Source of the DNA: an uncultured Chlorobiaceae bacterium
GTDB lineage: Bacteria; Bacteroidota; Chlorobiia; Chlorobiales; Chlorobiaceae
Direction: 5' to 3'
Assembly (NCBI GenBank): GCA_903940125.1
Contig: CAJAJL010000059.1
Coordinates: forward strand, 58,935-122,934
DNA: 64,000 nucleotides
Shown: positions 1 through 64,000 of the stretch, one piece after another
How positions within the stretch are numbered: position 1 is the first letter of the stretch
How the letters are laid out: every line of letters starts with the position of its first letter
Notes under the pieces: model-generated
The model's input: the letters and a program-made list of their open reading frames with translations, nothing else
Database searches by the model: none
What the model was told of the DNA's origin: nothing
Position numbers and translations under genes: made by a program

Positions 1-200
1 AGTAAAATATCATGATCAGGGATGTCACTGGGTTCAATAAGATTAATATCTCCATAAGGTTTTTCTCCAAAATTAGCTTCGTACATTTTTTGGGCTGCAG
101 CGTCCCATTCTGATGAAAAAACATTTATACATCCGTGAGCTTCAAACCCTAATCGTATGCCGCCAACTCCTGCAAATAAATCTATTGTTTTAAATGTCAT
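1..200 (-). CDS. C5-cytosine DNA methyltransferase, N-terminal part (runs off the window edge)
   Basis: Manual translation from ATG at 200: MTFKTIDLFAGVGGIRLGFEAHGCINVFSSEWDAAAQKMYEANFGEKPYGDINLIEPSDIPDHDILL. Contains motif I (FAGxGG), motif II (SEWD) and motif III (GDI). Not in the ORF track. Confidence 0.92.
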   Translation of the reverse strand, partial: MTFKTIDLFAGVGGIRLGFEAHGCINVFSSEWDAAAQKMYEANFGEKPYGDINLIEPSDIPDHDIL

Positions 201-369
201 GTTAATTTATTCTCTTATTATATTCAAGTTTCTCTATAGTTAGCGATCAATGGGGGATTGAATTATCAGTAAAAAGAACGTTTTTTTAATGCAGCAATTC
301 TTGACCTCATTGATATAAAGCGAACCCGTGAAAACTGTCTTTTACATTGGTTATATATTTCCGTGGCTA

Positions 370-1710
370 TCAATTAATTTGGATACTTAACATTCCTGGT
401 CTAGACGCGTAGTTGCTTGTTGATGATATTAAATTCATAAGCATTTGCTCTCGTATTCTATAGGTAGGCGTAAAATTACTTGCATTATTTTCTAATACAG
501 TATAAGGGAAGCGTTGATGTACATATAGGTACATTGGTACTTGAGCGTCTTCTAATAAAAGTAAAGGAGATTTCCAAATCGCAGGAGAGGTGTTCTTGCC
601 TTTTTTAGTACTGTTTTCAGGTATTTCTGCCGCAAGAAGGTAAGATATAGGACCTGTATTATTTTGAGCATAGTCGCAAGCAGCACCAATTCTCACAAGC
701 TTTAATTTGCACTCTTTAATCAATTCGCTTTTAATTTTAAACTCGCTTTCAAATAAATTATTCTTTGTTATTCCAAATATATTCTGAAAGTCTACATCAT
801 TGTCCTTGAAAGGACATTCCACTACAGCACCCCAGTCGGTTGGGAGAATCGCCTCAAAGTCCTTATTTGCAATATGAAGCATCCTATTTATCTGTGCTGC
901 ATTATGAAGATTAACGGTTGGTGGTGTCGAATCTGAATGTTTAGTAATGGCTTTTTCCCAGAGTTCTCTCACACTTTTTTCTACTGGTTGATTAATGATT
1001 CGATCATTCAAGATCGGTGCTAAAGCTCTATTTAGTGCTGCTCGTGAATCTGCTTTTATATTGGTAGGGCCAACCGCCTCTCTTGCCAACTTGCTTAGTA
1101 ATCCGTCTATGCTAGGAGAAAAAGAGGTGGAGTTTTTATTTTCGAGAGGTATCAAGGACATTAATGATACCAGGGTGTCCCCAGCAGCTTTTAAAACATC
1201 CAGCTCCCAGTTAACCAATGCTGCGAGTTGGGGGTTGGTCGTTATAGCTTCATTTACAGCGTTTTTTAGAGCCTCCGTATTTGTTGGAATCCCATTGTCT
1301 ACATCAATAAAACTTGTCTTGTCAAGGCTTAGGACAGTCAATGGGTGTGTATAGGGCTTTTTTTTATCTAGATTATCATCTAGGTATTTATGTAGATCGT
1401 TGGCGTGTTGTGGGTGTTCAGTCCAAATTATCAGAATAAATGGTCCCCCATTTTCATGAATATTCTCTTCGAGAATATTAGCAATTAACGCAAAGTGGCG
1501 TTTTTCATCAGTACTAACCTGACCATCGATTAGGTGGAGGTCAATGAATAAGCATCGAACACCTCTAAACAAATTTGCATCAGGATCGTTTTCCTGGTTA
1601 TAATGCAATCCGACACAAGATGTGCCTAGCTGTTGAAAGGTATTCATAATAGCTCTTAAATGATCCTCTTTGTCATCAATAACAATGTAGCGTGGTGCTA
1701 TAAAAATCAT
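370..1710 (-). CDS. Receiver (response-regulator-like) domain protein with a long C-terminal domain of unknown function
   Basis: N-terminus has the acidic pocket (VIDD), a candidate phospho-Asp (LFIDLHL), the conserved T (IIWT) and a K (LDK). Start overlaps the upstream kinase stop (ATGA). Confidence 0.75.
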   Translation of the reverse strand: MIFIAPRYIVIDDKEDHLRAIMNTFQQLGTSCVGLHYNQENDPDANLFRGVRCLFIDLHLIDGQVSTDEKRHFALIANILEENIHENGGPFILIIWTEHPQHANDLHKYLDDNLDKKKPYTHPLTVLSLDKTSFIDVDNGIPTNTEALKNAVNEAITTNPQLAALVNWELDVLKAAGDTLVSLMSLIPLENKNSTSFSPSIDGLLSKLAREAVGPTNIKADSRAALNRALAPILNDRIINQPVEKSVRELWEKAITKHSDSTPPTVNLHNAAQINRMLHIANKDFEAILPTDWGAVVECPFKDNDVDFQNIFGITKNNLFESEFKIKSELIKECKLKLVRIGAACDYAQNNTGPISYLLAAEIPENSTKKGKNTSPAIWKSPLLLLEDAQVPMYLYVHQRFPYTVLENNASNFTPTYRIREQMLMNLISSTSNYASRPGMLSIQIN

Positions 1711-3869
1711 TCTTTCCCCCCCTTGTTAAAGATCAATGCCAAAACAGCCCCATCAAAGCCGGGCGGCACTTTTGCTTCATCGGCATCCGGGAATCCCAAC
1801 CGGCCATTGCTTAATTCCATAACTAAATTTGTATAGTATAGACCAATACCCATACCATCAGGTCGCCGGCTGAAGAATGGTCTGGTGATTCTGTCTGGGT
1901 TATCCTGGAAACCGGGCCCATTATCAGCAATGATTATTGCCGGTCCTTCAGCAAAGTCAGGTTCAATATTTAGGTATATTTGCCTTGGTGAGTCTAATTT
2001 GTTGGGCCATCGAACCTGTAGCCAATAGAAAGCATTGTCTAAGATATTATTCAGAGCTCCCAACATAAGCCCAAACGCAAAATTTTGGTTTATATCAGGG
2101 ACGTTTTCCTCTAGGGCAGGGCAAAGTAGTTTGACTTCATGGTTGCGGAAACGAACCCTGTTAATATCCCGCGCTCGTTTAAGTAGTTGTTTAAGGCTAT
2201 TTTCTTTCTGTTCGCCCTTGCGTAGTAGCTCGGTAAATCCATCAAGTACGCGGATTAATTCTTTTGCCTGAATCTGAACAAGCTCCATACTACCTCCAGC
2301 CACAATTGCATCATGTAATACTCGTACACCATGTTCTATCTCGTGGAAAACTATTGCCAGCCCCATTCCGGAAAGACCCGCCCGTAGCATAGTATCTCGC
2401 ATCTCGGTGTAGTTTCTTTCAACTTTGTCAATCAGTGGATCCAGTTCTTTTGAGATTTTATGTTTAGCTGCAACTTGACGCAAGGTCTGGAGTGGTTTGC
2501 TGATTTTCTCAACCTCTGGATCATGTCCTTTATCAGTAAGTTTTCGGATATTATCTTTATCGATTTTGCGTTCTATTTCTAAAATAGAAAGTGCTCCAAG
2601 CACGATTTCACGAAATCGAGTATAGGCATCATTTTCAACAAAGCCTTCTCTATTGGTTTTTTCTTTTAACTTAGAGCTTTCTTCAAGCTTTAGATCTACA
2701 GCTCCAAATATTATATTGCGGCTCACATTTCTCGTTGGGGTATTTACTCGGCGTAAATCAAGCCCAAGCCAATCATCTCCACGCTCACCGTAGTTATATA
2801 CTCGGATATAATCCCTGTATACTCGGACACCTCCGTTTTCATCCAATACATTCTCTACAAGTTGACTGTTTCCAAATTGGCTCAGAATGGTCCTATCCCT
2901 ATCAAATACATAAAACTCGCCGGTTATTAATCCTATACCTTCTGCATGAGCAGAGTCTGCAATAATTTTTTTGGATTTATTGCTTTTCCCTCGATCCGTA
3001 CCAAACTCATCTATGTCACGCTCAGGTGCGATCAATAGAGATTGAGAGTCTTTGCTTAGGTAACGAGGTGATAGTTTTATGCCCGAAATGCCTCTAAACT
3101 CATATGTCCAATCAAACTTTCCATTCTCATATGAAAACTTGAAATACCATGGGGCTCGCTGAAGAAGAATACTAATATCAGGTATATCTGAAATCCAATC
3201 AGGATGCTCAGGGACGTGCAATGTGGCTTCAAATCGGTCAGAGCGGTTTTCAAAAGGTGAGGCTATGGAGGTGATCTGCCGCTGAAGTCTGCGAATTTCA
3301 CTACGGGTCAAATTCACTTCTCGTAAGCTTGAAATTCTTAGTTTTGTTCCGGTTGTATTTCCAATAAAAACTTGTGGTGTTCTTTCTTCAATATTTACCT
3401 CAGCTTCTGATAAAAACTCTTTATCAATTAATTCAGCCCAATTAATGAACAATACGCATTCCAAACTATTCTCAGCCCTTGTAACCAGTTCTATTTTATC
3501 TCCAAGCTTATGTACTGCGAAGCGCCCTACTCCTTTTTCACCAAGTGGTAAGCGATGCAATAATGTTCGTCTCAGTTCTTTTTTTTGGAGTTCCCGGTGG
3601 TCATGTGCTGGTACAAGCCATATATCTTTAATTGTGTCGAGCGTCATGCCCACGCCATTATCTTCAACCAAGATTGATGGGCTATTAGTATCAATGCCTT
3701 CCAGTGTTACTTTCACCTTTTCAGCATCAGCATCGTAAGCGTTTTTTACAAGTTCAAAGATTGCCAATCGAGGACTACTGATGAGTTGATCTCCAAGTAA
3801 CTGAAGCAATCGTGCCCTTGGTCGGAATGGTAAAGTAAGTTTGTTGATTTTTTGCATTTTTGATGCCAA
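1707..3869 (-). CDS. MORC-like GHKL ATPase fused to a C-terminal histidine kinase
   Basis: N-terminal GHKL motifs ELVKNAYDA, EDNGVGM, GEKGVGRFA, GTKL. C-terminal H-box (VFHEI), N-box (NILDNA), G1 (DNGPGF) and F/G2 (FFSRRPDGMGIGL). Confidence 0.85.
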   Translation of the reverse strand: MASKMQKINKLTLPFRPRARLLQLLGDQLISSPRLAIFELVKNAYDADAEKVKVTLEGIDTNSPSILVEDNGVGMTLDTIKDIWLVPAHDHRELQKKELRRTLLHRLPLGEKGVGRFAVHKLGDKIELVTRAENSLECVLFINWAELIDKEFLSEAEVNIEERTPQVFIGNTTGTKLRISSLREVNLTRSEIRRLQRQITSIASPFENRSDRFEATLHVPEHPDWISDIPDISILLQRAPWYFKFSYENGKFDWTYEFRGISGIKLSPRYLSKDSQSLLIAPERDIDEFGTDRGKSNKSKKIIADSAHAEGIGLITGEFYVFDRDRTILSQFGNSQLVENVLDENGGVRVYRDYIRVYNYGERGDDWLGLDLRRVNTPTRNVSRNIIFGAVDLKLEESSKLKEKTNREGFVENDAYTRFREIVLGALSILEIERKIDKDNIRKLTDKGHDPEVEKISKPLQTLRQVAAKHKISKELDPLIDKVERNYTEMRDTMLRAGLSGMGLAIVFHEIEHGVRVLHDAIVAGGSMELVQIQAKELIRVLDGFTELLRKGEQKENSLKQLLKRARDINRVRFRNHEVKLLCPALEENVPDINQNFAFGLMLGALNNILDNAFYWLQVRWPNKLDSPRQIYLNIEPDFAEGPAIIIADNGPGFQDNPDRITRPFFSRRPDGMGIGLYYTNLVMELSNGRLGFPDADEAKVPPGFDGAVLALIFNKGGKE

Positions 3870-3929
3870 ATTTAGGGAAATATCAATTTGTATGTTAAAA
3901 TCTTTGTCTTACCTGGAGCAGAGAATATT

Positions 3930-5102
3930 TTAGTATTTGTTGTTTAACCAATGTGTTATCTGATCAAGATTGCCAAAATTTTTGATTAGCAACAATGCAA
4001 TATCGGCTGCACTTAAAATAACAATGGGGTGCTCATCTTTTTTTAGCTCTTTATAGGCCTGTGTAGATACATAAGATGTTGTAACGAGGACACCAAATAG
4101 CCTGTGTCGGAGTCGAGATATGAGTCGAGCTACCTCCTTGACACCAACGCCATTGTTAATTGCATAACATTTTACTTCCATTGCAAAGTCAACATCTATG
4201 CCACCTGGGCCTTGACAGATTTTATATTTGCCTGTGGCGTCTCTTCCTCCATCTCGCCACGGTTTTGTAATTTCAATGCTATGAACATTGGGCATGGCGT
4301 AGGTCAAAATATCGGCAGCAATGGGCTCAAATCCAGTAGGGTTTAATTTGTATGTGTTGTAAATCAGTTCAATTACAGTTCTTTCTTCCTTTGTGAGATC
4401 AGTTTGTTGCTTTGGCGATCGAATCTTTATAGATGATTCAGTTAGTAGAGGGGTGTATTTTCGATTCTGAACCCACTTAAGCCAAATGCTTGGAGCATGA
4501 ATGGATTTAACTGAATTTCCAATTAAAGCATCATGAATCCATTGTCTCTTGATCACAGGAGCATCAAGGATCGTAAATACGGATCTATAGTTTTGGAAGC
4601 GAATTCCTTCAGTATTCATTCTCCAGACAGCTGTAAGATCTTCATCACTACTCATTCCTTTAGCACTAGGCACAGCAATGCCAAGGAAGCGTGTGTCACG
4701 GTAAGATCCAGTCTTACCAAAAAGCAAAATAATCGGAAAGTTATCTATTGTTTGACTTTTTTGATGGGCAAAATCAAACAAATTTCTTAAAATATTATTG
4801 CAATCTCTTTTAGTATCATGTAAATCACTTGGTTCTCTTTTATCGCCATAATATATGAACAAGCCATTTTCTTTGTCGAGATGATCCGGCCAGTTTTGGT
4901 CAGAGAACCCTGTTTGTAGAACGAGAATTTTAAGTGATTCGACTTCGGTTCTAGGTGATCCTAGGCACCGAAATCCTGCCCCATTATCTACGTTCAGAAG
5001 TTTAGGCAGAGGATCGTCGGAGTAATTTCCATTCCTTGACCCTCCGTATACGCAGTCAACATGCAAATCCTGTTCTGAAAGATTGTCTTTGATTATATTC
5101 AC
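3930..5102 (-). CDS. AspBHI/MspJI-like modification-dependent restriction endonuclease (SRA-like N-domain plus Mrr-type catalytic domain)
   Basis: N-terminal motifs DCVYGG, DDPLPKLL, WPDHLD, YYGD, FQNYR; C-terminal DGGRDA...MEVKCY (D..ExK). Start moved from 5174 to GTG at 5102, which overlaps the MTase TGA and gives 390 aa. Confidence 0.82.
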   Translation of the reverse strand: MNIIKDNLSEQDLHVDCVYGGSRNGNYSDDPLPKLLNVDNGAGFRCLGSPRTEVESLKILVLQTGFSDQNWPDHLDKENGLFIYYGDKREPSDLHDTKRDCNNILRNLFDFAHQKSQTIDNFPIILLFGKTGSYRDTRFLGIAVPSAKGMSSDEDLTAVWRMNTEGIRFQNYRSVFTILDAPVIKRQWIHDALIGNSVKSIHAPSIWLKWVQNRKYTPLLTESSIKIRSPKQQTDLTKEERTVIELIYNTYKLNPTGFEPIAADILTYAMPNVHSIEITKPWRDGGRDATGKYKICQGPGGIDVDFAMEVKCYAINNGVGVKEVARLISRLRHRLFGVLVTTSYVSTQAYKELKKDEHPIVILSAADIALLLIKNFGNLDQITHWLNNKY

Positions 5103-6082
5103 GATACCATTTGAAGCTCTAACTCCATTATTTGATTTATCTTCGCAAAGATAACTTCCATCACTGGTGAGCAAACACCATTACCACAAAGTTTCACTTT
5201 GTCTCTGCGGGTGCCAATTGGCAGCAAGTGATTGCAACCTGTACCCATTGCTTTCATTAGCTCGGATGGTTGTAACATTCTAAGGTTAGGTCGATTATCA
5301 AGCCAAGTCACAAGACCGAATCTGTCAAGTGTTGTAACTGTTCTGAGGGGGTCCTCAAGCCTTTGCCAACCGCCCGCGTAATCTGACCCATAATAGACTA
5401 TCAAGAAATCTTTATTAGGCCCCAGTTCAGCTATAGCCCTCTCTGCTCGTTGAATAGTTGCCTTGGCTCTGGTTTCAGCATAGAGTGGGTTGGATTTGTA
5501 TTGTTTGGTCTGGTCAATGATTGAACTCGCACTAAGGCGTTGGTTGTCGCGAAGGGAGTAAAAATCGGCTTCTGTTATTCTGGTTTGTAGCCTATCGCAT
5601 ATCAGAAACATACGCTTTCTTGCTTGTGGGGTACCAAAATCTGCAGCATTAAGTAGTAAGGGATTAACTTTATAGCCTGCAGATTCAATCCCTTTTATCA
5701 GGTCGCTGTGTCTATTCCATTGTTTCATCCTTGGCACATTTTCTACTATAACCCACCTTGGGGACATTGCGAAAATCCAAGGAATGATGCCTAAAGCAGA
5801 TGCTTTACTTGTTTCGCAGCCGGGTCTTGAGCCTCTCGCTATAGAATGAGATGTACATTCGGGCGAAGTTAATAAAACGTCTGGCTGATACTTTAGAGCC
5901 AAACTATACGGATCAACTACTTCTATTTTAGCGTTTATGACTTCTGTATTTGGAAAATTGGCCTTATAGGTTTCTGTTGCTATATCCCAAGCATCAACAG
6001 CCAGTAAAGGTGATGCTCCCGCGTTCACGGCACCTCGAGCACCAAATCCTCCGCCACAGAAGAGGTCAACAAATTTTAACAT
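5099..6082 (-). CDS. C5-cytosine DNA methyltransferase
   Basis: Motif I (LFCGGG), IV (SPECT), VI (ENV), VIII (QARKR), IX (RMLQPSE), X (GNGV). Confidence 0.9.
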   Translation of the reverse strand: MLKFVDLFCGGGFGARGAVNAGASPLLAVDAWDIATETYKANFPNTEVINAKIEVVDPYSLALKYQPDVLLTSPECTSHSIARGSRPGCETSKASALGIIPWIFAMSPRWVIVENVPRMKQWNRHSDLIKGIESAGYKVNPLLLNAADFGTPQARKRMFLICDRLQTRITEADFYSLRDNQRLSASSIIDQTKQYKSNPLYAETRAKATIQRAERAIAELGPNKDFLIVYYGSDYAGGWQRLEDPLRTVTTLDRFGLVTWLDNRPNLRMLQPSELMKAMGTGCNHLLPIGTRRDKVKLCGNGVCSPVMEVIFAKINQIMELELQMVS

Positions 6083-6577
6083 AGGTACAATTTGTAAAGC
6101 GCATAACTTGGTTGATTCTCAATAGAGTGACTGCTTAGTGAGTAGTTTTACTAATTTCACTATACGGATCGGTGTATTTAAATCGTATTAATCGCGGCAC
6201 GATCAGGAGAAAGGCAAACTGTTTTATTCAAAATATGATCCAATACTTATACGACTATAACACTATAGGAATCCATAAGATGTGACCAAAAAACATTTTA
6301 ATGCTGCTTTTTTGTTTGTGCGACCGCCATATGCTCGAATATAGCTATTACATTCTTTTTAATGTCTTTATTTTGAAAAGCCCTGTTAATTTGCTTTGGT
6401 CTACTATTCCTTACAGCGTATAACCGTGCCTGTTATGTGAAGGGTCATTCTCGTATAAAAAGCTGATACACTATGAAATATTCGCGCCATTGACCGTTAC
6501 AAACAAACACGTTATCATGCAATAATTCCTTTTATTGATCACTCGCACAAAAGACTACAGAACACAGTTTTGTTTCA

Positions 6578-7021
6578 TCATGTCTCCTCGATAAATGGCT
6601 CATTGCCGCGAAGCCATATTGCAAAACGCTTGGTGATATCTCCAATATCTCTACTATTGTGTGACATAGCGCATTCCCATACGATTCCTACCCGCCATCC
6701 GCTTTCGAGCAAGGCTTGCGTCACTTTTTTGTCATTGTTTCGATTTCGATTAATTTTCTCTTTCCAGTAGTCAACCCGAGTTTTGGGACTTTTGAAAAGT
6801 AGGCAGTTGTGTCCATGCCAAAAGCATCCGTGTACAAATATTACTGCACGATATTTTGGTAAAACTATATCAGGCTTGCCAGGGAGGTCTTTTCTATGAA
6901 TCCGGAATCGGAAGCCTGCAGAGTGCAAAGCTTTTCTCATCAAGAGCTCTGGTTTTGTATTCTTGCCATGAATGCTTGCCATGATCCGACTTCGTGTTTC
7001 CGTACTTACGGTATCTACCAT
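6578..7021 (-). CDS. vsr: Very short patch repair endonuclease
   Basis: MVDTVSTETRSRIMASIHGKNTKPE, LPGKPDIV, FVHGCFWHGH, GWRVGIVWEC. Start reassigned to ATG at 7021. Confidence 0.93.
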   Translation of the reverse strand: MVDTVSTETRSRIMASIHGKNTKPELLMRKALHSAGFRFRIHRKDLPGKPDIVLPKYRAVIFVHGCFWHGHNCLLFKSPKTRVDYWKEKINRNRNNDKKVTQALLESGWRVGIVWECAMSHNSRDIGDITKRFAIWLRGNEPFIEET

Positions 7022-7202
7022 TTTTGAGGTTTGATGTCGTTTAGCTTCAAGTTTATTGGAATAAATGATTTGATTAGACTTAAGCGGTTTAATGCAGCTT
7101 ATACAATGAATCATTTACTGAAGCAAAATGAATAGAATATGAAAATTCCTTATCTTATTTTAAAAATTATAGCTATCAAAAAACTGTATGTAAGCACGGG
7201 GC

Positions 7203-7505
7203 ATGTTTATGCGGCAAGATTATAAACAGTGGCTAATCGATAAGCAGTATTCAGCCAATACGCGTATTACTCAGATGCACAGAGTAAAGAAGGTGGAAGA
7301 GGCCTATGGGAATCTTGATGAGCATTTTGCTAATGGAACTTATCAAGACGTATTAAATGCCTTGCTATATACCGCTGATGATGAAAAAGCTAACAAGCCA
7401 AATTCCTCAAAAATACAATTTCATGGGAATGTTAGGAATAATCTTCAATCTTACAAGTATGCTGCGGCACGTTATGTCTCTTTCCTTAAAAAGAAGAGGA
7501 TATAG
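7203..7505 (+). CDS. Hypothetical protein resembling the stand-alone N-terminal domain of NucS/DUF91-type endonuclease proteins
   Basis: 100-aa ORF. The pattern YKQWL...HRV.KVEEAYGNLDEHF...NPS/SSKIQF.GNVRNNLQSYK.A..RY is recalled from such proteins (recall only, not searched). Confidence 0.45.
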   Translation: MFMRQDYKQWLIDKQYSANTRITQMHRVKKVEEAYGNLDEHFANGTYQDVLNALLYTADDEKANKPNSSKIQFHGNVRNNLQSYKYAAARYVSFLKKKRI

Positions 7506-7513
7506 CTATCAAG

Positions 7514-7760
7514 TTACAGTAATTGATTAAATAGTATTCTATAGATAAGAACAAGCAAAGTTACTGAACTCAATCCCCCCCCCATACCCACCATCTCCAG
7601 TGCAAACTCATACTCCTTCCCAAACGGCAGCAGCAGCTGCTCCAAGTACTCAGGGAATACCTTTAGCCAGCTCACATAGTAGTAAGCCAGCACCTGATAG
7701 CCGCTGAAGCTTTTGCCAGCAATAAGCGGCACGCTGTAGCCTTCTTTATTCGGGCTCAGG
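7514..7760 (-). pseudogene. C-terminal remnant of a Bacteroidota/Chlorobiota TPR-type protein
   Basis: Reads NLSPNKEGYSVPLIAGKSFSGYQVLAYYYVSWLKVFPEYLEQLLLPFGKEYEFA with no proper start and abuts a vsr fragment. Family recognised from memory. Confidence 0.45.
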
Positions 7761-7875
7761 TTTTATATTCTTGCCATAATCCGGTTTCGTGTTTCAGGGC
7801 TTACTGTATCTACCATATTGTGTGTTGTATGTCGTTGAATATTAAAATTATTGCAATAATTGGTGTGGATGCACT
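7757..7875 (-). pseudogene. Degenerate second copy of the vsr 5' end and its upstream region
   Basis: ATG at 7816 gives MVDTVSPETRNRIMARI* versus MVDTVSTETRSRIMASIH at 7021. The upstream DNA is also alignable (atgtcgtt...ttattg.aataa...acttaa). Confidence 0.8.
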
Positions 7876-7975
7876 TAAATTAACAAGCAATAATCTCCGC
7901 ATCGAAATGATCTTAGGTTCGGCCAACACTCTAAGTGACATCAAGGCACTTATATAAAATTTAGCAAATATATCA

Positions 7976-8428
7976 TTGAGACTATCCAGAATACATTCCG
8001 GCCCCGTGCTGGATTTCTACACCCCGGACTTTACAACGCAGCTTGAGCTGCCGCTTGCCGCCGGTGCCATCTCCGCAGGCTTCCCATCTCCCGCCGAAGA
8101 GTACATCGAGCTTGCCATAGACCTGAACAAAGAGCTGATCAAGCACCCGGCCGCCACCTTCTACGCCAGAGTAAAAGGCAGCTCAATGATTGATGCCGGC
8201 ATTGCTGATGGCGACCTGCTCATCATTGACAAGGCGCTTGAGCCGAAAGACGGGGATATTGCTGTCTGCTTCATTGACGGAGAGTTCACGCTGAAGCGCC
8301 TGGCTTTGAAAGAGGACGGCCTCTACCTCATGCCTGCCAATGCCGAATTCAAGCCGATCAGGATCACCGAAGAGAATGATTTCCTCGTCTGGGGAATGCT
8401 TGCCTATATTGTCCACAAGCCGAGATAA
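7976..8428 (+). CDS. umuD: UmuD-like S24 autopeptidase (Pol V accessory subunit)
   Basis: Cleavage site SAGFPSPA, catalytic Ser (GSSM) and Lys (FTLKR); directly upstream of umuC. Confidence 0.92.
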   Translation: MRLSRIHSGPVLDFYTPDFTTQLELPLAAGAISAGFPSPAEEYIELAIDLNKELIKHPAATFYARVKGSSMIDAGIADGDLLIIDKALEPKDGDIAVCFIDGEFTLKRLALKEDGLYLMPANAEFKPIRITEENDFLVWGMLAYIVHKPR

Positions 8429-8451
8429 CTCCGCATCCGGAGGCTTTTCAA

Positions 8452-9726
8452 ATGTTCGCCCTTGTCGACTGCAATAACTTCTACGCCTCCTGCGAGCGTG
8501 CTTTCAAGCCCGCTCTGCGCCTGCGCCCTGTCGTCGTGCTTTCAAACAATGACGGCTGCATCATCGCCCGCTCTGAAGAAGCCAAGACGCTCGGCATCCA
8601 GATGGGCACACCAGAGTTCAAATGCCGCTTGCTGCTAAAACAGCATGATGTTGCAGTCTTCTCCTCGAACTATGCCCTTTACGGCGATATGTCCTCACGG
8701 GTAATGGCAACGCTGGCCGCTCTTGCTCCTGAAATCGAAGTCTATTCCATCGATGAAGCGTTTCTGGATATGTCGAGCTTCAGCCGCTTCGACCTGCCAG
8801 ATTATGCCAGGCAAATGCGCCGCACGGTCCGCCTGCATACCGGCATTCCGGTCTGCGTCGGCATCGCGCCAACCAAAACGCTTGCCAAGATTGCCAACCG
8901 ACTGGCAAAAAAGAATCCGCACTATCAGGGCGTCTGCGTGCTCGCAACCGCTGAGGAGATCCAGGCCGCACTTCTGCACACCAAGGTCGAGGATATCTGG
9001 GGCATCGGGCGGCAGTGGAGCAAGCTGCTGCAGGCAAAGCGCATAGAGAGCGCCGCTGACTTGGCGGCAGCGCCTGCGGCATGGGTGCGCAAGCACCTGC
9101 ACGTTGTTGGCGCCAGGATACAAGCAGAGCTGCAGGGCAAATCATGCCTGCCGATGGAGCTGGTGCGGCCCGCAAAGCAAAGCATCTGCACATCGCGTTC
9201 TTTTGGTCGCAACGTCAGCACGCTGGCCGAGCTGCAGCAGGCAGTGGCAACATTCGCCAGCAAATGCGCTGTAAAGCTGCGCAAAGAGGATTCGCTTGCT
9301 TCCCTGCTGACGGTCTTCATTGCGACCAGCCCGTTCGATGAATCAAGCGACCGCTATTGGGGAACGCGCACGGCAGCCCTGCCGCATCCGACGCAGGATT
9401 CCATAGCAATCCTGAAGGCAGCAGAGACTATTCTTGACGGTATATTTCGTGATGGAAATGTCTATAAAAAGGCTGGCGTTATGGTGAGCGGCATTGTGCC
9501 AAGAGCATCATGCAGCACAACGCTTTCGCTCTTTGCGGAAGAAGCGCCAGCGGCAAATGCGCGCGATGCAAAGCTCATGCAGGCCATGGATGCCATCAAC
9601 CAGCGGTATGGCAGCGGCACGGTGCGGCTGGCAGCGGAGAATGCCGAAAGCTGGAAGCCGCATCAGGAGCGGCTATCGCCACGTTATAGCACGCGGTTGG
9701 ATGAGATTATTGAGGTGCGGGTGTGA
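8452..9726 (+). CDS. umuC: Y-family DNA polymerase V subunit UmuC
   Basis: MFALVDCNNFYASCE, SNNDGC, FSSNYALYGDMSSR, YSIDEAFL, C-terminal LSPRYST. Confidence 0.95.
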   Translation: MFALVDCNNFYASCERAFKPALRLRPVVVLSNNDGCIIARSEEAKTLGIQMGTPEFKCRLLLKQHDVAVFSSNYALYGDMSSRVMATLAALAPEIEVYSIDEAFLDMSSFSRFDLPDYARQMRRTVRLHTGIPVCVGIAPTKTLAKIANRLAKKNPHYQGVCVLATAEEIQAALLHTKVEDIWGIGRQWSKLLQAKRIESAADLAAAPAAWVRKHLHVVGARIQAELQGKSCLPMELVRPAKQSICTSRSFGRNVSTLAELQQAVATFASKCAVKLRKEDSLASLLTVFIATSPFDESSDRYWGTRTAALPHPTQDSIAILKAAETILDGIFRDGNVYKKAGVMVSGIVPRASCSTTLSLFAEEAPAANARDAKLMQAMDAINQRYGSGTVRLAAENAESWKPHQERLSPRYSTRLDEIIEVRV

Positions 9727-9804
9727 AGTGTATCCCGTAACCATTGATTATCTTGAATACACATGCCACCTGGCAGGTCAACTCACCATACACTTGAAAC
9801 TTCG

Positions 9805-10125
9805 TTATGGGAAGTCAAATTTTGCTCCCAGCGAATCAATATAAGTTCGGCAGGACGGATACGTCCAATAACAGAAAAGAGCATCAATACTCAACATTGT
9901 CAAACCCATGCTCGCTACAACATCGAAAAATGCAGGCCAGTCGTCGTGGTGGTAGCCATACCGTGAGCCATTGGGGTAAAACACTCCACAACGATATCCG
10001 AAGCCCATTTTGTTTCGTTTGGATAGTTCGTCGTTGTATAGTCCATGCCAGAGATGCCAATGGAGAATGAATGAAAACTCCTTTGAACGAGCGATAAGGT
10101 TTGGATCAGGCATTGAAGGTGGCAT
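9805..10125 (-). CDS. Hypothetical protein
   Basis: 106-aa ORF with a plausible RBS (aaggaga) upstream; no motif recognised. Confidence 0.35.
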   Translation of the reverse strand: MPPSMPDPNLIARSKEFSFILHWHLWHGLYNDELSKRNKMGFGYRCGVFYPNGSRYGYHHDDWPAFFDVVASMGLTMLSIDALFCYWTYPSCRTYIDSLGAKFDFP

Positions 10126-10596
10126 TATGGTCTCCTTTATCTGATTTGTTACTCGTTATATACCACTTGTCACTTCATGAAACGGATTTTAAAACCATAA
10201 GAAATTAATATGTCAATTGAAATTTAGAGAGCTGTTGAAAGAAATACAAATTTTCACCTAAGCTATAAAACAGATTATTCAATGTGTGGTCAATTCGTTT
10301 TCTTTGAACTCAAGTATTTCATTGAGTAGCTCCACCAGTACGAGCTGCCTTTCGTCGAGGAGCAGGTGAGATAGACTTTTCAGCATTCCACAACATTGCG
10401 CCCGTGATTAACGTCAACTTTAAAAGCCTCTCCCTCAGCTCACAAGAGCCAGATTTCTCAGATAGCTCTTCATTGACACATGGCGGCCAAGCCCCAGCTT
10501 ATGGTGCATCCTGAAGCGTATGCTTTCCATCCCCCATAAAATTGTAAGACAATTCTTCAAGTTGGATTTACGACCTCGACTTAACGCGGGCAATGG

Positions 10597-13338
10597 TTAA
10601 TGTCGTTTAATAGGGATGGTATAAGTGCACACATAATCGCCACTGCGTTTGTAGTTGGTGCAACCCCAGAATTTACCGTATGGCCCGCTACGCTCCACCA
10701 TCGCACCACCACAATTTAGGCAGATTGGTATTGATGCACCACAAACCGGGTTGACACAGGTACGAAATCGTCCATTACTCTTCATGAGACCTCCGCATTG
10801 CGGACAGGGCTTTTCCATATGCTTACAGTATGGAAAGCAACTACAGCCCACGAACGCGCCATATTGGCCAGATTTTGGTAAAAGGGCACCACGACCACAG
10901 TCAGGGCATACGACGTGAGGAATATCCGCACACATAAGTCCCTCTGCGATCTCGTCTTTACAAACAGGATAAGCCGAGTCAACATCAAGCAACTCTTGTA
11001 CGAAGGATGAAGCTTCCGTTGGGTTGTACACCAAGTAGACGCGGTGGCGTGCACGAGTAAGTGCAACATAGAAGAGCCGACGCTCCTCAGCCAGCGGATA
11101 AGATTCTTGTTTAGGAAGAAGCCATTCTAAAATTGGATCTGTCGGCTTTTCACTTGGAAAGCCATTTTTGCCTTGCCCAAGGCCGAGAATCACAACAAAG
11201 TCGGCCTCTTTGCCTTTAGCAGAGTGCACTGTCATAAATTCAATGGTCAGAGGAGGGTATTGCGACTTCAATCGACGTTTAGCTACGGGTTGAAGCCACT
11301 CTTTAATGGTGAAGTTGTACCTTCCCAGTACCAGGACAATAGACCCTTCTCTCGAGTTGTTACATCTTCTACTGACGATTGCATCGAGAGCCATGCGGAG
11401 ACCGTTTTCATCCCGAACAGCACGGATCATTGACAATGCAGGTTGATCAACATAAACCTTTGACTTAATAGTCTTAGTAATCTGCGCAGGATTTTTCAAG
11501 ACAAATTCGGACGAAACTTTGCCAATCATGTTGTTGAACCTGAAAGTCTGTTCGAGGGATGTGGTTGCGGTTGCACCGAAGTAGCTTGAAAAGTCTCGAG
11601 TGTAAGCAATGTCGCTGCCAGTGAACCTGTAGATCGACTGCCAATCATCACCAACAGCAAATAGCCCCGATTCTATGCCTTGCTGACCCAAAGCTTTGAG
11701 CAATCGCGCCCTTGATTTATTAATGTCCTGAAACTCGTCTACCAGTATCTGTATGTAAGGTGATTGAAAAGCTCCTGCCTCGACATAGTCGGACGCCTTT
11801 CGAATCATGTCAGCGAAATCGATTTGACCCGAGACTGAAAGTTCAGTCTGATAAGCATCAAGAATTGGTGTGAAAAGAGATAATAATAAACAGAGACGTG
11901 ATGAATCTATATCGGATTGTGCCTTTTTGTTTAGTTCAGACAACGAATAATCGGACTCTTTGAAGAGTTTTAAGAAATCAGATAGCAGAATTGCAAACTC
12001 ATTGACTTGTGATGAGGCGCGAAGCTCATCCAGCATCTCCAGGCTGGAACGAGGGATCAACTCAACACCATTAGCTTTTAAAGCTTCTGCAAGGCGGGAT
12101 TCTAACAACCCCTCTCGTTTCAGAAACGAATATGTTTCGATGAGATTAGTCCCGTGAAGTTTGTGGAGATCCCGCTTCCAGTCGATACCACTCAGGTATT
12201 TATTTTGGTCAAAATGCGAAGGAGGGTTACCCGACTTATCCAATGCAAAATGCTCAATGTAGACATCATAATCAGGCAAATAAAAGTCCGGCTTGTACTG
12301 CCTATAGTCAGGTCCTGCAGTGTCGACTTTGTAGGCATGCTCATATATGTAGGCTACGCTATTGGCGTTGAGGAAGTTAGCAATGACAATCTCTTCGAAG
12401 CTTTTGACAACTTCGTTCTTTAACGTTCTCAGTTCATTAATACTCACATATTCATTGTATTCCCTAATTGAACTGAAATCGAAGGGGTTCCTGTAAGTGA
12501 ATTTTTCACTACCACAGTAGCGAATAATCAGCTCTCGGTAGTCGCGGTCATTGCAGCACTTCTTCAGCTGCTCATCAATGAACTTTAAAAATACCTGATT
12601 GTCATTAACCATGGGATGGATATCAGGACGACGTCCCTCAACAGCCCCGATTATTTCGAGGCCAAGCGCATGGAACGTTTTGACAGTGGGTGAGCCCTTC
12701 ACCTCCAAGCTTTTGAGACGTGAGTCTTGACGTTCCTGCATCTCTTTGGCCGCTTTTTGCGCGTATGCTAGCATAAGCAACTCATGAGGCTTGGCTCTAT
12801 TTGATGCGACGAGATAGCCGGCTCGACCAATCATAGTACTTGTTTTTCCTGTGCCGGCTCCAGCAAGTACTAAGTTACAATCTTCATCAACCACGCACGA
12901 ACGACGCTGGGAGTTGGTTAAAGGCTGGCTCTCAATAGAGTCGAAGAATGACCCATATTCAACTAGCTCTGATAAAACAAAAGCATCATTGGCAGCTGCA
13001 ACCAACTCCTCAGACCTTGCCATGAATGTAACAAGGGCCTGCACCTTTTTAAGTTGCTCTTGAGATGCTGAATAACGCCAACCAAATATTTTTGTGGATT
13101 TAACGACATCTTTTGCGGATATCAAAAGACGAAGGCGCTGTGAGTTCCGAGCATATGACTTGCGTGACAGTAAGTCCTCTAACGCAGCCGAGACATCATC
13201 AAGGTGCTTAGCAATTGGAGCAATACGAGGGGATAAGCGCTTATTTGCAGAGTACCAAAGGAACACGGCACACGCGAGCAATATGAAAATGATGGGTATA
13301 AGCAACCCCGAGGATAGACCCAGGTTCAGTATATTCAC
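10597..13338 (-). CDS. helD: DNA helicase IV (HelD)/UvrD-family SF1 helicase with N-terminal hydrophobic helix and C-terminal topoisomerase-type Zn ribbons
   Basis: Walker A (AGAGTGKT), DEFQD, GDDWQSIYRF, TVHSAKGKE, EERRLFYVALTRAR, KPDFYL insert; CPDCG...GCS and CLNCG...GCTNY ribbons. Confidence 0.88.
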   Translation of the reverse strand: MNILNLGLSSGLLIPIIFILLACAVFLWYSANKRLSPRIAPIAKHLDDVSAALEDLLSRKSYARNSQRLRLLISAKDVVKSTKIFGWRYSASQEQLKKVQALVTFMARSEELVAAANDAFVLSELVEYGSFFDSIESQPLTNSQRRSCVVDEDCNLVLAGAGTGKTSTMIGRAGYLVASNRAKPHELLMLAYAQKAAKEMQERQDSRLKSLEVKGSPTVKTFHALGLEIIGAVEGRRPDIHPMVNDNQVFLKFIDEQLKKCCNDRDYRELIIRYCGSEKFTYRNPFDFSSIREYNEYVSINELRTLKNEVVKSFEEIVIANFLNANSVAYIYEHAYKVDTAGPDYRQYKPDFYLPDYDVYIEHFALDKSGNPPSHFDQNKYLSGIDWKRDLHKLHGTNLIETYSFLKREGLLESRLAEALKANGVELIPRSSLEMLDELRASSQVNEFAILLSDFLKLFKESDYSLSELNKKAQSDIDSSRLCLLLSLFTPILDAYQTELSVSGQIDFADMIRKASDYVEAGAFQSPYIQILVDEFQDINKSRARLLKALGQQGIESGLFAVGDDWQSIYRFTGSDIAYTRDFSSYFGATATTSLEQTFRFNNMIGKVSSEFVLKNPAQITKTIKSKVYVDQPALSMIRAVRDENGLRMALDAIVSRRCNNSREGSIVLVLGRYNFTIKEWLQPVAKRRLKSQYPPLTIEFMTVHSAKGKEADFVVILGLGQGKNGFPSEKPTDPILEWLLPKQESYPLAEERRLFYVALTRARHRVYLVYNPTEASSFVQELLDVDSAYPVCKDEIAEGLMCADIPHVVCPDCGRGALLPKSGQYGAFVGCSCFPYCKHMEKPCPQCGGLMKSNGRFRTCVNPVCGASIPICLNCGGAMVERSGPYGKFWGCTNYKRSGDYVCTYTIPIKRH

Positions 13339-13807
13339 GAATTTCGTTTTACAGTTAACTTATATTGGAAGTTAGAGTAATCTGCCGAAAAACGGTGTAC
13401 TTGATCTCTATCCAGTTTCAACGAAAGTCAATAACCCAAAGAACAGTCAGCACGACTGCATTGATCCTAATGACAAAAGCAATGAGAGCGGAGAGCTATT
13501 TAGGAATAATCCTCAATAAACCAGAATCGAATGGCTTGTAACAAAGTAAAAAGTACTATGATTTTTCTTCGATAAAAGGATTATGAGTGTGTCCTTGCCC
13601 ATGTTTACCAATGCAAAGTATGTAAAGGTTTCTTCTGCTTAGAATCTTGGTTACCCTTCATAACTCGTTGTGATGGTGGTAAATATATTAATGGCAATTA
13701 ACAAGCGGAACGCGGAGTGATCAAATAATAATAGGATGAGATATATTTTCCGCTTGCTAATCATTCCGAGAAATTGAACCACATGCAAACGCATTGTCAG
13801 ATAAAGT

Positions 13808-14113
13808 TCATCCCCATTTTTTGCCAAGCGCTTCCAAACCTGCTTTTTGCAAATCCTCAGGGTTCATGAGAATGCGGAACGAACAATTGGCCTGAAAGTT
13901 CAGATAAAAGGGTTCTGCAAAGGCAGGTATATCCGATGGAGATTGTACGTTAACGATGAAAATTCCTGCTCGTTTCCCCTCCTGCTCTGTAAAGTAGGCT
14001 GTTTCGGGTTTGCTCTCTTCCAAAATACGCCCTATAATATCACCCACCTTGCCACTTCTTACGAGAGAGTTGAAAGGTTCTGATGGGAATTCGACGGTTA
14101 GTAACATTTTCAT
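13808..14113 (-). CDS. Conserved small hypothetical protein (DUF3303-like)
   Basis: 101-aa ORF with a good RBS (ggagg); the KPETAYF...AEPFYL...M.PEDL pattern is typical of this family. Confidence 0.6.
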   Translation of the reverse strand: MKMLLTVEFPSEPFNSLVRSGKVGDIIGRILEESKPETAYFTEQEGKRAGIFIVNVQSPSDIPAFAEPFYLNFQANCSFRILMNPEDLQKAGLEALGKKWG

Positions 14114-14396
14114 GTGAAAACCTCCGTTAAACTGTGATGAGAATGACTTATTTTTAATGCTTTAGCTATCGCAGTTATAAACGGTAATACTTCTATAAAA
14201 ATTCTGCCCATCTCTATCTAAATAAAAACAATCAACACATCCTTGAGTCGGTAAATTGGAAAGAGTGGCTCGGTGTCGGCATGAAGGTTGCTACTCTTTT
14301 CCATTATTATAAACAGCCAGTGTTCTCTCCTCCGGCACCTGTACAATCATTCAGACAGTCAGTTATTGCGGTAAGGGAGTGCGCCGGCTGCAGCGC

Positions 14397-14705
14397 TTAT
14401 TTGCCGTCAGCCTTCAGGCTCTCAGTCACCGCACTTTTGAACTCTTTCGATATCTTGAATACCGGCACCTCTTTTTCATCAACCATCACTTTTTCTCCCG
14501 TTCTCGGATTGCGTGCCTGGCGCAGGTTCTTGTGCCGGATATTGAAAGAGCCGAATCCTCTGATCTCAATGCGTTTCCTTGTTTTCAGCGAATCAATGAT
14601 GCTGTCAAAGAGGCTGTTAACCGCTGATTCACTTTCATTGAGGGTCAAGCCGGTTTTCTGGGCAACGGTACCAATCAGATCAGCTTTTGTTGTTGTCGTT
14701 TTCAT
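14397..14705 (-). CDS. HU/IHF-family nucleoid-associated protein
   Basis: TKADLI...IEIRGFGSF...ARNPRTGE...PVFKISK. Start reassigned to ATG at 14705. Confidence 0.92.
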   Translation of the reverse strand: MKTTTTKADLIGTVAQKTGLTLNESESAVNSLFDSIIDSLKTRKRIEIRGFGSFNIRHKNLRQARNPRTGEKVMVDEKEVPVFKISKEFKSAVTESLKADGK

Positions 14706-14748
14706 GGTGGGTATGTGGTTTGTCGTTATGTGTGAGGGCAGTCTTCTG

Positions 14749-15252
14749 TCAAGCAAGAGAGAGCGCCGTCAGGTAGCTTTTCATAGAATCATGCCTGGCA
14801 AGTCCAAGCTTGCTATGGATCCTGTATCGTAGACTTTCCAGCCCTCTTCGTGTTATACCGGTAGATCGGGCAATTTCTATGTTGTCATAGTTCAATTTGA
14901 TAAACAGACATATTTTTATCTCACGAGCGTTCAGATTGGGGTGTTTTTTTTCAAGCTTGCCTATGAAAGCGGCATCGTTTTCTGTCAGCACAGTGTCAAA
15001 GCGCTTTGAAGCAGCATCATTGTCAATCAGATGCATGCATGTGTCGGTCATCGCCCTTTTTTTTCCAGTGTCAATGTCGAGGGCATAAATCGTGTCAAGC
15101 AGGTTACGCAATGCCGTTGTTTTATTAAGACTGTTTACACCCGCCACTCTTGCAAGTTCATGTTCTTTTGCGGCGATTTGCTCATTAAGTTCAGCTATCT
15201 CTTTTTCCAATTCAAGTGTTGTAGGTTTGGTAGGTGTTGCGCCTGTTTTCAT
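14749..15252 (-). CDS. LuxR/NarL-type C-terminal HTH transcriptional regulator
   Basis: PNLNAREIKICLFIKLNYDNIEIARSTGITRRGLESLRYRIHSKLGL. Confidence 0.75.
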   Translation of the reverse strand: MKTGATPTKPTTLELEKEIAELNEQIAAKEHELARVAGVNSLNKTTALRNLLDTIYALDIDTGKKRAMTDTCMHLIDNDAASKRFDTVLTENDAAFIGKLEKKHPNLNAREIKICLFIKLNYDNIEIARSTGITRRGLESLRYRIHSKLGLARHDSMKSYLTALSLA

Positions 15253-15536
15253 GCTGTACCTCGTTTATCGTTACTTGATAATCGTGTTGAAGCAATCAGA
15301 TACTTCAAGTAAAAATAACGAAATGTATGTTGATATCATAAGTATATTTTATTCCTCATTGATCAGATGCGGCTGGGCAGTTCACGGCAATTCCGCATTG
15401 CTTGCGCTGGCCACGGGAAATAAATTGCAGCTGCGAACGATTTATTGAAAGGAAAGCAGAAGAGCTACGTAGTAACTTATAGGAAGAAGGATAATCCTGA
15501 TTCCAACGAATTATCAAACTCAAACTTACCGCACAA

Positions 15537-15818
15537 ATGAAAAAGAATTTTATCGCTGGCGTTATCGTATCACTTGCTATCTCCGGAATCTTTGGTGGCG
15601 TTTCTTTCGCAGCTGACAAAGCAGCAGCAAAAGACGCAAAGGCTCCTGCAGCAGTAACCGCACCTGCAGCTCCTGCAGCCGACGCAAAAGCTGAAGCAAA
15701 GCCAGAAGCAAAAGCAGAGAAGAAAGTTGCAAAGAAAGCCAAGAAAGCTAAAAAGGCAAAGAAAGTTTCAAAGAAAGCAGCTAAGAAAGTTGAAGCAGCA
15801 GCACCTGAAGCTAAGTAA
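15537..15818 (+). CDS. Small exported Lys/Ala-rich protein
   Basis: Signal peptide (MKKNFIAGVIVSLAISGIFGGVSFA) followed by AK/AP repeats and KKAKK repeats; terminator downstream. Confidence 0.75.
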   Translation: MKKNFIAGVIVSLAISGIFGGVSFAADKAAAKDAKAPAAVTAPAAPAADAKAEAKPEAKAEKKVAKKAKKAKKAKKVSKKAAKKVEAAAPEAK

Positions 15819-15910
15819 GCTTTCCGCTGCAGCCATGAGAGTTGTACTGATGGCTATTGATGCATAAGATGAGGAGTAGATGATATAAAAGCTGTCGGTA
15901 TTATTACCAG

Positions 15911-15940
15911 GAAAGCCCCTTCGCAAGTTGGGGCTTTTTC
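15911..15940. terminator. Rho-independent terminator
   Basis: aaagcccc-ttcgcaagtt-ggggcttt followed by T residues. Confidence 0.75.
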
Positions 15941-16003
15941 TGTTAAAGGATGATCTCCATACAGGTATTTATTGGATTAATAAATTGTTATATCGTGAGT
16001 TAT

Positions 16004-16327
16004 ATGAATAATTCTTTTATATGGCTGATTTTCATCCTTTCCGCATTATTGGAAGTTGGTGGTGATGCCCTCATAAGGAAAGGATTGCGGGGTTGGGGTA
16101 TTGGAGTGATTGCTATCGGGTTTATTATTCTTGGTTGTTATGGCCTTGTTGTCAATATGGTTAAGTGGGATTTTTCTAAGTTGTTAGGGGCCTACGTAGC
16201 CTGTTTTGCAGTTATAAGTGTCCTGTTTGGTCAAATTGTTTTCAAAGAGGCAATTTCAACATCAACGTGGGCTGGCATAGTGATCATCATAATCGGCGGG
16301 TTAGTCATCCAATTCGGAACGAAATGA
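16004..16327 (+). CDS. Small four-helix membrane protein (SMR/YnfA-like, DMT superfamily)
   Basis: 107 aa from ATG at 16004, four hydrophobic segments, LEVGGD and GAYVACF motifs. Confidence 0.65.
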   Translation: MNNSFIWLIFILSALLEVGGDALIRKGLRGWGIGVIAIGFIILGCYGLVVNMVKWDFSKLLGAYVACFAVISVLFGQIVFKEAISTSTWAGIVIIIIGGLVIQFGTK

Positions 16328-16399
16328 AAATAGTGTTAGGCTCTATCTCAGTCGCTTTGTTCCAGTGTTGAAATAACGCGCCATCAATTCCATCTCACG

Positions 16400-16663
16400 T
16401 CAGCTTGCAAACGGATTAGAAACACTGTCTGCCGGTTTGATGCTGATTTTGTCCGGTAGGTCTCCTTCTTTCATACTGGAAATAATATCGTTGAACAACG
16501 TCTGCAGGGTTTCAGCATGAGCAAGGCCTTCCTTGTCTCGGGTAATATCAATGCTTCCGTAGATGGAAATGCGATCCAGCCGGTTTTCTACGGTCAGTTC
16601 TCCTATGCTAAGCGAGTCCGTTTCGTTGGCAAACGGGACGACATTTGCTGCTTTCTTTTTCAT
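16400..16663 (-). CDS. Hypothetical protein
   Basis: 87-aa ORF co-oriented downstream of the nuclease gene. Confidence 0.55.
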   Translation of the reverse strand: MKKKAANVVPFANETDSLSIGELTVENRLDRISIYGSIDITRDKEGLAHAETLQTLFNDIISSMKEGDLPDKISIKPADSVSNPFAS

Positions 16664-16706
16664 CGTGCCTCTTTTGAATTAATATACTCGATTATTCCGC
16701 CATACC

Positions 16707-17516
16707 TCAGTAATTCGATCTGGAACGATAAGGTTTTGGCTTGGGCAGGTCGAGTTTCAGTTGTTTGGCTGAAGCTGGCAGTTTCGGAAAAAAGTTAATG
16801 CCAGCCAATTTCTCCAATTCGTTGATGCTCAGTGTCTGCAGTTCTTCAGCGTCTTCATTTTTAACATAGTATGCAGCACCCCTGTTCTGTTTAGGATCAA
16901 ATACCAGTTTGTAAACATGTGTTGGAACCAAAACCCTGCCATTCAGTCGAGTGATATTGTTTCCCAGGTAGAGCGGTCCAGTAATGACATAGAGTTCGCC
17001 GGTATTGAGAGCAAGCGTTCTTATTGCAGACTCAATGCCTTCCCATACAATGGTGTTTAGTTTGTGGTTCTGGGGTATCATGTTGGCCAGGCTGAAGCAT
17101 TGCTGCCGTGCGCTTCTGTTTGGCATATCGGCGCTTGGTGCCATGTGCCCGCGATCGAAACCAGATCGGGCATAATCGCTCAATTCTGCTCTTTCATTGT
17201 AAGGGAGTTCACTTTCTGGATGAAAGGCTGCTCGTCCTTTCAATTCCTTTGCATCCAGGATACTTTCACGAGTAAGATGTTCAGCAGACCAGAGAGGAGT
17301 ACGAGATATCCCGGAGTGCATCACAGCGAAGTTATCATAACATAATTCACGGGCGCTTTTTGCAAGCGAGGCTTTTTGAATATCCGGAGCAACCCCGTTT
17401 AGGTACTGCGAAGGGCACGCCGTTGTTGCCGCAGATACAGTCTGAGCGGTTGATGCTATGAGCAACATGAGGAGGGCAACTATCCAGGAACCCCTCTGTT
17501 GTACGTATTTTTTCAT
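16707..17516 (-). CDS. Secreted DNA/RNA non-specific endonuclease (NucA/Serratia family)
   Basis: Signal peptide, GFDRGHMAP active site, FSLANMIPQ, WEGIE, VPTHVYK. Start reassigned to ATG at 17516. Confidence 0.9.
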   Translation of the reverse strand: MKKYVQQRGSWIVALLMLLIASTAQTVSAATTACPSQYLNGVAPDIQKASLAKSARELCYDNFAVMHSGISRTPLWSAEHLTRESILDAKELKGRAAFHPESELPYNERAELSDYARSGFDRGHMAPSADMPNRSARQQCFSLANMIPQNHKLNTIVWEGIESAIRTLALNTGELYVITGPLYLGNNITRLNGRVLVPTHVYKLVFDPKQNRGAAYYVKNEDAEELQTLSINELEKLAGINFFPKLPASAKQLKLDLPKPKPYRSRSNY

Positions 17517-17659
17517 GTCAGATTCTTTTGTTATGGTTTTTTTCAGTGACATCAAAAATACAAAAAACGTATCACATAGGGAGAGGTTCGTGGTGGTAAT
17601 CGCAAATTTCGGCAATAAATAAGCCTACAACCAGTTGTTTTCAGTGCTTTCACTCCTGC

Positions 17660-17790
17660 TTCATACAGCTAAAAAGGCAGCTCAGCAGCTTTGTACGCCA
17701 TGCTTTTGCTGTTGCATTGCCTGTAGGTTTACAGCGGGATTTTGCTCTTTGCAGCAGTGATTTCAGCGACTTCAGCAGCTGTAGCCCCGT
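17660..17790. repeat. Outlying copy of the GCAGC-rich repeat modules also present at 19760-19880
   Basis: Shares tacagct.aa.aggcagctcagcagctttg, gccatgcttttgctgttgc and gctctttgc.gcag with 19760-19880. Confidence 0.7.
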
Positions 17791-18089
17791 CTTGCGGCGA
17801 GAAGTAGACGTCCGTTGTGCCAATTAACTGGAGGCGCTCTGCATGGGCAGTAAGCGGCTTGTGCAGGTGGAGAAATGCAAATATAACGATGAAGTGCTTT
17901 TTCGTGAGGAATATTTAGAATGAAGTATGCGTTATAAAGTATTATTTTATAATTTAATCTCTTAGGTTGAATTCCCCATCGCTTTCGGGGAAATTATGCT
18001 AAACTTATAGCAACAACAGATACCCCGCTTCTTGGGGTGAGGTGGTTTCGTTTATTTTTTCATAACTTCAGTTTCACACTATTAAGGAG

Positions 18090-19214
18090 GTGGTTATGAT
18101 GGAAAGTATCGAAAATAATAAAAGAATTAATGCTGGTAGATTTTCAATATTATACGATCTTTATATTGATTTACTTGGCAGTTTGGTTCCAGGTCTTTTT
18201 AGTGTAATTATTGGCGGCACAATAATATTTTTAGCATTTGTATCTATTTACTCAAAATTGTTTAACCTCACAATTTTTTCAAATAAATTGATCAATGTAA
18301 GTTCAGTCATTTCAGCTTTAGCAAAATTATTAGGATCACTGCATTGGGAGTTATCCATTGTTACTGTTATTACTGCTTATATTGTAGGAACAATATTCTT
18401 TAGGCAAGACCCAAAAAAACCAGATGCAGCAAGCGCTTTATATGTGTGGATAAATTCAAAAAAAAAAGAACGCCCAGAATTAGCAGTCCAATCTACAAAA
18501 ACTTTACCACCTTATCTTGAACTTTTTGATCCGGAGGATAAACCAAAATTATTTGCGCGGTTGCGCTCCACTCTGCGCATTGGGAAATTTACTCGAGATT
18601 TAGGTTTAGATACACAATTCCCTTATCTCTATCTTCGTTGTTATTTGGCAGCAAGAGGTCTAACTCATTTATTAAGATTTATTCCTTGGTGCCCGTCTGA
18701 CAAAAATACACATAGCTTTAGGACAAAGATGTTTATCAATATCCTTAAAATTCGCCTTACGGGGCTTTTTCCAGATCTCTCAACAGATATTGTACGCAAT
18801 GAAGCGCATGTCAGGCTGGCTACATCAGTCTGGTATGCTTCATCAGCACTCATCCTCTTATCAATTTTTGTTATTACGTGCTTAATCTTAATTCTTTTTT
18901 CAATTACACATATAATATCTTTTTCTATACTTATATCACTTATCCCCTCATTAATTACGGTTATTTTTTGTGTATCTTTAAAAATTTATTTAAATAAATG
19001 TATTCATTATATGCGAGTACGAGAAGTGATTTATGTACTTGAAGCTGCAAACATGGCAGAAATAATGCGTGGTGAAAAACTTTTTAATGATCTAATTGAG
19101 AAAGATTATTCTAACAAATGTTTACAATGCGAAACAATTAAACTGAAAACAGTAAATTATCCTTTTACCACACAATCAGTGATAAAATCAAGGCTTAATG
19201 AAAAATTAATATAA
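18090..19214 (+). CDS. AT-rich hypothetical multi-pass membrane protein
   Basis: 374-aa ORF with two N-terminal and two C-terminal hydrophobic stretches; composition clearly more AT-rich than its flanks. Confidence 0.7.
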   Translation: MVMMESIENNKRINAGRFSILYDLYIDLLGSLVPGLFSVIIGGTIIFLAFVSIYSKLFNLTIFSNKLINVSSVISALAKLLGSLHWELSIVTVITAYIVGTIFFRQDPKKPDAASALYVWINSKKKERPELAVQSTKTLPPYLELFDPEDKPKLFARLRSTLRIGKFTRDLGLDTQFPYLYLRCYLAARGLTHLLRFIPWCPSDKNTHSFRTKMFINILKIRLTGLFPDLSTDIVRNEAHVRLATSVWYASSALILLSIFVITCLILILFSITHIISFSILISLIPSLITVIFCVSLKIYLNKCIHYMRVREVIYVLEAANMAEIMRGEKLFNDLIEKDYSNKCLQCETIKLKTVNYPFTTQSVIKSRLNEKLI

Positions 19215-19439
19215 ATGGACATTTAAGAAGTTGATTTTTTAATGGTTCATTAAACAATAGAGAAATATTCTTTTGTTATTCAATTAGTATTATTTTCTGT
19301 ATTCATCTATCAGTATGAACAGATTTGTCGGAGTGTTTACATACTTTTGCACCTATTATCCTGAAATTGTGTATCGGTGCTGGTAATATGGCCGTGAATC
19401 AGAAAAAATGAGTCAGTATCGAATGATCTTTACCCCAGC

Positions 19440-19880
19440 TCTTGGCCTGCCTTTGTCGCAAGCTTTTGCGATCATAAATCGCTGCACTACTCCCTGCTGG
19501 CTCGAATTGCGCAACATGCCGCATCACTCGTAAAGCAGGAGACGTCAGAGTACTTGCCTCTGCATTGCACACCAGCCATAAAGAACTTCATTTGCGCAGC
19601 AGTGCTTTCGATTGGCCAGAGCCGTCAGTCTGCATCCGCATTCAGCCGAGCCTCCTGCAGCAAGTCTGCATCCGCAGCCAGCTTCACCGCTTTCTTGTGC
19701 GATCACAAAGCGCAGCACTCCGCTCTTCGGGCTCTGTTTGCGCAGCCTCTCAGGCGGCCAGCTACAGCTGAAGAGGCAGCTCAGCAGCTTTGCCTGTAAG
19801 ACTGCAGCAGGGTTTCGCTCTTTGCGGCAGCGGCGACTACAGCAGCTTTGCGCGCCATGCTTTTGCTGTTGCTATTGTTG
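19440..19880. repeat. Degenerate units of the hairpin/GCAGC repeat family
   Basis: gcactactccctgctggctcgaattgcgcaacatgccgcatc (~19483) and gcactccgctcttcgggctctgtttgcgcagc (~19715) match the array consensus. Confidence 0.65.
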
Positions 19881-19941
19881 CTTGATTACGTCTTTCTTGG
19901 CAAACTTTACCGCAGGTTAATTCAATGTTCGGCAGGGTAGT

Positions 19942-20310
19942 TTAATCAAGTTTGTTCAATCGCTTCCAGACTGCTTCGCTAAGAACGCCAGAAGCTGTAT
20001 CCGCATCATAAGCAAAATATGATTTCTCATCTATGCCTTCTGATTTTGCACAATCTCTCATTAGAGCATCATTTCCTCTATACAATCCAAGCTCATTTCG
20101 GATGAACATGCCTAAGCCGAAATGAAGCATAATTAGATCATCTGCCTTGGTCTCTTGAATCAACTGTTTCTGGTTTTCATCAAGGGTCGAAATAATCCAG
20201 TCAACAGCCGAGCTTATCGTTTGTGGCCATTGTGATTCATTCAGCATAATTTGAATATTTTTGCATGAGTATAAATCTACTTCACGTAATATATGGAGCA
20301 TTACGAGCAA
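19942..20310 (-). CDS. Hypothetical protein (DUF6794-like)
   Basis: HFGLGMFIRNELGL motif and D.ASGVL...VW end; true start probably nearer MLNESQWP. Confidence 0.55.
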   Translation of the reverse strand: MLVMLHILREVDLYSCKNIQIMLNESQWPQTISSAVDWIISTLDENQKQLIQETKADDLIMLHFGLGMFIRNELGLYRGNDALMRDCAKSEGIDEKSYFAYDADTASGVLSEAVWKRLNKLD

Positions 20311-22005
20311 TATTCCTCAATACTTTGCCCTGTAGTCGTGGCAAGCAACAGCCAAGCGCAGCATTCCGCCCTGAAGGCTCCACTTGCGCAACATGCCGCA
20401 TCATTCGCACCGCCAGCCGAATTGCTTTTGTTTTGCCGCGCAGTATGCTTTCATGACCAAAACAGCGGAAGCCACCAGAACAGCCTGACCTGCCCCCGGC
20501 ACTCCGCTGCGCTTCGTGCCTCGCCGCCTCACGACGCGCGAAGAGCTAAAGCGCGACAATCGGCAGCGGCGTGCTGACGCCCGCGGGGGCAAAAGAAATC
20601 AGCTCGTTGCTCGTTTTGTGCCCGCTCTGCTCTGCAGCTCTGAATGAGAAGGCACTGCATTCCGCCCTTCGGGCTCTACTTGCGCAAAATGCCGCATTGC
20701 TTGCACGCCTGCCGCCAGAGCACTCCCAGCAGTCCGCATCCGCGCCCGGCTGATCAATTCGCATCGGCCTGCATTCGCAGTCAGATGAGGCTCAGCACTT
20801 GCCCTGCACCGCACTCCAGCCCTGGCGGGCTTCGTTTGTGCAGCAAGTGCTTTCGCCCGCTCGGGCACGGCAACAGGCTGCATCCGCAGCAGGTTGCCTT
20901 CTGTGCAGTAAGTCTGGATCGACATCCAACTCCATACCGCTCAGCATTACCAAGCGCTTCACTCCGCCCTTCGGGCTCCATTTGCGCAGCAATGCTTTCG
21001 CTCAGCAACGCAGCAGTCCGCATTCGCGCCCAGCTGTTCAATTCGCATCGGCCTGCATTCGCAGTCAGATGAGGATCAGCACTTGCCCTGCACCGCACTC
21101 CAGCCCTGGCGGGCTTCGTTTGTGCAGCAGTGCTTTCGCCCGTTGGTGCACGGCAACAGGCTGCATCCGCAGCAGGTTGCCTTCTGTACTGCAAGTCCAT
21201 ACCGATCAGCATTACCAGGCGCTGCACTCCGCCCTGCGGGCTCCATTTGCGCAGCAATGCTTTCGTGCAGCAACGCAACAGCCCGCATTCGCTGCCGGTT
21301 GCTCTCGTGCAGCAAGTCTGCAGCTGCATTTGCCGCTCTTCACTTCCATGTGCCGCACTCCGCCCTGCGGGCTCCTCTTGCACAGCATTGCCGCACCGCC
21401 AGACGCCAGAACACTTCCAGCAATCCGCATCCGCGCCCGACTGTACCACAATCGCAGCGGCCTGCATTCGCAGTCAGCTGCAGCTCAGCACTTGCCTTGC
21501 ACTGCACTCCAGCCCTGGCGGGCTTCGTTTGTGCAGCAAGTGCTTTCGCCCGTTGGTGCAAGGCAACAGGCTGCATCCGCAGCAGGTTGCCTTCTGTACT
21601 GCAAGTCTGGATCTACATCCAACTCCATACCGATCAGCATTACCAGGCGCTGCACTCCGCCCTGCGGGCTCCATTTGCGCAGCAATGCTTTCGCTCAGCA
21701 ACGCAACAGCCCGCATTCGCTGCCGGTTGCTCTCGTACAACAAGTCTGCAGCTGCATTTGCCGCTCTTTACTGCCAGGTGCCGCACACCAGCCCTGAAGG
21801 GCTCCATTTGCACAACATGCCGCATCGCCAGACGCCAGAGCACACGCAGCAGTCCGCATTCGCGCCCAGCTGTTCAATTCGCATCGGCCTGCATTCGCAG
21901 TCAGATTGCTTATTCCGGCAATATCGAACACTTTATCCGGTCAACTTCGAACACTGAACATCCACCATTCAGTCTGCAAGAAGTAATTTACAAAAGTGTT
22001 CGAAG

Positions 22006-22743
22006 TTAGCGCATATTTGCCATCAATTTTCGCATAGATTCTCCTTTCAAGGTTATTTGATATGCATTGTGCACCAACCGGTCACAGATAGCATCAGCCA
22101 GTGTTGGGTCGTCGATGAGCCGGTGCCACTCTGAGACCGGATACTGCGTACTTATGATGGTTGAACGCACGTTATGGCGATCTTCCATGATTTCAAGGAT
22201 ATCTCGTTTTGCGATATCGGTAAGTGGGCTCATGCCCCAATCGTCAATGATGAGCAGTTCAGTTCTCGATAGCTTTTCCAGCTGTTTCTTGTAAGAGCCA
22301 TCAGCCCTGCCGATACCCAGATCATGCAGGAGCCGTGAAAGCCGGACATAGCTCGTGCCTATTCCCGCCCGGCAGGCGGCTACGCCAAAGGCGCATGCCA
22401 GCCAGGTTTTACCGGCCCCCGTCGGGCCGGTAATGATGAGATTTCGATGATTTTTGATCCATTCATTGCGAGCCAGATCCATCACCATAGATTTCGCAAG
22501 TCCACGTTGTGGTGTCGTATGCAGCTCTTCGATGCAGGCACCAGGATAGCGCAGACGGGCCTGACGCAGTAACGTGGTGAGCTTGTGGTTTTCGCGCACG
22601 GTCTTTTCGTGTTGGACGAGCAGCAGCAGCCGTTCGGCAAAGTCCATTTCGGAGGCCATCGGAGTCCTGATCTGCATCTCAAGAGCATCTGCCATACCAT
22701 GGAGCTTGAGGGCGGCCAATTGCTCCTTAACGTTCTGTAGCAT
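22006..22743 (-). CDS. istB: IS21 helper AAA+ ATPase IstB
   Basis: GPTGAGKT, LLIIDDWG, DAICDRLVH. Start moved to ATG at 22743 (RBS aggaggag; overlaps the istA end). Confidence 0.95.
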   Translation of the reverse strand: MLQNVKEQLAALKLHGMADALEMQIRTPMASEMDFAERLLLLVQHEKTVRENHKLTTLLRQARLRYPGACIEELHTTPQRGLAKSMVMDLARNEWIKNHRNLIITGPTGAGKTWLACAFGVAACRAGIGTSYVRLSRLLHDLGIGRADGSYKKQLEKLSRTELLIIDDWGMSPLTDIAKRDILEIMEDRHNVRSTIISTQYPVSEWHRLIDDPTLADAICDRLVHNAYQITLKGESMRKLMANMR

Positions 22744-24283
22744 AGTAATCTCCTCCTCTGATGTTTTGGTGAGCAATGCCATCAACAGATGCATACTGGT
22801 CGAATAAGGTCACTGTGTCGAGCCCCTTGGCCATCATGGACTTGATGCTCTTATAGTTGGTCAGATTGAGTTCCAGAGCCTTCAGTGCGGCTCGTTCCAG
22901 GCGCTCGGGAGAGTAGGTTTTTGCCAGCCGGATGACACCGAGACAACTGCGAAAGCCATGCTCCGGATGGACCTTGCTGAGCATGATGCGATCCATGAGT
23001 GCTGCGGTGTTCGGGCCGATTTTGGATCCCCATGACCGAATCCGCTCCGGACTCCATTCCCTGTAGAAACGGTGTTCGTGAGGCATGTGCGCGGCATCGG
23101 TAACATACTGGCCGAGCTTGAGGGTTCTGATGTGCTGAGCAACAACCTCGCCTTCATGATAGACCGAGACTACATGGCCGGTGTACTTGATATCGACCTG
23201 CTTGCCAATCAGGCGAAACGGCACGCTGTAGAAGCTTTTGTCTACGGAAATATGGTAATCGATATGCACCTTTGCTTTTTTCCAGTAGCCGATGGTGAAG
23301 CGTTCTTTGGGCAACGGGGCCAGCCGATGCTGCTCCAACTCCATAAACAACTCTTTGCGGCTTTTGCAATACTGGTACATCAGGCGGCTGTTGAGTGCTT
23401 CGAGCTCTTGGGCAATGGCAGCATTGAGCTCTTCAAGACTAAAAAACCGCCGGTTCCTCAGAGGAGCCAGAATACGTCGCTGTACTTGGAGTACCCCAGT
23501 TTCGACCTTTGCCTTATCCCTCGGCTTACGAACCCGTGCAGGGAGCACTGCCACCGAATAATGACGAGCAAGATCAGCGAAAGTCGGATTGATTTCCGGG
23601 TCGTAGTAACAGGCATGCGATACGCCACTTTTCAGGTTATCGATTACCAGAAGCTGTGGGCATCCGCCGAAATACTCAAACGCCTTAACGGTCGCAGTGG
23701 CAAAGTCTTCAGCTTTTTGGCTTGAGACGGCACAGGCAAACGTATAGGAGGTGCCGCCGAGCACCGCGACATAGAGCTCCGGCGTCATCAGTTCGCCGGT
23801 TTCAGGATTGATCCACGAAGGCTTGTCGCCGGAAAAGTCGATGAAAAGCTTTTCGCCCGGCGTGTGCGTCAGACGCATGGTTGCCTTGTCCTGCATCTCC
23901 CATTCGTTGAGCATCTCATAGAAACGGGTCTTTTTGTACCCGTCAGGATGTTGTTGCTGATACTCCTCAAACAACAGTTGGCGGGTGATGTGTGTGCCTG
24001 AGCGCTTGAGTTCCTCGACAAGGCCCTGTATGTCAGGTCCCGGTCGCAGATCACGGATTTTCGGAACAGGTTGCAGCCGCTTTGTTAATGCAGAGTCTGG
24101 CATAGCTGCAAGGGCTTCATATTCAAGACCAAGCGCCTCGATTTTTTTTACATAACCCTGTACTGTTGATACCGACAGGTTGCAGGCTCCGGCGATGGCC
24201 CGCAGACTTAAATGCTTGTTCAGATGAAGCCGGGCGATTTCATGAATTGTTCTCATAGTTTTTCTTCTGCCTTGTTGTTGCAT
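22727..24283 (-). CDS. istA: IS21 DDE transposase IstA
   Basis: FIDFSG, VIDNLKSGV, PRDKAKVETGV, IDYHISVDKSFYSVP. Start at 24283 or 24256. Confidence 0.95.
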   Translation of the reverse strand: MQQQGRRKTMRTIHEIARLHLNKHLSLRAIAGACNLSVSTVQGYVKKIEALGLEYEALAAMPDSALTKRLQPVPKIRDLRPGPDIQGLVEELKRSGTHITRQLLFEEYQQQHPDGYKKTRFYEMLNEWEMQDKATMRLTHTPGEKLFIDFSGDKPSWINPETGELMTPELYVAVLGGTSYTFACAVSSQKAEDFATATVKAFEYFGGCPQLLVIDNLKSGVSHACYYDPEINPTFADLARHYSVAVLPARVRKPRDKAKVETGVLQVQRRILAPLRNRRFFSLEELNAAIAQELEALNSRLMYQYCKSRKELFMELEQHRLAPLPKERFTIGYWKKAKVHIDYHISVDKSFYSVPFRLIGKQVDIKYTGHVVSVYHEGEVVAQHIRTLKLGQYVTDAAHMPHEHRFYREWSPERIRSWGSKIGPNTAALMDRIMLSKVHPEHGFRSCLGVIRLAKTYSPERLERAALKALELNLTNYKSIKSMMAKGLDTVTLFDQYASVDGIAHQNIRGGDYYATER

Positions 24284-25335
24284 AGCCTTCCGTTTTGGTT
24301 CTAAAAAAACGATCAGGCTACAGGATACGTCAACCTGCAGAAGAATGATGAATGGTTTTCCGGAGACTTCGAACACCTTTTCCACTCAGGGTAAAAAAGT
24401 GTTCGATCTTATGCGGAATTACTGTTCGACTTTTTCCGGAATTAGTGTTCGAAGTTTAGCGAAGTTTTTGTTCGAGGTTAGCCGGAATATGCAGTCAGAT
24501 GAAGCTCAGCACTTGCCCTGCACCGCACTCCAGCCCTGGCGGGCTTCGTTTGTGCAGCAAGTGCTTTCGCCCGCTGGTGCACGGCAACAGGCTGCATCCG
24601 CAGCAGGTTGCCTTCTATGCAGTAAGTCTGGAGCTACATCCAACTCCATACCGATCAGCATTACCAGGCGCTGCACTCCGCCCTGCGGGCTCCATTTGCG
24701 CAGCAATGCTTTCGCTCAACAACGCAACAGCCCGCATTCGCTGCCGGTTGCTCTCTTGCAGCAAGTCTGCATTCGCATTCAGCTGCATTTGCCGCTCTTC
24801 ACTGCCAAGTGCCGCACACCAGCCCTGAAGGGCTTCGTTTGCACAACACTCCGCACCGCCAGACGCCAGAACACTTCCAGCAATCCGCATCCGCGCCCGA
24901 CTGTACCACAATCGCAGCGGCCTGCATTCGCAGTCAGCTGCATTTACCACTCTTCACCGCCAGAGCACACGCAGCAGTCCGCATTCGCGCCCAGCTGTTC
25001 AATTCGCCAGCAGGTTGTCTTCTATGCAGTAAGTCTGTATCTGCATCCAACTCCATACCGATCAGCATTACCAGGCGCTGCACTCCGCCCTGAAGGGCTT
25101 CGTTTGCACAAAAGTGCTTTCGCTGCTAAGCTTGTCAGCTCCGCTACAGCTCTCGCTACGCTGAAAGAGGCTCATCTCATCCAACAGCCTGCATTCGCAG
25201 CCAGCTGCATATTGCCAGCGCCGTGCCCGCATTGCGCTTGCTCTGATCTTGCCGCCGCCTGCCTTTGCTGGACCGCCTTCCAGCGCCTGCTTCGATTGCA
25301 GAAATCTACTTCGAGAAACAGCGGCTCACGAAGAC

Positions 25336-25420
25336 GACTTTGAGAAACACCAGCGAAAAAAGAAGTAAAGTCTGGGGAAGATTTTGTCCACTCACCCACC
25401 CCTCCAAAGATCTCGGAAGA
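25336..25420. repeat. Direct-repeat module, second copy at ~26818-26900
   Basis: Both copies read actttSagWaacaccagcgaa...ggaagattttgtccacYcRcccacccctccaaa...aagagctg. Confidence 0.8.
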
Positions 25421-25589
25421 GCTGAAATTCAAACAGCCCTTTAAGAAGAGAGATCTGAGGCGGGTACGCATTTTTATGTCTGCGCGCCTGCAGAGCTTGC
25501 TTAGCGTGTCAACTGACCTTGGCAGTGCTGGCGTTCAGAAGAGGATTGGCGGCAGAACGGGCATTGGCAGCTTGCTTGGCGGCGTGCGG

Positions 25590-26310
25590 CTTTGCTTTGG
25601 CGGAAAAGCGGAACATTGGCTGTTTGTATACACTAGCGGGAGGTCAGGGCAGTGGCGGCGGTCGATGCATTGGCGGGAGGGCGGCTGGTTTACCTGTTTG
25701 TCTGCCTACGGGGCGTGAGAACGGACATTGGTAGTGCTATCGCGCGGAAGAGGATTGCGTGACAACTGACCTTTTACAATCTATGTCGTCCAGCGCCTGG
25801 GGTAACTCATCACTCCATCACAGAGACCAGTGGCCAGGACTAACGACGAACTTTAACACTGCGCGCATTCGCTTGCTGACTTGGTAACTGACATTGGCAA
25901 ATGCTGTCATGAAGAGCTTTGGCGGAAGAGCGGACATTGGCAACAATTAAATATGGCGCTTCGCGCATTAATGTGGGCGGGCCACCACAGAAGTGATTAA
26001 TTTTATAGCCCCCTGTATGCACTTCTGGGTGGCCCTTCGTGCAGGAGTACCTGCATCTTGCCAGCAGGTTTGTCACAATATTTGCAAGCAGGAGTTTGGG
26101 CAAATATGGCGCCAAACCCTTGCCACAATCAACTCAGCGATAAGCCTGCGGCATGAAGATCGCTAAAGAGCCCGACGCGGGTACACATCCGGCTCTTTGC
26201 GTCAAGAGCAGCCGGCTTATGAGTACAACGCCCGCTGCGGCGTGTCCACTCCTTCGGTGCTTGGCGGTGCTGTCGGAAGAGCTTTGGCGTGAGAACTTGG
26301 CATTGGCAGC
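25590..26310. repeat. Four dispersed ~25-30 bp repeats
   Basis: gctttggcggaaaagcggaacattgg (~25596), ggcgtgagaacggacattgg (~25712), gctttggcggaagagcggacattgg (~25916), gctttggcgtgagaacttggcattgg (~26281). Confidence 0.6.
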
Positions 26311-26362
26311 AAGAGAGCGTGGGAGAGGAAAGAAAGCGGAAGCTCTGCAAAGAGACTATTAG

Positions 26363-26840
26363 AAACACCAGCAAAAAGCCCTACAGCTCGAAGTCAACTT
26401 TCAGAAACACCAGCAAGAAAAATTGCAGCTCGGAATCAACTTTCAGTAACACCAGCAAGAAAAAACTGCAGCTCGGAATCAACTTTCAGAAACACCAGCA
26501 AGAAAAATTGCAGCTCGAAGTCAACTTTCAGTAACACCAGCAAGAAAAACTGCAGCTCGGAATCAACTTTCAGTAACACCAGCAAAAAAAACTGCAGCTC
26601 GAAGTCAACTTTCAGTAACACCAGCAAAAAAAACTGCAGCTCGAAGTCAACTTTCAGTAACACCAGCAAGAAAAAACTGCAGCTCGGAATCAACTTTCAG
26701 TAACACCAGCAAGAAAAACTCCATCTCGGAATCAACTTTCAGTAACACCAGCAAGAATAACTGCATCTCGGAATCAACTTTCAGAAACACCAGCAGGAAA
26801 AAGCTGCATCTCGGAATCAACTTTCAGTAACACCAGCGAA
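26363..26840. repeat. Tandem array of 11 x 42-43 bp units plus a partial twelfth
   Basis: Consensus WAACACCAGCAAGAAAAACTGCAGCTCGRARTCAACTTTCAG. Eight 42-bp and three 43-bp units account exactly for 26363-26827. No spacers. Confidence 0.97.
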
Positions 26841-27021
26841 GAAAGATTAGGGAAGATTTTGTCCACCCGCCCACCCCTCCAAAAAACGTGTAAGAGCTGG
26901 TTAAGATTCCGTTGTCACTCCAAAACAAGACCTCAGCTGGACACTCAACGGCATAAAGGAAAATTTAGGCTGTAATGGCTTGGTGAAATAAATCGGTCTG
27001 TATCGGTAAGATCAGGGCGAT

Positions 27022-27192
27022 TCAAAAGTGGGTATGAAAAGCATCTTCAAGCTCGTCCGAGGTAAATTGATATCCCTGCCGATTAATAAAAGCCATCTTT
27101 GTTTCTACATCTTCCATCCTGTTCACCGCTTCATTAAACGTATCATCACTTTTCATCCTGTCGAGAAATGCATTTGCATCTTGATGTGACAT
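27022..27192 (-). CDS. Nif11-like leader-peptide family protein without an evident core peptide
   Basis: MSHQDANAFLDRMKSDDTFNEAV...INRQGYQFTSDELE matches the Nif11 pattern (A..F...MK.D..F...GY.FT..EL). No GG motif; 56 aa. Confidence 0.65.
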   Translation of the reverse strand: MSHQDANAFLDRMKSDDTFNEAVNRMEDVETKMAFINRQGYQFTSDELEDAFHTHF

Positions 27193-27473
27193 GGCTTTTC
27201 GATTGTAGGGGTTGGGGGGGGAACTGATTTTTTCTTTTAACCAGTTGTACAATTACAGTACTATAACACATTATTCTTGCAATGTCATGATCAGGGAAAA
27301 GAAAAGAGAGTCTTTATGGCGGTTTATGATTGGGGTTTATCAGGGTTAAGTGCTTTTCAGGTAGTCCGATGTGGGCGGCAAGTGTGCGTCGGAGCGGCTG
27401 AGAAAGAACTCTTATGGCAGAATAGAGGTCGCTTTCGCGACGTAGTATCACTTCGTGATGGGGAGTTTCCGTT

Positions 27474-27830
27474 TTATCCGATTATAACAAGGCCATCCCG
27501 TTGTCTTGGTTCGGGTTCTGGGGTGCGTTTTGCGTAGCGGGCCGGGCGGGTGCGCTCAAGGTACCAGGCGCTCGCGTGCCAGTCCTTTTTTGAGGCTTTG
27601 GTTATAGTATTAAGGTGCTGCAGCTCGCATTTTGCCTCTGCGGTTGGCAGTGCGTCGTAAAGCTGGCGCTGCAGGGTGTCCTGCTCCTCCTGGGCGTGCT
27701 CTTTGCCCTCTTTGCACCATTCGTAATAGGTGGATCGGCTTATTCCGGCAGCGGTGCAGGCTATCTCTTTTGTCATCCCCTGGCCGATGAAGCCAAGCAG
27801 CTTTTTTATGTGATATCCATCCAGTTTCAT
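27474..27830 (-). CDS. Phage terminase small subunit-like HTH protein
   Basis: GMTKEIACTAAGISRSTYYEW HTH followed by AEAKCE...W HASAWYLERTRPARY, a pattern typical of the terS-like family. Confidence 0.62.
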   Translation of the reverse strand: MKLDGYHIKKLLGFIGQGMTKEIACTAAGISRSTYYEWCKEGKEHAQEEQDTLQRQLYDALPTAEAKCELQHLNTITKASKKDWHASAWYLERTRPARYAKRTPEPEPRQRDGLVIIG

Positions 27831-27855
27831 GGCGTAAAATAAGCAAAGATCGTAT

Positions 27856-27891
27856 AAGAAAGAAAACCCGGCTTTTCAGGGTCGGGCTTTC
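27856..27891 (-). terminator. Putative rho-independent terminator between gp157 and the terS-like gene
   Basis: Minus strand gaaagcccgac-cctgaaaa-gccgggttttc followed by tttctt. Confidence 0.55.
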
Positions 27892-27916
27892 GGTCATCGT
27901 TGGGGTCAGGGTGCTA

Positions 27917-28612
27917 TCATCGTATCGTAAAGGTTTTGTCGGCAAGTGCGAGATAAGGCGGCCATTTACGGTTTGTATCCTGGTATCGGGCAGCAAGGGC
28001 CGTCAGGTCGTAGGCTGGTTCAGTCACCTCCCAGCTTGCCCCCGGTATGGTGCTGCAAAGCCGTTCGGCGTAGGCTTCCATTGTTTCGCCGTAGCTGCTT
28101 TTCTGGGGCAGGGTAATTATGATATGGTGCGTTTTAATCCCGATTTTCTGCAGCGCCAGAGCGTACTTTTCGGTCAGCAGCTCCTGGTCAATCTTTACCG
28201 GTGTTCGGGGTTTGGTAAAGTAGTAGCTGCCGTCCGGGGTTTTAATCTTCTCTTTGCCGGTCAGCTGCAGTGCTGTTTTCATGCTTGCGCGCAGCCAGTC
28301 AATGCCGCCTTTTATCCCTGTTTTGCGGCCCTTGTAGGTCTTCTCTTTCTCGTCAAGGTAGGCAACCTGGCCTTTCCAGTAATCAATCAGGCCTTTGCAG
28401 GCATCCAGTTTCCGCTCTATCTTTCCTTCAACTTGCGCCAGCTGGTCACCGTATTCAGCAAGTCCCCCGCTTTCTATCAGGGCCTCTTCAATATCCTGGT
28501 AGCGCTTTATCAGGTCGGCAAGTGTAGCAGGCTTGTTTTCAACCGCTTCCATTATCAGTTCCCGCAAAGGGTTTTCAAGCTGGGTTGTTTCGGTAGGTAT
28601 CAGGGTTTCCAT
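27917..28612 (-). CDS. Siphovirus Gp157-family protein
   Basis: EGKIERKLDAC...LDEKEKTYKGRK...IDWLRASMKTALQLTGKEKIKT coiled-coil pattern. Confidence 0.75.
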   Translation of the reverse strand: METLIPTETTQLENPLRELIMEAVENKPATLADLIKRYQDIEEALIESGGLAEYGDQLAQVEGKIERKLDACKGLIDYWKGQVAYLDEKEKTYKGRKTGIKGGIDWLRASMKTALQLTGKEKIKTPDGSYYFTKPRTPVKIDQELLTEKYALALQKIGIKTHHIIITLPQKSSYGETMEAYAERLCSTIPGASWEVTEPAYDLTALAARYQDTNRKWPPYLALADKTFTIR

Positions 28613-28614
28613 GG

Positions 28615-29649
28615 TTACAGTTCCTCCGCTTTTTTGTTGATGAAGAGCACAAACTTTTCAATCTGGGATGCAATCAGGTCGTTGAGTTCAGTAGCCTTTT
28701 TTGTCTGGACCATTGGCAGGTACTTTTTCAGCACTTGCACCTGTTTGGCAAAAGTGTGCAGCGCTGCTTTGTCAGCCTCCAGCCGCTTTGCTTCCGGGTT
28801 TGGTGCAGGTATGGCAGGCACTGCATTGCCGTTCATCTCGGGCATGGGAAGCAGGGGCAGTTTGCTGTAGTCCGGTGCAACTGGTTTGTACCATCTGTAA
28901 TTTTTCCCGTTGGTGGCAGGCTTTTCGCTTGGCGTTCCGTACTGGTTGCCATTGGGCAGCAGTGGTTCGGTGTTCATTGGCCTTGCCTCTTGTGGCGGTG
29001 CAAGTTTTGCCAGCATTTCTGCCTGCAGTTCGGCAATCTGTTTTTGCAGTGCCGCAATTGTTTCGTCAGCAGCGCGTTTTTCGTCCGCCAGCTTTTGTGC
29101 TGCCGCCTCTTTTTCGGCTTTCTCGTTTCTTGCCGCATCAAGGAGCGCGTCAATATAGGCAGGCAACATTTGGCGGATGGCCTCCTTGGTGTGCAGCTTG
29201 CCAAGCTGGGCAAACTCGTTGCATATTGCTTGCAGGCGGTCGTCTTCCGCTTTGGCCTTGCGTGCAGCTTCAAGGCGCTCGGTTTCCCGCAGCTTTTCAA
29301 TGCGCGTTTCCTCCGCCGTCAGTTCGGTTTCTACGGCTTTTATCCGGTCAACCACATATTTTTCAGCCTGCAGCCAGCGGTTCTGTTCGGCAAGGGCATC
29401 CTGGCGGCCCGCTTTGCATATCCGCTCGGCAGTGGTGCGCAGTTTCTTGCAGTACTTGCGTGCATCAGAAACAATTTTAATGCCTGTGGTGTCATCAATT
29501 CCGGCAATTTTCAGGCCCCGGTAATTCAGTTCAATGGATTTAAGCTCACTCTCAATCACGTTCTCTTTCCGCAGCGCTATAGCTTGCGGTGTTCCGGTTT
29601 CAAGCATGGTTGCAACTACCGGCATTTCAAGTGTTTCACACTCATTCAT
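28615..29649 (-). CDS. Phage coiled-coil hypothetical protein
   Basis: 344-aa ORF in a tightly packed operon with long E/K/A/R heptads. Confidence 0.7.
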   Translation of the reverse strand: MNECETLEMPVVATMLETGTPQAIALRKENVIESELKSIELNYRGLKIAGIDDTTGIKIVSDARKYCKKLRTTAERICKAGRQDALAEQNRWLQAEKYVVDRIKAVETELTAEETRIEKLRETERLEAARKAKAEDDRLQAICNEFAQLGKLHTKEAIRQMLPAYIDALLDAARNEKAEKEAAAQKLADEKRAADETIAALQKQIAELQAEMLAKLAPPQEARPMNTEPLLPNGNQYGTPSEKPATNGKNYRWYKPVAPDYSKLPLLPMPEMNGNAVPAIPAPNPEAKRLEADKAALHTFAKQVQVLKKYLPMVQTKKATELNDLIASQIEKFVLFINKKAEEL

Positions 29650-29706
29650 GGTCGTTGTGGTTTTTGGAGGTTGTCAGTTACTTGCTCTTCCCTTCTTTCT
29701 CATCCC

Positions 29707-30060
29707 TCAGCCTATTGCCCGGTAAGTCACGGTCTTCGTTGTCAGCATCTCTTCAAGTTCACGGATCCTCAGTTTCATCTGTTCGCACTCTTCGCAGGGT
29801 TTATCAGGGGTGTCGGCAGCCCGGATGTAACGTATTTCGGGGCAGGTGTTTGTTTGGTTCGGGTTGTTCAGGTCAGGTATCGTTCTTTTCCAGGTAAGGC
29901 GTGTCACCATGTCCAGCAGGTAGAGTTCTTCACACATCAGGTTTTCTTCAGCGTTGAGCAGCCCGCCGGCAAGTCTTTCAAGCAGTGCAAGGTATTTCGG
30001 TGGGGTTTGCCGGAGCTGGTTCTGTATCCAGGCAGCGTGTATTTTGTCGGAGATGGTCAT
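29707..30060 (-). CDS. Phage hypothetical protein with a CxxC motif
   Basis: 117-aa ORF, KPCEECEQ followed by a coiled coil; co-oriented with its neighbours. Confidence 0.6.
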   Translation of the reverse strand: MTISDKIHAAWIQNQLRQTPPKYLALLERLAGGLLNAEENLMCEELYLLDMVTRLTWKRTIPDLNNPNQTNTCPEIRYIRAADTPDKPCEECEQMKLRIRELEEMLTTKTVTYRAIG

Positions 30061-30270
30061 GGCGTTTATTTTTGTTGTTCTTTTTTATAAACCCTTCATC
30101 TCAATATACTCTTTTTTATTCTATTTTATATCTTTTTTCTCTTATTTATTCTTTTTATTTATTTATTTATCTTTCTTCTTTATTCTTAAAACATTTCACC
30201 CTGTTTTAAAGCGCCGGGCGCCGCGCTCTCTCAGCGCCCTGCACCCGTTACTTTCTTTCTCAGCGCTTGT
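30061..30270. other. Extremely T-rich non-coding tract followed by GC-rich CAGCGC repeats
   Basis: About 130 bp of almost only T/A/C (tttattt... runs), then agcgcc...cagcgc...cagcgc...cagcgc. Confidence 0.6.
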
Positions 30271-30845
30271 CAGCGCTTGATTAATACACCAAGGAGCGTT
30301 CTGGTGGCAATAATATCACTCAAGGCATCGTGCGCATTCAGTGCAATGTTGTAGGCCTTGCAGACCGTCTGCAGCTTGTAATCAGGCAAGGCGATGGTGC
30401 CCTGGAAGTCCATGGTGTGCAGGATCGGGAGCGGGTCGAGCTTCTTCCAGTTCTGGTAACTTCCGCTTCCGTACTGGCTGCCGTGGTGGCGGAACCAGGC
30501 TTCAAGAAACTGCAGGTCAAAACCAACATTGTAGCCGGCTGGGTAGGCTTTGTCTGTTTTGTCGAATTTTTCGATGTGCCGGTCAAGAAATTTCATGAAT
30601 TCACGGAAGGTGTCGGAGCTGCTTGTCCGGCTCTTCAGCTCTTCGGGGTCAGTGCCGCTAACCTTGAGTGCATCAAGGTTGATCATGGCCCCTTCATGCG
30701 GCTGGAATTTCATGTTGAAGGTGTCCACAACGTCGCCCCCGTATTCCATAAGTGCTGCGAGCTGGATAATGCCATGTCTGCCAGGTTCAAGGCCGGTTGT
30801 TTCCGTGTCGATATAGAGCACTTTTTTAAACAGCGGTTGTGTCAT
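30270..30845 (-). CDS. DEDDh 3'-5' exonuclease (DnaQ-like)
   Basis: IDTETTG, AGYNVGFDLQFL, AHDALSDI. Confidence 0.9.
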   Translation of the reverse strand: MTQPLFKKVLYIDTETTGLEPGRHGIIQLAALMEYGGDVVDTFNMKFQPHEGAMINLDALKVSGTDPEELKSRTSSSDTFREFMKFLDRHIEKFDKTDKAYPAGYNVGFDLQFLEAWFRHHGSQYGSGSYQNWKKLDPLPILHTMDFQGTIALPDYKLQTVCKAYNIALNAHDALSDIIATRTLLGVLIKR

Positions 30846-30949
30846 GTTGTTTCTCCTTTTTTATAGGTGTCCGATTTGTCCGATTTTGCTATGGTTTTCG
30901 AGCTGGTAACTTCTTTTATTGTATACCTTAAGTGTGTTTTGTGCTTTTG

Positions 30950-31729
30950 TCAGGTGGCATTTCTTTTTTTCAGGGTGTCCGATTTGTCCGATTTGTTGCA
31001 GTAGTGCCGGTCAAATATCGCCTTGGTCGCTTCTTCCCGCTTTTCCTTCGTCCTGAGCTGCCAGAGGCTTTTTTGCTCTTCGGCTCCGAGCCCGTTGAAA
31101 TATTCCAGCCGTCCGGCTTCGGGCAGCTCGTCCCATTGCAGCAGCATATAGGCTTCCTCTTTGTGCTGATCGAAAAAGAGCGGCCACATGCCGAAGCCGA
31201 TGGCGGCACGAAGCGAGCTGCTTGAAAGGCGGGTGCTGCCTGTGAGCGCTTTGCTTTCCTGCTCGTTGCGAAGCAGCTCATGGGCAGCGCTCTGTTTTGC
31301 TATCATCTTCTGGCGCAGCTCATCGAGCATCTGGCGAGCATCGGCTTTTTCCGGCAATGGCGAAAAGAGGGTGTGCTGGAACTTGCTCTGTTCGGCAAGC
31401 TGGTACCAGGCTTCAAGTTCAGCTTCCGTGATTTTCATGCGCGCGAGCATGCTGGTTATGCCAAGGTCGGCAATGGTTTCGGGTGCCCGTCCGTTTTCTT
31501 TCTCAAGCGCTCTTGCATAGGTTTTTCCTTTGATGATCTGGAGCGTTCGTATTGCGCGTTCGATTTCGACGGTTGCTGCCGGGGTGGTGAGCTTGCAGGC
31601 CAATGCTTTTGCCGCTTGGTAGTCACCGCCGAGGGTGCGCACCGCATTTTCAAGCGTGGGATTCAAGCCATCGGAGATTGTCAGCCCCGTGATGGTTTGC
31701 GTCATGGTGTGGTTGAGTTGCCGGGTCAT
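30950..31729 (-). CDS. Phage hypothetical protein
   Basis: 259-aa ORF directly downstream of the replication gene; start uncertain. Confidence 0.6.
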   Translation of the reverse strand: MTRQLNHTMTQTITGLTISDGLNPTLENAVRTLGGDYQAAKALACKLTTPAATVEIERAIRTLQIIKGKTYARALEKENGRAPETIADLGITSMLARMKITEAELEAWYQLAEQSKFQHTLFSPLPEKADARQMLDELRQKMIAKQSAAHELLRNEQESKALTGSTRLSSSSLRAAIGFGMWPLFFDQHKEEAYMLLQWDELPEAGRLEYFNGLGAEEQKSLWQLRTKEKREEATKAIFDRHYCNKSDKSDTLKKRNAT

Positions 31730-32510
31730 GGTTCGGTTGTTTTGACAGGTGTTTGAAATGCCAGTGGAAACTTTGCCAGTCTGAAATCCGTGCTACCCGC
31801 AGCGCTTCTTTCGCCAGGGTTTCATTGCCGTTGCTCAGTTCGTAGAGGTAGCCGAGTGCCTCTTCCGCAACCACCTGCGAGCGGTAGGGAGCCTTTTTGT
31901 TCCTGCACCAATCATCCCACTGGCCTGCACAAAAGGGTGCAGTAAAGCCGGGGTTTTTATAGAGCTGGCTGTTCGTAAAATCAGGTTTCGGGCTCTTGTT
32001 GCGTGGTTTGCTCCTTTTCGGGCAAGCAGTTCCAGATGCTGCGGCAGGTTCATCATGGGTAGGGTGTGTGTTGTTTTCTCTCTTTACTCTCTTTTCTTCT
32101 TCTTTATCTTCTTCCTTTCTTGTTTGTGGTCGGTCGCTGGTCGTTTGTTTGTCGTCGGTCTGGTCACCTGCATGGTCGTTTCTGTCGTTGCGGTCTTGAT
32201 AAGTGTCGTAGTTCAGGAGCGTTATCAGGGTGTAGCGGTTGGTCGTTTCTATGGCTATTTCTCTGGTCGTTTTCAGCCTCTCCAGGCAGGTGCGGCAAGT
32301 GCGTTCTGTTATGCCGGTCTGCAGTGACAAGGCGTGCCGTCCGGTGATAAGCTGGCCTCTCTGCAGTTCAACTCCTTTCCATCGTCCGGGCTGGCGGTTT
32401 GCCATCATGATGAGATGCACCAGCAGGTGGACCATCGGTGATTCTTTGTACCACTCCCAGGCCGTTAGTCTCCGAAAGAGTTTTATGTAGCCGCTTGGTG
32501 TATCTCTCAT
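31650..32510 (-). CDS. Phage replication initiator (lambda O / replisome-organiser type)
   Basis: GYIKLFRRLTAWEWY...LIMMAN...RGQLITG...LITLLNYDTYQ N-domain, D/T/Q-rich linker and basic patch, C-terminal W..WCRNK domain. Confidence 0.78.
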   Translation of the reverse strand: MRDTPSGYIKLFRRLTAWEWYKESPMVHLLVHLIMMANRQPGRWKGVELQRGQLITGRHALSLQTGITERTCRTCLERLKTTREIAIETTNRYTLITLLNYDTYQDRNDRNDHAGDQTDDKQTTSDRPQTRKEEDKEEEKRVKRENNTHPTHDEPAAASGTACPKRSKPRNKSPKPDFTNSQLYKNPGFTAPFCAGQWDDWCRNKKAPYRSQVVAEEALGYLYELSNGNETLAKEALRVARISDWQSFHWHFKHLSKQPNHDPATQPHHDANHHGADNLRWLESHA

Positions 32511-32923
32511 GGCAGGAGTTTCATTTCTACGCGAGGCGTCAGGCTATCGACTTCATAAGGTGCAAAAACCGGCAGCAGCTGGTCAGCAGAGTCATCCCGC
32601 AGCAGGCGGCTCTTTACCATGCAGTCAAACAGGTTCTGGCAGATGTTGGTATAGTCAAAGCGCTGTCGGGTTCGCCGGTAAATCTTGATCTGGAGTCTCA
32701 GCGGCAGCGGTCGACCTTCGGTCTCCTGGCGGAAAAGGGCGCAGAAGACAGGGTTGTCGGCAAAGAGCTGCAGCAGGTGGTGTTCATGGTCTCGGGCGCA
32801 GTGGCTCTTGATCACCTTTCTTATCGTCTTGCCGCTCGGATCCTTGTAGATGAGCGGCAAGCGGGAGTTTTTGGAGCTGTAGAGTTCTCCCTTGATGACA
32901 AAGGTGTGCGGTTGCTGGTTCAT
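32507..32923 (-). CDS. RusA-like Holliday junction resolvase
   Basis: SSKNSR at the N-terminus, then RFDYTNICQNLFDCMVKSRLLRDDS (D..N...D......DD). Confidence 0.7.
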   Translation of the reverse strand: MNQQPHTFVIKGELYSSKNSRLPLIYKDPSGKTIRKVIKSHCARDHEHHLLQLFADNPVFCALFRQETEGRPLPLRLQIKIYRRTRQRFDYTNICQNLFDCMVKSRLLRDDSADQLLPVFAPYEVDSLTPRVEMKLLP

Positions 32924-33324
32924 CGTCCAAGCAGGGTGATTTTTCCTTTATGCCGTTCATCACCGCTCAGGGTGTCGTCAAACATCTGCTCCTGGGCCTC
33001 CCCTATCTCCATTGGTCGAGTCTGCACCAGCTCCCCCGTATCGGTTCGAACAAAGTCAACCGTGCGCATAGCATAGTTTATCACCTTCCGGCACTCAGTT
33101 TGCCGGTATTCATAGCCTGCCTGCAGAGCTTCGGAGAGAGCTACGGCCTCAAGCCTGTGGGTGTCGATCTTGGTCTTGTAGGCAGCGGCTCTCTCTTTTT
33201 TCTCGTCGGTGAGCTGTTCGGCATTCTGGACGTGCTGGGCAAGCTCGCTCCCCCGCTCGATTTTTTCCTCTTCAGTGAGGAAGCATTTCACTTCCATGGT
33301 GACCAGTTCTTCCGGTTTGCTCAT
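32920..33324 (-). CDS. Phage hypothetical protein
   Basis: 134-aa ORF with 4-bp overlap to the next gene; coiled coil then R.DTGE.V..R motif. Confidence 0.65.
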   Translation of the reverse strand: MSKPEELVTMEVKCFLTEEEKIERGSELAQHVQNAEQLTDEKKERAAAYKTKIDTHRLEAVALSEALQAGYEYRQTECRKVINYAMRTVDFVRTDTGELVQTRPMEIGEAQEQMFDDTLSGDERHKGKITLLGR

Positions 33325-33354
33325 TGTTTCGGCGCTCCAGTGGTTTATTGGCGG

Positions 33355-34299
33355 TTAAAAAGGCATTTCGTCATATGCTTGCTGGTGTTGCGGCTGCGGC
33401 TGGTAGTGCTGCTCCGTTCTGGCGGCTTCCTGGAAAATGCTCGGGCGATTACCCTGCAGATAGGCGTTAAGGGAGTCAATCAGACCGCTGCATTGGTCTG
33501 CCGTCAGCCCTCGCTGTATCAAATCGGCAATCTTGTTGGCTTCAGCCTCGGTTACTTTTGGCCGTCCTGTCAGGTCACTGAGGTACTGCAGCGATTTTAC
33601 CGATGCGGGCCGGTCATTCGGCTGTCGGTCATTCGGTTGCTGGCCGTTCCGGCTGTAGCCGTTCTGCTGCGGCTGTTGTTGCGGTTGCTGTTGCGGCTGC
33701 GGCTGGGGTACTTGGGGCGCTACTGGCGGACGATACTCTTGCGGCTGGCGTGCCCTGTCGTTGTAGCCGTTCTGCTGGGTTGGCGCTGGGTTGGCGGTGC
33801 GTGGCTCGCTATAGTGCTGCTGCTGGGCTGGCGGCTGCTGGTAGCCGTGCGATTGCGGTTCGGGTGAAGATGCGTCGGGCTCTTCCAGGTCAACGGTCGG
33901 GATCATGAAAATCTGCAGAATGGCCGCTTTGTGCGCCATGCTCATAGCCTTGTTGCTGGCTTTGTCGCTGGAGTCCATGGCCTGGCCCATAGTTTCGGTT
34001 TCAATAGAGCTGCCGTCGATAGCCGTAAAGCGGTATTTCACCTGCAGCGTGAATTCAATCATGATGGTACCGTTCTTGTTTGTCCAGACCTCGCGGTTTT
34101 TGCTGAGAATTTCGGAGGTAGTGAAGACCTGGTGTTTCACAAAGAGCGGGTGCAGTGAATTGTAGACATTATCAATTCCGCGGAACCAGTAGTGTTGTTC
34201 CTGATTCTGTTTGTTTTTCCCTATGGCCGGTACTTCTGCCATGATTGCAGCGATACGTTCGAAGATAAGGGGGCGTTGCGTGTTGCTGTGGTTGTCCAT
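33355..34299 (-). CDS. ERF-family single-strand annealing protein
   Basis: IAAIMAEVPAIGKNKQN...YWFRGID...GQAMDSSDKASNKAMSMAHKAAILQIFMIPT.D, then a Q/P-rich linker. Confidence 0.85.
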   Translation of the reverse strand: MDNHSNTQRPLIFERIAAIMAEVPAIGKNKQNQEQHYWFRGIDNVYNSLHPLFVKHQVFTTSEILSKNREVWTNKNGTIMIEFTLQVKYRFTAIDGSSIETETMGQAMDSSDKASNKAMSMAHKAAILQIFMIPTVDLEEPDASSPEPQSHGYQQPPAQQQHYSEPRTANPAPTQQNGYNDRARQPQEYRPPVAPQVPQPQPQQQPQQQPQQNGYSRNGQQPNDRQPNDRPASVKSLQYLSDLTGRPKVTEAEANKIADLIQRGLTADQCSGLIDSLNAYLQGNRPSIFQEAARTEQHYQPQPQHQQAYDEMPF

Positions 34300-34318
34300 G
34301 GTCGTGGGGTTTACTGGT

Positions 34319-34651
34319 TTATGAAAGCTGCTTAGCTGTAATTGTCAGATGATGTGTTTTTGCCTTTGTGATTGCCTCCAGGATATCCTCACGCAGAAAG
34401 TAAAGACGCGCTCCTCTCTTGCGGTATGGCAGCATCCCTTTGTGAACCCTGTTATAGACAGCACCGACGGTAACTTTTCGGCCCTCTATCGAAGTGAGAA
34501 AATCTGCACAAATAATGACTCCCATAGGTGTAGCGGCCTCGGCCTCTTCCGGGCGTTCGAGAAATGCATCGAACTTGCGTGAAAGCTCGGCAACCAGTGC
34601 CGGTAATTGCTCAAATGTCGGTAACATTGTTTTTTCTTCATCTTTCTTCAT
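34319..34651 (-). CDS. Excisionase-like HTH (HTH_17/AlpA-type) protein
   Basis: TFEQLP...VGAVYNRVHKGMLPYRKRGARLYFLREDI. Confidence 0.75.
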   Translation of the reverse strand: MKKDEEKTMLPTFEQLPALVAELSRKFDAFLERPEEAEAATPMGVIICADFLTSIEGRKVTVGAVYNRVHKGMLPYRKRGARLYFLREDILEAITKAKTHHLTITAKQLS

Positions 34652-34744
34652 TTTTATTATATTTATTCTATTACACGACCGATGGCTTTATTGTATTTTA
34701 CTTAATATTTCTCTTTAATACAACAAAATAGAGAAAAATAAACG

Positions 34745-35092
34745 ATGATAGAGAAAAATAATACAATGGGTGGCAGGCTCGCAGAAGAGATAGCCAGCAA
34801 ATTTGGCTCTTATAAAAGTGCAGCTGAAGCGATGGGGATGCAGAACGGTACTTATTTTAGACCATATCTGAATAATAAAAGTCGCATAGGTATGTTGTTG
34901 CAGAAAAGACTTGCGGATATTGGTCTTGACGTCGGGTACATTATTGATGGAAAAAGAAAGACGGAAACCTTAGAACCCAATGATGCAAGTGTTGAAATCA
35001 GGAGGAAACTTGCAGATATACAGTTCCGTGTAAATCAGATGAATCAAGATATTAAAGACCTTTGTGGATTGCTTCCACCGCCCGGGAAGTGA
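34745..35092 (+). CDS. XRE-type repressor without a peptidase domain
   Basis: Divergent from the xis operon; SYKSAAEAMGMQ...YLNNKSR...LDVGYIIDGK. Confidence 0.7.
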   Translation: MIEKNNTMGGRLAEEIASKFGSYKSAAEAMGMQNGTYFRPYLNNKSRIGMLLQKRLADIGLDVGYIIDGKRKTETLEPNDASVEIRRKLADIQFRVNQMNQDIKDLCGLLPPPGK

Positions 35093-35149
35093 TTGCACGT
35101 TGACCGCCTGCGGGGTTGCACACTTTTTGTCGCAACCCCGCACCTGCTT

Positions 35150-35374
35150 TCAATTCATGCTGTTTTTTGCCATAATGGGCATGAGGAGGGACTGCTTCAT
35201 TTCATGTTCATAAATCGTGGCAAGCAGCGATTTATAATCTTCAATCAACGTATGCAGATCAAGAAGAAAGGGTTTGCACCTATCAAATTTGTCGGGGTTG
35301 TGGTCGATGTAGCACTGCATGATCTCATGCATGATAGCGAGGTGACTGCCTGGAGCTTGTGGAGGGTGTTGCAT
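35150..35374 (-). CDS. Small hypothetical protein
   Basis: 74-aa ORF between the repressor and the integrase. Confidence 0.4.
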   Translation of the reverse strand: MQHPPQAPGSHLAIMHEIMQCYIDHNPDKFDRCKPFLLDLHTLIEDYKSLLATIYEHEMKQSLLMPIMAKNSMN

Positions 35375-35495
35375 GCTCTTAATGATTTTTGTTATAAAAC
35401 AGCGGGAAATAAAGAGTAATACTATTATTCCACTTCAACAACTTATTTTATTCGATTTTATACGATTATGCTATTTATTGATCTTTACTCTTTTT

Positions 35496-36650
35496 TTATT
35501 CCCCCATATCTAAGATAATGGCATCAGCCGCTGATCGTCGGCTTGCATTGACAACGTGTGCATAGATCATCGTTGTGTCAATTTTGGCGTGCCCCAGCAT
35601 CTCGCTCAGGGTTTTGATGTTTGTATTTGCCAGAAGCTGCAGGGTGGCAAAGGTGTGGCGCATGGTATGGAAGGTTATATATTTCTGAATACCGGCAGCC
35701 TGTATCCACTCTTTAAAAAACTTTCTGTAGGAATTGCAATGGATCTCCATCAGTCTTGGGAAAATAATTCCGGTTTGCGTTTCTGCATCCTTGTAAGCGG
35801 GTGATTTCTCCGCTGGTTCATCCTTTGTGGCGGCAATCTTTATTGCCTGTGGAGAGATGGGCAGGTAGTTGACTGCCTTGGTTTTTCGCTGCCTGAAATG
35901 AACGCAGGGTCCGGTGGGTTCAAAAACTACATCTTCCCATGTCAAGTGTGCAATATCTGAAATACGCATACCGGTAAGGGCTGCAAATAGAGCAGCTCGC
36001 TTGATCATTGGATTGCCGCAAGGCGTTTCAGCGAGTATGTTTAATTCTTCCTGTGTCAGGTAGATAATTTTTGTCCGTTGCTGTGGTATTCCTCTTACCT
36101 GCTCGGTAAGCTTGACTTTCATCATATCATTGCGGTAGGCATGGTTCAGAGCTGTACGAATGTATGAAAAATCAGTGTTGGCAGTATTGTTAGCATTATG
36201 TTCAATCAGGTGTGTCCGGAAATTTTCAAGCAGTTGCTTGTCGATTTCTGAAAAATACAAAGGCTGGTCAGGTTTAAGCTTCAAAAATGCCTGTAATTTC
36301 TTCAGCGAGTTTTTCCACTTGCTTTTTGTCTTGCTTGTAATATTTCTTTCCTCGGTATGCTTTTTAAAAAATTCTATAAAGTCAGCAGGCTTGTTCGTTA
36401 TCAAAAAGTCATAGCGACCTGCATGAAGCTGTAACTGTGTTTTCGCAAGGATAGCGTTGACCAGTGTCATGGTCTCCTTATTCTCCAGTCTTGCCTCTTT
36501 CGTTTTTGGGTTGACATGCAGTGACATGCCAAGATTGACAAACCGGGTAAGCTTGCCGGTTTCAGGGTGTGGTGCCGGAGGGTAAATATCAAGGCGTAAT
36601 GAATAACGGGTTCCGTTATCGATCAGGCGTTTTCTGAGTGTCGCTTTCAT
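35496..36650 (-). CDS. Tyrosine recombinase/integrase (copy 1)
   Basis: TGMRISD (R), QRKTK (K), FHTMRH (HxxR), LGH, MIY; start at ATG 36650 (MKATLRKRL). Confidence 0.93.
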   Translation of the reverse strand: MKATLRKRLIDNGTRYSLRLDIYPPAPHPETGKLTRFVNLGMSLHVNPKTKEARLENKETMTLVNAILAKTQLQLHAGRYDFLITNKPADFIEFFKKHTEERNITSKTKSKWKNSLKKLQAFLKLKPDQPLYFSEIDKQLLENFRTHLIEHNANNTANTDFSYIRTALNHAYRNDMMKVKLTEQVRGIPQQRTKIIYLTQEELNILAETPCGNPMIKRAALFAALTGMRISDIAHLTWEDVVFEPTGPCVHFRQRKTKAVNYLPISPQAIKIAATKDEPAEKSPAYKDAETQTGIIFPRLMEIHCNSYRKFFKEWIQAAGIQKYITFHTMRHTFATLQLLANTNIKTLSEMLGHAKIDTTMIYAHVVNASRRSAADAIILDMGE

Positions 36651-36654
36651 AATT

Positions 36655-37842
36655 CTACTCTCCCCCCATAGGAATGGTAATGACATCAGCTGCAGCCCGT
36701 CGGCTTGCATTGACGACGTGGGCGTAAATCATCGTGTTCTCAATTTTGGTATGCCCCAGCATCTCGCTCAGGGTTTTGATGTTTGTATTTGCCAAGAGCT
36801 GCAGGGTGGCGAATGTGTGGCGCATCGTATGGAAGGTTACATTTTTCTTGATACCCGCATCCCGAATCCAATTTTTAAAATGAGGTTGTTTGCATTGGGT
36901 ATGGAGTTCTATCAGTCTTGGGAAAACAAATCCAGTTCGCTTCTCTGCAGGTATGTCAGCTGGTTTGTCAGTTTGGTTGCCGGTAGGGTTGCCGGAAGGG
37001 TTGTCGGGTACATCTGTTGCGGCAGCTATTTTTATTGCCTGTCGAGAGACCGGCAAGTAGTTGAGTGCCTTGGTTTTGCGCTGCCTGAAATGAACGCAGG
37101 GTCCGGTTGGATCAAAAACAACATCTTCCCACTTCAAGTGCGCAACATCTGAAATTCGCATACCGGTTAGGGCAGCAAAAAGGGCGGCTCGTTTAATCAG
37201 CGGCTTTCCACAAGGCGTTTTAACAAGTTTGTTTAATTCTTCCTTGGTCAGGTATATAATTTTAGTCCGTTGTGGTTGTATTGCTTTGACCTGCTCGGTA
37301 ATCTTGACTGTCATCATATCATTGCGATAGGCATGGATTAAGGCTGTACGGATGTTTGAGAAATCACTTCCGGCAGTATTAATCGCAAAATTTTCAAGCA
37401 GGTAGGTTCGGAAATTTTCAAGGAGATTCTTGTCGATTTCGGAAAAATACAAAGGCTGATCTGGCTTAAGCTTTAAGAATGCCTGTAATTTTCTTAGCGA
37501 TACGTTCCATTTTTTTTTTGTCGTGAGTGAAATATTTCTTTCCAGGGTATGCTTTTTATAAAATTCTATAAAGTCAGCAGGCTTGTTCGTTATCAAAAAA
37601 TCATAGCGACCAGCATGCAGTTGCAGTTGTGTCTTGGTAAGGGTAGCATTTGCCAGTGCCATAGTCTCTTTATTCTGCAGTCTTGCCTCTTTCGTTTTTG
37701 GGTCGACATGCAGTAACATGCCAAGATTGACAAACCGGGTAAGTCTGCCGGTTTCAGGGTGTGGTGCAGGGGGGTAGATATCAAGGCGTAAAGAGTACCG
37801 GGTTCCGTTGTCGATCAGGCGTTTTCTGAGTGTCGCTTTCAT
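36655..37842 (-). CDS. Tyrosine recombinase/integrase (copy 2, close paralogue)
   Basis: Same catalytic set and an identical first 32 aa; start at ATG 37842. Confidence 0.93.
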   Translation of the reverse strand: MKATLRKRLIDNGTRYSLRLDIYPPAPHPETGRLTRFVNLGMLLHVDPKTKEARLQNKETMALANATLTKTQLQLHAGRYDFLITNKPADFIEFYKKHTLERNISLTTKKKWNVSLRKLQAFLKLKPDQPLYFSEIDKNLLENFRTYLLENFAINTAGSDFSNIRTALIHAYRNDMMTVKITEQVKAIQPQRTKIIYLTKEELNKLVKTPCGKPLIKRAALFAALTGMRISDVAHLKWEDVVFDPTGPCVHFRQRKTKALNYLPVSRQAIKIAAATDVPDNPSGNPTGNQTDKPADIPAEKRTGFVFPRLIELHTQCKQPHFKNWIRDAGIKKNVTFHTMRHTFATLQLLANTNIKTLSEMLGHTKIENTMIYAHVVNASRRAAADVITIPMGGE

Positions 37843-37894
37843 GGTATGATGGGTAAAATTGTAAAGCCAAGTCGTTTTATCATCGTGTTTTAAA

Positions 37895-38075
37895 GGAACG
37901 ATCAGTGGAACAGATTCTGGAACAAATCGTGGAACAAAAACGGAACAACTCATGAATAAATCGGGAACAAATCGGGAACAAATCGCGGAACAAATCAGGA
38001 ACAAGCTGTGGAACAAGGTAAAAAAGCAAAGGTCACTATTCTTTGGTGTCCAGCGGAACAACTGTGGAACAAAAA
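37895..38075. repeat. Phased GGAACA repeats upstream of the integrases
   Basis: GGAACA at 37907, 37919, 37931, 37942, 37964, 37975, 37987, 37998, 38010, 38055 and 38066, plus degenerate copies at 37895 and 37953; 11-12 bp spacing. Confidence 0.88.
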
Positions 38076-38155
38076 GTAGCGAATTAATAACGAAACAAGA
38101 AATATAAAGAAAGAGGATAAGCTTGTAGAAGCAATGCTGGCGCTTGTTTTATACC

Positions 38156-40861
38156 TTAACGTATTTCTATGTTTTGCCCACCATAACCACTGCACCATGT
38201 GACTGCGCCCGCATTGGCAGTTGTACCGTTATCCCATAAGGCAGATAAAACAACATAATTACTGTTCTTTAGCGTCGTAATGGCCGCACTGCCCCACCCG
38301 ACCTGATTGCCTGTTTTAGAACCAACCAGACTGTTCTCTGCGCTGACTGTTCCTATGGTGCCTCCAAGTCCACCACACCACGTCACTGCCCCTGCATTGA
38401 CAGCTTTGCCATTGTCCCAATATCCTGAACAAACGACATAGTTCCCATTCGGTAGAGCGGTCACGTCATTTGAACCCGAATCATTCGATCCAATGCAATC
38501 ATTTTTTGTTGAGCCGACCAGACTGTTCAGCTCACTGACTCTTCCAACAGTTCCTTTAATGCCGTTACCCCACGTGACTGCTCCTGCATCGGCAACGATG
38601 GTGTTGTCGGCATTAACCTTGTCCCAATATCCTGAGCTGATGACGTAGTTCCCGTTCGTCAGAGCTGTGACATTTGAGCCAACAGCATCATTCGGTGAGG
38701 AACCTACCAGGCTGTTGACTGCAGATATCGTACCCGTCAATCGAATGCCAGCTATTTCGCCGTTCCCCCACATCACTGCACCAGCTGCATTGTTCCAGTT
38801 TGGAAAGCCCACCACATAGTGGCCGTTCAGAAGAGCGGTTACTGTCGAGCCAATACCATCATTGGCAAGGGATCCAACAAGACTGTTTATCGCTGAAACA
38901 TTTCCGCTGATACCTGTGGTGCCATCAATCCATGTCGCTGCTCCAGCGTCAGCCAGACCTGAGTTAGACCAGTGTGGTGTTAAGGTGACAGCATTGTTAT
39001 TGCCAACAAGGGCAATGACACTATTTCCCACCATATCATTTGCCGTTGAACCGGTAAGGATAGAGAGCAGTGTACCATCCGGCCTGTAGAGACGAAGGGC
39101 ACCTGCATTTATTGCTACACAATCATCTGATGGGGAGGCAACAATAATATTGCCGTTGGAGAGTTCTACTATTTTTCCTGAACCATGCTGGTTGCCGGCC
39201 TCGGGGCTGGCATCAACTAAAGGAATGAGGTAAAAAGTTTGAGCAGTTGGATTAGCGTCAATAGTTATGTTTCGTGGATCGAGCAGCAGCAGACCATTTT
39301 CGCCCCTGGGTGCAGCTGTAGTGACGTTACCTTGAAAAGTAAGCTTATCATGACTCGATACCTCTACCTTTCCACCGTTGCCGTTGTTGATACCCCCTTT
39401 AGCCTCGACAGCACCAGCAAAGGAGGTTGATTGGTCAGACCAGATCACTACAGTACCGCCACTTCCGTTATCAAGTGCATTGGCGTTCAGCCTGCTGCTT
39501 GAGGTAACCAGTGTGGTTGCCGCGTTGGCAAGAGTGAGATCGTTACCCTGCCAGCCTCCGCCTATAAATATTTGCCCGCCTCCGCTCTCTCCGTCAGCCC
39601 TGGCCATCGTACCGGCAATGATTGTCTCCGGTGCAGTGATTCGTATCTCCCCGCCCTGATAAGCACTGCCGCATGCGCTGAACGTTCCGGAGAGATAGAG
39701 TTTTTTCCCCGCGGTGATGGAGATCAGCCCTCCATGGCTGCCATCAGCACTTATATGGCTTGAGGAGGTTTGCTCAATGCTGCCGATAGCATTAATAAGG
39801 ATTTTGCCGCCAGTCAAATATCCACCTGTGTCCCATAAACCAGCATCGACAAGGTTATTGACGGCAACACTGATTTCGGGAGCGCTGAGTTTTCCTGTGT
39901 TGATCATTGCTGCGACTGCCGTTGCATCAATCTTGTTTTCCGCCTCGATAGTTCCGCTGTTGATGATACTGCCGGACTCAATTTCGACATTCCCGTTGTG
40001 CTCTGTGACAGTACCAGCCCGCACTTTTCCGCTGTTGTTTACCACTGTGGAAAGCAGTGCGTCTGCTGCGGATGCACTCATTATTACTGTGCCTCCATCA
40101 GCTTCAATGAGTCCGCTGTTTTTTATCTGGGCGTTATAGGTTGCCTGGTCTACTTTTATTGCAACAAGCCTATAAGGATCGAAGCTGAGCGTGATTCCCT
40201 CACCAACGGCCATCCCTGCCACACCTTTTGATGCGATCATACTTCCTGCGTTCTCGGCAGAAGTGCCGAGAAGTGCTATAAAACCGGCGTTTATGCATCC
40301 CTGATTGATTACTGAACCAGCAAATCCATCCCTGAACAACATGTATTTTTCTGAGAGAAAATCGCTGTCCCTGATACCGAGAGTTGATGCTACCACCCCT
40401 CCGGCATTTACGCTGGCTCCCGGGGCAAACAGCACACCGTTCGGGTTTACCAGAAAAATCTGACCGTTGGCAGTGAGTGTGCCGAAGATTTGAGAAGGAG
40501 TGTTCCCCGAAATCCGGTTAAGCAGTGTTGACTGGCATGTTGGCTGGGTAATGTTGACGGATTCGCCCTTGTTGATACCGAAGGAGTTCCAGTTGATGAT
40601 GGCCTGATTGCTCTCCTGAACAATATGCATAGTGCTGGAAGATGGCGAGCTGATGGTGGTTTTTCCAGCAGCCATTTGTCCGTTGACGGGTAAAGCAAAC
40701 GTTCGGCCTTCGGGAAAAAATGAAAGAAACACGATGGCAGTGGTAATCCGGCAATTCCTGGATATGTTCCAATAACAGTGACAGGATGTTTTGATTGTCA
40801 TAATGGTATGATTTACTTCGAATTCATACTTTATCTTACGTATAATATACGTTACTACCAC
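38156..40861 (-). pseudogene. Filamentous-haemagglutinin-like (TpsA-type) exoprotein, apparently C-terminally truncated
   Basis: Secretion domain (AIINWNSFGI...LLNRISG...NPNGVLF), then repeated L.NGNYVV...W...GAVTW.....NSLVGS units. The ORF stops in the middle of a repeat (GAVTWCSGYGGQNIEIR*). Confidence 0.8.
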
Positions 40862-41040
40862 GCAAACACAAAGAATTCGATGTAAAACTTTTCAGTTCAG
40901 CGCTGGCTGTACTTTTCTGAGCGGTAAACAGTTATCCGAGGTAGAAAAAGTCTTTGCCTGTTAAACTGGGGGGTATCGGAATCTTCTTATACAATGAACC
41001 AGAGGCTGGTCATATCCGGTAAAGAGGCTCCTTCGAAGGG

Positions 41041-42234
41041 CTATGGAAAAAAGGTATTGCGGATGTTCTCCCGATAAAGGGAAAGTCTTTTCAGAATTTC
41101 ATCCAGATGATCGCCTCCAAGCTTTTCAAGCAATGCATTGGCAATAACTGGTGCGACTACAGCCTCAGCAACCACACCAGCGGCAGGGACTGCGCAGGTA
41201 TCACTCCTTTCGAAACGTGAAAGAGTCGGCTGCCTGGTTTCAACGTCAAAAGACATCAGGGGAGTGACCAGCGAGGAGATCGGCTTCATCGCTGCCCGGA
41301 GATGAATGACCTGACCGCTTGACATGCTTCCTTCAAGACCACCAGCCCGATTGGTTTTTCTTGTGGCGCCATTGCTCGCAATAAGGTGAAATTCATCGTG
41401 CACCTGTGAACCGGGTTTTCTTGCATTATCAAAAGCACACCCGATTTCGACACCCTTAATGGCCTGAATTGAGATGACTGCTGCTGCGAGCGCAGCATCA
41501 AGACGCCTGTCGTGCTGCACATAACTGCCAAACCCAGGTGGGACTCCAGTGATAAATATTTCTATGATCCCACCGAGAGTGTCGCCACTCTCTCTGGCAA
41601 CGTCAATAGCAGCAAGTGCGGCTGCTTCGGCTGTTTTATCGAGCATGCGGACAGGTGAAATGTCGGCCTGAGCTGAAACTGCTTCTGCACCCTTGCCGAG
41701 GAGTTCGGCAAATTGAATATTGTCAGAGAGCTCCGCTGCCGGTCCGATAGCTGAGATATAACTGCCGATTTCAATGCCGAGAGCTTTGAGGAACACTTGT
41801 GACAATGCACCAGCGGCAACCCGAGCAGCAGTTTCCCGAGCTGACGAGCGCTCAATAACAGGCCGGATATCATCAAAACCGTATTTTATCCGTCCAGCCA
41901 GGTCGGCATGGCCGGGCCTTGGAATCGTGATTTTGCTGACTTCCTCATCGGGTTTCTCAAACTGGGCCATAGTAGTTGTCCAGTTTGCCCAGTCGCGGTT
42001 TTTAATGACCAGCGCAATTGGTGAACCGATAGTTTTGCCGAAACGAATGCCTGAAAGCACCTCTGCTTTATCGGTCTCAATTTTCATGCGTCCTCCCCGA
42101 CCATATCCTTGTTGCCGGCGGGCTAACTGAGCGTTGATCTCTTCTGAGCGTATGGGAACTCCCGCCGGCATACCTTCCACTATTGCCGAAAGTGCGGGTC
42201 CATGAGACTCTCCTGCAGTAAAGTATCGAATCAT
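41041..42234 (-). CDS. aroC: Chorismate synthase
   Basis: TAGESHG, RPGHAD, ERSSARETA, MKPISSL, RSDTCAVP. Confidence 0.97.
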   Translation of the reverse strand: MIRYFTAGESHGPALSAIVEGMPAGVPIRSEEINAQLARRQQGYGRGGRMKIETDKAEVLSGIRFGKTIGSPIALVIKNRDWANWTTTMAQFEKPDEEVSKITIPRPGHADLAGRIKYGFDDIRPVIERSSARETAARVAAGALSQVFLKALGIEIGSYISAIGPAAELSDNIQFAELLGKGAEAVSAQADISPVRMLDKTAEAAALAAIDVARESGDTLGGIIEIFITGVPPGFGSYVQHDRRLDAALAAAVISIQAIKGVEIGCAFDNARKPGSQVHDEFHLIASNGATRKTNRAGGLEGSMSSGQVIHLRAAMKPISSLVTPLMSFDVETRQPTLSRFERSDTCAVPAAGVVAEAVVAPVIANALLEKLGGDHLDEILKRLSLYRENIRNTFFP

Positions 42235-42249
42235 ATCTTTTAAACGGTA

Positions 42250-42289
42250 AAATGCCCGGCTGTGTCCTGAAATGTACAGCCGGGCGTTT
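42250..42289 (-). terminator. Hairpin terminator downstream of hemB
   Basis: aatgcccggctgt...acagccgggcgtt inverted repeat. Confidence 0.65.
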
Positions 42290-42318
42290 TCAATGGGTTA
42301 TTCTTTTTTCAAAGAGGT

Positions 42319-43326
<1,008 letters not shown>

Positions 43327-43411
43327 TTAAAAAGCCAAAAATACGAAAATCTATGAACATCGCGAAGTTCCTGGAAGGAAAAACTACCATAGAGGGAGCA
43401 AGGAGAAAGTG

Positions 43412-44563
43412 TTACAATAAATAACTCATCATGATGCCGGCAGCAACGGCCGAACCGATTACACCTGCGATGTTTGGAGCCATAGCATGCATGATCAGGT
43501 GATTTTCGGGATCAGCTTTAAGTCCTTCAATCTGAACCACAAGCGCACTGTCCGGGACAGCAGAGACACCTGCAGCACCGATCAGCGGGTTAATCCTGTT
43601 TTCCGTTGAAAGAAAAAGGTTCATGATTTTAGCAAAAAGCACCCCGCCGGCGGTGGACAGCATAAAAGCAGTTGTACCGAGAATAAAAATACGCAATGAT
43701 TCCTGTGTCAGAAAAGTGGTGGCCTGGGTTGAAGCGCCGATGGTGAGACCAAGAATAATGGTGACCATATCGATCATGGAATTTTTTGCTGTATCGGCCA
43801 GACGTTTTGTTACCATGGACTCTTTGAGCAGATTGCCTAAAAAAAGCATGCCGAGAAGTGGCAGCGACCCGGGAGCAATAAATCCTGTAAGAAGAAGAGC
43901 GACAACAGGGAAAAGTATTTTTTCCAGTTTACTTACTGAACGTGGCGGTTTCATTTTAATTCTGCGTTCTTTTTTCGTGGTCAAAAGACGCATGATCGGT
44001 GGCTGAATAAGTGGAAGAAGTGCCATATAGGAATACGCGGCAATGGCTATAGAGCCAATGAGATGCGGTGCCAGCTTAGAAGAGAGAAATATTGCTGTAG
44101 GGCCGTCAGCTCCACCAATTATTCCAATTGAAGCTGATTCCGGATTGGTGAATCCCAGAGAAATAGCTCCGATGTAGGTTAAGAAAATGCCAAGCTGAGC
44201 TGCAGCACCAAGCAACATGAGTTTGGGGTTTGAAATCAGGGGCGAAAAATCTGTCATGGCACCGATTCCGAGAAAAATCAACGGCGGAAAAATCCCTTTC
44301 AAGACGCCCATATAAAGATAACTCATAACGCTGCCTTCCTCATATATGCCAAGGTGCAGTCCGGCATGTTCAGCGAATGGCGTGTTACCGATCAGGATAC
44401 CGAATCCTATCGGCACAAGAAGCAGAGGCTTATATTCATATCGGATAGCAAGATAAATGAATATAAGTCCGACAAGAATCATCAACAGGTGTCCCGGAGT
44501 CACATTGACGAACGCGGAATGTTCAAAAAACCGCACAAATCCTTCCATAATAGTGTTATTCAA
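43412..44563 (-). CDS. Na+-translocating decarboxylase beta subunit (MmdB/OadB family)
   Basis: GIIGGADGPT, AAYSYMAL, IGAAGVSAVP, MAPNIAGVIGS. Confidence 0.93.
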   Translation of the reverse strand: MNNTIMEGFVRFFEHSAFVNVTPGHLLMILVGLIFIYLAIRYEYKPLLLVPIGFGILIGNTPFAEHAGLHLGIYEEGSVMSYLYMGVLKGIFPPLIFLGIGAMTDFSPLISNPKLMLLGAAAQLGIFLTYIGAISLGFTNPESASIGIIGGADGPTAIFLSSKLAPHLIGSIAIAAYSYMALLPLIQPPIMRLLTTKKERRIKMKPPRSVSKLEKILFPVVALLLTGFIAPGSLPLLGMLFLGNLLKESMVTKRLADTAKNSMIDMVTIILGLTIGASTQATTFLTQESLRIFILGTTAFMLSTAGGVLFAKIMNLFLSTENRINPLIGAAGVSAVPDSALVVQIEGLKADPENHLIMHAMAPNIAGVIGSAVAAGIMMSYLL

Positions 44564-44972
44564 TTTCGATCAGAATGTCGCCCTGCATAACGGTATCACC
44601 TACGCCAACTCTGACTGTTTTAACTGTACCGCCCTTTTCAGCAAAAACATTGTTTTCCATTTTCATGGCTTCCAGAATAATGACTGGCTGGTCGAGTTTA
44701 ATCTGCATACCAGGGTAGACGTTAATCGCAATAATTGTACCAGGAAGGGGGGCCTTGATCAAGCTCAGGCCAGGGGTATTGAGTACCGGCGCTTTTGGTG
44801 GTGTCGGAGGAGTGTACCTTACAAGTTTTGGCGTCTGGGGTGTTTTGATTTCCTTTCCAAGTTCAACCTGATAGGAGGTTCCGTTTACCTCGACCTCGGC
44901 AATGTTTTCCTCGAAGGATTTGATTTCAACGTTGTACTTGTTTCCGCTTATCGTGAACTTATAACGTCTCAT
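44556..44972 (-). CDS. Biotin carboxyl carrier subunit (MmdC-like)
   Basis: EAMKMEN biotinylation motif after a Pro-rich linker. Confidence 0.92.
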   Translation of the reverse strand: MRRYKFTISGNKYNVEIKSFEENIAEVEVNGTSYQVELGKEIKTPQTPKLVRYTPPTPPKAPVLNTPGLSLIKAPLPGTIIAINVYPGMQIKLDQPVIILEAMKMENNVFAEKGGTVKTVRVGVGDTVMQGDILIEIE

Positions 44973-45349
44973 CGTTGAAAACGGTTAAAATTAATGACAT
45001 TGTAGATTTTTGAATTCCATGGGGAATAGGATTTCCCAACTTTTTTTATGGTCAGAATTGCAGTTTCCTCATCGTGCAACTCTTCCAGGTAAAGAGATAT
45101 AGCTGTGGCGATTGCAGCACTGACCTCTCCTTGAATCATATTTCCCGTAAACGCAGCCTTTTCCTCGCCACCCTCTTTGTGAAACTTTTTTCTCAGGTTA
45201 CGGGTGAGAAACTTAGGAATGATACTGAACACCAGAAAAAGCAGAAAAAGGGAAAGAAACACTACGCTATAACCGATGACGGCAAGGCCTATATGTTCCC
45301 TGCCGATTGCTGAAAGATCAACAGGTAAAATTTGAACAAAAGCAGTCAT
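44969..45349 (-). CDS. Decarboxylase gamma/delta subunit (OadG/MmdD family)
   Basis: Single N-terminal TM (GYSVVFLSLFLLFLVF), AAIATAI, SPW at the end. Confidence 0.85.
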   Translation of the reverse strand: MTAFVQILPVDLSAIGREHIGLAVIGYSVVFLSLFLLFLVFSIIPKFLTRNLRKKFHKEGGEEKAAFTGNMIQGEVSAAIATAISLYLEELHDEETAILTIKKVGKSYSPWNSKIYNVINFNRFQR

Positions 45350-45363
45350 TGACTTTTTTATGG

Positions 45364-46905
45364 TTATAGTGGAAGGGTAGAGTGTTTTTTTGGAGGATTG
45401 ACATCCTTCTTGGTCGAAAGTGTCTGTAAAGCACGGATTATTCTGAACCTGGTATTGCGTGGTTCAATGATATCATCAATATAGCCGTATTTTGCCGCTT
45501 CATAAGGGTTGGAAAATTTCTCACGATACTCAGCTGCATTATCTGACACAAACTTTGCACGTTCTTCAGGATTTTCGATCGCCAGAAGATCGCGATTATA
45601 CAACACCTCTATAGCACCGATTGGCCCCATGACCGCAATTTCTGCCGTAGGCCAGGCATAATTAACGTCTCCGCGCAGCTGTTTGGAACTCATGACAATG
45701 TAAGCTCCGCCATAAGCCTTGCGCAGAATAATCGTGATTTTCGGGACGGTGGCCTCTCCGTAAGCGAATATCAGTTTCGCGCCATTACTGATAATACCTT
45801 CAAACTCCTGGGCACTTCCCGGCAGAAATCCCGGAACATCAACAAGGGTAACGAGAGGTATATTAAAGGCATCACAGAATCTGACAAACCGGGCGGCCTT
45901 GCGTGAAGCGTTAATGTCAAGGCATCCGGCAAGAAAGTTCGGCTGATTGGCTACAATGCCGGTTGACATTCCATTAAAAGTGACAAAACCAACAACAATG
46001 TTTCGGGCATATTGCCGCTGTACTTCGAGAAACTCTCCATTGTCCGCAATCGAATGAATAATATCCTTGACATCATAGGGAATAGATGGCTTGTCAGGTA
46101 TGATCGTATTCAGTTTTTCATCCAATCGGTCAGCAGGGTCGCTGCAGACGGCCAGTGGTGGTTCTTCAAGGTTATTCTGGGGGAGGTAACTGAGCAGTTT
46201 TTTTATCAGAAGTATACCCTCGGTTTCATTGGCTCCAACAAAATGGGTGACTCCTGATTTTGTTGCATGAACTGTTGCTCCTCCAAGATCTTCATCAGTG
46301 ATGGTTTCACCAGTAACAGTTTTAACAACTTTCGGCCCGGTGACAAACATGTAACTGGTCTTTTCAGCCATGACAACAAAGTCAGTAAGTGCGGGAGAGT
46401 AGACAGCGCCACCGGCACACGGTCCGAAAATAGCTGATATCTGTGGAATGACTCCCGAAGCCATGATATTGCGCTGAAAAATACTTGCATAGCCGGAAAG
46501 GCTTCGCACCCCTTCCTGGATTCTTGCCCCTCCGCTGTCATTTATTCCGATAAGCGGTGCTCCGACCTTCATAGCCTGATCCATGACCTTGCAGATTTTA
46601 AGGGCATTCGTCTCTGAAAGGGAGCCGCCAAGAACGGTAAAATCCTGAGAGAAAACATAGACAGTACGTCCATCTATGGTTCCATGGCCCGTGATGACTC
46701 CATCTGAAAGAAATTGCTCCTTATCAAGACTAAAATCAGTGGTTCGGTGCGTGACAAACATATCGTATTCTTCAAAACTGCCTTCATCAAGCAGCATGTC
46801 AAGGCGTTCCCGTGCTGTAAATTTGCCTTTTTTATGTTGTGCTTCTATGCGCTTTTCTCCGCCACCGAGACGAGCTTTTTCACGTTCCGCAATTAAGCGT
46901 TTCAT
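45364..46905 (-). CDS. Acyl-CoA carboxyltransferase (methylmalonyl-CoA decarboxylase alpha / PccB-like)
   Basis: [45 protein letters not shown]. Confidence 0.92.
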
Positions 46906-47148
46906 TGTGTTTTACGATATTGATTAAGTAACTTGCCATGCGGCTTTTTTTCTTTCATAATTATCTCACAAGCACCTTCATGCCGTTTTTTTGGTGCACG
47001 GATAATGCGGTGTGCCGCTACGTATTCCTTTCTTTGCGTTCTTTTATGCTTAAATAGTGGTAAAAAAAAAGGAATAACTGCTTTTCAGTATGCAGGAATG
47101 GATAATATTGCATTTTATTGTTAAAGTTCTTAATAACGAGTAGAAACT

Positions 47149-47916
47149 ATGACTTCTGATCTTCAGCTTGCCGTGGAATTGGCCGAACAGGCTGGTCGAT
47201 TAACCTTGGACTATTTTTCCCGTAAATCGCTTCAGGTTTTCACCAAGAGAGATGCAACCCCTGTTACTGAAGCGGATCGAAAAGCTGAAGAGCTTATACG
47301 GAACGCGATTATCGCACGGTACCCTGGAGACGGACTTCTTGGTGAAGAATTTGATGAACGTCCTTCCGATAATAATCGTCGGTGGATTATTGATCCGATT
47401 GACGGCACCAAGGCGTTTATTCGTCGGGTTCCGCTTTACGGCGTTTTGATTGCTCTCGAAGTTAGCGGATTTCTCCAGCTCGGTGTTGTCTATTTTCCTG
47501 CACTTGGTGAACTCTACTATGCCGAACGGGGAAGTGGAGCCTTTCTCAATGAATCACCAATTTCGGTCTCTTCTGTTTCGGATGTCAGGAATGCAACAGT
47601 TCTTTATACAGAAAGAGAGTATCTGCTCGATCCTCCCACACTGCATCCTGTAGATCTGCTTCGCCGAGATGCCGATCTTGTGCGTGGCTGGGGTGACTGC
47701 TATGGTCACATGCTTGTTGCTTCGGGCAGGGCTGAAGTATCCGTGGATAAGATTATGAACCCTTGGGATTGTGCCGCGCTCATTCCAGTGGTCACTGAAG
47801 CGGGAGGATGCTGCTTTGATTATAATGGAGTAACGACCATATCCGGTGAAGGTCTTGTCAGTGCCAACAAGCTCATCGGCACAAAACTGCTGGAGAGCAT
47901 AGAAAAACAGATATAA
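47149..47916 (+). CDS. hisN: Histidinol-phosphatase, inositol-monophosphatase family
   Basis: TPVTEADR, GEEF, WIIDPIDGTKAF, WGDCYG, WDCAAL. Confidence 0.85.
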   Translation: MTSDLQLAVELAEQAGRLTLDYFSRKSLQVFTKRDATPVTEADRKAEELIRNAIIARYPGDGLLGEEFDERPSDNNRRWIIDPIDGTKAFIRRVPLYGVLIALEVSGFLQLGVVYFPALGELYYAERGSGAFLNESPISVSSVSDVRNATVLYTEREYLLDPPTLHPVDLLRRDADLVRGWGDCYGHMLVASGRAEVSVDKIMNPWDCAALIPVVTEAGGCCFDYNGVTTISGEGLVSANKLIGTKLLESIEKQI

Positions 47917-47922
47917 CTGTTT

Positions 47923-48402
47923 ATGATGATAACTGCGCTGCTTATCGTTATTGTTGTCTTGCTTATCGGCATACTTGGATTGATGCTGACTGGCTGGCCG
48001 GGCAGAGAACGAAAGGAGATTGAAAAGACAGGACAGGATCTCCGCAGGGAGCTTGCCCAGCATCGGGCTGATTCTGTTCAGCTTCTCCATGCCATGCGTA
48101 TTGAGCTGGAGGAATCAGTCAGGGAAACGCTTGAGCAGCAATTTGAAGCGCTTGAAAAGATGAAAAAGCGTACTTCTGCCCGACAGAAAAAAACATCAAC
48201 CACTCAGGGTATACCTTCAAAACAGGAAGATGAGGAAAATGAAGGTGTTGAGCTATCGGAGAAGGAACGGCAGTTGCCGCTTTTTCAGGAAAAAAAAATC
48301 CTGGAAGAGACTGTGTATATCGAAAGTCAATACTTTGCGGATGATGACCTTCCAGACATAGAGGAGGAGTTGAGTGATTTGGAAAAAGAACAAAAAAAGT
48401 AA
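47923..48402 (+). CDS. Hypothetical membrane-anchored coiled-coil protein
   Basis: N-terminal TM followed by a charged helix. Confidence 0.65.
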   Translation: MMITALLIVIVVLLIGILGLMLTGWPGRERKEIEKTGQDLRRELAQHRADSVQLLHAMRIELEESVRETLEQQFEALEKMKKRTSARQKKTSTTQGIPSKQEDEENEGVELSEKERQLPLFQEKKILEETVYIESQYFADDDLPDIEEELSDLEKEQKK

Positions 48403-48415
48403 ATGAGGATGCCGG

Positions 48416-49156
48416 TTACTGAAGTGCTTCGGCAATAGCTTTTGCAAAACATGAAGCATTGAAATCTGCCGGAATAACATCAACCTTAATGCCCAATTTT
48501 TCGAGTGCGGTTGCGGTTGTTGTACCTATTGCAGCAATCTTCACACCAGCAGGAACAGCTGTGGTGCCGATGGCTTCAAAAAAATTAACAGCAGTCGATG
48601 GACTGGTAAATGAAAGACAGGAAAGTTCTCCCTGTTCAAGCATTGTTTTAACGTTAGCACTCTTTTCAAGAGAGGGTGGCAGGTTTTCGTATACCGTCAG
48701 TTCCAGACATGACCCTCCCCTTTTGTTGATGACGTCAGGAATGGTTCCAAGTGAAAGAGTTCCTTTGATAAAAAGAAAGGTATGACCAGCAAGAACGTCA
48801 TTACCAATCTCCTCCATCAGGGTAACGGCATCTGCAATTTTAGGTATCGGCTCAGTGGTGACACCATGCGCCGCCAGATCCTGAGCTGTTGTTTTTCCTA
48901 TAGCCCATACCTTGAGCTTTTGAAGGCTGGACAGTTCTTCCGGAGACTCACTCAGCAACTGTTCCATAAAAAAGCTGACACTGTTCGGACTTGTAAAGAA
49001 GACACCATCAAAACCGCTCAGTGAAGGGACATTCCAGCCGGAAACCGGCCTGATCTCGATTGTCGGAAAGACAAAAGAGCTCAGACCATATTGTTCCAGT
49101 TCTTTTACAAATGAAGCTGCCTGATGTTTCGGACGAGTGACAAGGACAGTTTTCAT
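48416..49156 (-). CDS. hemD: Uroporphyrinogen-III synthase
   Basis: VLVTRP, FTSPNSV, AIGKTTA, FTSPSTA; follows hemC. Confidence 0.93.
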
Positions 49157-50097
49157 CAGCGGGTTTTGCGGATTTCTGACAGAATTTTTTCCGCACCCTG
49201 TTTCAGCAGCTCTTTTGCAAGAGCAATACCAACCTCTTCAGCCTGTTCAGGAGAAGTCAGACCGGTTTTTGTGATTTCATTATTCAAACCAGTTTTACCG
49301 TCGACCGAACCGACAAATGCAAGAAGTTTCAGCGTTCCGTTTTTAAACGAGGCATAAGCACCGATAGGAATCTGGCAGCCACCCTGCAGATGACGAAGCA
49401 GTGCACGTTCGGCTCTGCAACAATATTCTGTGGTGGAATGATTGAGGATTCTGACAATCTCTCTTGTCTGTTCATCATCAACACGGGTCTCAATACCGAG
49501 TGCACCTTGTCCAACGGCTGGAAGCATCACTTCGTGCGGCAGGATTTCTGAAATACGATCGCTGAAATTCAGGCGATAGACACCAGCATAAGCAAGCATC
49601 ATCGCGTCAAATTTACCTTCGTCAAACTTCTGGAACCGTGTGTTGAGATTACCTCTGATATCGCATATCTCAAAATCAGGCCGCATGCTCAACAACTGTG
49701 ACATACGACGAAGGCTGCTGGTAGCGACCTTCGCGCCTTGCGGCAGATCCTTCAGTTTTACTCCATTCTTTGAAATAATGACATCCCTGGTATCCTCGCG
49801 TTCGGTAAAGGAGGTAATCAGAAGCCCTTCGGGCGTACCTGTAGGAACATCCTTCAGACTGTGAACAGCAAGGTCAATCTCTTTGGTGATAAGATGTTTC
49901 TCAATGTCCTTGGTAAACAACCCCATATCCCCGATTTTTGAAAGGGGCGAGTCGAGAAGCACATCACCGGTTGTTTTAACCAGTTTGAGTGTGATTTCAA
50001 GCTCAGGGAAATGCCTGGAAAGTTCCGTTTTGGTGAATTCTGCCTGCCACAAAGCGAGGGGGCTGGATCTTGTGCCGATGATGAGCTTTTTTTTCAA
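49156..50097 (-). CDS. hemC: Hydroxymethylbilane synthase
   Basis: [42 protein letters not shown]. Confidence 0.97.
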
Positions 50098-50115
50098 TGC
50101 AATTACAGATTTTAT

Positions 50116-51393
50116 TTAGTGTGACTGATTTGGTTCTTCAAGATCAAATACGTTGCGTACAAGATTGACTCTGTTCGGAATTGAGTTCGTTGTATCAATT
50201 GGGGCTTTGAGCATTTTGATAGGGTGATGCAGGATTTTCTTCAGGATCCTGTCCGTAAGGTGTTCCATTCTTGCGAGTTCCTCCTCGCTGACCTTGTAAC
50301 GATATCGTTCAATCTCTTTTTCCTTGATTTCAATGAACTTCGATTGAAGATCAACAATAGTAGGACGGACTTTCAGGGTATTGATCCATTGCCCGAAAGC
50401 CACAAGCTCCTCTTCGATGATGGCATTGACTTTTGGAAGTTCAGCGCTGCGACGTTCAAGGTTTTTGTCAATGATATGCTTAAGAGCGTCAATGTCCTTA
50501 AGAAACATGTTCTGCAGTCTGGCAATACCGGGATCGACATTTCTCGGTAATCCAAGATCAAGAATAATGACCGGTTTCAGTTTTCGCCTGAGCATGCTGT
50601 GATGCATTTCAGTCTCATTTATCACATACTCTTTCGTACTGACCGCAGTGATGATAATATCAAACTCGTGCAGATGATCCTTGAAAGATTCAAAGGGAAT
50701 GACTTGTTTGGTGCCTAAGTCTTCTGAGAGGGTTTCTGCTTTGGAAAGTGTTCTGTTGGTGATAACAATATTGCGGGCGTTTTTCTGAAACATGTGCTTT
50801 GCAGCCAGTTCACCGGTTTCTCCGGCTCCGACTAGCAGAATCTTCTTTAAGGAAAGATTCGAAAAAATCTTCTGGGCAAGTTCAACGGCCGCATAGCTGA
50901 CCGAAACCGCACCCTCCATGATTTTAGTTTTTGTTTTGACCTTCTTGGCAACACTGAATGCCGTGTGGCAGAGACGGGTAAGGAGAATACCTGCCGACTG
51001 GGTTTCGGCTGCAATTCTATAGGCATTTTTAACCTGACCGAGAATTTGTCCTTCACCGAGAACAAGCGAATCAATCGCGCTTGCAACTTCAAAAATATGA
51101 CGTGCTGTACCGCAGTAAAAACGGTTAAAGAAATGTTCAGGTCGTACCTCCTTGCGTGCATCCTTGAAAGAGATAAGATACTCCTTGAGGAACTCACCTG
51201 TAACTTCGTGCATCGCAGGCACAACATAGAGTTCAGTGCGGTTACAGGTGGAAATTACCATGGCTTCATGGGCAAGTCCGCTTGAAATAAGACCGGTAAT
51301 GAACTCCTTGTTTTGAACTTCTGAAAGGGAGATTCTTTCGCGGATTTCAATAGGTGCTGTCTTGTGGTTGACACCAACTGAAATGATGTTCAT
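50116..51393 (-). CDS. hemA: Glutamyl-tRNA reductase
   Basis: [42 protein letters not shown]. Confidence 0.97.
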
Positions 51394-51508
51394 AGCAGGT
51401 TTGTTTAAATGAGCTGTTTATGTACGATGCTGATGAGCTACGGTATCCAGAACAAAGCAATGAGCCTAAATATATCGTAAAAGCCCATATTTTCAAAAAC
51501 AACTAATA

Positions 51509-52357
51509 TTATAGACTCAGCTTATGGAATGTCGGCGAAAAAAACGTCATCAGAACAATCAACAGGGTGATAAAAACGAACAGTACAATGAAAAGATAGG
51601 CCATATGTTTTATGTCCCAGCCGATTATCGGTTTGATAAAGATACTTGTTCCGTAAAGCATCCATATAATGATCAGCGTAACAAGTTTTGGCTCAAGCAG
51701 ACTTATGGCCTGACCTGAAGCATGCTGCTCCATGAACCCGGCAAAAAGAGTAATTGAGAGAAAAAGAAACCCGAACGAGACGGCATGCATTGTGAGCTTT
51801 TCAAGCACTTCAAGGTTCGGGAGACGCTGAAAGAGCAATTCAAAGCGGTTTTGCTCTATCTGACGGAAAAGCAGCAGATAGAGAATGCTGTACAGGCCTG
51901 CGATTGCTATAGCGCTGAATCCGAAAATTGAAGCAATCAGGTGTACCCCCATGCCGATACCGTTGAACGTCCCAACACCTGTATTTGGAAGCTGGGCTGT
52001 CAGAATTGAAGAGATAAGCTGAGCTCCGGCGGCGAAGGCAATAACAAAAAAACCTGTTTTGTCGCTCTTTGTCGTAAACTCAATGAAAAGATAGGTAATG
52101 GTCAACGTGAGCGCGACCATGGTCATGAGATTGACTGTCGAATAGCTGATTTTGTACCCTTCCAGGGAGGTCAACAACCCAAGGTAAACCACATGGGTGA
52201 GAACAGTGAGAGCAAGAAGCGGTTGTTTATATGTTTTGGCATACTGGATATCCTTGAAAAAATGGGCTCCATACAGAAATGTTGTCGACAGGTAAAGCAA
52301 TGAAACCACTTGATTAAGGACAAGTAATGGCAAATTATTGAATAATATATTGTTCAT
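51509..52357 (-). CDS. CcsA/HemX-family cytochrome c assembly membrane protein
   Basis: Multiple TMs, GVHL, LP.LEVLEK, EPKL...IWMLY; upstream of hemA. Start reassigned to ATG at 52357. Confidence 0.75.
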   Translation of the reverse strand: MNNILFNNLPLLVLNQVVSLLYLSTTFLYGAHFFKDIQYAKTYKQPLLALTVLTHVVYLGLLTSLEGYKISYSTVNLMTMVALTLTITYLFIEFTTKSDKTGFFVIAFAAGAQLISSILTAQLPNTGVGTFNGIGMGVHLIASIFGFSAIAIAGLYSILYLLLFRQIEQNRFELLFQRLPNLEVLEKLTMHAVSFGFLFLSITLFAGFMEQHASGQAISLLEPKLVTLIIIWMLYGTSIFIKPIIGWDIKHMAYLFIVLFVFITLLIVLMTFFSPTFHKLSL

Positions 52358-52530
52358 TGTCCAGGAGATAGAGATGGAGTGAATGGCGTTAGAATGAATT
52401 CTTTGTTCTCTAATATTGTTGTTATTCAGACTGCTATATGCAGAGACAAAGATTGTGCCATAATTACAAATAAAAATGTATATTCGGGCCCATACGGGGT
52501 ACAAATATACTTTATTTACAAGGAAAAAAG

Positions 52531-54357
52531 ATGAGATCGACCAAGAATATTAGAAATATAGCCATTATCGCGCACGTTGATCATGGAAAAACAACGCTTG
52601 TGGATTCTATTTTTCAGAAGACCGGTGCCTTCAGAGAGAATCAGCAGGTAAATGTAAGGGTACTTGATTCAAATCCTCAGGAAAGAGAGAGGGGCATCAC
52701 CATATTTTCGAAAAACGCGGCAGCAGTTTATAACGATCATAAAATTAATATTGTCGATACGCCGGGTCATGCCGACTTCGGTGGTGAAGTAGAACGTATT
52801 CTTCAGATGGTTGATGGTGTACTGCTCCTTGTAGATGCATTTGAAGGCCCCATGCCGCAGACCAAGTTTGTTCTGCGTAAAGCCCTTGAACTGCATTTGA
52901 AGCCTATTGTTGTTATTAACAAAATTGATCGTCCCCAGTCGGATCCGGTCAAGGTTCACGATCAGGTTCTTGATCTGTTCATAGCGCTTGGCGCCGAGGA
53001 GCATCAGCTTGACTTTCCCTATATCTTTACTTCAGCGAAAAATGGTGTTGCCAAATACAGCATGGAAGACGAGGACGGCGATATGAGCCTTCTGCTCGAC
53101 ATGATTGTCAAGGAGATACCTCCACCGGTTGCTCATGACGAAGGTGGATTCCAGATGCTGGTGACCACTCTTGATTACAGCGATTATATCGGCAAGATAG
53201 CCATCGGCCGTATTCAGCGCGGCAAGGTCAGCCCAGGCAGTCAGCTTGCAGTAGTAGGACCTGATGGTGTGATGGGCAAGGGAACTGTAACCAAGGTTTT
53301 TCTCTTCGACAAGCTCCAGAGGATCGAATCAAAAGAGGCGACTTCGGGTGACATTATTGCCATTGCAGGTATACCTGATGCCACAGTCGGCATGACACTT
53401 GCTTCTGTTGACGACCCTGTCTCGCTTGCGTCTTTCGACATCAGCAAGCCGACACTCTCCATGCTTTTTTCCGTCAATGACTCCCCTTTTGCCGGTCTTG
53501 AGGGCAAGGAGGTCACCAGCCGCAAGATTCGTGAAAGGCTGATGAAGGAGAAAATGACCAATGTAGCCCTCAATGTTGAGGAAACAGACAGTGCCGATAC
53601 CTTTCGTGTTTCAGGACGCGGAGAACTTCATCTTTCAGTGTTGATTGAAACCATGAGGCGCGAAGGTTTCGAAGTTGCCATTGCAAGACCTGAAGTTATC
53701 ATGCACAATGATGAGGACGGTAACCTGCTTGAGCCGATTGAGCATGTCACCATTGATATTCCTGAGGAGTATACCGGTGTCATTATTGAAAAGATGGGTC
53801 GCAGAAAAGCTGAAATGACTCATATGGGCACCTTACGCGGAGGAATGGTCAGGGTTGAATTTGAAATTCCGACAAGAGGTCTTATTGGTTACAACCTTGA
53901 GTTTACTACCGATACCAAAGGCGAGGGCATCATGTCGCATGTATTCTTTGAATACCAGCCTTTCAAGGGTAAACTGCCCTCAAGAGAGAGTGGCGCACTT
54001 GTTGTTGCTGAAACAGGAACGTGTGTTGCATACTCACTCAGCGCCCTTGAAGATCGCGGCACTTTTTTTGTTTCACCAAACACCAAGGTTTATGCAGGTA
54101 TGATTGTTGGCGAGTCGACAAGAGGACTGGATATTACCATCAATGTCTGCAAGACAAAAAAACTCAGCAACATGCGCTCTTCAGGAACTGACGAGTCGCT
54201 TCGCCTGACTCCTCCAAAAATTCTTTCACTTGAACAGGCGCTTGAGTTTATCAATGATGATGAGCTTCTCGAGGTAACTCCACAGAGCATCCGACTACGG
54301 AAGAAGATTCTTGATGCAAACCTCAGGCAGAAGGCAACAAAAAAAGCAAACGCTTAA
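52531..54357 (+). CDS. typA: Translational GTPase TypA/BipA
   Basis: [43 protein letters not shown]. Confidence 0.97.
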
Positions 54358-55466
54358 TTTTCGAAGAAAAGTCTTGTCAGTTGTATCCGGGCACTGGAAA
54401 ACAGTTCCCGGACAGCTGATTCCTCTCTGTGTGTCAGTTCAGCAACCTCGTTGAAGCCTCTCTTTTCCTGCTCAACCATCCGGTATACCTCTTTTTCCGC
54501 AGCGGAAAGCTTTTCAATACACCTGGTCAACTTCAGGTTGTCACTTTCGACGGTTGTGTTTTCTCTTCTCTGCCCGGAAGCCGAAGAAATCTTTTTTCGT
54601 CCAAAAAGCTCCTCAGCAGTAGCAGGTAGCGGCGCATCATCACTGACATCGCCGAAAAGCCGGACAAAACCCATAAAATCAAGCCCCCCGGCTTTGCATG
54701 GTGTGATTTTATCATCAACAATATCGAGTGCAAGTCGCTGAAATTTATCACGGATTTCAGGCAGTCTGACCGCAAAGTCAAAACTGTCATCCTTGTCGCG
54801 TGCCTCCGCGTTATAAGGCACGTTCATGAGCACCGTGATGCCCGCCGCTTCAGCATATTTTTCGGCAATGCCGCTTCCGTCATCGCGGTTGATGATCAGT
54901 CCAAGCAGCCGGGATTTTCCCCCTATGGTTCTGAAGTAGTTGTTTGCCTGACAGATGTTGTTTGCAGTAAAAATGGACTGCCGGTCATTGTTGGTGACAA
55001 GAATAACCTCTTCACTGAGTGACCGGGCAAGCGGTGTAGCAAAGCCTCCGCAGACAACATCTCCCAGAAAGTCCATCAGGATGATGTCGATATCCCATTT
55101 GAAGATTCCAAGTTTTTCAAGAACATCGAATCCCGAAATTATCCCCCTGCCTCCGCATCCTCTGCCAACCTGAGGTCCGCCAAGCTCTATACCGTATATC
55201 GGCTTGGGAAAATCTGCTATATCTCTGCGGAAGACTATATCGCTGATTGAAACTTGCTGGTTCAGCGCGTTTTTTTCAGAAAAAATATCTGTCACCGTAG
55301 GTAACGGTATACCACCGAAGAGAGATGTGGTAGAGTCATGTTTCGGATCACATCCCAATTGCAGCACCCGTTTGTTCATCAAGGCGAAGGTGGCACTGAG
55401 ATTGGTTGTCGTAAAGCTCTTGCCTATTCCGCCCTTTCCGTAAATAGCTATTGTTCTTGCTGCCAT
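54354..55466 (-). CDS. bchX: Chlorophyllide a reductase iron protein subunit X
   Basis: GKGGIGKS, GCDPKHDST, GGPQVGRGCGGRG, DFLGDVVCGGF; clustered with bchC and bchF. Confidence 0.93.
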   Translation of the reverse strand: MAARTIAIYGKGGIGKSFTTTNLSATFALMNKRVLQLGCDPKHDSTTSLFGGIPLPTVTDIFSEKNALNQQVSISDIVFRRDIADFPKPIYGIELGGPQVGRGCGGRGIISGFDVLEKLGIFKWDIDIILMDFLGDVVCGGFATPLARSLSEEVILVTNNDRQSIFTANNICQANNYFRTIGGKSRLLGLIINRDDGSGIAEKYAEAAGITVLMNVPYNAEARDKDDSFDFAVRLPEIRDKFQRLALDIVDDKITPCKAGGLDFMGFVRLFGDVSDDAPLPATAEELFGRKKISSASGQRRENTTVESDNLKLTRCIEKLSAAEKEVYRMVEQEKRGFNEVAELTHREESAVRELFSSARIQLTRLFFEN

Positions 55467-55491
55467 TCAGATACTGCTTATAATTATCCAG

Positions 55492-56481
55492 TTATCGGCA
55501 CGCGTTATCATTCTGCTCAGTACTGGTTTTCCAGAGCAGAATCATTTTCAGGCAGTCAGGATCGTTGAATGCCTGCAGGTAGGCTGAAGAGATATCATCC
55601 TCAACCGTATGTTGATGGGTAAAAATCCGTTCGGCATTAAGTTTGTGCTGTGCGATAAGTTCCCTTACACGCTCAAGATCGCCCTTGGCCCACTGCTTTG
55701 CGGCAATGAATGAAAGTTCTTTCTGAAAAGCCTGTGAGTAGTCTATGTTTATTCTCTGGTAATAACCTCCAAGAAGCACAACCCCATGAAACTTCAAAAA
55801 CCTGAGTCCGGTATCAATAGCACTCATTATGCCGGTGCTGTCAATCAAAACGTCAAATTCGTATCCGGCAAGTGCCGCCGACACATCGTCTGTATCAGGG
55901 TTAACCCTCAGATCGGCAGATGAATAGTTCAGTCTGTTTTTTTGTGTGTCAGTTGCAGCAACCAATGTTGCACCCATGAGCCTGGCCAATTCAACAGCGA
56001 GTATGCCAACCGCTCCCTGACCGAGTACCAGCACCTTCCTGTTATTAACCTGAGCAAGATCAACTATATGCAGAGCTGTCGCTCCCAGAGGCAGGGCGAT
56101 GCCGCATTCCGGATTGTCGAGATTGTCAAGCAAGGTAATGCTTTCGACCGGGCAAACAATATATTCCGAAGCTCCACCGAAAGCAGCATTAACTCCCTCA
56201 TAACCGAAAGAGCCAGCAACATAGGCAAATTTGCCGATAAGACTCTGGTTGACATGATCACCGACCTCGATAATTTTTCCAACACTTTCATAACCGGGAA
56301 TAAAAGGAAATATAAATGGCCAAGCAGGGATCAACCCGTTATAGGCCATTTTTTCAGTACCGGTACTGATTGACGACCAGTATGTTTCAACAAGGACGTC
56401 TGTTGACGAAAGGGATTTCAGGGAAACTTCACAGAGCTCTATCTGCCTGACACCTCTGAAGACAATAGCTTTTGCTTTCAT
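55492..56481 (-). CDS. bchC: Bacteriochlorophyllide 3-hydroxyethyl dehydrogenase
   Basis: MDR fold: WSSISTGTE, PGYESVG, GQGAVG; adjacent to bchF. Confidence 0.92.
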   Translation of the reverse strand: MKAKAIVFRGVRQIELCEVSLKSLSSTDVLVETYWSSISTGTEKMAYNGLIPAWPFIFPFIPGYESVGKIIEVGDHVNQSLIGKFAYVAGSFGYEGVNAAFGGASEYIVCPVESITLLDNLDNPECGIALPLGATALHIVDLAQVNNRKVLVLGQGAVGILAVELARLMGATLVAATDTQKNRLNYSSADLRVNPDTDDVSAALAGYEFDVLIDSTGIMSAIDTGLRFLKFHGVVLLGGYYQRINIDYSQAFQKELSFIAAKQWAKGDLERVRELIAQHKLNAERIFTHQHTVEDDISSAYLQAFNDPDCLKMILLWKTSTEQNDNACR

Positions 56482-56502
56482 AACGTTTTTTTACGAGGTT
56501 GC

Positions 56503-56976
56503 TCAGGTCGCCTGACGCTGTTTCAGCTTTTTTTCATTGTGCTTTTCAAGCAGCAGACGGATGACGAATTGCGCGGCATTGATGAGATAACTGAGATAGG
56601 CAAGCAGAGCTGTTCTGATAAGAATGGTTTCATCAAGTCCTAAAAAAAACAGGATAAAATACGATATATGGACAACCATGGCTATGGCACTCCCGAAATC
56701 TTCCCAAAAAAATTCCGGGGCAAAAGCAAAAGCGCCGAAAACCTCTTTTTCAAACAATCCCCCCGTTATAAAAATTAAAAACAGCATGAGCGTTTTCAGT
56801 ATCACAAAAAAAGTGATCCAGTAGAAATTGTCGATCCAGATGTGTGACTGGTAGAGATAGGTAACGGTAACGCCGACAAGAAACATCAGGAATTGTATCG
56901 GTGCCAGGATTCCCTGTACTTTTGTCCAGACTGATGCATTTCTTCTTTCAAGCTGTTCAGGTGTGTAACGGGGCAT
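56503..56976 (-). CDS. bchF: 3-vinyl bacteriochlorophyllide hydratase
   Basis: YTPEQLERRNASVWT.VQGILAP.QF, FAPEFFWED, INAAQF. Confidence 0.95.
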   Translation of the reverse strand: MPRYTPEQLERRNASVWTKVQGILAPIQFLMFLVGVTVTYLYQSHIWIDNFYWITFFVILKTLMLFLIFITGGLFEKEVFGAFAFAPEFFWEDFGSAIAMVVHISYFILFFLGLDETILIRTALLAYLSYLINAAQFVIRLLLEKHNEKKLKQRQAT

Positions 56977-57099
56977 AAAACAATAAGTTCACTGGTGAAG
57001 TCAGAAATTCTCTACAAACTTTTCAGAAAAGCTGTTGAATATAGTAAAAATCGGTAGTGGCGACAAATGAAGCCTGATAAGCTCGTTGCGACTTATGCT

Positions 57100-58848
57100 T
57101 CACTGTATGCTCCAATCAAAGGCGTTGTAAAGCGTGGAGATGAGATTGACATCAGCGTTTTTGACGTGCCGGTTGAATCCTTCCAGTTCATCGTAGTAAT
57201 AGAGGAAAGTTCTCGGTTGTTCTTCGTGCAAGATTTTCTGAAAGTTTTTCCAGAGAACAAGTTTGCGCTCATCGGGAAGTGGTTTGTTGAGTTCTGTGAT
57301 AATGGAGTCGAGCTCCGGGTTTTGAAAAGCTGATGAGTTGAACTGATGTTTTGTAAAATCTGAGCCCCAGATAATAAGCTGAAATGGGAGTGTTTCAGCG
57401 GCCAATCCGGAGAGCGCTGCATCATAGCGGAATTCGTTCTGGTTTTTTAAAAAAATCAGACTCTCATCAAATTTCAGACGGCAGTCGATTCCGATTTCCC
57501 TGAGGTTCTGCTGCACGATGGTTGCGGCATAGTTGCGTCGGGGATTACCGACTGGAGCAGTAAGTTCAAACGAGAATTTTTTCCCATTTTTCTGCAGAAT
57601 TCCGTCTTTTCCAGGCTTCCAGCCGGCCTCATGCAGCAATGCAGATGCTTTTTTTGGGTTATAGCTGTAGGAATCAAGCGATGTGCTGGTCATTGCTTTG
57701 TAGGCTGGCGAAAGGGAGGTGTTAACGATGGCGGCATGCTCAGGCCCCATGAACCCATCAATAATTGATTGCCGGTCAATAGCCAGGGTAAGCGCCTGAC
57801 GCACCAACTTGCTGCCAAACAGGGCGTTTGGACGCACGCTGCCACTTTTGCGGAACTCCTCTCCATCGATATTCAGCCAGACAATGCTGTCGAAGTATCG
57901 ATTCTTTACCGGTTTGATGACAATTGAAGGGGTTGTCCTGGAAAGTTCTTTACAATCTTTTGGATTGATCCCTCCAGCTGAGATCATCACATCAATCTGC
58001 CCTGATTTCAGCATTGAAAGCCGGGTAGTGTACTCGGGCACTACAAGAAAAATCAGGGTATGTATTGAAGCTGGCTTTGGCAGTGTTGATAACGGATTTC
58101 TGACAAGCTCAAGTTTTGTCTGGCGAGTCCACTTTTTCACTTTGAACGCTCCAGCGCTCACTATTGGTATCTCTGATGCCTTGCTGCGAATCTCGTCCGG
58201 AGAAAATGACCTGAAGATATGCTCGGCCACCGGCATCAGATCGTTGAAATGATCCAGCACAATATCACTTTCCATCGGTTTGTTAAAATGCAGCACCAGC
58301 GTTGAATCGTCAGGAGTTTCGACCGCATGCTCAATATCGGCTGTTCCGTCTGCAAGCAGGAGCAGATCGTTGAGATAGTGCTGCCGGGAACTGGCAATCC
58401 CGGGGTTTTTGTATAAGCTGTAGGAGTATTTAAAATCATGTGATGTAACTTTTATCCCATCTTCCCATACCGCTCCACTCTTTAGATGAAAGGTGACTTT
58501 TTTGCCGTCTGGTGAGAACTCCCAGCTTTTTGCTGCATTGGGTAGAAAGGTTATGGTACCTTTTTTTTCGTCATATGAAGCTTTTACAAGGGCAGGATAG
58601 AGCAGCGCACAGACCTCCCGTGACATGGAAAGCTGGATAAGAAGGGGGTTCAGATAGTCGAAATCAGCAGCAATACCGGTAATAATCCGGTTGTGACGAA
58701 GTTCATCCGAGTTATTTCTGCAGGAAGAGATACCGGCAACCAGCAGCACCATTACAGCCGTAAAGAGTATGTTTCTCAGACCTAATCTTCTCACGATGGA
58801 TATGAATATAAGGATAATCAAAGAGAATAAGCTCCAAGGACTGAACAC
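57100..58848 (-). CDS. Peptide/nickel ABC transporter substrate-binding lipoprotein (SBP family 5)
   Basis: Lipobox-like GISSC, LNPLL, WEDG..VTSHD, VRQALTLAIDRQ; start uncertain. Confidence 0.88.
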   Translation of the reverse strand: MFSPWSLFSLIILIFISIVRRLGLRNILFTAVMVLLVAGISSCRNNSDELRHNRIITGIAADFDYLNPLLIQLSMSREVCALLYPALVKASYDEKKGTITFLPNAAKSWEFSPDGKKVTFHLKSGAVWEDGIKVTSHDFKYSYSLYKNPGIASSRQHYLNDLLLLADGTADIEHAVETPDDSTLVLHFNKPMESDIVLDHFNDLMPVAEHIFRSFSPDEIRSKASEIPIVSAGAFKVKKWTRQTKLELVRNPLSTLPKPASIHTLIFLVVPEYTTRLSMLKSGQIDVMISAGGINPKDCKELSRTTPSIVIKPVKNRYFDSIVWLNIDGEEFRKSGSVRPNALFGSKLVRQALTLAIDRQSIIDGFMGPEHAAIVNTSLSPAYKAMTSTSLDSYSYNPKKASALLHEAGWKPGKDGILQKNGKKFSFELTAPVGNPRRNYAATIVQQNLREIGIDCRLKFDESLIFLKNQNEFRYDAALSGLAAETLPFQLIIWGSDFTKHQFNSSAFQNPELDSIITELNKPLPDERKLVLWKNFQKILHEEQPRTFLYYYDELEGFNRHVKNADVNLISTLYNAFDWSIQ

Positions 58849-59017
58849 TATCCAAAATAAGCTTTTTCAGCGTTTTACATTCAGCTTCGCCATAATCATT
58901 CAGGGGAACAGGAATAGGGATTGAATTACAATTATTTTATTCTGATAAGGCAGCGCCGTTTTGTTACAACACTAATTTGATTATAACCACTGTAACTTGA
59001 TTACGTAAGCTAAGCTA

Positions 59018-59476
59018 CTATGCAATGCTCTTTGCCCACTTTATCAGTGAGTGCTCATCCATAGCTTCCCAGGATTTGATGTCGCTGTTGCTATATTCGT
59101 CAAGGAACTTCTGCTCGATGACAGCCTTTTCTGAGGAGAAGGTATAGGCTTCGAGGGGGGCGTTGTCATAGGGCTGGAAGGCCCAGTATTTTACCATGGG
59201 TTGGCCATTGTTAAAAAGAAAAAGCTGTTCATCGGGGGCAAGGTCGGAGTTTTCAGCGATGGTGCCACCCGCTTTGGCTATTTCTGTGATTTCAATGTTC
59301 TCAGCCTCCGAGTACTCTATTGGGCCGAGGATCGGGTCATACACTCGGAAATCGATGGTAACAAGACCGGCTTGTGTCGCTATAAAATACTGATGTCCAA
59401 ATTTCGAGTAACCTCCATCAATAAGAATGGGTTTCGGAATAGCTTTAAGGAGAGAATGTGCTGTAGCGTTGTTCAT
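59018..59476 (-). CDS. Hypothetical protein
   Basis: 152-aa ORF; no motif recognised. Confidence 0.6.
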   Translation of the reverse strand: MNNATAHSLLKAIPKPILIDGGYSKFGHQYFIATQAGLVTIDFRVYDPILGPIEYSEAENIEITEIAKAGGTIAENSDLAPDEQLFLFNNGQPMVKYWAFQPYDNAPLEAYTFSSEKAVIEQKFLDEYSNSDIKSWEAMDEHSLIKWAKSIA

Positions 59477-59558
59477 CTGTTGAGCTCAATCTGCGATTAA
59501 CGATCTAACTGTATTGCCTGCCCGGTAAAAATACGGATTTTATATTCATGGTGGTTTT

Positions 59559-60212
59559 ATGTTCTCAAATTTTTTGATAAACTACAGATCGATTAACCCG
59601 AACCCTGGATTTCCTTCAAACCCGGCAGAAATAGTCCACATGAGTGAAACACAAATAAATGACCTGGAACAGTTGCTTGCATGGACCAATATTCCCGTGC
59701 CGGAGGTACTGCACCAACTTCCGTCACACCAGCAACAACAGGTTGCCTCATGGGCCTGCACTCTGGTAAGCCATAAAACTGAAGGTTTTGAAGATCTCTA
59801 CAGCGCTATCAGCATGATTGTCAAGTATATCCCGCATTTCATGGTGATTCCGCTGATGGTTGAGTATATCCGTCCGCAAATTGCCGCAGGGGTTTGCCGG
59901 AAAATGGGTGTTGATCAGGCAACAGGGTACGCCAATGACCTCCCGCTTATTTACTTCAGCGAAGTTTCAAAGCATATTGACGCAGGGATGATGGCTCAGA
60001 TTCTTGAGAAAATGAAAAAACATCATGTCGAAAAGTTCATCCATCACGAACTTCAGCACCATCAGTCACGCATGCTTGAAATCGCTCAGCATCTTAATCG
60101 TCACCTCCTTGAAATTGTAGCCAGGCATGTGACTCTTCCGGAATATGGAACCGACCTTGCAGAAAATCCCTATAAAGAGGTTATCGACAAAATCCGTGCA
60201 CTGCAAAAGTAG
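59559..60212 (+). CDS. Hypothetical helical protein
   Basis: ORF with core-genome-like codon usage; real start probably MSETQ at 59640. Confidence 0.65.
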   Translation: MFSNFLINYRSINPNPGFPSNPAEIVHMSETQINDLEQLLAWTNIPVPEVLHQLPSHQQQQVASWACTLVSHKTEGFEDLYSAISMIVKYIPHFMVIPLMVEYIRPQIAAGVCRKMGVDQATGYANDLPLIYFSEVSKHIDAGMMAQILEKMKKHHVEKFIHHELQHHQSRMLEIAQHLNRHLLEIVARHVTLPEYGTDLAENPYKEVIDKIRALQK

Positions 60213-60244
60213 CACGCACTCGTTACCCCTTTAAATACCTTGCT

Positions 60245-60835
60245 ATGCGAACAGAGATCATGCACTATCTTCAGCATCTCTCTTATTTCGGCATTTTTCT
60301 TCTGCTGGCACTTCTGGATGTCTTGATTCCTCTTCCGGAAGAGATCATTCTTATCCTGGTCGGGTATACCGTCTATTTTGGTACTCTTGATCCCTTTTTG
60401 ACTATCCTTGTCGCCATTGCGGCTTTTCTGGCTGGCGACAATACCACGTTCTGGCTCAGCAGGGGCGGCAATCGTTTGATTGCAAGATGGACAACCAAAA
60501 GCGCCACCCCTTTGATTGAGCGGTACTCTCAAAAAATGCGTTCTAAAGCAGGCATTACCCTGCTTATCATGACTTTTGTTCCAAGCATCCGTTTTTTTGC
60601 CCCGATTGTTGCCGGATCAGTCCGCACGCCCTGGAGAGTATTCATTTTTTATGACCTCGTGGCTGTTGGACTTTATGTATCCGTCTATCTGCTTGCAGGA
60701 TATTTTTTTCACAGTCAGATAAACGGAATCATCAAGGAATTTGAAATGCTCGGACACCTGATGATTTATGTGCTTCTGCTCGCTATAGGGATAGCACTGG
60801 GAATCTTCATGAAAAAACAAGAACAACAGAAGTAA
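60245..60835 (+). CDS. DedA-family membrane protein
   Basis: PLPEEIILI..G, GDN.TFWL.R.GG, FVPSIRFFAP..AG. Confidence 0.88.
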   Translation: MRTEIMHYLQHLSYFGIFLLLALLDVLIPLPEEIILILVGYTVYFGTLDPFLTILVAIAAFLAGDNTTFWLSRGGNRLIARWTTKSATPLIERYSQKMRSKAGITLLIMTFVPSIRFFAPIVAGSVRTPWRVFIFYDLVAVGLYVSVYLLAGYFFHSQINGIIKEFEMLGHLMIYVLLLAIGIALGIFMKKQEQQK

Positions 60836-60857
60836 AACAAAGAGCACTCTTTTCCCC

Positions 60858-61283
60858 TCACGACATCTGCACAAGTTCAGTTGACCAGGTTATGACACAT
60901 CCCGATGCTCTGATCATGGCAGCAACACTGCAATAGGTTTCCATTGAAAGTCGGACGGCTTTTTCCAAATCGGCAAGTGTACAGTCAGGACTTGTAAGAC
61001 GGTATTTGATCTGCATTGCGGTAAAAACTTTCGGGTGTTCTTCAGCCCTCTGGGCGTCAAGGTCAGCCTCAAGGGTAATCAGCACTTTTCTCATTTTTTT
61101 GAGGATGCTGATGATATCCATCATGGAGCAGGCGCCAACGGATTCAAGTACAGTATCCATAGGTGAGGCAGCCGAACCACCCGGACCTAAAAGATCCGAA
61201 GATGCATCAAAAAGGGTTTTCAGACCATCGGCGTTTGTGCCGTAAAGCGGCAATTTTTCGTGAAAGGTTACTGTTGTATGCAT
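60858..61283 (-). CDS. OsmC/YhfA-family protein
   Basis: SPMDTVL..VGACSMMD, HPKVFT, YCSVAAM. Confidence 0.88.
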   Translation of the reverse strand: MHTTVTFHEKLPLYGTNADGLKTLFDASSDLLGPGGSAASPMDTVLESVGACSMMDIISILKKMRKVLITLEADLDAQRAEEHPKVFTAMQIKYRLTSPDCTLADLEKAVRLSMETYCSVAAMIRASGCVITWSTELVQMS

Positions 61284-61504
61284 GAAAAATGAAATAGGGA
61301 TTTGTAAAAGTCCTGGTATGGAATCAGCATCTGTAATTATGCCTGATCATGCAACTTATAAACTACAGTACCGGTTACTTGAACAACATGAATAATGAAG
61401 TCAAAAGAGTACATTACTGCATAATGCAGAATTTTTTCTGTCTGACCGCAATTTTGTACCTGTAACGATTAAGCGATCAGCGAAACAACATTCAATGCAG
61501 CGTT

Positions 61505-61954
61505 ATGAATGACCTTTTGCATAAACCACGAAAAGTATACGTTTCAAGAAAAATAGAGTTCAATGCCGCTCATCGTCTTTTCAATCCACACTGGTCAGAC
61601 AATGAAAATGTTGGAATTTACGGAAAGTGCAGCAATAAATATGGACATGGTCATAATTATCTGGTAGATATTACCATCTCCGGTATTGTTGACCGTGATA
61701 CAGGATTTCTGTTTGACCTTAAGGAGCTTAAATCTATTCTTGAAGAGGAGATCATCAACAGATTCGACCACAAGCATTTGAACCATGACATACCTGAACT
61801 GCAGGATTGCGTGCCCACCACGGAAGTACTTGCAGTACTGATATGGGATATACTTGAACAACGACTGCGTAACATCAATCAACGGGAGCTTGCTCTCCAT
61901 GAAGTCAAAATATATGAAACAGGAAAAAATGCCGTCCGCTATCTCGGCGAGTAA
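61505..61954 (+). CDS. 6-pyruvoyl-tetrahydropterin synthase family, CxxxxxHGH (PTPS-II-like) type
   Basis: [37 protein letters not shown]. Confidence 0.85.
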
Positions 61955-62585
61955 AGCTTTGCTTTCAGGCCGGGGAAGCTGCTGCGATGATGACGATTGC
62001 CTTATAGATTTACCGGAAAATGACCCCCTGATTATCGGCGGCCTTTCGGATGCAGTTTCGGCCATGCTGGAAGGTATCGGTGAAGACATCGGGCGCGAAG
62101 GCCTGCTTAAAACACCGGACCGTGTGGCCAAGTCGCTTCGTTTTCTTACAAAAGGTTACCGGCAGAATCCTGAAGAACTTCTGAAGAATGCTCTCTTTAC
62201 AGAAAGCTATGACGAGATGGTCCTTGTGAAGGATATTGATATTTTTTCCATGTGCGAACATCACATGCTTCCCTTTTTTGGCAAAGCGCACGTTGCCTAT
62301 ATTCCAGATGGGAAAATTGTCGGACTTTCAAAACTTGCAAGGGTAGTAGAGGTGTTTGCTCGACGACTTCAGGTGCAGGAACGGCTTACGCAGCAAATCA
62401 GGGATGCCATACAGAATGTGCTGAAACCTAAAGGTGTCGGGGTTGTGATTGAGGCCAGACATATGTGCATGGTGATGCGTGGAGTTGAAAAGCTTAACTC
62501 CGTAACGACAACTTCAGCGATGGCGGGACAATTCATCAGCTCGCAATCGACAAGAAACGAATTTCTACGACTGATTAAGCAGTGA
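61914..62585 (+). CDS. folE: GTP cyclohydrolase I
   Basis: [44 protein letters not shown]; start taken as ATG 61914. Confidence 0.96.
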
Positions 62586-62608
62586 GGTTTAAATCAGTGG
62601 GCAATAGA

Positions 62609-62645
62609 TCCCTCCCTTCGGTCGAGATGACACTGAGGGAGGGGA
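62609..62645. terminator. Hairpin between the convergent folE and hydrogenase protease genes
   Basis: ccctccct...agggaggg inverted repeat. Confidence 0.5.
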
Positions 62646-62654
62646 GATTTACAG

Positions 62655-63131
62655 TTAACCCACTTGCAACCATCCATTGATAATTGCTCTCGCCTGTTCT
62701 ACTGCTTCGGGAAGAAGAAGGGTGAGTTCGGGGCTTAATCCGATATTGAGTTCGAGATCTTTTGGAGGCGCTCCTATCATGACAATTTCCTCAGGCATTT
62801 TGCCATGGAGCTTGGCTATGCCGAGCATTTCGCTGAATCCCATCTGGTGAGATGACATTTTGCGATGGATAAAGTCGGGAAGTTCATCGTTGCGATAAAC
62901 ATAGACCCGGCGGTCATAGTCGAGTGGAATCAGTGCGTCAAAAACAATGACGGCATCAGCCGATTCGATGAAGTCGAGCAGGTAGATTCCCTGGGTTCCG
63001 CCGTCTATACAGTGGACGGATTCGGGAAAATTTGACGATTCCTGCAGACTGTTTAGCGCTGCCACACCGAATCCCTCGTCGCCGTAGAGTATGTTGCCCA
63101 GACCGATAATATTGATTCGATTATACTTCAC
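62655..63131 (-). CDS. Hydrogenase maturation protease (HupD/HyaD family)
   Basis: GLGNILYGDEGFG, DGGTQG, SSHQMG; start taken as GTG 63131. Confidence 0.9.
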   Translation of the reverse strand: MKYNRINIIGLGNILYGDEGFGVAALNSLQESSNFPESVHCIDGGTQGIYLLDFIESADAVIVFDALIPLDYDRRVYVYRNDELPDFIHRKMSSHQMGFSEMLGIAKLHGKMPEEIVMIGAPPKDLELNIGLSPELTLLLPEAVEQARAIINGWLQVG

Positions 63132-63240
63132 AGAACAGAATATGTAGATTGTATCGAAAGGAAAAAGCCCATTGCTGGAGTGCTTAACCACAGCAACAGG
63201 CCTTGTTTTCCGTGAACGAAAGAGAAAAGCACTGCACTCA

Positions 63241-63924
63241 TCAAACGGGCTCTTCCTCGACCTTGTGTTTATATCCGGTCACTATCGAAGAGGTAACACT
63301 GGTACGATCGACCACATCGTGACGGAAGACTGCGTACAGATGCATGATAAGGTAGATCGGGAAAATCCATGCCATAAGATGATGGGCCCAATGAAGAGTG
63401 TAACTGCTACCAAAGAGCGGTATCATCCACCCGAACCAGACTGAATTGAACCCGCCAGGATTGTTTTCGCCGTACATGGCCAGCCCGGAAAAAATCATGA
63501 AGCTTGACCCGCAGAATATGAACAGAAAGTGAGCAAGGGCTGCAACAGGATTATGCCCGACATAGTTCGGCTCGTCTGTACGCAAAAAAAGATAGGACTC
63601 GACCTGTTCGAGGAACGGCTTGCCCCACCACGAAGGTGACCATGGTCTGAAACCGCCGAATCGTCCGTATTTATCTCCACCAAACAGCGCCCAGTACAAA
63701 CGGAAAAGGAAGTTGGCGACAAAAATAAACGCGGTGGCAAAATGCAGATACCGCCACCAGGACATCCCTTTGTAAAAGACCGCTTCTCCAAGCGGCGGAC
63801 TGAACAAGGGAGCGGCAATATACAGACCGGTTACAAGGAGTACGACCGTGCACAAGGCGTTAATCCAATGGTAAAGCCTGACAGGTAGCCTCCATACATA
63901 GATTTCTTCAATTAATCTCCCCAT
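63241..63924 (-). CDS. hupC: Ni/Fe-hydrogenase b-type cytochrome subunit
   Basis: YVWRLPVRLYHW, YLHF, GHNPVA, HHL.AW...HLY haem ligands. Confidence 0.93.
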   Translation of the reverse strand: MGRLIEEIYVWRLPVRLYHWINALCTVVLLVTGLYIAAPLFSPPLGEAVFYKGMSWWRYLHFATAFIFVANFLFRLYWALFGGDKYGRFGGFRPWSPSWWGKPFLEQVESYLFLRTDEPNYVGHNPVAALAHFLFIFCGSSFMIFSGLAMYGENNPGGFNSVWFGWMIPLFGSSYTLHWAHHLMAWIFPIYLIMHLYAVFRHDVVDRTSVTSSIVTGYKHKVEEEPV

Positions 63925-63936
63925 AACTGACTCCTG

Positions 63937-64000
63937 TTAAACGATTTTAACCGATGTGATCTCGTTACCGTTCATGTCGAACAGATGAGAAGCACAGGCA
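63937..64000 (-). CDS. hupL: C-terminus of the NiFe-hydrogenase large subunit (partial)
   Basis: Manual translation ...ACASHLFDMNGNEITSVKIV*: the CxxH end of the L2 motif plus a cleavable tail. Confidence 0.85.
   Translation of the reverse strand, partial: ACASHLFDMNGNEITSVKIV

Follow-up and report, generated by a model that had tools for sequence, protein, structure and literature searches.

The window analysed here is a 64,000-nt stretch, one strand, from an uncultured Chlorobiaceae bacterium (GCA_903940125.1 CAJAJL010000059.1:58935-122934). Near its beginning lie two minus-strand genes, one encoding P0001, in which a GHKL ATPase is fused to a histidine-kinase core, and the other encoding the receiver protein P0002 (Table 1). 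Both ORFs lie on the minus strand at the coordinates that an earlier, sequence-only reading of the window had given, and the neighbours are those it had named: a methyl-directed nuclease (PADLOC mREase_II) on one side of the pair and a second C5 methylase at 3-200. The ATG of P0002 overlaps the stop codon of P0001 as ATGA, and this coupling, also claimed earlier, is kept in 17 of 28 related loci. The true start of P0001 is likely the ATG at residue 5. In the window, the AspBHI-like gene is inserted between the kinase gene and the upstream methylase gene, whose product has intact SPECTSHS and ENV motifs.

Table 1. Features of the locus; positions are counted from the first nucleotide of the window.
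Feature	Position	Strand	Basis
P0001, 720 aa: soluble paraMORC-type GHKL ATPase fused to histidine-kinase core	1707..3869	-	Pfam, NCBIfam, family alignment, PDB profile matches, BLASTP
P0001 N-terminal GHKL (Bergerat) ATPase domain, residues ~15-205	3255..3827	-	HATPase_c_3, BbrUII/HgiDII match, invariant motifs
P0001 middle region, residues ~206-450	2520..3254	-	Conservation pattern; aligns with bona fide HEF_HK-type proteins
P0001 histidine-kinase core (helical DHp + CA), residues ~451-720	1710..2519	-	NCBIfam, PDB kinases, invariant residues
P0002, 446 aa: receiver protein, output uncharacterised	370..1710	-	ORF; directly downstream of kinase gene
P0002 receiver (REC) domain, residues 1-140	1291..1710	-	Invariant residues, AlphaFold, Foldseek
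P0002 helical domain, residues 141-280	871..1290	-	Structure model and conservation
P0002 beta-rich C-terminal domain, residues 281-446	373..870	-	Model, Foldseek PDB and BFVD
C5 cytosine DNA methylase (Dcm)	5099..6082	-	PF00145, E 2.5e-34; PADLOC DrmMII-like, E 1e-68
Vsr very-short-patch repair endonuclease	6578..7114	-	TIGR00632, 158.6 bits (cut-off 97.9)
AspBHI-family methyl-directed restriction endonuclease	3930..5174	-	RE_AspBHI_N, E 1.6e-53; Mrr_cat; PADLOC mREase_II, E 1.8e-132
Second C5 methylase, cut by window edge	3-200		Half of a separate HaeII-type R-M pair

P0001 carries two GHKL modules. The Pfam model HATPase_c_3 matched residues 34–148 (E 1e-17), HATPase_c matched as well, and among NCBIfam models the N-terminus matched those of MutL and of the BbrUII/HgiDII restriction enzymes (E 1.4e-24 for the latter), with the ATPase of genuine BbrUII/HgiDII enzymes as its closest relative. 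NCBIfam histidine-kinase models covered residues 527–714. When a profile of the P0001 family was compared with the PDB, it aligned with FixL/HK853-type kinases over residues 505–697 and with MutL over residues 27–92. The earlier proposal of a MORC/MutL-type module followed by a kinase is confirmed. An alignment of 21–29 family members with 49–73% identity showed that the N-terminal Bergerat motifs are invariant (E39/N43/D46, D70xGxG74 and G110..G113xG115), as is G174-T175, a candidate fourth motif. The same holds in the kinase core for the N box (N608, D611, N612), the G1 box (D649xGxG653), the G2 box (G672xGxG676) and H509-E510, the H-box whose histidine had been pointed out before (codon 2343-2345). 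Between the two modules, residues 206–340 are variable and residues 341–450 highly conserved (GGxRxYRD...DDWLGLDLRR...EKTNREGF); from its position and from Iyer et al (2008) the conserved part is presumed to be the S5-like transducer part of the ATPase. As had been claimed, the kinase is soluble: no membrane segment was found in P0001, where the maximum Kyte-Doolittle mean over 19 residues was 1.1. The C-terminal dimerisation/endonuclease region of MutL was not found in P0001 by Pfam or NCBIfam. By analogy, the MutL/MORC-type ATPase suggests that P0001 may sense DNA.

The receiver pocket of P0002 is intact, in agreement with the earlier description of this 446-residue partner. D12, D13, D57 and K131 are invariant in the P0002 family and T97 is nearly so; in the AlphaFold model (pLDDT 84.7) D12/D13 follow beta-1, D57 (codon 1540-1542) follows beta-3, T97 ends beta-4 and K131 follows beta-5. 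The model matched response-regulator receiver domains in the PDB, with dozens of solved receivers found by Foldseek at a probability of ~1.0 and target-normalised TM scores of 0.55–0.71. The family comprises at least 247 clusters at 90% identity and has no Pfam match. Both ATP-binding sites show full or almost full conservation in members from at least six phyla, as do the H-box and the receiver pocket, which argues for a working relay from kinase to receiver.

Beyond the receiver, neither sequence nor fold comparison revealed an HTH, a winged helix or another DNA-binding output in P0002, which bears out the large non-HTH C-terminal region noted previously. Its helical domain contains invariant residues (W168-E169, D236, W251 and H279), and no significant structural match to it was found. 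We considered a HEPN RNase and rejected it: the Rx4-6H motif is absent, the sole candidate, N275-R276-M-L-H279, has the wrong spacing and R276 is replaced in several members, and no HEPN structure was among the top fold matches of residues 140–446. In the C-terminal domain, C345, D346, R418, E421 and R437-P-G are invariant and R340 nearly so. The ACDYAQ motif picked out by the sequence-only reading is present, and the most divergent family members still keep its C345 and D346.

The model of residues 140–446 (pLDDT 90.2) predicts a MazF/PemK/CcdB-like fold for the last ~165 residues. In the PDB, approximately 30 of the top 50 Foldseek matches were MazF-family toxins (E 0.05–0.5, probability up to 0.96, target-normalised TM 0.47–0.65), and in BFVD, a library of viral structures, the best match was a PemK/MazF toxin (E 0.009, probability 1.00, target-normalised TM 0.67). 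This superfamily is therefore the best structural likeness of the domain in both libraries; the matches are weak (E 0.009–0.5, ~8–10% identity) and below usual significance, but consistent between the two. No link was seen at the sequence level: Pfam PemK_toxin (PF02452) did not match P0002, hhalign of P0002 against 14 PemK toxins of related genomes gave E 0.25 over 12 columns only, and no nuclease or other catalytic family was recognised in P0002 by sequence. Whereas MazF/PemK/CcdB toxins pair with an antitoxin, the P0002 domain shares its chain with a receiver and a helical domain. At 50% identity, proteins with the output module fall into 1290 clusters, and the best 150 of these all join it to a receiver. 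The earlier suggestion of a separate effector in the receiver's C-terminus is supported to the extent that a conserved, receiver-linked module with invariant polar residues is present; the comparison with known folds that had been proposed for it singles out MazF/PemK toxins, although only weakly.

We then compared the surroundings of the pair in 37 independent loci, which represent six or more phyla. In all 36 loci holding both genes, the kinase gene lies directly upstream of the receiver gene, and a C5 methylase gene was found within ~2 kb of the pair in every locus with enough flanking sequence (33 of 33), in three different arrangements. Vsr is encoded in 26 of the 37 loci. No further gene is conserved around the pair across the loci. 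The linked methylases range from 322 to 640 aa, have a median pairwise identity of 25% and share only the catalytic core. An AspBHI-like nuclease occurs in only four of the 37 loci, at differing positions, and is an occasional neighbour outside the core cassette; other nucleases are variable or absent. Because the AspBHI-like nuclease is so infrequent, the earlier proposal that the pair licenses it is not supported, and the constant partner is instead the C5 methylase. An effector in the receiver's C-terminus is the better supported of the two outputs suggested earlier.

The same survey bears on ordinary regulation, in which a cytoplasmic two-component system would control transcription of the neighbouring R-M genes or license the AspBHI-like nuclease. 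The kinase-receiver chemistry appears intact, as such a system would need, and signalling cascades controlling R-M systems have been suggested for related elements (PMC8011034). P0002 lacks a DNA-binding output, however, the nearby nucleases are inconstant, and loci such as L005, where only the methylase and Vsr accompany the pair, leave nothing but these two as targets. We consider this explanation improbable. A different caution applies to the methylase: the window and some other loci also contain an ordinary restriction enzyme (AspBHI-like, MvaI/BcnI-like or a type II enzyme), and the methylase there may serve this co-resident enzyme instead of the pair.

With a methylase and Vsr as neighbours, the pair fills a 'restriction slot', and the BbrUII/HgiDII enzymes have a related ATPase, so that P0001 and P0002 could be pictured as a classical two-subunit restriction enzyme that recognises and cuts the sequence protected by the methylase. 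Among the loci, however, the kinase keeps 49–73% identity while the methylases show little relationship beyond their catalytic core. Neither P0001 nor P0002 contained a segment that co-varied with methylase identity (partial correlations –0.13 to 0.13), and no nuclease family or fold was recognised. Of the readings considered, this one is the least probable. Nothing recognisable as a methylation reader was found in either protein.

MutL stimulates Vsr in E. coli. This stimulation, which is discussed in PMC2292703, brings up a role in repair: the MutL-like ATPase would be a portable stand-in for MutL and promote Vsr action on T:G mismatches left by the cassette methylase, with the kinase and receiver merely tuning the reaction. 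The match of the P0001 N-terminus to MutL models and the direct adjacency of Vsr to the pair in most loci would fit. Yet at least seven loci with full flanks contain the methylase and lack Vsr (L020, L022, L028, L029, L032, L033 and L036), it is not apparent what a histidine kinase, receiver and toxin-fold domain would do in patch repair, and the MutL C-terminal region is missing from P0001. A repair accessory is very doubtful on these grounds.

[quoted passage not shown] HEF_HK proteins and P0001 have in common HATPase_c_3, a DHp with a His-Glu H-box, HATPase_c and solubility, and in both cases a receiver-like gene adjoins the kinase gene, with C5 methylases and Vsr nearby. BLASTP aligned P0001 colinearly with a bona fide HEF_HK protein of the same genus (E 4e-26 over residues 15–423 and 2e-08 over 501–685), and H509 aligns with the 'HEF' histidine of the PF19191 protein. 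Bona fide HEF_HK proteins that are colinear with P0001 sit in the same methylase/Vsr context. P0001 is nonetheless shorter (720 aa against ~1000 aa), lacking a ~280-residue coiled-coil insert, and P0002 has 446 aa compared to 535–620 aa for Response_reg_2 proteins.

The Pfam models of these elements missed the pair. PF19191 did not match P0001 at E ≤ 0.1, nor did a six-frame search of the whole genome place it in the P0001 gene, whereas a same-genus protein used as positive control scored 93.7 bits. Likewise, PF19192 had no match in P0002, in its own genome (E ≤ 10) or in any of 36 P0002 family members, against 146.5 bits for the control in a same-genus genome. Between P0002 and the Response_reg_2 family, hmmsearch with profiles of the P0002 family gave no match and hhalign gave E 0.037 for the receiver and 0.078 for the C-terminal 'CD ... 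R-x-G'. By sequence comparison, homology to these elements is therefore demonstrable for the kinase only. In RefSeq, proteins of the window branch are labelled 'ATP-binding protein' and 'hypothetical protein'. Because the C5 methylase is the constant partner, we read the pair as a branch of the restriction-like signalling module known from the 2021 prediction, one that appears compact and is invisible in databases. An exact match to a characterised system, which could have overturned the sequence-only reading, was not found; the closest system is known in silico only.

The ATPase also places the pair beside the prokaryotic MORC/paraMORC GHKL ATPases of R-M operons (Iyer, Abhiman and Aravind 2008, PMC2292703). 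Like P0001, the paraMORC families described there, including BbrUII/HgiDII, have an intact Bergerat ATPase, neighbouring cytosine methylases and Vsr, and mobility; in contrast to the pair, they contain nucleases or helicases or bring them in as partners, and none was described with a histidine-kinase core and a receiver partner. Neither 'receiver' nor 'two-component' turned up when the text of that paper was searched for these terms. PADLOC defence models matched nothing in the pair beyond the N-terminal ATPase, so that the defence-system search proposed earlier did not identify a known system, and the literature searched contained no experiments on any family member. In Detocs, a kinase-like soluble sensor reportedly signals to a receiver fused to an immune effector, with no DNA-binding output; its sensor is said to be a TPR protein and its effector an ATP nucleosidase, with a buffer receiver present and methylase linkage absent. 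Compared with this defensive two-component system (Rousset et al. 2023, bioRxiv 10.1101/2023.01.24.525353), the pair would follow the same relay logic but has a GHKL instead of a TPR sensor, an unrelated effector, no buffer receiver and a linked methylase.

The cassettes are mobile: they were found on conjugative plasmids and beside integrases and Tn7-like genes. In one decayed locus, frameshifts affect the kinase, receiver and methylase genes together. Both observations would suit an addiction or guard module, whose relay would ignore incoming DNA, monitor the methylase or host methylation and free the toxin-fold effector on failure. The triggers would be loss of the mobile element or a phage that inhibits the methylase or depletes S-adenosyl-methionine, and post-segregational killing or abortive infection the outcome. 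A C5 methylase is strictly linked to the pair whatever its specificity, and this, together with the absence of co-variation, fits such a generic 'methylase working' read-out; the predicted effector fold is of a toxin type. To our knowledge, however, there is no mechanism by which a MutL-type ATPase senses methylase activity. A conserved contact between the pair and the methylase is uncertain because the methylases share only their catalytic core, and the frequent Vsr and the restriction-enzyme-like ATPase suit a DNA-directed system equally well. We regard this reading as a whole, triggers and outcome included, as unlikely.

Most likely, the locus serves defence or addiction as a restriction-like cassette that depends on its methylase and whose effector is switched by phosphorylation. 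More specifically, we give about even chances to the pair being the non-methylase arm of a mobile, R-M-like cassette, whose three or four genes encode a C5 methylase, in most cases Vsr, the GHKL-kinase and the receiver-effector, and whose output is switched by phosphorylation and not left to a free-standing nuclease. In such a cassette, the methylase would mark host DNA and Vsr would repair the T:G mismatches arising from 5-methylcytosine. We infer that the MutL/MORC-type ATPase of P0001 would dimerise, in an ATP-dependent manner, on DNA judged foreign. Given the lack of co-variation between either protein and the methylase, the relay would most likely take its sequence specificity from the methylase, in the manner of Type I/III systems, or respond to a generic cue. 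Movement of the ATPase would be passed to the helical DHp, the kinase core would phosphorylate H509 and the phosphate would move to D57 of P0002. The receiver switch could then free or assemble the C-terminal helical and MazF/CcdB-like module, which, most likely as a nuclease or a toxin, would be the effector that stops the invader or the infected cell.

Tentatively, this cassette may be extended to an R-M system that signals rather than cuts and ends in an abortive response. The C5 methylase would then be the specificity subunit, the MutL/MORC-type ATPase would clamp unmodified target sites, and the fused histidine kinase would turn DNA clamping into receiver phosphate, unleashing a MazF/CcdB-fold toxin. 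If true, this would be a new coupling of epigenetic self-marking to immunity, by a histidine kinase whose sensor domain is a DNA-dependent GHKL ATPase.

In the genus of the window, the distribution of the cassette is patchy, with relatives in three of 60 other genomes and at only 47–50% identity.

The first 7.1 kb of the window hold a run of five genes on the minus strand, whose products we identified with Pfam, PADLOC and NCBIfam models (see table). The sequence-only reading had described a kinase protein with two GHKL modules (P0001) and a receiver protein (P0002) within a restriction-modification (R-M) locus, and this observation was confirmed. The "second MTase" that it placed beside the pair can now be assigned to a separate R-M system: the methylase fragment at the left edge of the window is the edge of a HaeII-type pair, complete in the genome sequence to the left (L042), in which a C5 methylase (322 aa, PF00145, E 6.5e-94) overlaps a HaeII restriction endonuclease (352 aa, PF09554, E 1.6e-156). 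Within the run, the 5mC-directed AspBHI-family nuclease is coupled to the C5 methylase (together 3930-6082), and their ORFs overlap around 5099-5174.

Coordinates of the genes and loci discussed (window positions unless another sequence is named)
Feature	Position	Strand	Evidence or remark
Methylase fragment, left edge	3-200		edge of the HaeII-type R-M pair
P0002, 446 aa	370-1710	minus	receiver fold
P0001, 720 aa	1707-3869	minus	HATPase_c_3 and histidine-kinase models
AspBHI-family methyl-directed restriction endonuclease	3930-5174	minus	RE_AspBHI_N (E 1.6e-53) and Mrr_cat; PADLOC mREase_II (E 1.8e-132)
C5 cytosine methylase	5099-6082	minus	DNA_methylase (E 2.5e-34)
Vsr	6578-7114	minus	TIGR00632 (158.6 bits)
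umuD-like and umuC-like genes	7976-9726	plus	Peptidase_S24; IMS, IMS_C, DUF4113
UvrD-type helicase, 913 aa	10597-13338	minus	C-terminal topoisomerase-I-type zinc ribbons
IS110-family transposase, two ORFs	L042 8493-9913		DEDD_Tnp_IS110; Transposase_20
HaeII-type R-M pair, complete	L042 10177-12200		C5 methylase overlapping HaeII restriction endonuclease
Decayed cassette, Demequina litorisediminis	L040 about 4266-11131		frameshifts in three genes
Extra kinase-family ORF	L024 13097-14176		
Extra kinase-family ORF	L025 14033-14872		
P0002 homologue	MT838277.1 3492-4787		28.5% identical, E 7e-45

P0001 is matched by HATPase_c_3 at residues 34-148 (E 1e-17) and by several histidine-kinase models at residues 527-714; its first 200 residues match the N-terminal part of BbrUII/HgiDII-family restriction enzymes (E 1.4e-24) and also MutL models. 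A profile of the P0001 family found solved kinases of the FixL/HK853 type (residues 505-697) and MutL (27-92). In alignments of 21-29 homologues (49-73% identity), the motifs of the N-terminal ATPase (E39/N43/D46, D70xGxG74, G110..G113xG115 and the candidate fourth motif G174-T175), the H-box (H509-E510) and the kinase ATP site (N608/D611/N612, D649xGxG653, G672xGxG676) were all invariant. No membrane segment was found in P0001. Given the intact motifs and the absent membrane segment, the initial description of P0001 was correct: it is one soluble protein that combines two GHKL modules with an H-box.

The start codon of the P0002 gene overlaps the stop codon of the P0001 gene (ATGA), and the same 4-base overlap is present in 17 of 28 related loci. 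D12, D13, D57 and K131 of P0002 are invariant and T97 is nearly so; the AlphaFold model (pLDDT 84.7) places these residues where strands 1, 3, 4 and 5 end, a CheY-like arrangement. The receiver is followed by a helical domain (residues 141-280, with invariant W168-E169, D236, W251 and H279) and a beta-rich domain (281-446, with invariant C345-D346 in the ACDYAQ motif, R418, E421 and R437-P-G). Scans of P0002 against Pfam, NCBIfam and PADLOC gave no match, nor did PDB searches by sequence and by profile that used the protein and its C-terminal alignment.

A Foldseek search with the whole P0002 model returned dozens of solved receiver domains and nothing else, and we therefore modeled the C-terminal output region separately (pLDDT 90.2) and searched with it alone. 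Approximately 30 of the top 50 PDB matches were MazF/PemK-family toxins (E 0.05-0.5, target-normalised TM 0.47-0.65), and a toxin of this family was also the top match in a viral library (E 0.009, target-normalised TM 0.67). Because profile-profile comparison of the output with PemK toxins from related genomes detected no similarity, the predicted MazF/PemK toxin fold stays a fold-level lead and not a result. A HEPN reading of the helical domain was rejected, since the motif is incorrectly spaced and its Arg varies. The output module is abundant in metagenomes and forms 1290 clusters at 50% identity; in all of the 150 best of these 1290 clusters it is joined to a receiver in a protein of ~430-460 aa. 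One P0002 homologue is encoded on a 5.5-kb unannotated contig from human feces (MT838277.1) that is labeled 'Bacteriophage sp.', its viral origin being putative.

We gathered 35 loci with the pair from species-representative genomes and 3 more through protein look-ups; removing duplicates and adding the window's own locus left 37 for clustering. The phyla represented are Pseudomonadota, Acidobacteriota, Bacteroidota (Chlorobia), Myxococcota, Actinomycetota and Bdellovibrionota. Wherever a locus contains both genes (36 loci), the kinase gene lies directly upstream of the receiver gene. A C5 methylase is located within about 2 kb of the pair in all 33 loci whose flanks are long enough; the other four, in which no methylase is seen, are cut by contig ends. 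The position of the methylase relative to the pair varies (upstream, downstream or convergent). All-against-all ORF clustering of the 37 loci revealed no further conserved genes beyond shadow frames. Vsr is present in 26/37 loci, and the pair might act as its MutL substitute, a role that we regard as very improbable.

An AspBHI-like nuclease was found in only four of the 37 loci. The sequence-only reading had proposed that the relay either licenses the neighboring nuclease or activates an effector in the receiver tail; this interpretation was partly supported, in that the effector was retained and licensing was rejected on this co-occurrence. Neither an HTH nor any other DNA-binding output was detected in P0002, and we consider a role of the pair in transcriptional regulation or nuclease licensing improbable. 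Besides the window, three loci have a member of the nuclease family next to the pair: in L018 it adjoins the methylase, in L036 it adjoins the kinase gene, and in L007 the contig ends within it.

The methylases of the loci are 322-640 aa long, and their pairwise identity has a median of 25%, compared with 49-73% for the kinase protein. We compared the identity of seven segments of P0001 and P0002 with methylase identity in 27 loci. Once overall relatedness was removed, no segment tracked the methylase (partial correlations -0.13 to 0.13), a result that is indicative only, since related sequences are not independent. A hidden specificity region in the pair was rejected on this basis. The lack of co-variation also speaks against a restriction enzyme of the classical, sequence-matched type, and a two-subunit enzyme of this type is the least probable reading we considered. 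The same lack favors either a borrowed specificity, for which the methylase would serve as recognition subunit in the manner of Type I/III systems, or response to a generic cue.

The cassette of C5 methylase, usually Vsr, kinase and receiver genes is mobile. Conjugative plasmids from Burkholderia, Rhizobium and Agrobacterium carry it, and there the RefSeq name of the kinase is "ATP-binding protein" and that of the receiver "hypothetical protein". In some loci it adjoins an integrase or Tn7-like genes, and among 60 other genomes from the genus of the window only 3 have it, at 47-50% identity. In a decayed actinobacterial copy (L040), the kinase, receiver and methylase genes all contain frameshifts, as if the whole system had been inactivated jointly. 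Two gammaproteobacterial loci (L024 and L025) have extra kinase-family ORFs just past the convergent methylase and Vsr, which may represent an additional GHKL protein or a partial duplication.

GHKL ATPases undergo ATP-driven dimerisation on DNA or a client, and histidine kinases transmit sensor movement via the DHp. From this established behavior, the two intact ATP sites, the intact H-box and receiver pocket, the translational coupling of the P0001 and P0002 genes, the obligatory methylase linkage, the mobility and the conserved, non-DNA-binding output, we infer that the pair belongs to a restriction-like cassette with a phosphorelay-released effector, and we give this roughly an even chance. 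The methylase would label self DNA and the MutL/MORC-type domain of P0001 would be the DNA sensor; the kinase would then place phosphate on D57 of P0002, and the receiver switch would release the C-terminal effector. Alternatively, the pair may be an addiction or guard module that watches methylation, which we think unlikely.

A module of exactly this kind has been described by comparative genomics (Bellieny-Rabelo et al, 2021; PMC8011034). In that study, a kinase-like protein with HATPase_c_3, HEF_HK and HATPase_c has a Response_reg_2 protein as its neighbor, with C5 methylases and Vsr alongside; the elements are related to the paraMORCs of Iyer and Aravind, and a signaling role was speculated with no mechanism given. 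Predictions of MORC/paraMORC modules linked to methylases date from 2008, and those of the kinase-receiver version from 2021. The role of such modules is still termed "proposed" in recent papers, and the literature searched, to October 2026, contained no experiments on either.

Direct tests with positive controls rejected membership of P0001 and P0002 in the corresponding Pfam families, HEF_HK (PF19191) and Response_reg_2 (PF19192). Neither model caught the window proteins or 36 relatives of P0002, whereas the positive control, a bona fide HEF_HK system found in a same-genus genome, scored 93.7 and 146.5 bits. Besides a methylase, that system has a kinase-like protein (~1000 aa) and a receiver-like one (535-620 aa), both larger than their window counterparts (720 and 446 aa). 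P0001 is colinear with the bona fide kinase (E 4e-26 and 2e-08), and H509 aligns with its "HEF" histidine, but P0001 is without the ~280 residues of coiled-coil insert. The two receiver families are not demonstrably homologous: hmmsearch yielded no match and hhalign a weak one (E 0.04-0.08). Both have the receiver positions, a C-D motif following a strand and R-x-G at the end. On these comparisons, and with an output module that forms a large family of its own, we filed the window pair as a compact, annotation-invisible variant of a module known in silico.

The window branch has four genes and goes undetected by Pfam, NCBIfam and PADLOC; current pipelines for annotation and defense finding therefore overlook it. 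Being compact, it offers a practical model for asking whether a GHKL ATPase can serve as a histidine-kinase sensor, whether His-Asp relays in bacterial immunity are wider than Detocs, and how a methylase gives self-marking to a partner without its own specificity. Eukaryotic MORC proteins read epigenetic marks, and a link to them would widen the interest.

The IS110-family transposase that follows the HaeII pair is split into two ORFs and is probably a frameshifted or inactivated IS at the island border. A promoter/terminator scan gave counts no higher than those of shuffles and was left unused. To the right of the five-gene run are umuD-like and umuC-like genes; G+C is 0.35-0.43 in the R-M island versus 0.55-0.58 in this adjacent stretch, which suggests that the DNA was acquired separately. 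Further to the right lies a gene for a UvrD-type helicase with C-terminal zinc ribbons.

What the first reader, a model, noticed from the sequence alone, without database searches (positions are those of the whole stretch)
3930..6082. 5mC methyltransferase translationally coupled to a 5mC-dependent restriction endonuclease
Seen: the MTase TGA overlaps the endonuclease GTG (5099-5102). Both have intact-looking catalytic motifs (SPEC/ENV; D..ExK), and a second C5 MTase and Vsr lie in the same locus. Established: AspBHI/MspJI-family enzymes cut DNA carrying 5mC and normally need no cognate MTase. Inference: co-encoding a 5mC writer with a 5mC-dependent cutter is paradoxical. Either the specificities do not overlap, the SRA-like domain has switched preference, or the pair is a conditional mark-then-cut or abortive module switched on during infection.
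Basis: partly seen in the sequence, partly recalled or inferred. Interest (0 to 1): 0.72.

Follow-up and report, generated by a model that had tools for sequence, protein, structure and literature searches.

The report
Methyltransferase coupled to methyl-dependent nuclease
A Chlorobium defence island really does encode a cytosine methyltransferase whose stop codon overlaps the start of an AspBHI-type nuclease that cuts methylated DNA; the pairing is strongly conserved, but it was first reported in 2010 and its purpose is still untested.

Summary
On the minus strand, a 327-aa C5 methyltransferase (M1, 6082..5099) ends in a TGA that overlaps the GTG start of a 390-aa nuclease (R, 5102..3930).

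R is a full-length relative of AspBHI (PDB 4OC8, E 1e-98). Its 5mC-pocket and catalytic residues are all kept.

The pair sits in a horizontally acquired island: Vsr, M1, R, a GHKL/histidine-kinase-like ATPase, a receiver-like protein, then a complete HaeII-type R-M system.

Among 32 close R relatives from several phyla, 31 have an M1-type gene directly upstream, mostly with overlapping or abutting stop and start codons. The two proteins co-diverge (r = 0.89).

M1 also occurs without R, in an M1, ATPase, partner, Vsr module. So R looks like an add-on to that module.

The "paradox" is not new. Zheng et al. 2010 reported that about half of MspJI-family genes lie beside 5mC methyltransferase and vsr genes.

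My best reading (about 0.5) is a two-armed defence. M1 methylates the host constitutively. R tolerates M1 and HaeII-type marks and cuts DNA that carries other 5mC or 5hmC patterns. A mark-then-cut mechanism is not excluded but is disfavoured.

Earlier scan notes describe the same theme on other DNA.

The parts
6578..7114 (-). Vsr, the very-short-patch T:G mismatch endonuclease (178 aa). It lies 495 nt upstream of M1 on the same strand.
   Evidence: PF03852 2.4e-33; TIGR00632 7.2e-47, above its cut-off; PADLOC Vsr 2.9e-36. A Vsr lies within 3 kb of R in 44 of 80 related loci.
5099..6082 (-). M1, a C5 cytosine methyltransferase (327 aa) of a divergent family whose motif IV reads S-P-E-C.
   Evidence: PF00145 positions 1-323 of 324, E 2.5e-34. 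Best PADLOC model is DrmMII PDLC02654, 1.3e-68. Motifs I, IV, VI, VIII, IX and X are at least 90% conserved in 41 family members and invariant in alignment A3.
3930..5102 (-). R, an AspBHI-type 5mC-dependent restriction endonuclease (390 aa). It has an SRA-like N-terminal domain and an Mrr-type PD-(D/E)xK C-terminal domain. Its GTG start overlaps the M1 stop (GTGA at 5102..5099).
   Evidence: PF18062 1.8e-53 and PF04471 2e-10. PDB 4OC8 E 1.2e-98 over residues 6-387. Pocket residues W71-P72-D73 and Y84-Y85-G86-D87 and catalytic residues D288, E309 and K311 are invariant in A1. Loop-B3 reads D39-N40 where AspBHI has S41-R42.
1707..3857 (-). Double GHKL protein (716 aa from the ATG at 3857; an in-frame TTG lies at 3869). 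It has an N-terminal MORC/MutL-like HATPase_c_3 domain and a C-terminal histidine-kinase-like HATPase_c domain. It starts 72 nt after R.
   Evidence: PF13589 1.1e-17 and PF02518 7.7e-14, two stretches. NCBIfam histidine-kinase hits at residues 527-714, and a weak N-terminal match to the BbrUII/HgiDII restriction enzyme family. Gene calls of 716 aa. A homologue lies within 6 kb of R in 20 of 32 close loci.
370..1710 (-). Receiver-like protein (446 aa) with a conserved C-terminal domain of unknown fold. Its ATG overlaps the stop of the ATPase gene by 4 nt.
   Evidence: No Pfam or NCBIfam family. AF2 model pLDDT 84. Foldseek hits are response-regulator receiver domains covering only the N-terminal ~150 residues (E 4e-4 to 1e-2, probability 0.99-1.0). 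Invariant D12, D57 and K131.
1..200 (-). N-terminal part of the second C5 methyltransferase (M2, 322 aa, continuing beyond the window start). It is followed outside the window by a HaeII-family endonuclease and a split IS110 transposase.
   Evidence: Genome search for PF00145 finds exactly two copies. M2 PF00145 6.5e-94. Downstream ORF PF09554 RE_HaeII 1.6e-156, positions 1-338 of 338. IS110 domains lie in two adjacent ORFs.

Best explanation
This is a composite, horizontally mobile defence island with two complementary arms.

M1 is an active C5 methyltransferase that methylates the host chromosome constitutively at its own sequence. Vsr repairs the T:G mismatches that this 5mC produces. M1 is primarily the methyltransferase of a conserved M1 / GHKL-kinase-like ATPase / receiver-like protein / Vsr module.

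R is a true AspBHI-type enzyme. It flips 5mC (or 5hmC) into an SRA-like pocket and cuts at a fixed distance with its Mrr-type domain. Its flanking-sequence preference excludes the sites written by M1 and by the neighbouring HaeII-type methyltransferase. R therefore spares the host. It cuts DNA that carries other cytosine-methylation patterns: phages with 5mC or 5hmC genomes, DNA last replicated in differently methylating hosts, and incoming 5mC methyltransferase genes.

M1 and R are co-transcribed and translationally coupled, and they travel between phyla as one unit.

Shown here: the domain identities, the conserved residues, the coupling, the conservation and the co-divergence. Inferred: M1 activity, compatibility of the two specificities, and the biological targets.
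For: R identity:
- R is a full-length AspBHI relative with the pocket and catalytic residues intact.
- The residue roles come from PMC3946040 and PMC4231741.

M1 looks functional:
- All catalytic and AdoMet motifs are at least 90% conserved across 41 homologues from several phyla.
- M1 is more conserved than R (60-79% against 51-68% identity to the window proteins).

Standing host methylation:
- Vsr lies within 3 kb of R in 44 of 80 loci, including M1-R modules that lack the ATPase pair.

M1 does not depend on R:
- M1 with Vsr, ATPase and partner occurs without R.
- Where only one of the two genes looks broken, it is usually R. R is split, deleted or a remnant while M1 is intact in L060, L069, L073 and L090. 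The reverse holds only in L027.

Conservation of the pair:
- 31 of 32 close relatives have M1 directly upstream on the same strand.
- The junction is -14 to +1 nt in 24 of 28 pairs.
- M1 and R distances correlate (r = 0.89; Mantel 0 of 2000).
- 42 of 51 M1 genes at least 56% identical to the window's have an R in the fetched locus.

Compatibility in vivo:
- The same intact island, with zero substitutions in M1 and R, is seen in all seven contigs fetched with DNA, out of at least 18 metagenome contigs that carry M1.

Precedent:
- LpnPI lies beside an active GGNCC methyltransferase and is argued to spare those sites.
- E. coli Mrr, McrA and McrBC tolerate Dcm (PMC2938202; PMC3874153).
Against: - No methylation or cleavage data exist for this pair, and the specificities of M1 and R are unknown.
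- The one methyltransferase tested from such a pair, M.MspJI, was inactive in E. coli.
- M1 has Glu where the canonical motif IV has Pro immediately before the catalytic Cys.
- Compatible specificities explain why the pair can coexist. They do not explain why the two genes are so tightly coupled and co-inherited.
- A 2025 review states that no in vivo action of any MspJI-family enzyme has been examined (PMC12707154).
Confidence: 0.5

Rival explanations
1. M1 is silent or catalytically dead in vivo, so there is no conflict. The linkage would then be an evolutionary leftover of a methyltransferase-containing operon that a modification-dependent nuclease gene entered.
For: - M.MspJI showed no activity in E. 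coli, and Zheng et al. proposed exactly this decay scenario (PMC2938202; PMC3874153).
- M1 motif IV is P-E-C rather than P-C.
- Earlier scan notes describe wrecked methyltransferase operons invaded by such nucleases (e1-2631366, e1-3091331).
Against: - Every methyltransferase motif is at least 90% conserved over about 40% sequence divergence, and S-P-E-C is itself invariant.
- M1 is more conserved than R.
- Vsr stays linked.
- M1 is retained where R is lost.
- Translational coupling is conserved.
Confidence: 0.15
2. Conditional mark-then-cut (abortive infection). The kinase-like ATPase and the receiver-like protein sense infection and switch M1 on, or relax its specificity. M1 then creates R substrates on phage and host DNA, and R destroys them.
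For: - A sensor-less kinase-like/receiver-like pair sits in the same operon direction in the window and near R in 20 of 32 close loci.
- Tight M1-R coupling would suit a writer-reader effector pair.
- M.MspJI was inactive when expressed alone.
Against: - M1-R(-Vsr) modules with full 10-kb flanks lack the pair entirely. In L009, L016, L022 and L026 no ATPase hit is found at all. In L005, L012, L015 and L017 only a distant, shorter GHKL ORF is found.
- Vsr has no role unless the host carries 5mC long term.
- The M1 / ATPase / partner / Vsr module exists without R, so R is not its obligatory effector.
- There is no direct evidence of regulation.
Confidence: 0.1
3. Epigenetic exclusion by a selfish element. 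The main selected role of R is to kill cells that acquire competing 5mC methyltransferases or R-M systems. This would stabilise the resident M1/Vsr element, with no particular role against phages.
For: - Methyl-specific enzymes cause damage when a foreign methyltransferase enters, which is how Mrr and Mcr were discovered (PMC2938202 introduction; PMC3874153).
- vsr-like genes can stabilise solitary C5 methyltransferase genes (PMC12907096).
- M1 and R are inherited as a unit across phyla.
Against: - A second 5mC R-M system (HaeII type) is tolerated right beside the pair.
- This reading is not exclusive of the best explanation, because the molecular mechanism is the same.
Confidence: 0.12
4. This clade of R has switched to cutting unmethylated sites and is blocked by M1 methylation. 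That would make it an ordinary Type II-like R-M pair built on an SRA-like reader.
For: - The gene order (methyltransferase, then endonuclease) and the stop/start overlap are typical of classical R-M operons.
- In MspJI, discrimination of 5mC from C rests on backbone contacts (PMC4231741), so sequence alone cannot prove dependence on methylation.
- Loop-B3 differs from AspBHI (D-N instead of S-R).
Against: - R aligns with biochemically 5mC-dependent AspBHI over its full length.
- The pocket residues match AspBHI, including the position equivalent to MspJI G106/D117.
- R relatives also occur with no methyltransferase within 10 kb (11 of 80), which would be lethal for a methylation-blocked enzyme.
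Confidence: 0.05

Closest known systems
MspJI locus of Mycobacterium sp. JLS (M.MspJIP, V.MspJIP, MspJI; Zheng et al. 2010, PMC2938202)
   Same: An SRA-like/Mrr-cat 5mC-dependent endonuclease is encoded beside a C5 methyltransferase and a vsr gene. The authors stated the same paradox and noted the association for about half of the subfamily.
   Different: MspJI matches R only weakly (PDB 4F0P, E 1.7e-14). Its gene order and orientation differ (R, Vsr, then methyltransferase). M.MspJI was inactive. Here the methyltransferase belongs to a distinct, highly conserved family, is translationally coupled to R, and is embedded with a GHKL-kinase-like/receiver-like pair.
AspBHI of Azoarcus sp. BH72 (PDB 4OC8; recognises YS(5mC)NS, PMC3946040)
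   Same: Full-length alignment (E 1e-98). Same two-domain architecture. The equivalents of D71 and Y82 (pocket) and of D282, E303 and K305 (D-X20-E-x-K) are identical.
   Different: Loop-B3, which in AspBHI carries S41 and the essential R42 and is modelled in the minor groove 5' of the 5mC, reads D-N here and in most of this clade. The flanking-sequence preference therefore cannot be assumed to be YSCNS. I could not retrieve AspBHI's own gene context.
C5-methyltransferase / paraMORC GHKL ATPase / receiver-like / Vsr modules (Iyer et al. 2008, PMC2292703; the 2021 Genome Biol Evol paper, PMC8011034)
   Same: A GHKL (HATPase_c_3) protein with a kinase-like part and a coupled receiver-like protein, with a C5 methyltransferase upstream and a Vsr beside them. 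The same four-gene order is seen in R-less relatives of M1.
   Different: Neither paper mentions Mrr, and PMC8011034 does not mention AspBHI (term searches). The nucleases PMC8011034 reports in these neighbourhoods are others, such as HNH_2, EcoRII-C and MvaI_BcnI. The window proteins do not hit the Pfam models named there (PF19191, PF19192) at E <= 5. In the window, R is inserted between the methyltransferase and the ATPase gene.
Vsr, Dcm, HATPase_c_3, Z1, DUF4420, AIPR clusters with an adjacent SRA-like/Mrr nuclease
   Same: More distant R relatives (41-48% identity), mostly alphaproteobacterial, sit next to exactly this cluster (the arrangement recurs in at least 9 loci). The theme is the same: a 5mC-writing, ATPase-driven system plus a 5mC-dependent nuclease.
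   Different: The methyltransferase family is different (about 500 aa). Z1, DUF4420 and AIPR replace the kinase-like/receiver-like pair. R is not coupled to the methyltransferase and lies about 7 kb from it.
Co-resident modification-based and modification-dependent systems: E. coli K-12 Dcm/Vsr with McrA, McrBC and Mrr; LpnPI beside the GGNCC R-M
   Same: A host 5mC pattern is tolerated because the methyl-dependent enzyme needs a flanking context that the resident methyltransferase does not create (PMC3874153; PMC2938202).
   Different: In those cases the genes are not translationally coupled or co-inherited as a two-gene unit.

Membership tests
MspJI/AspBHI family of modification-dependent (Type IIM/IV) endonucleases | N-terminal SRA-like DNA-recognition domain (Pfam RE_AspBHI_N) | tested here: met
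   PF18062 E 1.8e-53, residues 25-215, profile positions 2-185 of 185. PDB 4OC8 and 4RZL (LpnPI N-domain) E 1e-98 and 3e-43.
MspJI/AspBHI family of modification-dependent (Type IIM/IV) endonucleases | C-terminal Mrr-type PD-(D/E)xK domain with D...(E/Q)xK | tested here: met
   PF04471 E 2e-10. D288, E309 and K311 are invariant in A1 and align with AspBHI D282, E303 and K305.
MspJI/AspBHI family of modification-dependent (Type IIM/IV) endonucleases | 5mC pocket residues (Trp/Asp of loop 4-5; the Tyr-x-Gly-Asp strand) | tested here: met
   W71-P72-D73 and Y84-Y85-G86-D87 are invariant in A1. WPD is kept in almost all, and the [YF]-G-D strand in all, of the 71 full-length relatives aligned. Residue roles from PMC3946040 and PMC4231741.
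MspJI/AspBHI family of modification-dependent (Type IIM/IV) endonucleases | Cleavage depends on 5mC/5hmC and occurs at a fixed distance 3' of the modified base; homotetramer | not testable with these tools
   Needs purified enzyme and methylated substrates.
C5 cytosine DNA methyltransferases (PF00145) | Conserved motifs I (FxGxG), IV (PC), VI (ENV), VIII (QxRxR), IX, X (GN) | tested here: met
   All are present and at least 90% conserved in the family. Motif IV is S-P-E-C, so the catalytic Cys is kept but Glu stands where Pro normally precedes it.
C5 cytosine DNA methyltransferases (PF00145) | Demonstrated methyl transfer to a defined DNA sequence | not testable with these tools
   No characterised close homologue was found. 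The best PDB hits are DNMT2 and M.HhaI at E 3e-12 to 3e-10, over the N-terminal half only.
Classical Type II R-M pair (endonuclease blocked by the cognate methylation) | The endonuclease cuts the unmethylated site that the linked methyltransferase protects | tested here: inconclusive
The dependence itself was not measured.
[quoted passage not shown] | GHKL HATPase_c_3 protein with a kinase-like part, coupled to a receiver-like protein, with a C5 methyltransferase and a Vsr adjacent | tested here: met
   PF13589 plus a second HATPase_c. ATGA coupling to the 446-aa protein. Receiver fold. Methyltransferase and Vsr adjacent.
[quoted passage not shown] | Match to the Pfam models PF19191 (HEF_HK) and PF19192 (Response_reg_2) | tested here: not met
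   Neither model was reported at E <= 5 for the window proteins, nor at E <= 0.01 for five partner proteins from R-less loci.
HaeII-type Type II R-M (the neighbouring system) | Full-length RE_HaeII endonuclease beside a C5 methyltransferase | tested here: met
   PF09554 positions 1-338 of 338, E 1.6e-156. PF00145 positions 1-324 of 324, E 6.5e-94. The two genes overlap by 4 nt.

The most novel reading that the evidence does not exclude
M1 and R form a writer-reader suicide pair. Host DNA is normally spared because M1 is held inactive or narrowly specific. The sensor-less kinase-like GHKL ATPase and its receiver-like partner detect infection and unleash M1, so that R then shreds newly methylated phage and host DNA. 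This would be a methylation-triggered abortive-infection mechanism, with no described precedent.
Probability: 0.08. Interest if true: 0.85.

Novelty: new member of a known kind. Interest (0 to 1): 0.42.

Why it matters
It has been unexplained since 2010 why methyl-dependent nucleases of the MspJI/AspBHI family so often sit beside cytosine methyltransferase and vsr genes. A 2025 review notes that no member of the family has been tested in vivo.

This locus is a compact, fully intact example that is maintained in a natural population. The survey adds three points:
- In the clade of R's close relatives, the partner is one specific, highly conserved methyltransferase family.
- That methyltransferase is translationally coupled to the nuclease and co-diverges with it.
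- The same methyltransferase family otherwise belongs to a GHKL-ATPase / receiver-like / Vsr module.

This gives a defined four- or five-gene construct with which to test whether the arrangement is simple complementary defence, epigenetic exclusion, or something more unusual.

Tried and rejected
- **Single-protein pattern scan.** A scan of genome contigs with R alone found no relatives. An alignment-based scan was needed.
- **Recognition loops against methyltransferase type.** I tried to link R's recognition loops to the type of linked methyltransferase. Loop-B3 motifs do sort with methyltransferase type and orientation, but they also follow phylogeny. I do not count this as evidence of co-adaptation.
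- **M1 specificity.** I could not infer it. There is no close solved or named homologue, and NCBIfam gives only the generic dcm superfamily below its cut-off.
- **AspBHI's own gene context.** I could not obtain it. The Zheng 2010 supplement is not held and PMC3131316 is not held.
- **The 446-aa protein.** Its C-terminal domain gave no Pfam hit at E <= 5 and no fold match beyond the receiver domain. I therefore reject the idea that it is a recognisable nuclease serving as M1's classical partner.
- **Plasmid search with R.** It gave only 11 distant hits and nothing informative.
- **Population variation.** There is none: M1 and R have zero substitutions in seven contigs, so no selection test was possible.
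- **Controller protein.** No controller (C) protein ORF is evident between vsr and M1.
- **Promoter and terminator scans.** They were not above the shuffled expectation.
Full report
**1. What is in the sequence**

Both genes lie on the minus strand. M1 runs from 6082 to 5099 (327 aa) and R from 5102 to 3930 (390 aa). The plus-strand bases 5099-5102 read tcac, which is GTGA on the coding strand. The TGA stop of M1 and the GTG start of R therefore overlap by 4 nt.

M1 matches the C5 methyltransferase model over its whole length (PF00145, E 2.5e-34). R matches RE_AspBHI_N (1.8e-53) and Mrr_cat (2e-10). It also matches a PADLOC 'methyl-directed Type II' model at 1.5e-132 and the crystal-structure sequence of AspBHI (4OC8) at E 1.2e-98 over residues 6-387.

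The GTG start is the right one. Homologues are 385-391 aa long and cover 97-100% of the query. Independent gene calls on other assemblies give a 390-aa product with the same 4-nt overlap.

**2. Are the two proteins intact?**

For R, I mapped the alignment to AspBHI onto the published residue roles:
- AspBHI D71 and Y82 bind the flipped 5mC, and D282, E303 and K305 form the D-X20-E-A-K nuclease site (PMC3946040).
- In MspJI, the equivalent Trp and Tyr sandwich the base, and the methyl group touches backbone atoms next to the conserved Gly-Asp (PMC4231741).
- In R, these positions are W71-P72-D73, Y84-Y85-G86-D87, D288, E309 and K311. All are invariant in an 18-sequence alignment and nearly so in 71 relatives.

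The one clear difference from AspBHI is loop-B3. AspBHI has S41 and the essential R42 there, modelled 5' of the 5mC in the minor groove. R, and nearly all of its clade, has D-N. The flanking-sequence preference of R therefore need not be AspBHI's YS(5mC)NS.

For M1, an alignment of 41 family members shows at least 90% conservation of motifs I (DLFCGGG), IV (SPECTSHS), VI (ENV), VIII (QxRKR), IX and X (GNGVC) (invariant columns). Motif IV is unusual because Glu, not Pro, precedes the catalytic Cys. This is a fixed trait of the family and not a lesion.

**3. The surroundings**

The genes form one co-directional block on the minus strand:
- Vsr (7114..6578).
- M1, after a 495-nt gap.
- R.
- After a 72-nt gap, a 716-aa protein. 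Its N-terminus is a MORC/MutL-like HATPase_c_3 domain and its C-terminus is a histidine-kinase-like HATPase_c domain.
- A 446-aa protein, overlapping the previous gene by 4 nt. It has no Pfam family.
- After 169 nt, a second C5 methyltransferase that crosses the window start. It is coupled to a full-length HaeII-family endonuclease (PF09554, 1.6e-156), followed by a split IS110 transposase.

An AlphaFold model of the 446-aa protein (pLDDT 84) matches response-regulator receiver domains with its N-terminal ~150 residues only. The rest has no recognisable fold match.

The genome has only these two PF00145 genes. The host is a Chlorobium: neighbouring housekeeping proteins cluster with Chlorobium/Chlorobiaceae entries. 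M1 was found in none of the 137 other genomes of the class. R's nearest relatives are 67-72% identical and, where named, gammaproteobacterial. The island was therefore acquired horizontally.

At least 18 metagenome contigs carry M1. The seven fetched with DNA show the identical island, with no substitution in M1 or R.

**4. Is the pair conserved?**

An alignment-based scan returned 80 loci with R relatives, from Pseudomonadota (gamma-, beta- and alphaproteobacterial lineages), Acidobacteriota, Verrucomicrobiota, Kapabacteria, Actinomycetota, Bacillota and one haloarchaeon. I called ORFs in these loci and searched them with profiles built from the window proteins.

| Feature | Count |
|---|---|
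| C5 methyltransferase within 3 kb of R | 57 of 80 |
| C5 methyltransferase within the 10-kb flanks | 69 of 80 |
| Vsr within 3 kb of R | 44 of 80 |

For scale, the window's own 3-Mb genome has two such methyltransferase genes.

In the 32 loci of the close-relative clade of R (mostly at least 50% identical to it):
- 31 have an M1-type gene immediately upstream on the same strand.
- The distance from the M1 stop to the R start is -14 to +1 nt in 24 of 28 pairs. Nine have a 4-nt overlap and eight have the stop directly followed by the start.
- Pairwise distances of M1 and of R correlate at r = 0.89 across 37 pairs, and no permutation out of 2000 reached that value. Because the hosts span phyla, this indicates transfer as a unit.

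I also asked the reverse question: how often does M1 have an R?
- In a sample of 401 genomes of the class of L014's genome (a gammaproteobacterium), M1 occurred in 5. Of the four independent ones, one has R, one has a 70-aa remnant of R between M1 and Vsr, and two have M1 and Vsr without R, one of these also with the ATPase.
- In 80 metagenome loci fetched with an M1 alignment, 42 of 51 M1 genes at least 56% identical to the window's have an R in the locus. It is either co-directional or convergent and abutting. None of the 11 genes at 50% identity or less has one.
- The R-less loci show a four-gene module: M1, the double-GHKL ATPase, a ~380-aa partner, and Vsr.

So R looks like an addition to that module. 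In the window, it sits between M1 and the ATPase gene.

More distant R relatives, mostly alphaproteobacterial, sit beside a different 5mC-writing system: Vsr, Dcm, HATPase_c_3, Z1, DUF4420 and AIPR. The general rule appears to be that AspBHI-like nucleases accompany ATPase-containing systems that write 5mC.

**5. What is already known**

Zheng et al. 2010 (PMC2938202) described MspJI beside a C5 methyltransferase and a vsr gene and called the combination unexpected. They reported that about half of the subfamily neighbours a 5mC methyltransferase. They found M.MspJI inactive. They argued that LpnPI must spare the GGNCC sites of its active neighbour. They concluded that the association 'calls for further investigation'.

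Loenen and Raleigh (PMC3874153) treat the MspJI methyltransferase as inactive. They set out the compatibility principle: Dcm is tolerated by McrA, McrBC and Mrr.

A 2025 review states that no in vivo action of MspJI-family enzymes has been explored (PMC12707154).

By contrast, a survey of PUA-superfamily (SRA, EVE, PUA) nuclease fusions found a DNA methyltransferase ORF within 3 kb of fewer than 6% (PMC6765204). The linkage seen here is therefore specific to this family.

The GHKL ATPase, C5 methyltransferase and Vsr neighbourhoods were described by Iyer et al. 2008 (PMC2292703). The kinase-like/receiver-like version was described in PMC8011034. Neither mentions Mrr, and PMC8011034 does not mention AspBHI.

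Earlier notes of this scan report the same theme on other DNA (e1-4336920, e1-2631366).

**6. How it most likely works**

Three observations argue that M1 methylates the host constitutively and that R tolerates those marks:
- Vsr is useful only where 5mC persists in the chromosome, and it stays linked even in M1-R modules that lack the ATPase pair.
- M1 is under stronger conservation than R. M1 survives where R is split, deleted or reduced to a remnant (L060, L069, L073, L090), against one case of the reverse (L027). Some of these breaks may be assembly errors in MAGs.
- The intact island persists unchanged in a natural population.

R must also tolerate the HaeII-type marks made next door. As an inference only: if that enzyme methylates the inner C of RGCGCY, the purine at position -2 would already exempt the site from an AspBHI-like YS(5mC)NS rule.

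I therefore read the locus as a two-armed defence. One arm is a 5mC-writing module, whose own restriction activity, if any, is unknown. The other arm is a 5mC/5hmC-dependent nuclease that catches DNA carrying foreign cytosine modifications. My confidence is about 0.5.

This reading explains why the two genes can coexist. It does not explain why they are so tightly coupled. That is the real remaining question.

**7. Rivals**

- A silent M1 (0.15) is contradicted by motif conservation and Vsr linkage.
- Conditional mark-then-cut controlled by the kinase-like pair (0.10) is contradicted by pair-less M1-R-Vsr modules and by Vsr itself, but it is not excluded.
- An exclusion role against competing methyltransferases (0.12) shares the same mechanism as the best explanation.
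- A switch to methylation-blocked cutting (0.05) is contradicted by the unchanged pocket and by solitary relatives.

**8. Verdict**

It is a new member of a kind of arrangement first reported in 2010, not a new kind of system. The survey adds a defined methyltransferase family, conserved translational coupling, co-divergence, and the link to the GHKL/receiver-like/Vsr module.

No expression or methylome check was possible.

Noticed in passing
window 370-1710 (-), compared with contigs: The 446-aa receiver-like gene is called as two pieces (312 + 108 aa) in one metagenome assembly of the same island, and as a shortened 299-aa product near the contig end in another. M1 and R are intact in both. 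This could be a real disruption or an assembly error.
   Followed up: no
L003 11428-12848 (-), just outside the window start: An IS110-family transposase is split into two overlapping ORFs, DEDD_Tnp_IS110 and Transposase_20. It lies directly after the HaeII-type R-M system and marks the edge of the island. Further out there is a P22-coat-like gene and an HTH/DUF6173 gene.
   Followed up: partly
window 7976-9726 (+) and 10597-13338 (-): A UmuD/UmuC-like pair (Peptidase_S24; IMS, IMS_C, DUF4113) and a 913-aa UvrD-like helicase with topoisomerase-type zinc ribbons lie immediately beyond Vsr. They are present in all assemblies of the island.
   Followed up: no
window 7203-7505 (+): A 100-aa ORF with no family match lies between Vsr and the UmuD-like gene. 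It is called in every assembly of the island.
   Followed up: no
L090 10420-10710 (G418:C90): In this genome from the gammaproteobacterial sample, only a ~70-90-aa N-terminal remnant of the AspBHI-like gene is left between an intact M1 and Vsr. This is an example of loss of R with retention of M1.
   Followed up: partly
L046 11167-20624: In Sphingomonas sp. 1F27F7B (L046), the AspBHI-like gene abuts a six-gene cluster: AIPR, DUF4420 (PD-(D/E)xK), Z1, HATPase_c_3, C5 methyltransferase and Vsr. The same spacing recurs in at least 9 loci.
   Followed up: partly
L136, L143, L146, L147, L148, L153: A second arrangement of the same pair: M1 and the AspBHI-like gene are convergent, with their stop codons abutting at a zero-nt gap, instead of co-directional.
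   Followed up: no
window 1707-3857 (-), residues 22-203: The N-terminal GHKL domain of the ATPase gives a partial match (86.7 bits, well below the 550-bit cut-off) to the NCBIfam model for BbrUII/HgiDII-family restriction enzymes. GHKL domains of this type therefore also occur in proven restriction enzymes.
   Followed up: no

Follow-up and report, generated by a model that had tools for sequence, protein, structure and literature searches.

In N. meningitidis genomes, the hairpins of Neisseria NIMEs are separated by repeated RS blocks of 50-150 bp that fall into families, and the BOX elements of S. pneumoniae are intergenic and hairpin-forming, with a boxA-boxB(n)-boxC build in which one module is tandemly repeated a variable number of times. 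A role as recombination-prone landing pads for accessory genes has been proposed for NIME, BIME and BOX clusters. NIMEs, composed of dRS3/NTS hairpins, cluster at variable genes, are rarely intragenic and are thought to shape the recombination of incoming DNA (PMC11893778). In BIMEs, REPs alternate in orientation and exceed 100 copies per genome (PMC2817692), and REPs carry a GTAG or CGTC tag (PMC3733652).

Here, we analysed a hairpin array in a 64,000-nucleotide stretch of DNA (the window) from an uncultured Chlorobiaceae bacterium. The array matches none of the described repeat families, and its closest counterparts are mosaic intergenic repeats found in other bacteria. With Neisseria NIMEs it shares short GC-rich hairpins every ~100-150 bp, inter-hairpin segments that are themselves repeated and form families, and a clustering at variable genes but rarely inside them. 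However, the sequences are unrelated, and the array is organised head-to-tail over a long distance with a higher-order period at one locus, while NIMEs occupy hundreds. A regular-expression search of the window for Ssn-related motifs gave zero matches, and no single-domain GIY-YIG Ssn nuclease was found, the only GIY-YIG match lying in a 618-aa frame which is presumably UvrC. REP/BIME clusters of Enterobacteria and Pseudomonas are likewise built from imperfect palindromes of tens of bases, arranged with linkers in mosaic intergenic clusters containing several subtypes each. In contrast to BIMEs, all copies of the array are co-oriented and 17 lie at one locus; the GTAG or CGTC tag is absent from the alignment of the main hairpin (H1), and no RAYT was found, the only Y1 transposase in the genome being located on a 2-kb IS contig. 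BOX elements resemble the array in being modular, hairpin-forming and intergenic, but they are dispersed, short (few modules) and without sequence relation to it, and we know of no BOX arrays of 13-17 units with a higher-order period.

The array does not pass the tests that define REP/BIME-RAYT, NTS/Ssn, integron attC, CRISPR or any Rfam family. The earlier note on this DNA was right to set it apart from CRISPR, and the match to a known REP/MITE family, which it had allowed for, was not found. On balance, we favour with moderate confidence a lineage-specific mosaic hairpin repeat, which would evolve like a satellite by unequal crossing-over and mark a recombination-prone variable locus.

Array layout and unit types

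A search for GCCCT-N2-5-GGGCT on the + strand of the window returned 13 hairpins, compared to a chance expectation of 0.39 from shuffles and in agreement with the number counted in the earlier note (Table 1). Their spacings of 155, 147, 137, 128, 131, 150, 147, 132, 2742, 147, 142 and 265 bp agree exactly with its list, including the 148 bp that remain of the 2742-bp gap once the 2587-bp IS21 element and one 7-bp target duplication are subtracted. A covariance model of the hairpin raised the count in the window to 17, with every copy on the + strand and within 19458-25130, so that the array starts ~1.2 kb further left than the previously given position 20640, the extra part being four degenerate units. 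The leader motif of the array also opens arrays in three other genomes (L019, L042, L049). In the source genome of 2.98 Mb, the repeat family is confined to this one locus, unlike typical dispersed REP, BOX and NIME families; this observation counts against the reading we favour.

Table 1. Features of the hairpin array and its surroundings, in window coordinates
Feature	Position	Strand	Remarks
DNA/RNA non-specific endonuclease gene	16707..17615	-	
AT-rich cargo gene, 374 aa	18090..19214	+	GC 0.32-0.34; repeat modules on both sides
Three degenerate H1 units	19458-19534, 19540-19618, 19689-19764	+	left of DUF6794 cargo gene
DUF6794 cargo gene, 122 aa	19942..20310	-	between repeat units
Leader motif TGTAGTCGTGGC, then degenerate H1 unit	20331..20411	+	
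Left main array	20624..21906	+	C1 A1 B1 (B/C hybrid) A2 B2 C2 A3 B3 C3 and first 8 nt of A4; nine H1
Hairpin starts 1-7 (GCCCT-N2-5-GGGCT)	20664, 20819, 20966, 21103, 21231, 21362, 21512	+	
Hairpin starts 8-13 (GCCCT-N2-5-GGGCT)	21659, 21791, 24533, 24680, 24822, 25087	+	
Target-site duplication, left copy	21900..21906		7 bp, gtcagat
IS21-family insertion sequence	21907..24493	-	2587 bp; splits array inside unit A4
IS21 terminal inverted repeats			TGCTTATTCCGGC... and ...GCCGGAATATGCA
istB of IS21 element	22006-22794		IstB_IS21 match 8.9e-65
istA of IS21 element	22727-24385		Pfam matches over element: rve, Mu-transpos_C_2
Target-site duplication, right copy	24494..24500		7 bp, gtcagat
Right main array	24494..25210	+	rest of A4, B4, C4, recombinant C/A piece (24935-25046), B5 and decaying tail; four H1
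Further non-coding modules	25211..26360	+	cattggc/cttggc repeats; collinear with G097, L096
Tail module, copy 1	25379-25420		gattttgtccac..cccctccaaa; within the 25211..26360 tract
42-bp tandem repeat, 11.4 copies	26361..26844	+	part of ~7-kb non-coding tract
Tail module, copy 2	26850-26890		directly after 42-bp tandem repeat
Small Nif11-domain gene	27022..27198	-	right-hand neighbour of non-coding tract
terS-like gene	27474..27830	-	last gene of adjacent phage-like element
Integrases of phage-like element	35496-38061		

The ~17 hairpin-forming units measure 128-155 bp in the array and follow each other in the order C A B' A B C A B C A[IS] B C (recombinant) B, with hybrid units of the B/C and C/A kind. 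The three unit types proposed earlier are real, since identity reaches 94% within A, 88% within B and 85% within C but only 76-79% between types, and the noted super-period of ~430 bp is recovered as an A-B-C block of ~428 bp in ~3.5 copies. Each unit is modular and combines H1 with one or two shorter hairpins of a related kind, H2 and H3, which have an SYGCATYCGC core in common. H1 is an imperfect palindrome of ~58 nt. Its outer stem is specific to the unit type, its internal loop (YGCACWCC / TYCRTTT) is conserved, the mid stem has 4 bp (GCGC/GCGC) and the tip reads GCCC-loop-GGGC. Module borders were located by nhmmer with a 145-position unit profile, whose matches start or end at ~60, 74, 96-101 and 134; the corresponding unit sizes are 101 bp for H1+H3, 144 bp for H1+H2+H3 and 184 bp for H1+H2+H2+H3.

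Hairpin conservation and coding potential

The H1 hairpin is kept through compensatory changes in both its mid and outer stems. In place of GCGC/GCGC, the mid stem of type A reads GCAC/GTGC and that of type C GTGC/GCAC, and the outer stem reads AGCACTTGC/GCAAGTGCT in the source array, GCACATGC/GCATGTGC in the metagenome contig L096, CCCTGCA/TGCAGGG in G006 and CACTGCA/TGCAGTG in G097. In the hairpin, 92.6% of cells are paired, against 26-71% when the partners are slid, and the own flanks of a unit pair better than swapped ones (23/2000 permutations). Taken with the conserved internal loop, these changes point to recognition of the hairpin by some factor; a partner protein was not identified, which counts against the favoured reading.

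The array units are non-coding. Codon-usage scores of the array ORFs are all negative (-0.06 to -0.09, compared to +0.09 to +0.22 for real genes), a Pfam search with these ORFs gave no match, and the unit lengths are not divisible by three, all of which bears out the earlier description of frame-breaking, non-coding units. That the array is a degenerate protein-coding repeat gene, or else a mis-assembly of a short-read MAG, is scarcely credible. Although all three + frames are open over ~900 bp, this reflects the scarcity of stops in 2 kb of GCWGC-/TGCA-rich sequence (TAG 0, TAA 4, TGA 11). The source genome is a draft of 129 contigs, and related contigs frequently terminate within repeats; however, the longest exact internal repeat of the array spans only 92 bp, the IS21 ends are clean with the target duplication present, and arrays of equal unit size recur in independent MAGs and in 11 independent metagenome contigs, where multi-unit arrays are spaced at 117-154 bp. 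Given the short exact repeat and the independent contigs, gross mis-assembly is unlikely, although a MAG built from short reads leaves some doubt about the copy number.

RNA-level readings of the hairpins

The + strand of the array is rich in C (36%, with G at 24%), which hints at a strand-specific process. As a consistent feature, this C-richness counts against the favoured reading. It would suit a long + strand transcript that is processed into small structured RNAs or that titrates a hairpin-binding protein as a multivalent sponge or decoy, as would the compensatory conservation of the hairpin, the strict co-orientation of all units and the type A hairpin, which together with its TCGTTTGT tail scores as terminator-like, if weakly, on the + strand. 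We nevertheless consider such an RNA product distinctly unlikely. No promoter-like site lies within or just before the units, none of which has a sigma-70-like promoter, terminator-like sites are as frequent as in shuffles, and units and blocks fold no better than shuffled sequences (z-scores -2.05 to +0.94). Wobble pairs in H1 show no strand preference, 20 pairing only on the + and 15 only on the - strand, the H1 loop varies freely in sequence and length, and zero Rfam families match even at E up to 10. Moreover, arrays are broken by IS21 and by cargo genes on either strand, and populations whose flanks are 89-95% identical differ in how many units they carry and in how these are composed.

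ToxI-type units, ~34-45 nt long and almost identical to one another, lie immediately ahead of a ToxN-type gene. ToxI of type III toxin-antitoxin systems is comparable to the array as a tandem direct repeat of a structured non-coding unit, whereas the array has heterogeneous units of 128-155 nt and no ToxN-type gene, and the annotated neighbours include neither a Cas6 nor a ToxN-like processing enzyme. The processed RNA, antitoxin, sponge or Cas6 decoy suggested earlier thus found no support in promoter, folding and wobble tests, nor in an array that tolerates IS and cargo and varies between close populations.

A build-up of the hairpins at accessory-gene ends, as transcription terminators, RNA 3'-end stabilisers or insulators, is very improbable, even though their GC-rich stems are followed by T-containing tails (TCCATTTG, TTCGTTTG), four of the copies score as terminator-like, several of the dispersed ones follow a co-oriented gene at a distance of 22-130 nt and the C-rich, G-poor linkers may be akin to Rho-loading sequences. 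The tails are T-poor, and a run of 13-17 consecutive terminators has no obvious use. Gene orientation around ~50 clusters shows no link either: the left, upstream neighbour is co-oriented (+) in 27 cases and opposed (-) in 25, and the right neighbour lies on the - strand in 25 and on the + strand in 20. In G020, four copies are even located upstream of opposite-strand Nif11-leader genes.

Distribution and turnover of the locus

The repeat family occurs in 19-24 of 78 species genomes of one genus and in 0 of 60 genomes from nine sister genera, the named records all being uncultured Chlorobiaceae MAGs (lake Chlorobium). An array occupies the same site in at least five species and in one metagenome contig, beside the non-specific endonuclease gene, a conserved left anchor in G000, G097, G006, G073, G094 and L096. 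Hairpin subtypes are common to several species, so the monomers diverged first, and comparison across these genomes shows the subtypes to be older than the species. Same-type copies are 85-94% alike within the source genome and therefore point to a recent re-amplification of the block, in line with the history outlined in the earlier note.

Unit number, higher-order period and the single cargo genes at the site differ in each genome examined. The orthologous site of G097 contains 17 units, spaced at periods of 101, 144, 184 and 244 bp, and its array is 65-77% identical to the source array, compared to 75-94% for the flanking genes. L096, with flanks 89-95% identical to the source, yet carries 6 units that repeat every 270 bp, and its otherwise collinear sequence lacks both the IS and the AT-rich 374-aa cargo gene, for which a Pfam search gave no match. 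Next to this endonuclease gene, the single cargo genes lying among the units differ from one to another of G000, G097, G006, G073 and G094, which lends some support to the recombination platform, alone among the functional ideas of the earlier note. All repeat copies at a locus are co-oriented, even over 5-15 kb of cargo. Across cargo genes, such co-orientation is less obviously explained by pure unequal crossing-over than inside an array, and it counts against the favoured reading.

The units could instead be crossover sites of a site-specific cassette exchange, either integron-like or as att sites for the tyrosine integrases of the phage-like element, with cargo captured and lost between hairpins and cargo-free runs of units as empty cassettes. 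In integron cassette arrays and CALINs, too, co-oriented imperfect hairpins separate single accessory genes of unrelated function, with a fixed platform alongside, and attC sites, like the units, are alike within one chromosome. The single genes of deviant GC or diverse function that lie between co-oriented units on the same platform in five species would fit this reading; they comprise DUF6794, the AT-rich 374-aa gene, a HEPN-like NTase_sub_bind gene, pentapeptide, Sel1, PDZ and PEP-CTERM genes, a class-D beta-lactamase-like gene and a decarboxylase. In G097, the NTase_sub_bind cargo has the 11-bp direct repeat GTGCCTTCGCT on both sides, at the H1/H2 border; H2 is an inverted repeat (GCAAC-N18-GTTGC), array openings carry the conserved leader motif TGTARTCGTGGC, and the source genome retains integron-integrase remnants (C51:4429-4698). 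We rate cassette exchange as rather unlikely all the same. These remnants are on other contigs and have unrelated flanks; the array has no adjoining integrase or IntI, and it has no repeat in common with that end of the phage-like element which lies nearest the integrases. A scan of both strands for R''/R' boxes (RYYYAAC ... GTTRRRY, 40-140 nt apart) gave zero pairs. The smallest attC sites known to us measure ~55 nt, and H2 with ~30 nt falls below this size. In addition, cargo genes lie in both orientations, many sites exist per cargo gene with most units lacking cargo between them, and unit-profile homology ends at several positions (~52-62, 70, 83, 95-103, 132-137) rather than one; no pair of an empty and an occupied site could be reconstructed.

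For a mosaic repeat with satellite-like evolution, unequal crossing-over and gene conversion between units would let the array grow, shrink and homogenise, in the source genome presumably by the 428-bp A-B-C block. The hairpins would persist through a property at the DNA level, either protein recognition or self-templated palindrome repair, and not through an encoded RNA product. To the cell, the locus may offer a homology-rich, recombination-prone landing pad for the gain and loss of accessory genes; IS21, hybrid units and cargo genes are all found inside the array. Alpha satellite offers a parallel, with monomers of ~130-170 bp that are 20-25% diverged and grouped in a multi-monomer block, block copies that are much more alike (85-94% in the array) and close lineages amplifying different blocks. 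The array differs in its extent of 2-3 kb instead of megabases, its hairpin-module units and the lack of a centromere context, and the earlier judgement that such an organisation is unusual for a bacterium is fair.

Organisation of the array

In our interpretation, the array belongs to a new family of mosaic hairpin repeats that is restricted to one genus. A scan for the pattern GCCCT-N2-5-GGGCT recovered 13 copies, all on the + strand from 20664 to 25099, against a shuffle expectation of 0.39, and reproduced exactly the hairpin spacings listed in an earlier note on this DNA. The widest interval is occupied by an IS21-family element with inverted ends TGCTTATTCCGGC and GCCGGAATATGCA and a flanking 7-bp target duplication (gtcagat), whose istA carries rve and Mu-transposase C domains and whose istB matches IstB_IS21 (8.9e-65); once the element and one duplicate are taken out, the spacing returns to the normal 148 bp, as had been claimed. 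Covariance model R1, built on the hairpin region, gave 17 matches in the window, every one on the + strand, between 19458 and 25130. Compared to the extent proposed in the note, 20640-25130, the start therefore has to be moved about 1.2 kb to the left to include four degenerate units.

Cut at its hairpins, the array yields units of 128-155 bp in three types, A, B and C, with within-type identities of 94%, 88% and 85%, respectively, compared to 76-79% between types, so that the three inter-hairpin classes recognised before could be recovered. They are arranged in the order C A B' A B C A B C A[IS] B C (recombinant) B, where B' (20926) is a hybrid of B and C, and the 265-bp 'unit' (24782-25046) starts as a C unit and continues in recombinant pieces of C and A. 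The super-period of ~430 bp suggested for the A-B-C order corresponds to a block of ~428 bp repeated ~3.5 times. Block copies (family D1, 299-nt copies, 87-93% identical) are far more alike than monomers, as in a satellite-type higher-order repeat. All genomes used are short-read MAGs, rendering copy numbers provisional, and several contigs terminate within repeats.

The unit is modular. Alignment across genomes resolved it into H1, an imperfect hairpin of ~58 nt, and the shorter hairpins H2 and H3. H1 features a mid stem of 4 bp (GCGC/GCGC), a conserved asymmetric internal loop, YGCACWCC(A) / TYCRTTT, and a tip of the form GCCC-loop-GGGC, in which the loop of 3-4 nt varies freely (TGC, TTC, TGGC, TGAA, TAAA and others). 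The H2 core, already spotted in the note, was found in 17 copies. In genus genome G097, unit lengths of 101, 144 and 184 bp represent H1+H3, H1+H2+H3 and H1+H2+H2+H3. We additionally observed a distant H1 subtype, GCGCCGCACTCCGCTTCGCTCCGTTTGCGCAGC, with the tip cut down to GC-TTC-GC, at loci L045 (G100:C63), L046 (G016:C53) and L052-L080, where it heads C-rich mosaic tracts with other recurrent hairpin modules such as TCGAAAGCGGACTACCGCCTTCGA. These tracts occupy many intergenic sites in other Chlorobium MAGs, and the family is consequently larger and more diverse than in the window.

Positions of repeat modules and neighbouring features (window coordinates unless another reference is named)
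Feature	Position	Strand	Description
H1	profile positions 2-60		outer stem (type-specific), mid stem, internal loop, tip
H2	profile positions ~74-118		GGCAAC-AGCCTGCATCCGCAGCCG-GTTGC, inverted repeat around SYGCATYCGC core
H3	profile positions ~119-145		shorter H2 relative
UvrD-like helicase gene	10597-13338	-	913 aa
DNA/RNA non-specific endonuclease gene	16707-17615	-	array next to it on + strand
DUF6794 gene	19942-20310	-	among the degenerate units
IS21-family element	21907-24493		2587 bp, lies within 2742-bp gap; istA + istB
Irregular (g)cattggc(g) / gcttggcgg repeats	25476-26350		~0.9 kb
42-bp tandem repeat	26361-26844		11.4 copies
gattttgtccac..cccctccaaa module	26850-26900; 25336-25420		end of 42-bp repeat; second site
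126-bp tandem repeat of G097	L042 14417-14736		2.5 copies, 96% identity
Nif11-type leader genes (examples)	L018 3040-3279, 5944-6174, 8489-8731, 9157-9447, 18269-18508	-	

The array is non-coding, although all three frames of the + strand are open over ~900 bp. Array ORFs scored -0.06 to -0.09 and real genes +0.09 to +0.22 in a log-odds measure of codon usage that had been trained on the source genome's long ORFs, a Pfam search of the array ORFs returned no match, and the unit lengths break the reading frame, in agreement with the note; a protein-coding repeat was rejected on these grounds. The frames stay open as a side effect of sequence composition, with few stop triplets (0 TAG, 4 TAA and 11 TGA in 2 kb of array) and an enrichment of GCWGC (43 sites, 6.6-fold the genome rate) and TGCA (51 sites, 4.4-fold) within 20624-25250. 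The + strand of the array is C-rich (36% C, 24% G). Many unit-to-unit differences are CpG transitions from GCGC to GCAC or GTGC, and with C5-methyltransferase and Vsr genes located near the window start it is conceivable that the repeats mutate through methylation.

Hairpin constraint and known repeat systems

The hairpin itself is conserved. Mid and inner stem cells are paired in 92.6% of cases over 73 H1 copies, compared to 26-71% with slid partners. The note had put forward covariation as a check of the stem, and the mid stem does change by compensatory transitions, type A units carrying GCAC/GTGC and type C units GTGC/GCAC. Outer stems of different subtypes have wholly different sequences with complementarity kept (AGCACTTGC/GCAAGTGCT in the window, GCACATGC/GCATGTGC in the metagenome contig L096, CCCTGCA/TGCAGGG in G006 and CACTGCA/TGCAGTG in G097), and the own 5' and 3' flanks of a unit pair better than swapped ones (23/2000 permutations). 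Folding energies of whole units or blocks are not better than those of shuffles (z -2.05 to +0.94), and wobble pairs possible only on the + strand (20) or only on the - strand (15) are about equally frequent. These unremarkable energies and the balanced wobble fit a constraint on a DNA palindrome or on either single strand, which the hairpin constraint resembles, unlike that of one RNA strand.

Against this background we regard it as quite improbable that the array is a processed RNA, conserved stem pairing notwithstanding. A sigma-70-like promoter was found neither within nor just before the units, and the four terminator-like calls (type A hairpin with TCGTTTGT) do not exceed the regional shuffle expectation. 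Rfam had no match at gathering score in the window, including Chlorobi-1, STAXI and ribozymes. Relaxing the threshold to E = 10 for 17500-27300 and to E = 5 for the G097 array brought up no relevant family either, so a known RNA family was rejected. For ~50 H1 clusters, neighbours called by codon score are co-oriented in 27 and opposed in 25 cases on the left, and opposed in 25 and co-oriented in 20 on the right. H1 is therefore not systematically a gene 3' end, and a function as terminator of the upstream gene was rejected as the orientation bias is absent. A lambda nut-like boxA/boxB in type C units (CGCTCTTTA ... GCCCTGAAGGGC) was dropped, since the boxA-like word occurs in one subtype only and the loop is not fixed. 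In a test of replication-strand polarity, flank GC skew was negative at 23 of 34 loci, which are not independent of each other.

In size, H1 is comparable to REP palindromes (20-40 nt), its mid and inner stems spanning ~37 nt, or ~58 nt with the outer stem. REPs are defined by a GTAG or CGTC tag at the palindrome end (PMC3733652), and neither tag stands next to the stems in the 73-sequence H1 alignment. BIMEs are present in high copy number and dispersed over the genome, with orientation alternating within clusters (PMC2817692), whereas here 17 copies sit at one locus, all on the + strand. A PF01797 search of the source genome found no RAYT flanked by repeats; it matched a single tnpA of the IS200/IS605 type, on a contig of 2066 bp, and a single fragment, neither of them with repeats nearby. 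A REP/BIME-RAYT system was thus rejected, with RAYT and tag missing, copy number low and the orientation pattern wrong; the match to a known REP/MITE family that the note had named as an objection to its own reading failed on tag, dispersal, orientation and RAYT. The search pattern of the Ssn-related motif (SRM), HGTCWY..RNCYNB (PMC11893778), matches nowhere in the window and at 8 places in the genome as a whole. A gene for a single-domain GIY-YIG Ssn nuclease was not found in the genome with PF01541, the sole match being a 618-aa frame, presumably UvrC, and with motif and gene absent NTS/Ssn (NIME-type) repeats were rejected.

CRISPR arrays combine short identical repeats with unique spacers of ~30-40 nt and do not fit, since the 'spacers' here are ~100 nt long, themselves repeated and of three families, which upholds the earlier exclusion of CRISPR. 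In type III toxin-antitoxin loci, near-identical repeats of 34-45 nt directly precede a ToxN-like gene. Here, units measure 128-155 nt, linkers are repeated and none of the array neighbours is ToxN-like, and a type III antitoxin array was rejected accordingly. In our reading, the array would work like clusters of NIME, BIME and BOX elements, but its units stand in polar tandem order and show a higher-order period.

A conserved site with variable content

The site of the array is conserved. The DNA/RNA non-specific endonuclease gene, followed by an array on the + strand, was found in the source genome, in G097, G006, G073 and G094 and on contig L096. The source genome and G097 are collinear over the UvrD-like helicase, the endonuclease, the array, non-coding repeats, a Nif11-domain gene and the terS-like gene of the adjacent phage-like element, with genes 75-94% identical and arrays only 65-77%, without fixed register. 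Length, period and cargo turn over rapidly, and insertions are tolerated: the G097 array has 17 units with periods of 101, 144, 184 and 244 bp and an HEPN-like (NTase_sub_bind) gene inserted at an H1/H2 border with an 11-bp flanking duplication, while L096, with flanks 89-95% identical to the window, has 6 units, which belong to two A-like subtypes and recur with a period of 270 bp, and lacks both IS21 and the AT-rich 374-aa gene. Pentapeptide, Sel1, PDZ, transposase and PEP-CTERM genes lie among the units of G073 and G094. As to mobility of the DUF6794 cargo, its nearest relatives elsewhere are ≤53% identical.

With single accessory genes between its units the array could be taken for a cassette-exchange system, which we consider unlikely. 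Pairs of R'' (RYYYAAC) and R' (GTTRRRY) boxes 40-140 nt apart number 0 on both strands of 17600-27000 with the IS removed, and still 0 with one box letter freed, and the integron integrase model TIGR02249 has no match above cut-off, so that none lies beside the array. Junctions at several positions, cargo in both orientations and many units per cargo gene also speak against an integron. Without adjacent IntI and without boxes, an integron attC/CALIN origin was rejected. Integron-integrase remnants are located on contigs C51 and C77 of the source genome, with flanks free of related repeats, and the two tandem tyrosine recombinases at 35496-38061 in the window are of the Phage_integrase/SAM_5 type. 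The remnant at C51:4429-4698, outside the window, is the C-terminal part of an integron-type integrase, scores 129 bits over the final 90 positions of the profile and has one in-frame TGA. Its neighbour at the end of the contig is another copy of IS21, and its surroundings showed no attC-like repeats. An att site of the phage-like element was rejected, as the integrase end shares no repeat with the array. From G020:C11 and G029:C126 no pair of empty and occupied sites was built, homology stopping after the units. That co-oriented H1 and H2 are recognition and crossover sites of an integrase-independent or unrecognised cassette-capture platform beside the endonuclease in a freshwater Chlorobium clade, with cargo-free runs as empty cassettes and site reservoir, appears a long shot.

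We instead favour mosaic repeats that would grow and be homogenised by unequal crossing-over or gene conversion. In the H1 tree, subtypes group across species and are hence old, while same-type copies of the window form tight groups. This is the 'library' behaviour known from satellite DNA, each lineage having recently, and in its own proportions, amplified monomer types that are old and diverged. Eukaryotic satellites evolve in the same manner, from a stock of diverged monomers out of which each population amplifies different higher-order blocks. The hairpin would survive for a DNA-level reason, and the array may serve as a recombination-prone landing pad for accessory genes.

Further observations concern the surroundings of the array. 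The helicase has two C-terminal topoisomerase-type zinc ribbons, and its DNA is 93.6% identical to the G097 orthologue, with adjacent genes at only 70-82%, a peak that could reflect recent exchange or strong constraint; defence-system models returned generic UvrD/GajB-like matches to it and nothing else. A relative of the 42-bp repeat in G097 (L042 14055-14178, 44-46 bp) has only 2.6 copies, so this array, too, differs from species to species. It might belong to the phage-like element as a TerS/pac-type or RNA-array feature. The module at the end of the 42-bp repeat recurs 1.5 kb leftward after one single repeat unit. The cattggc/cttggc repeats of the same non-coding tract keep their position in relatives (L042 13300-13600; L096 7550-7700), and for the 126-bp tandem repeat in the tract of G097 a counterpart was not seen in the window.

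Distribution and significance

Within the source genome (2.98 Mb, 129 contigs, 98.6% complete), the family occurs at the array locus only. At E ≤ 0.001, genomes of 24 of the 78 species of the genus contain matches, and at E ≤ 1e-4 20 of 78 do, the source genome counted, comparisons among such related genomes not being independent; at the latter threshold, none of 60 genomes from nine other genera of the order matched. When 185,579 species genomes were scanned for the exact pattern, 32 stretches came up, 30 of them in 'uncultured Chlorobiaceae' MAGs from boreal lakes and a bog lake and two on short contigs binned elsewhere. Scanning metagenomes for the A-type junction gave 11 contigs, and phage and plasmid collections had no match to the family. 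On every contig all copies share one strand, even across 5-15 kb of intervening genes.

To our knowledge, kilobases of non-coding tandem DNA are seldom retained by bacterial genomes; here, a non-coding tract of ~7 kb, of which the array is the main component, is kept at one chromosomal site in several species of uncultured lake Chlorobium, an ecologically important lineage. Its hairpin is conserved by compensatory changes, yet RAYT, Ssn and IntI, the known drivers of such repeats, are absent (IntI with remnants on other contigs only), which points either to an unrecognised partner or to palindromes persisting by recombination alone. Assemblies break at the array, which also marks the site where the accessory genes of these genomes vary most; it is therefore a useful population marker and a place to seek gene flow.

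At locus L018 (G020:C12:42000-61900), we observed a cluster of 7-8 Nif11-type leader peptide genes, whose leaders end in AAGG and precede short cores of hypervariable sequence, often with a terminal Cys (LFFLNHSIFKRNC, TVLHWHIRYC, KSKSLFWGMSYSC and TPVYC, for example). Since an HlyD-type gene adjoins it, the cluster has the appearance of a library of precursors for RiPPs or bacteriocins. Several of the leader peptide genes (~8740, 9460, 17880-17900) have a C-rich, (CCCCAA)n-like 5' leader, and four have an opposite-strand H1 unit ~95 nt upstream.
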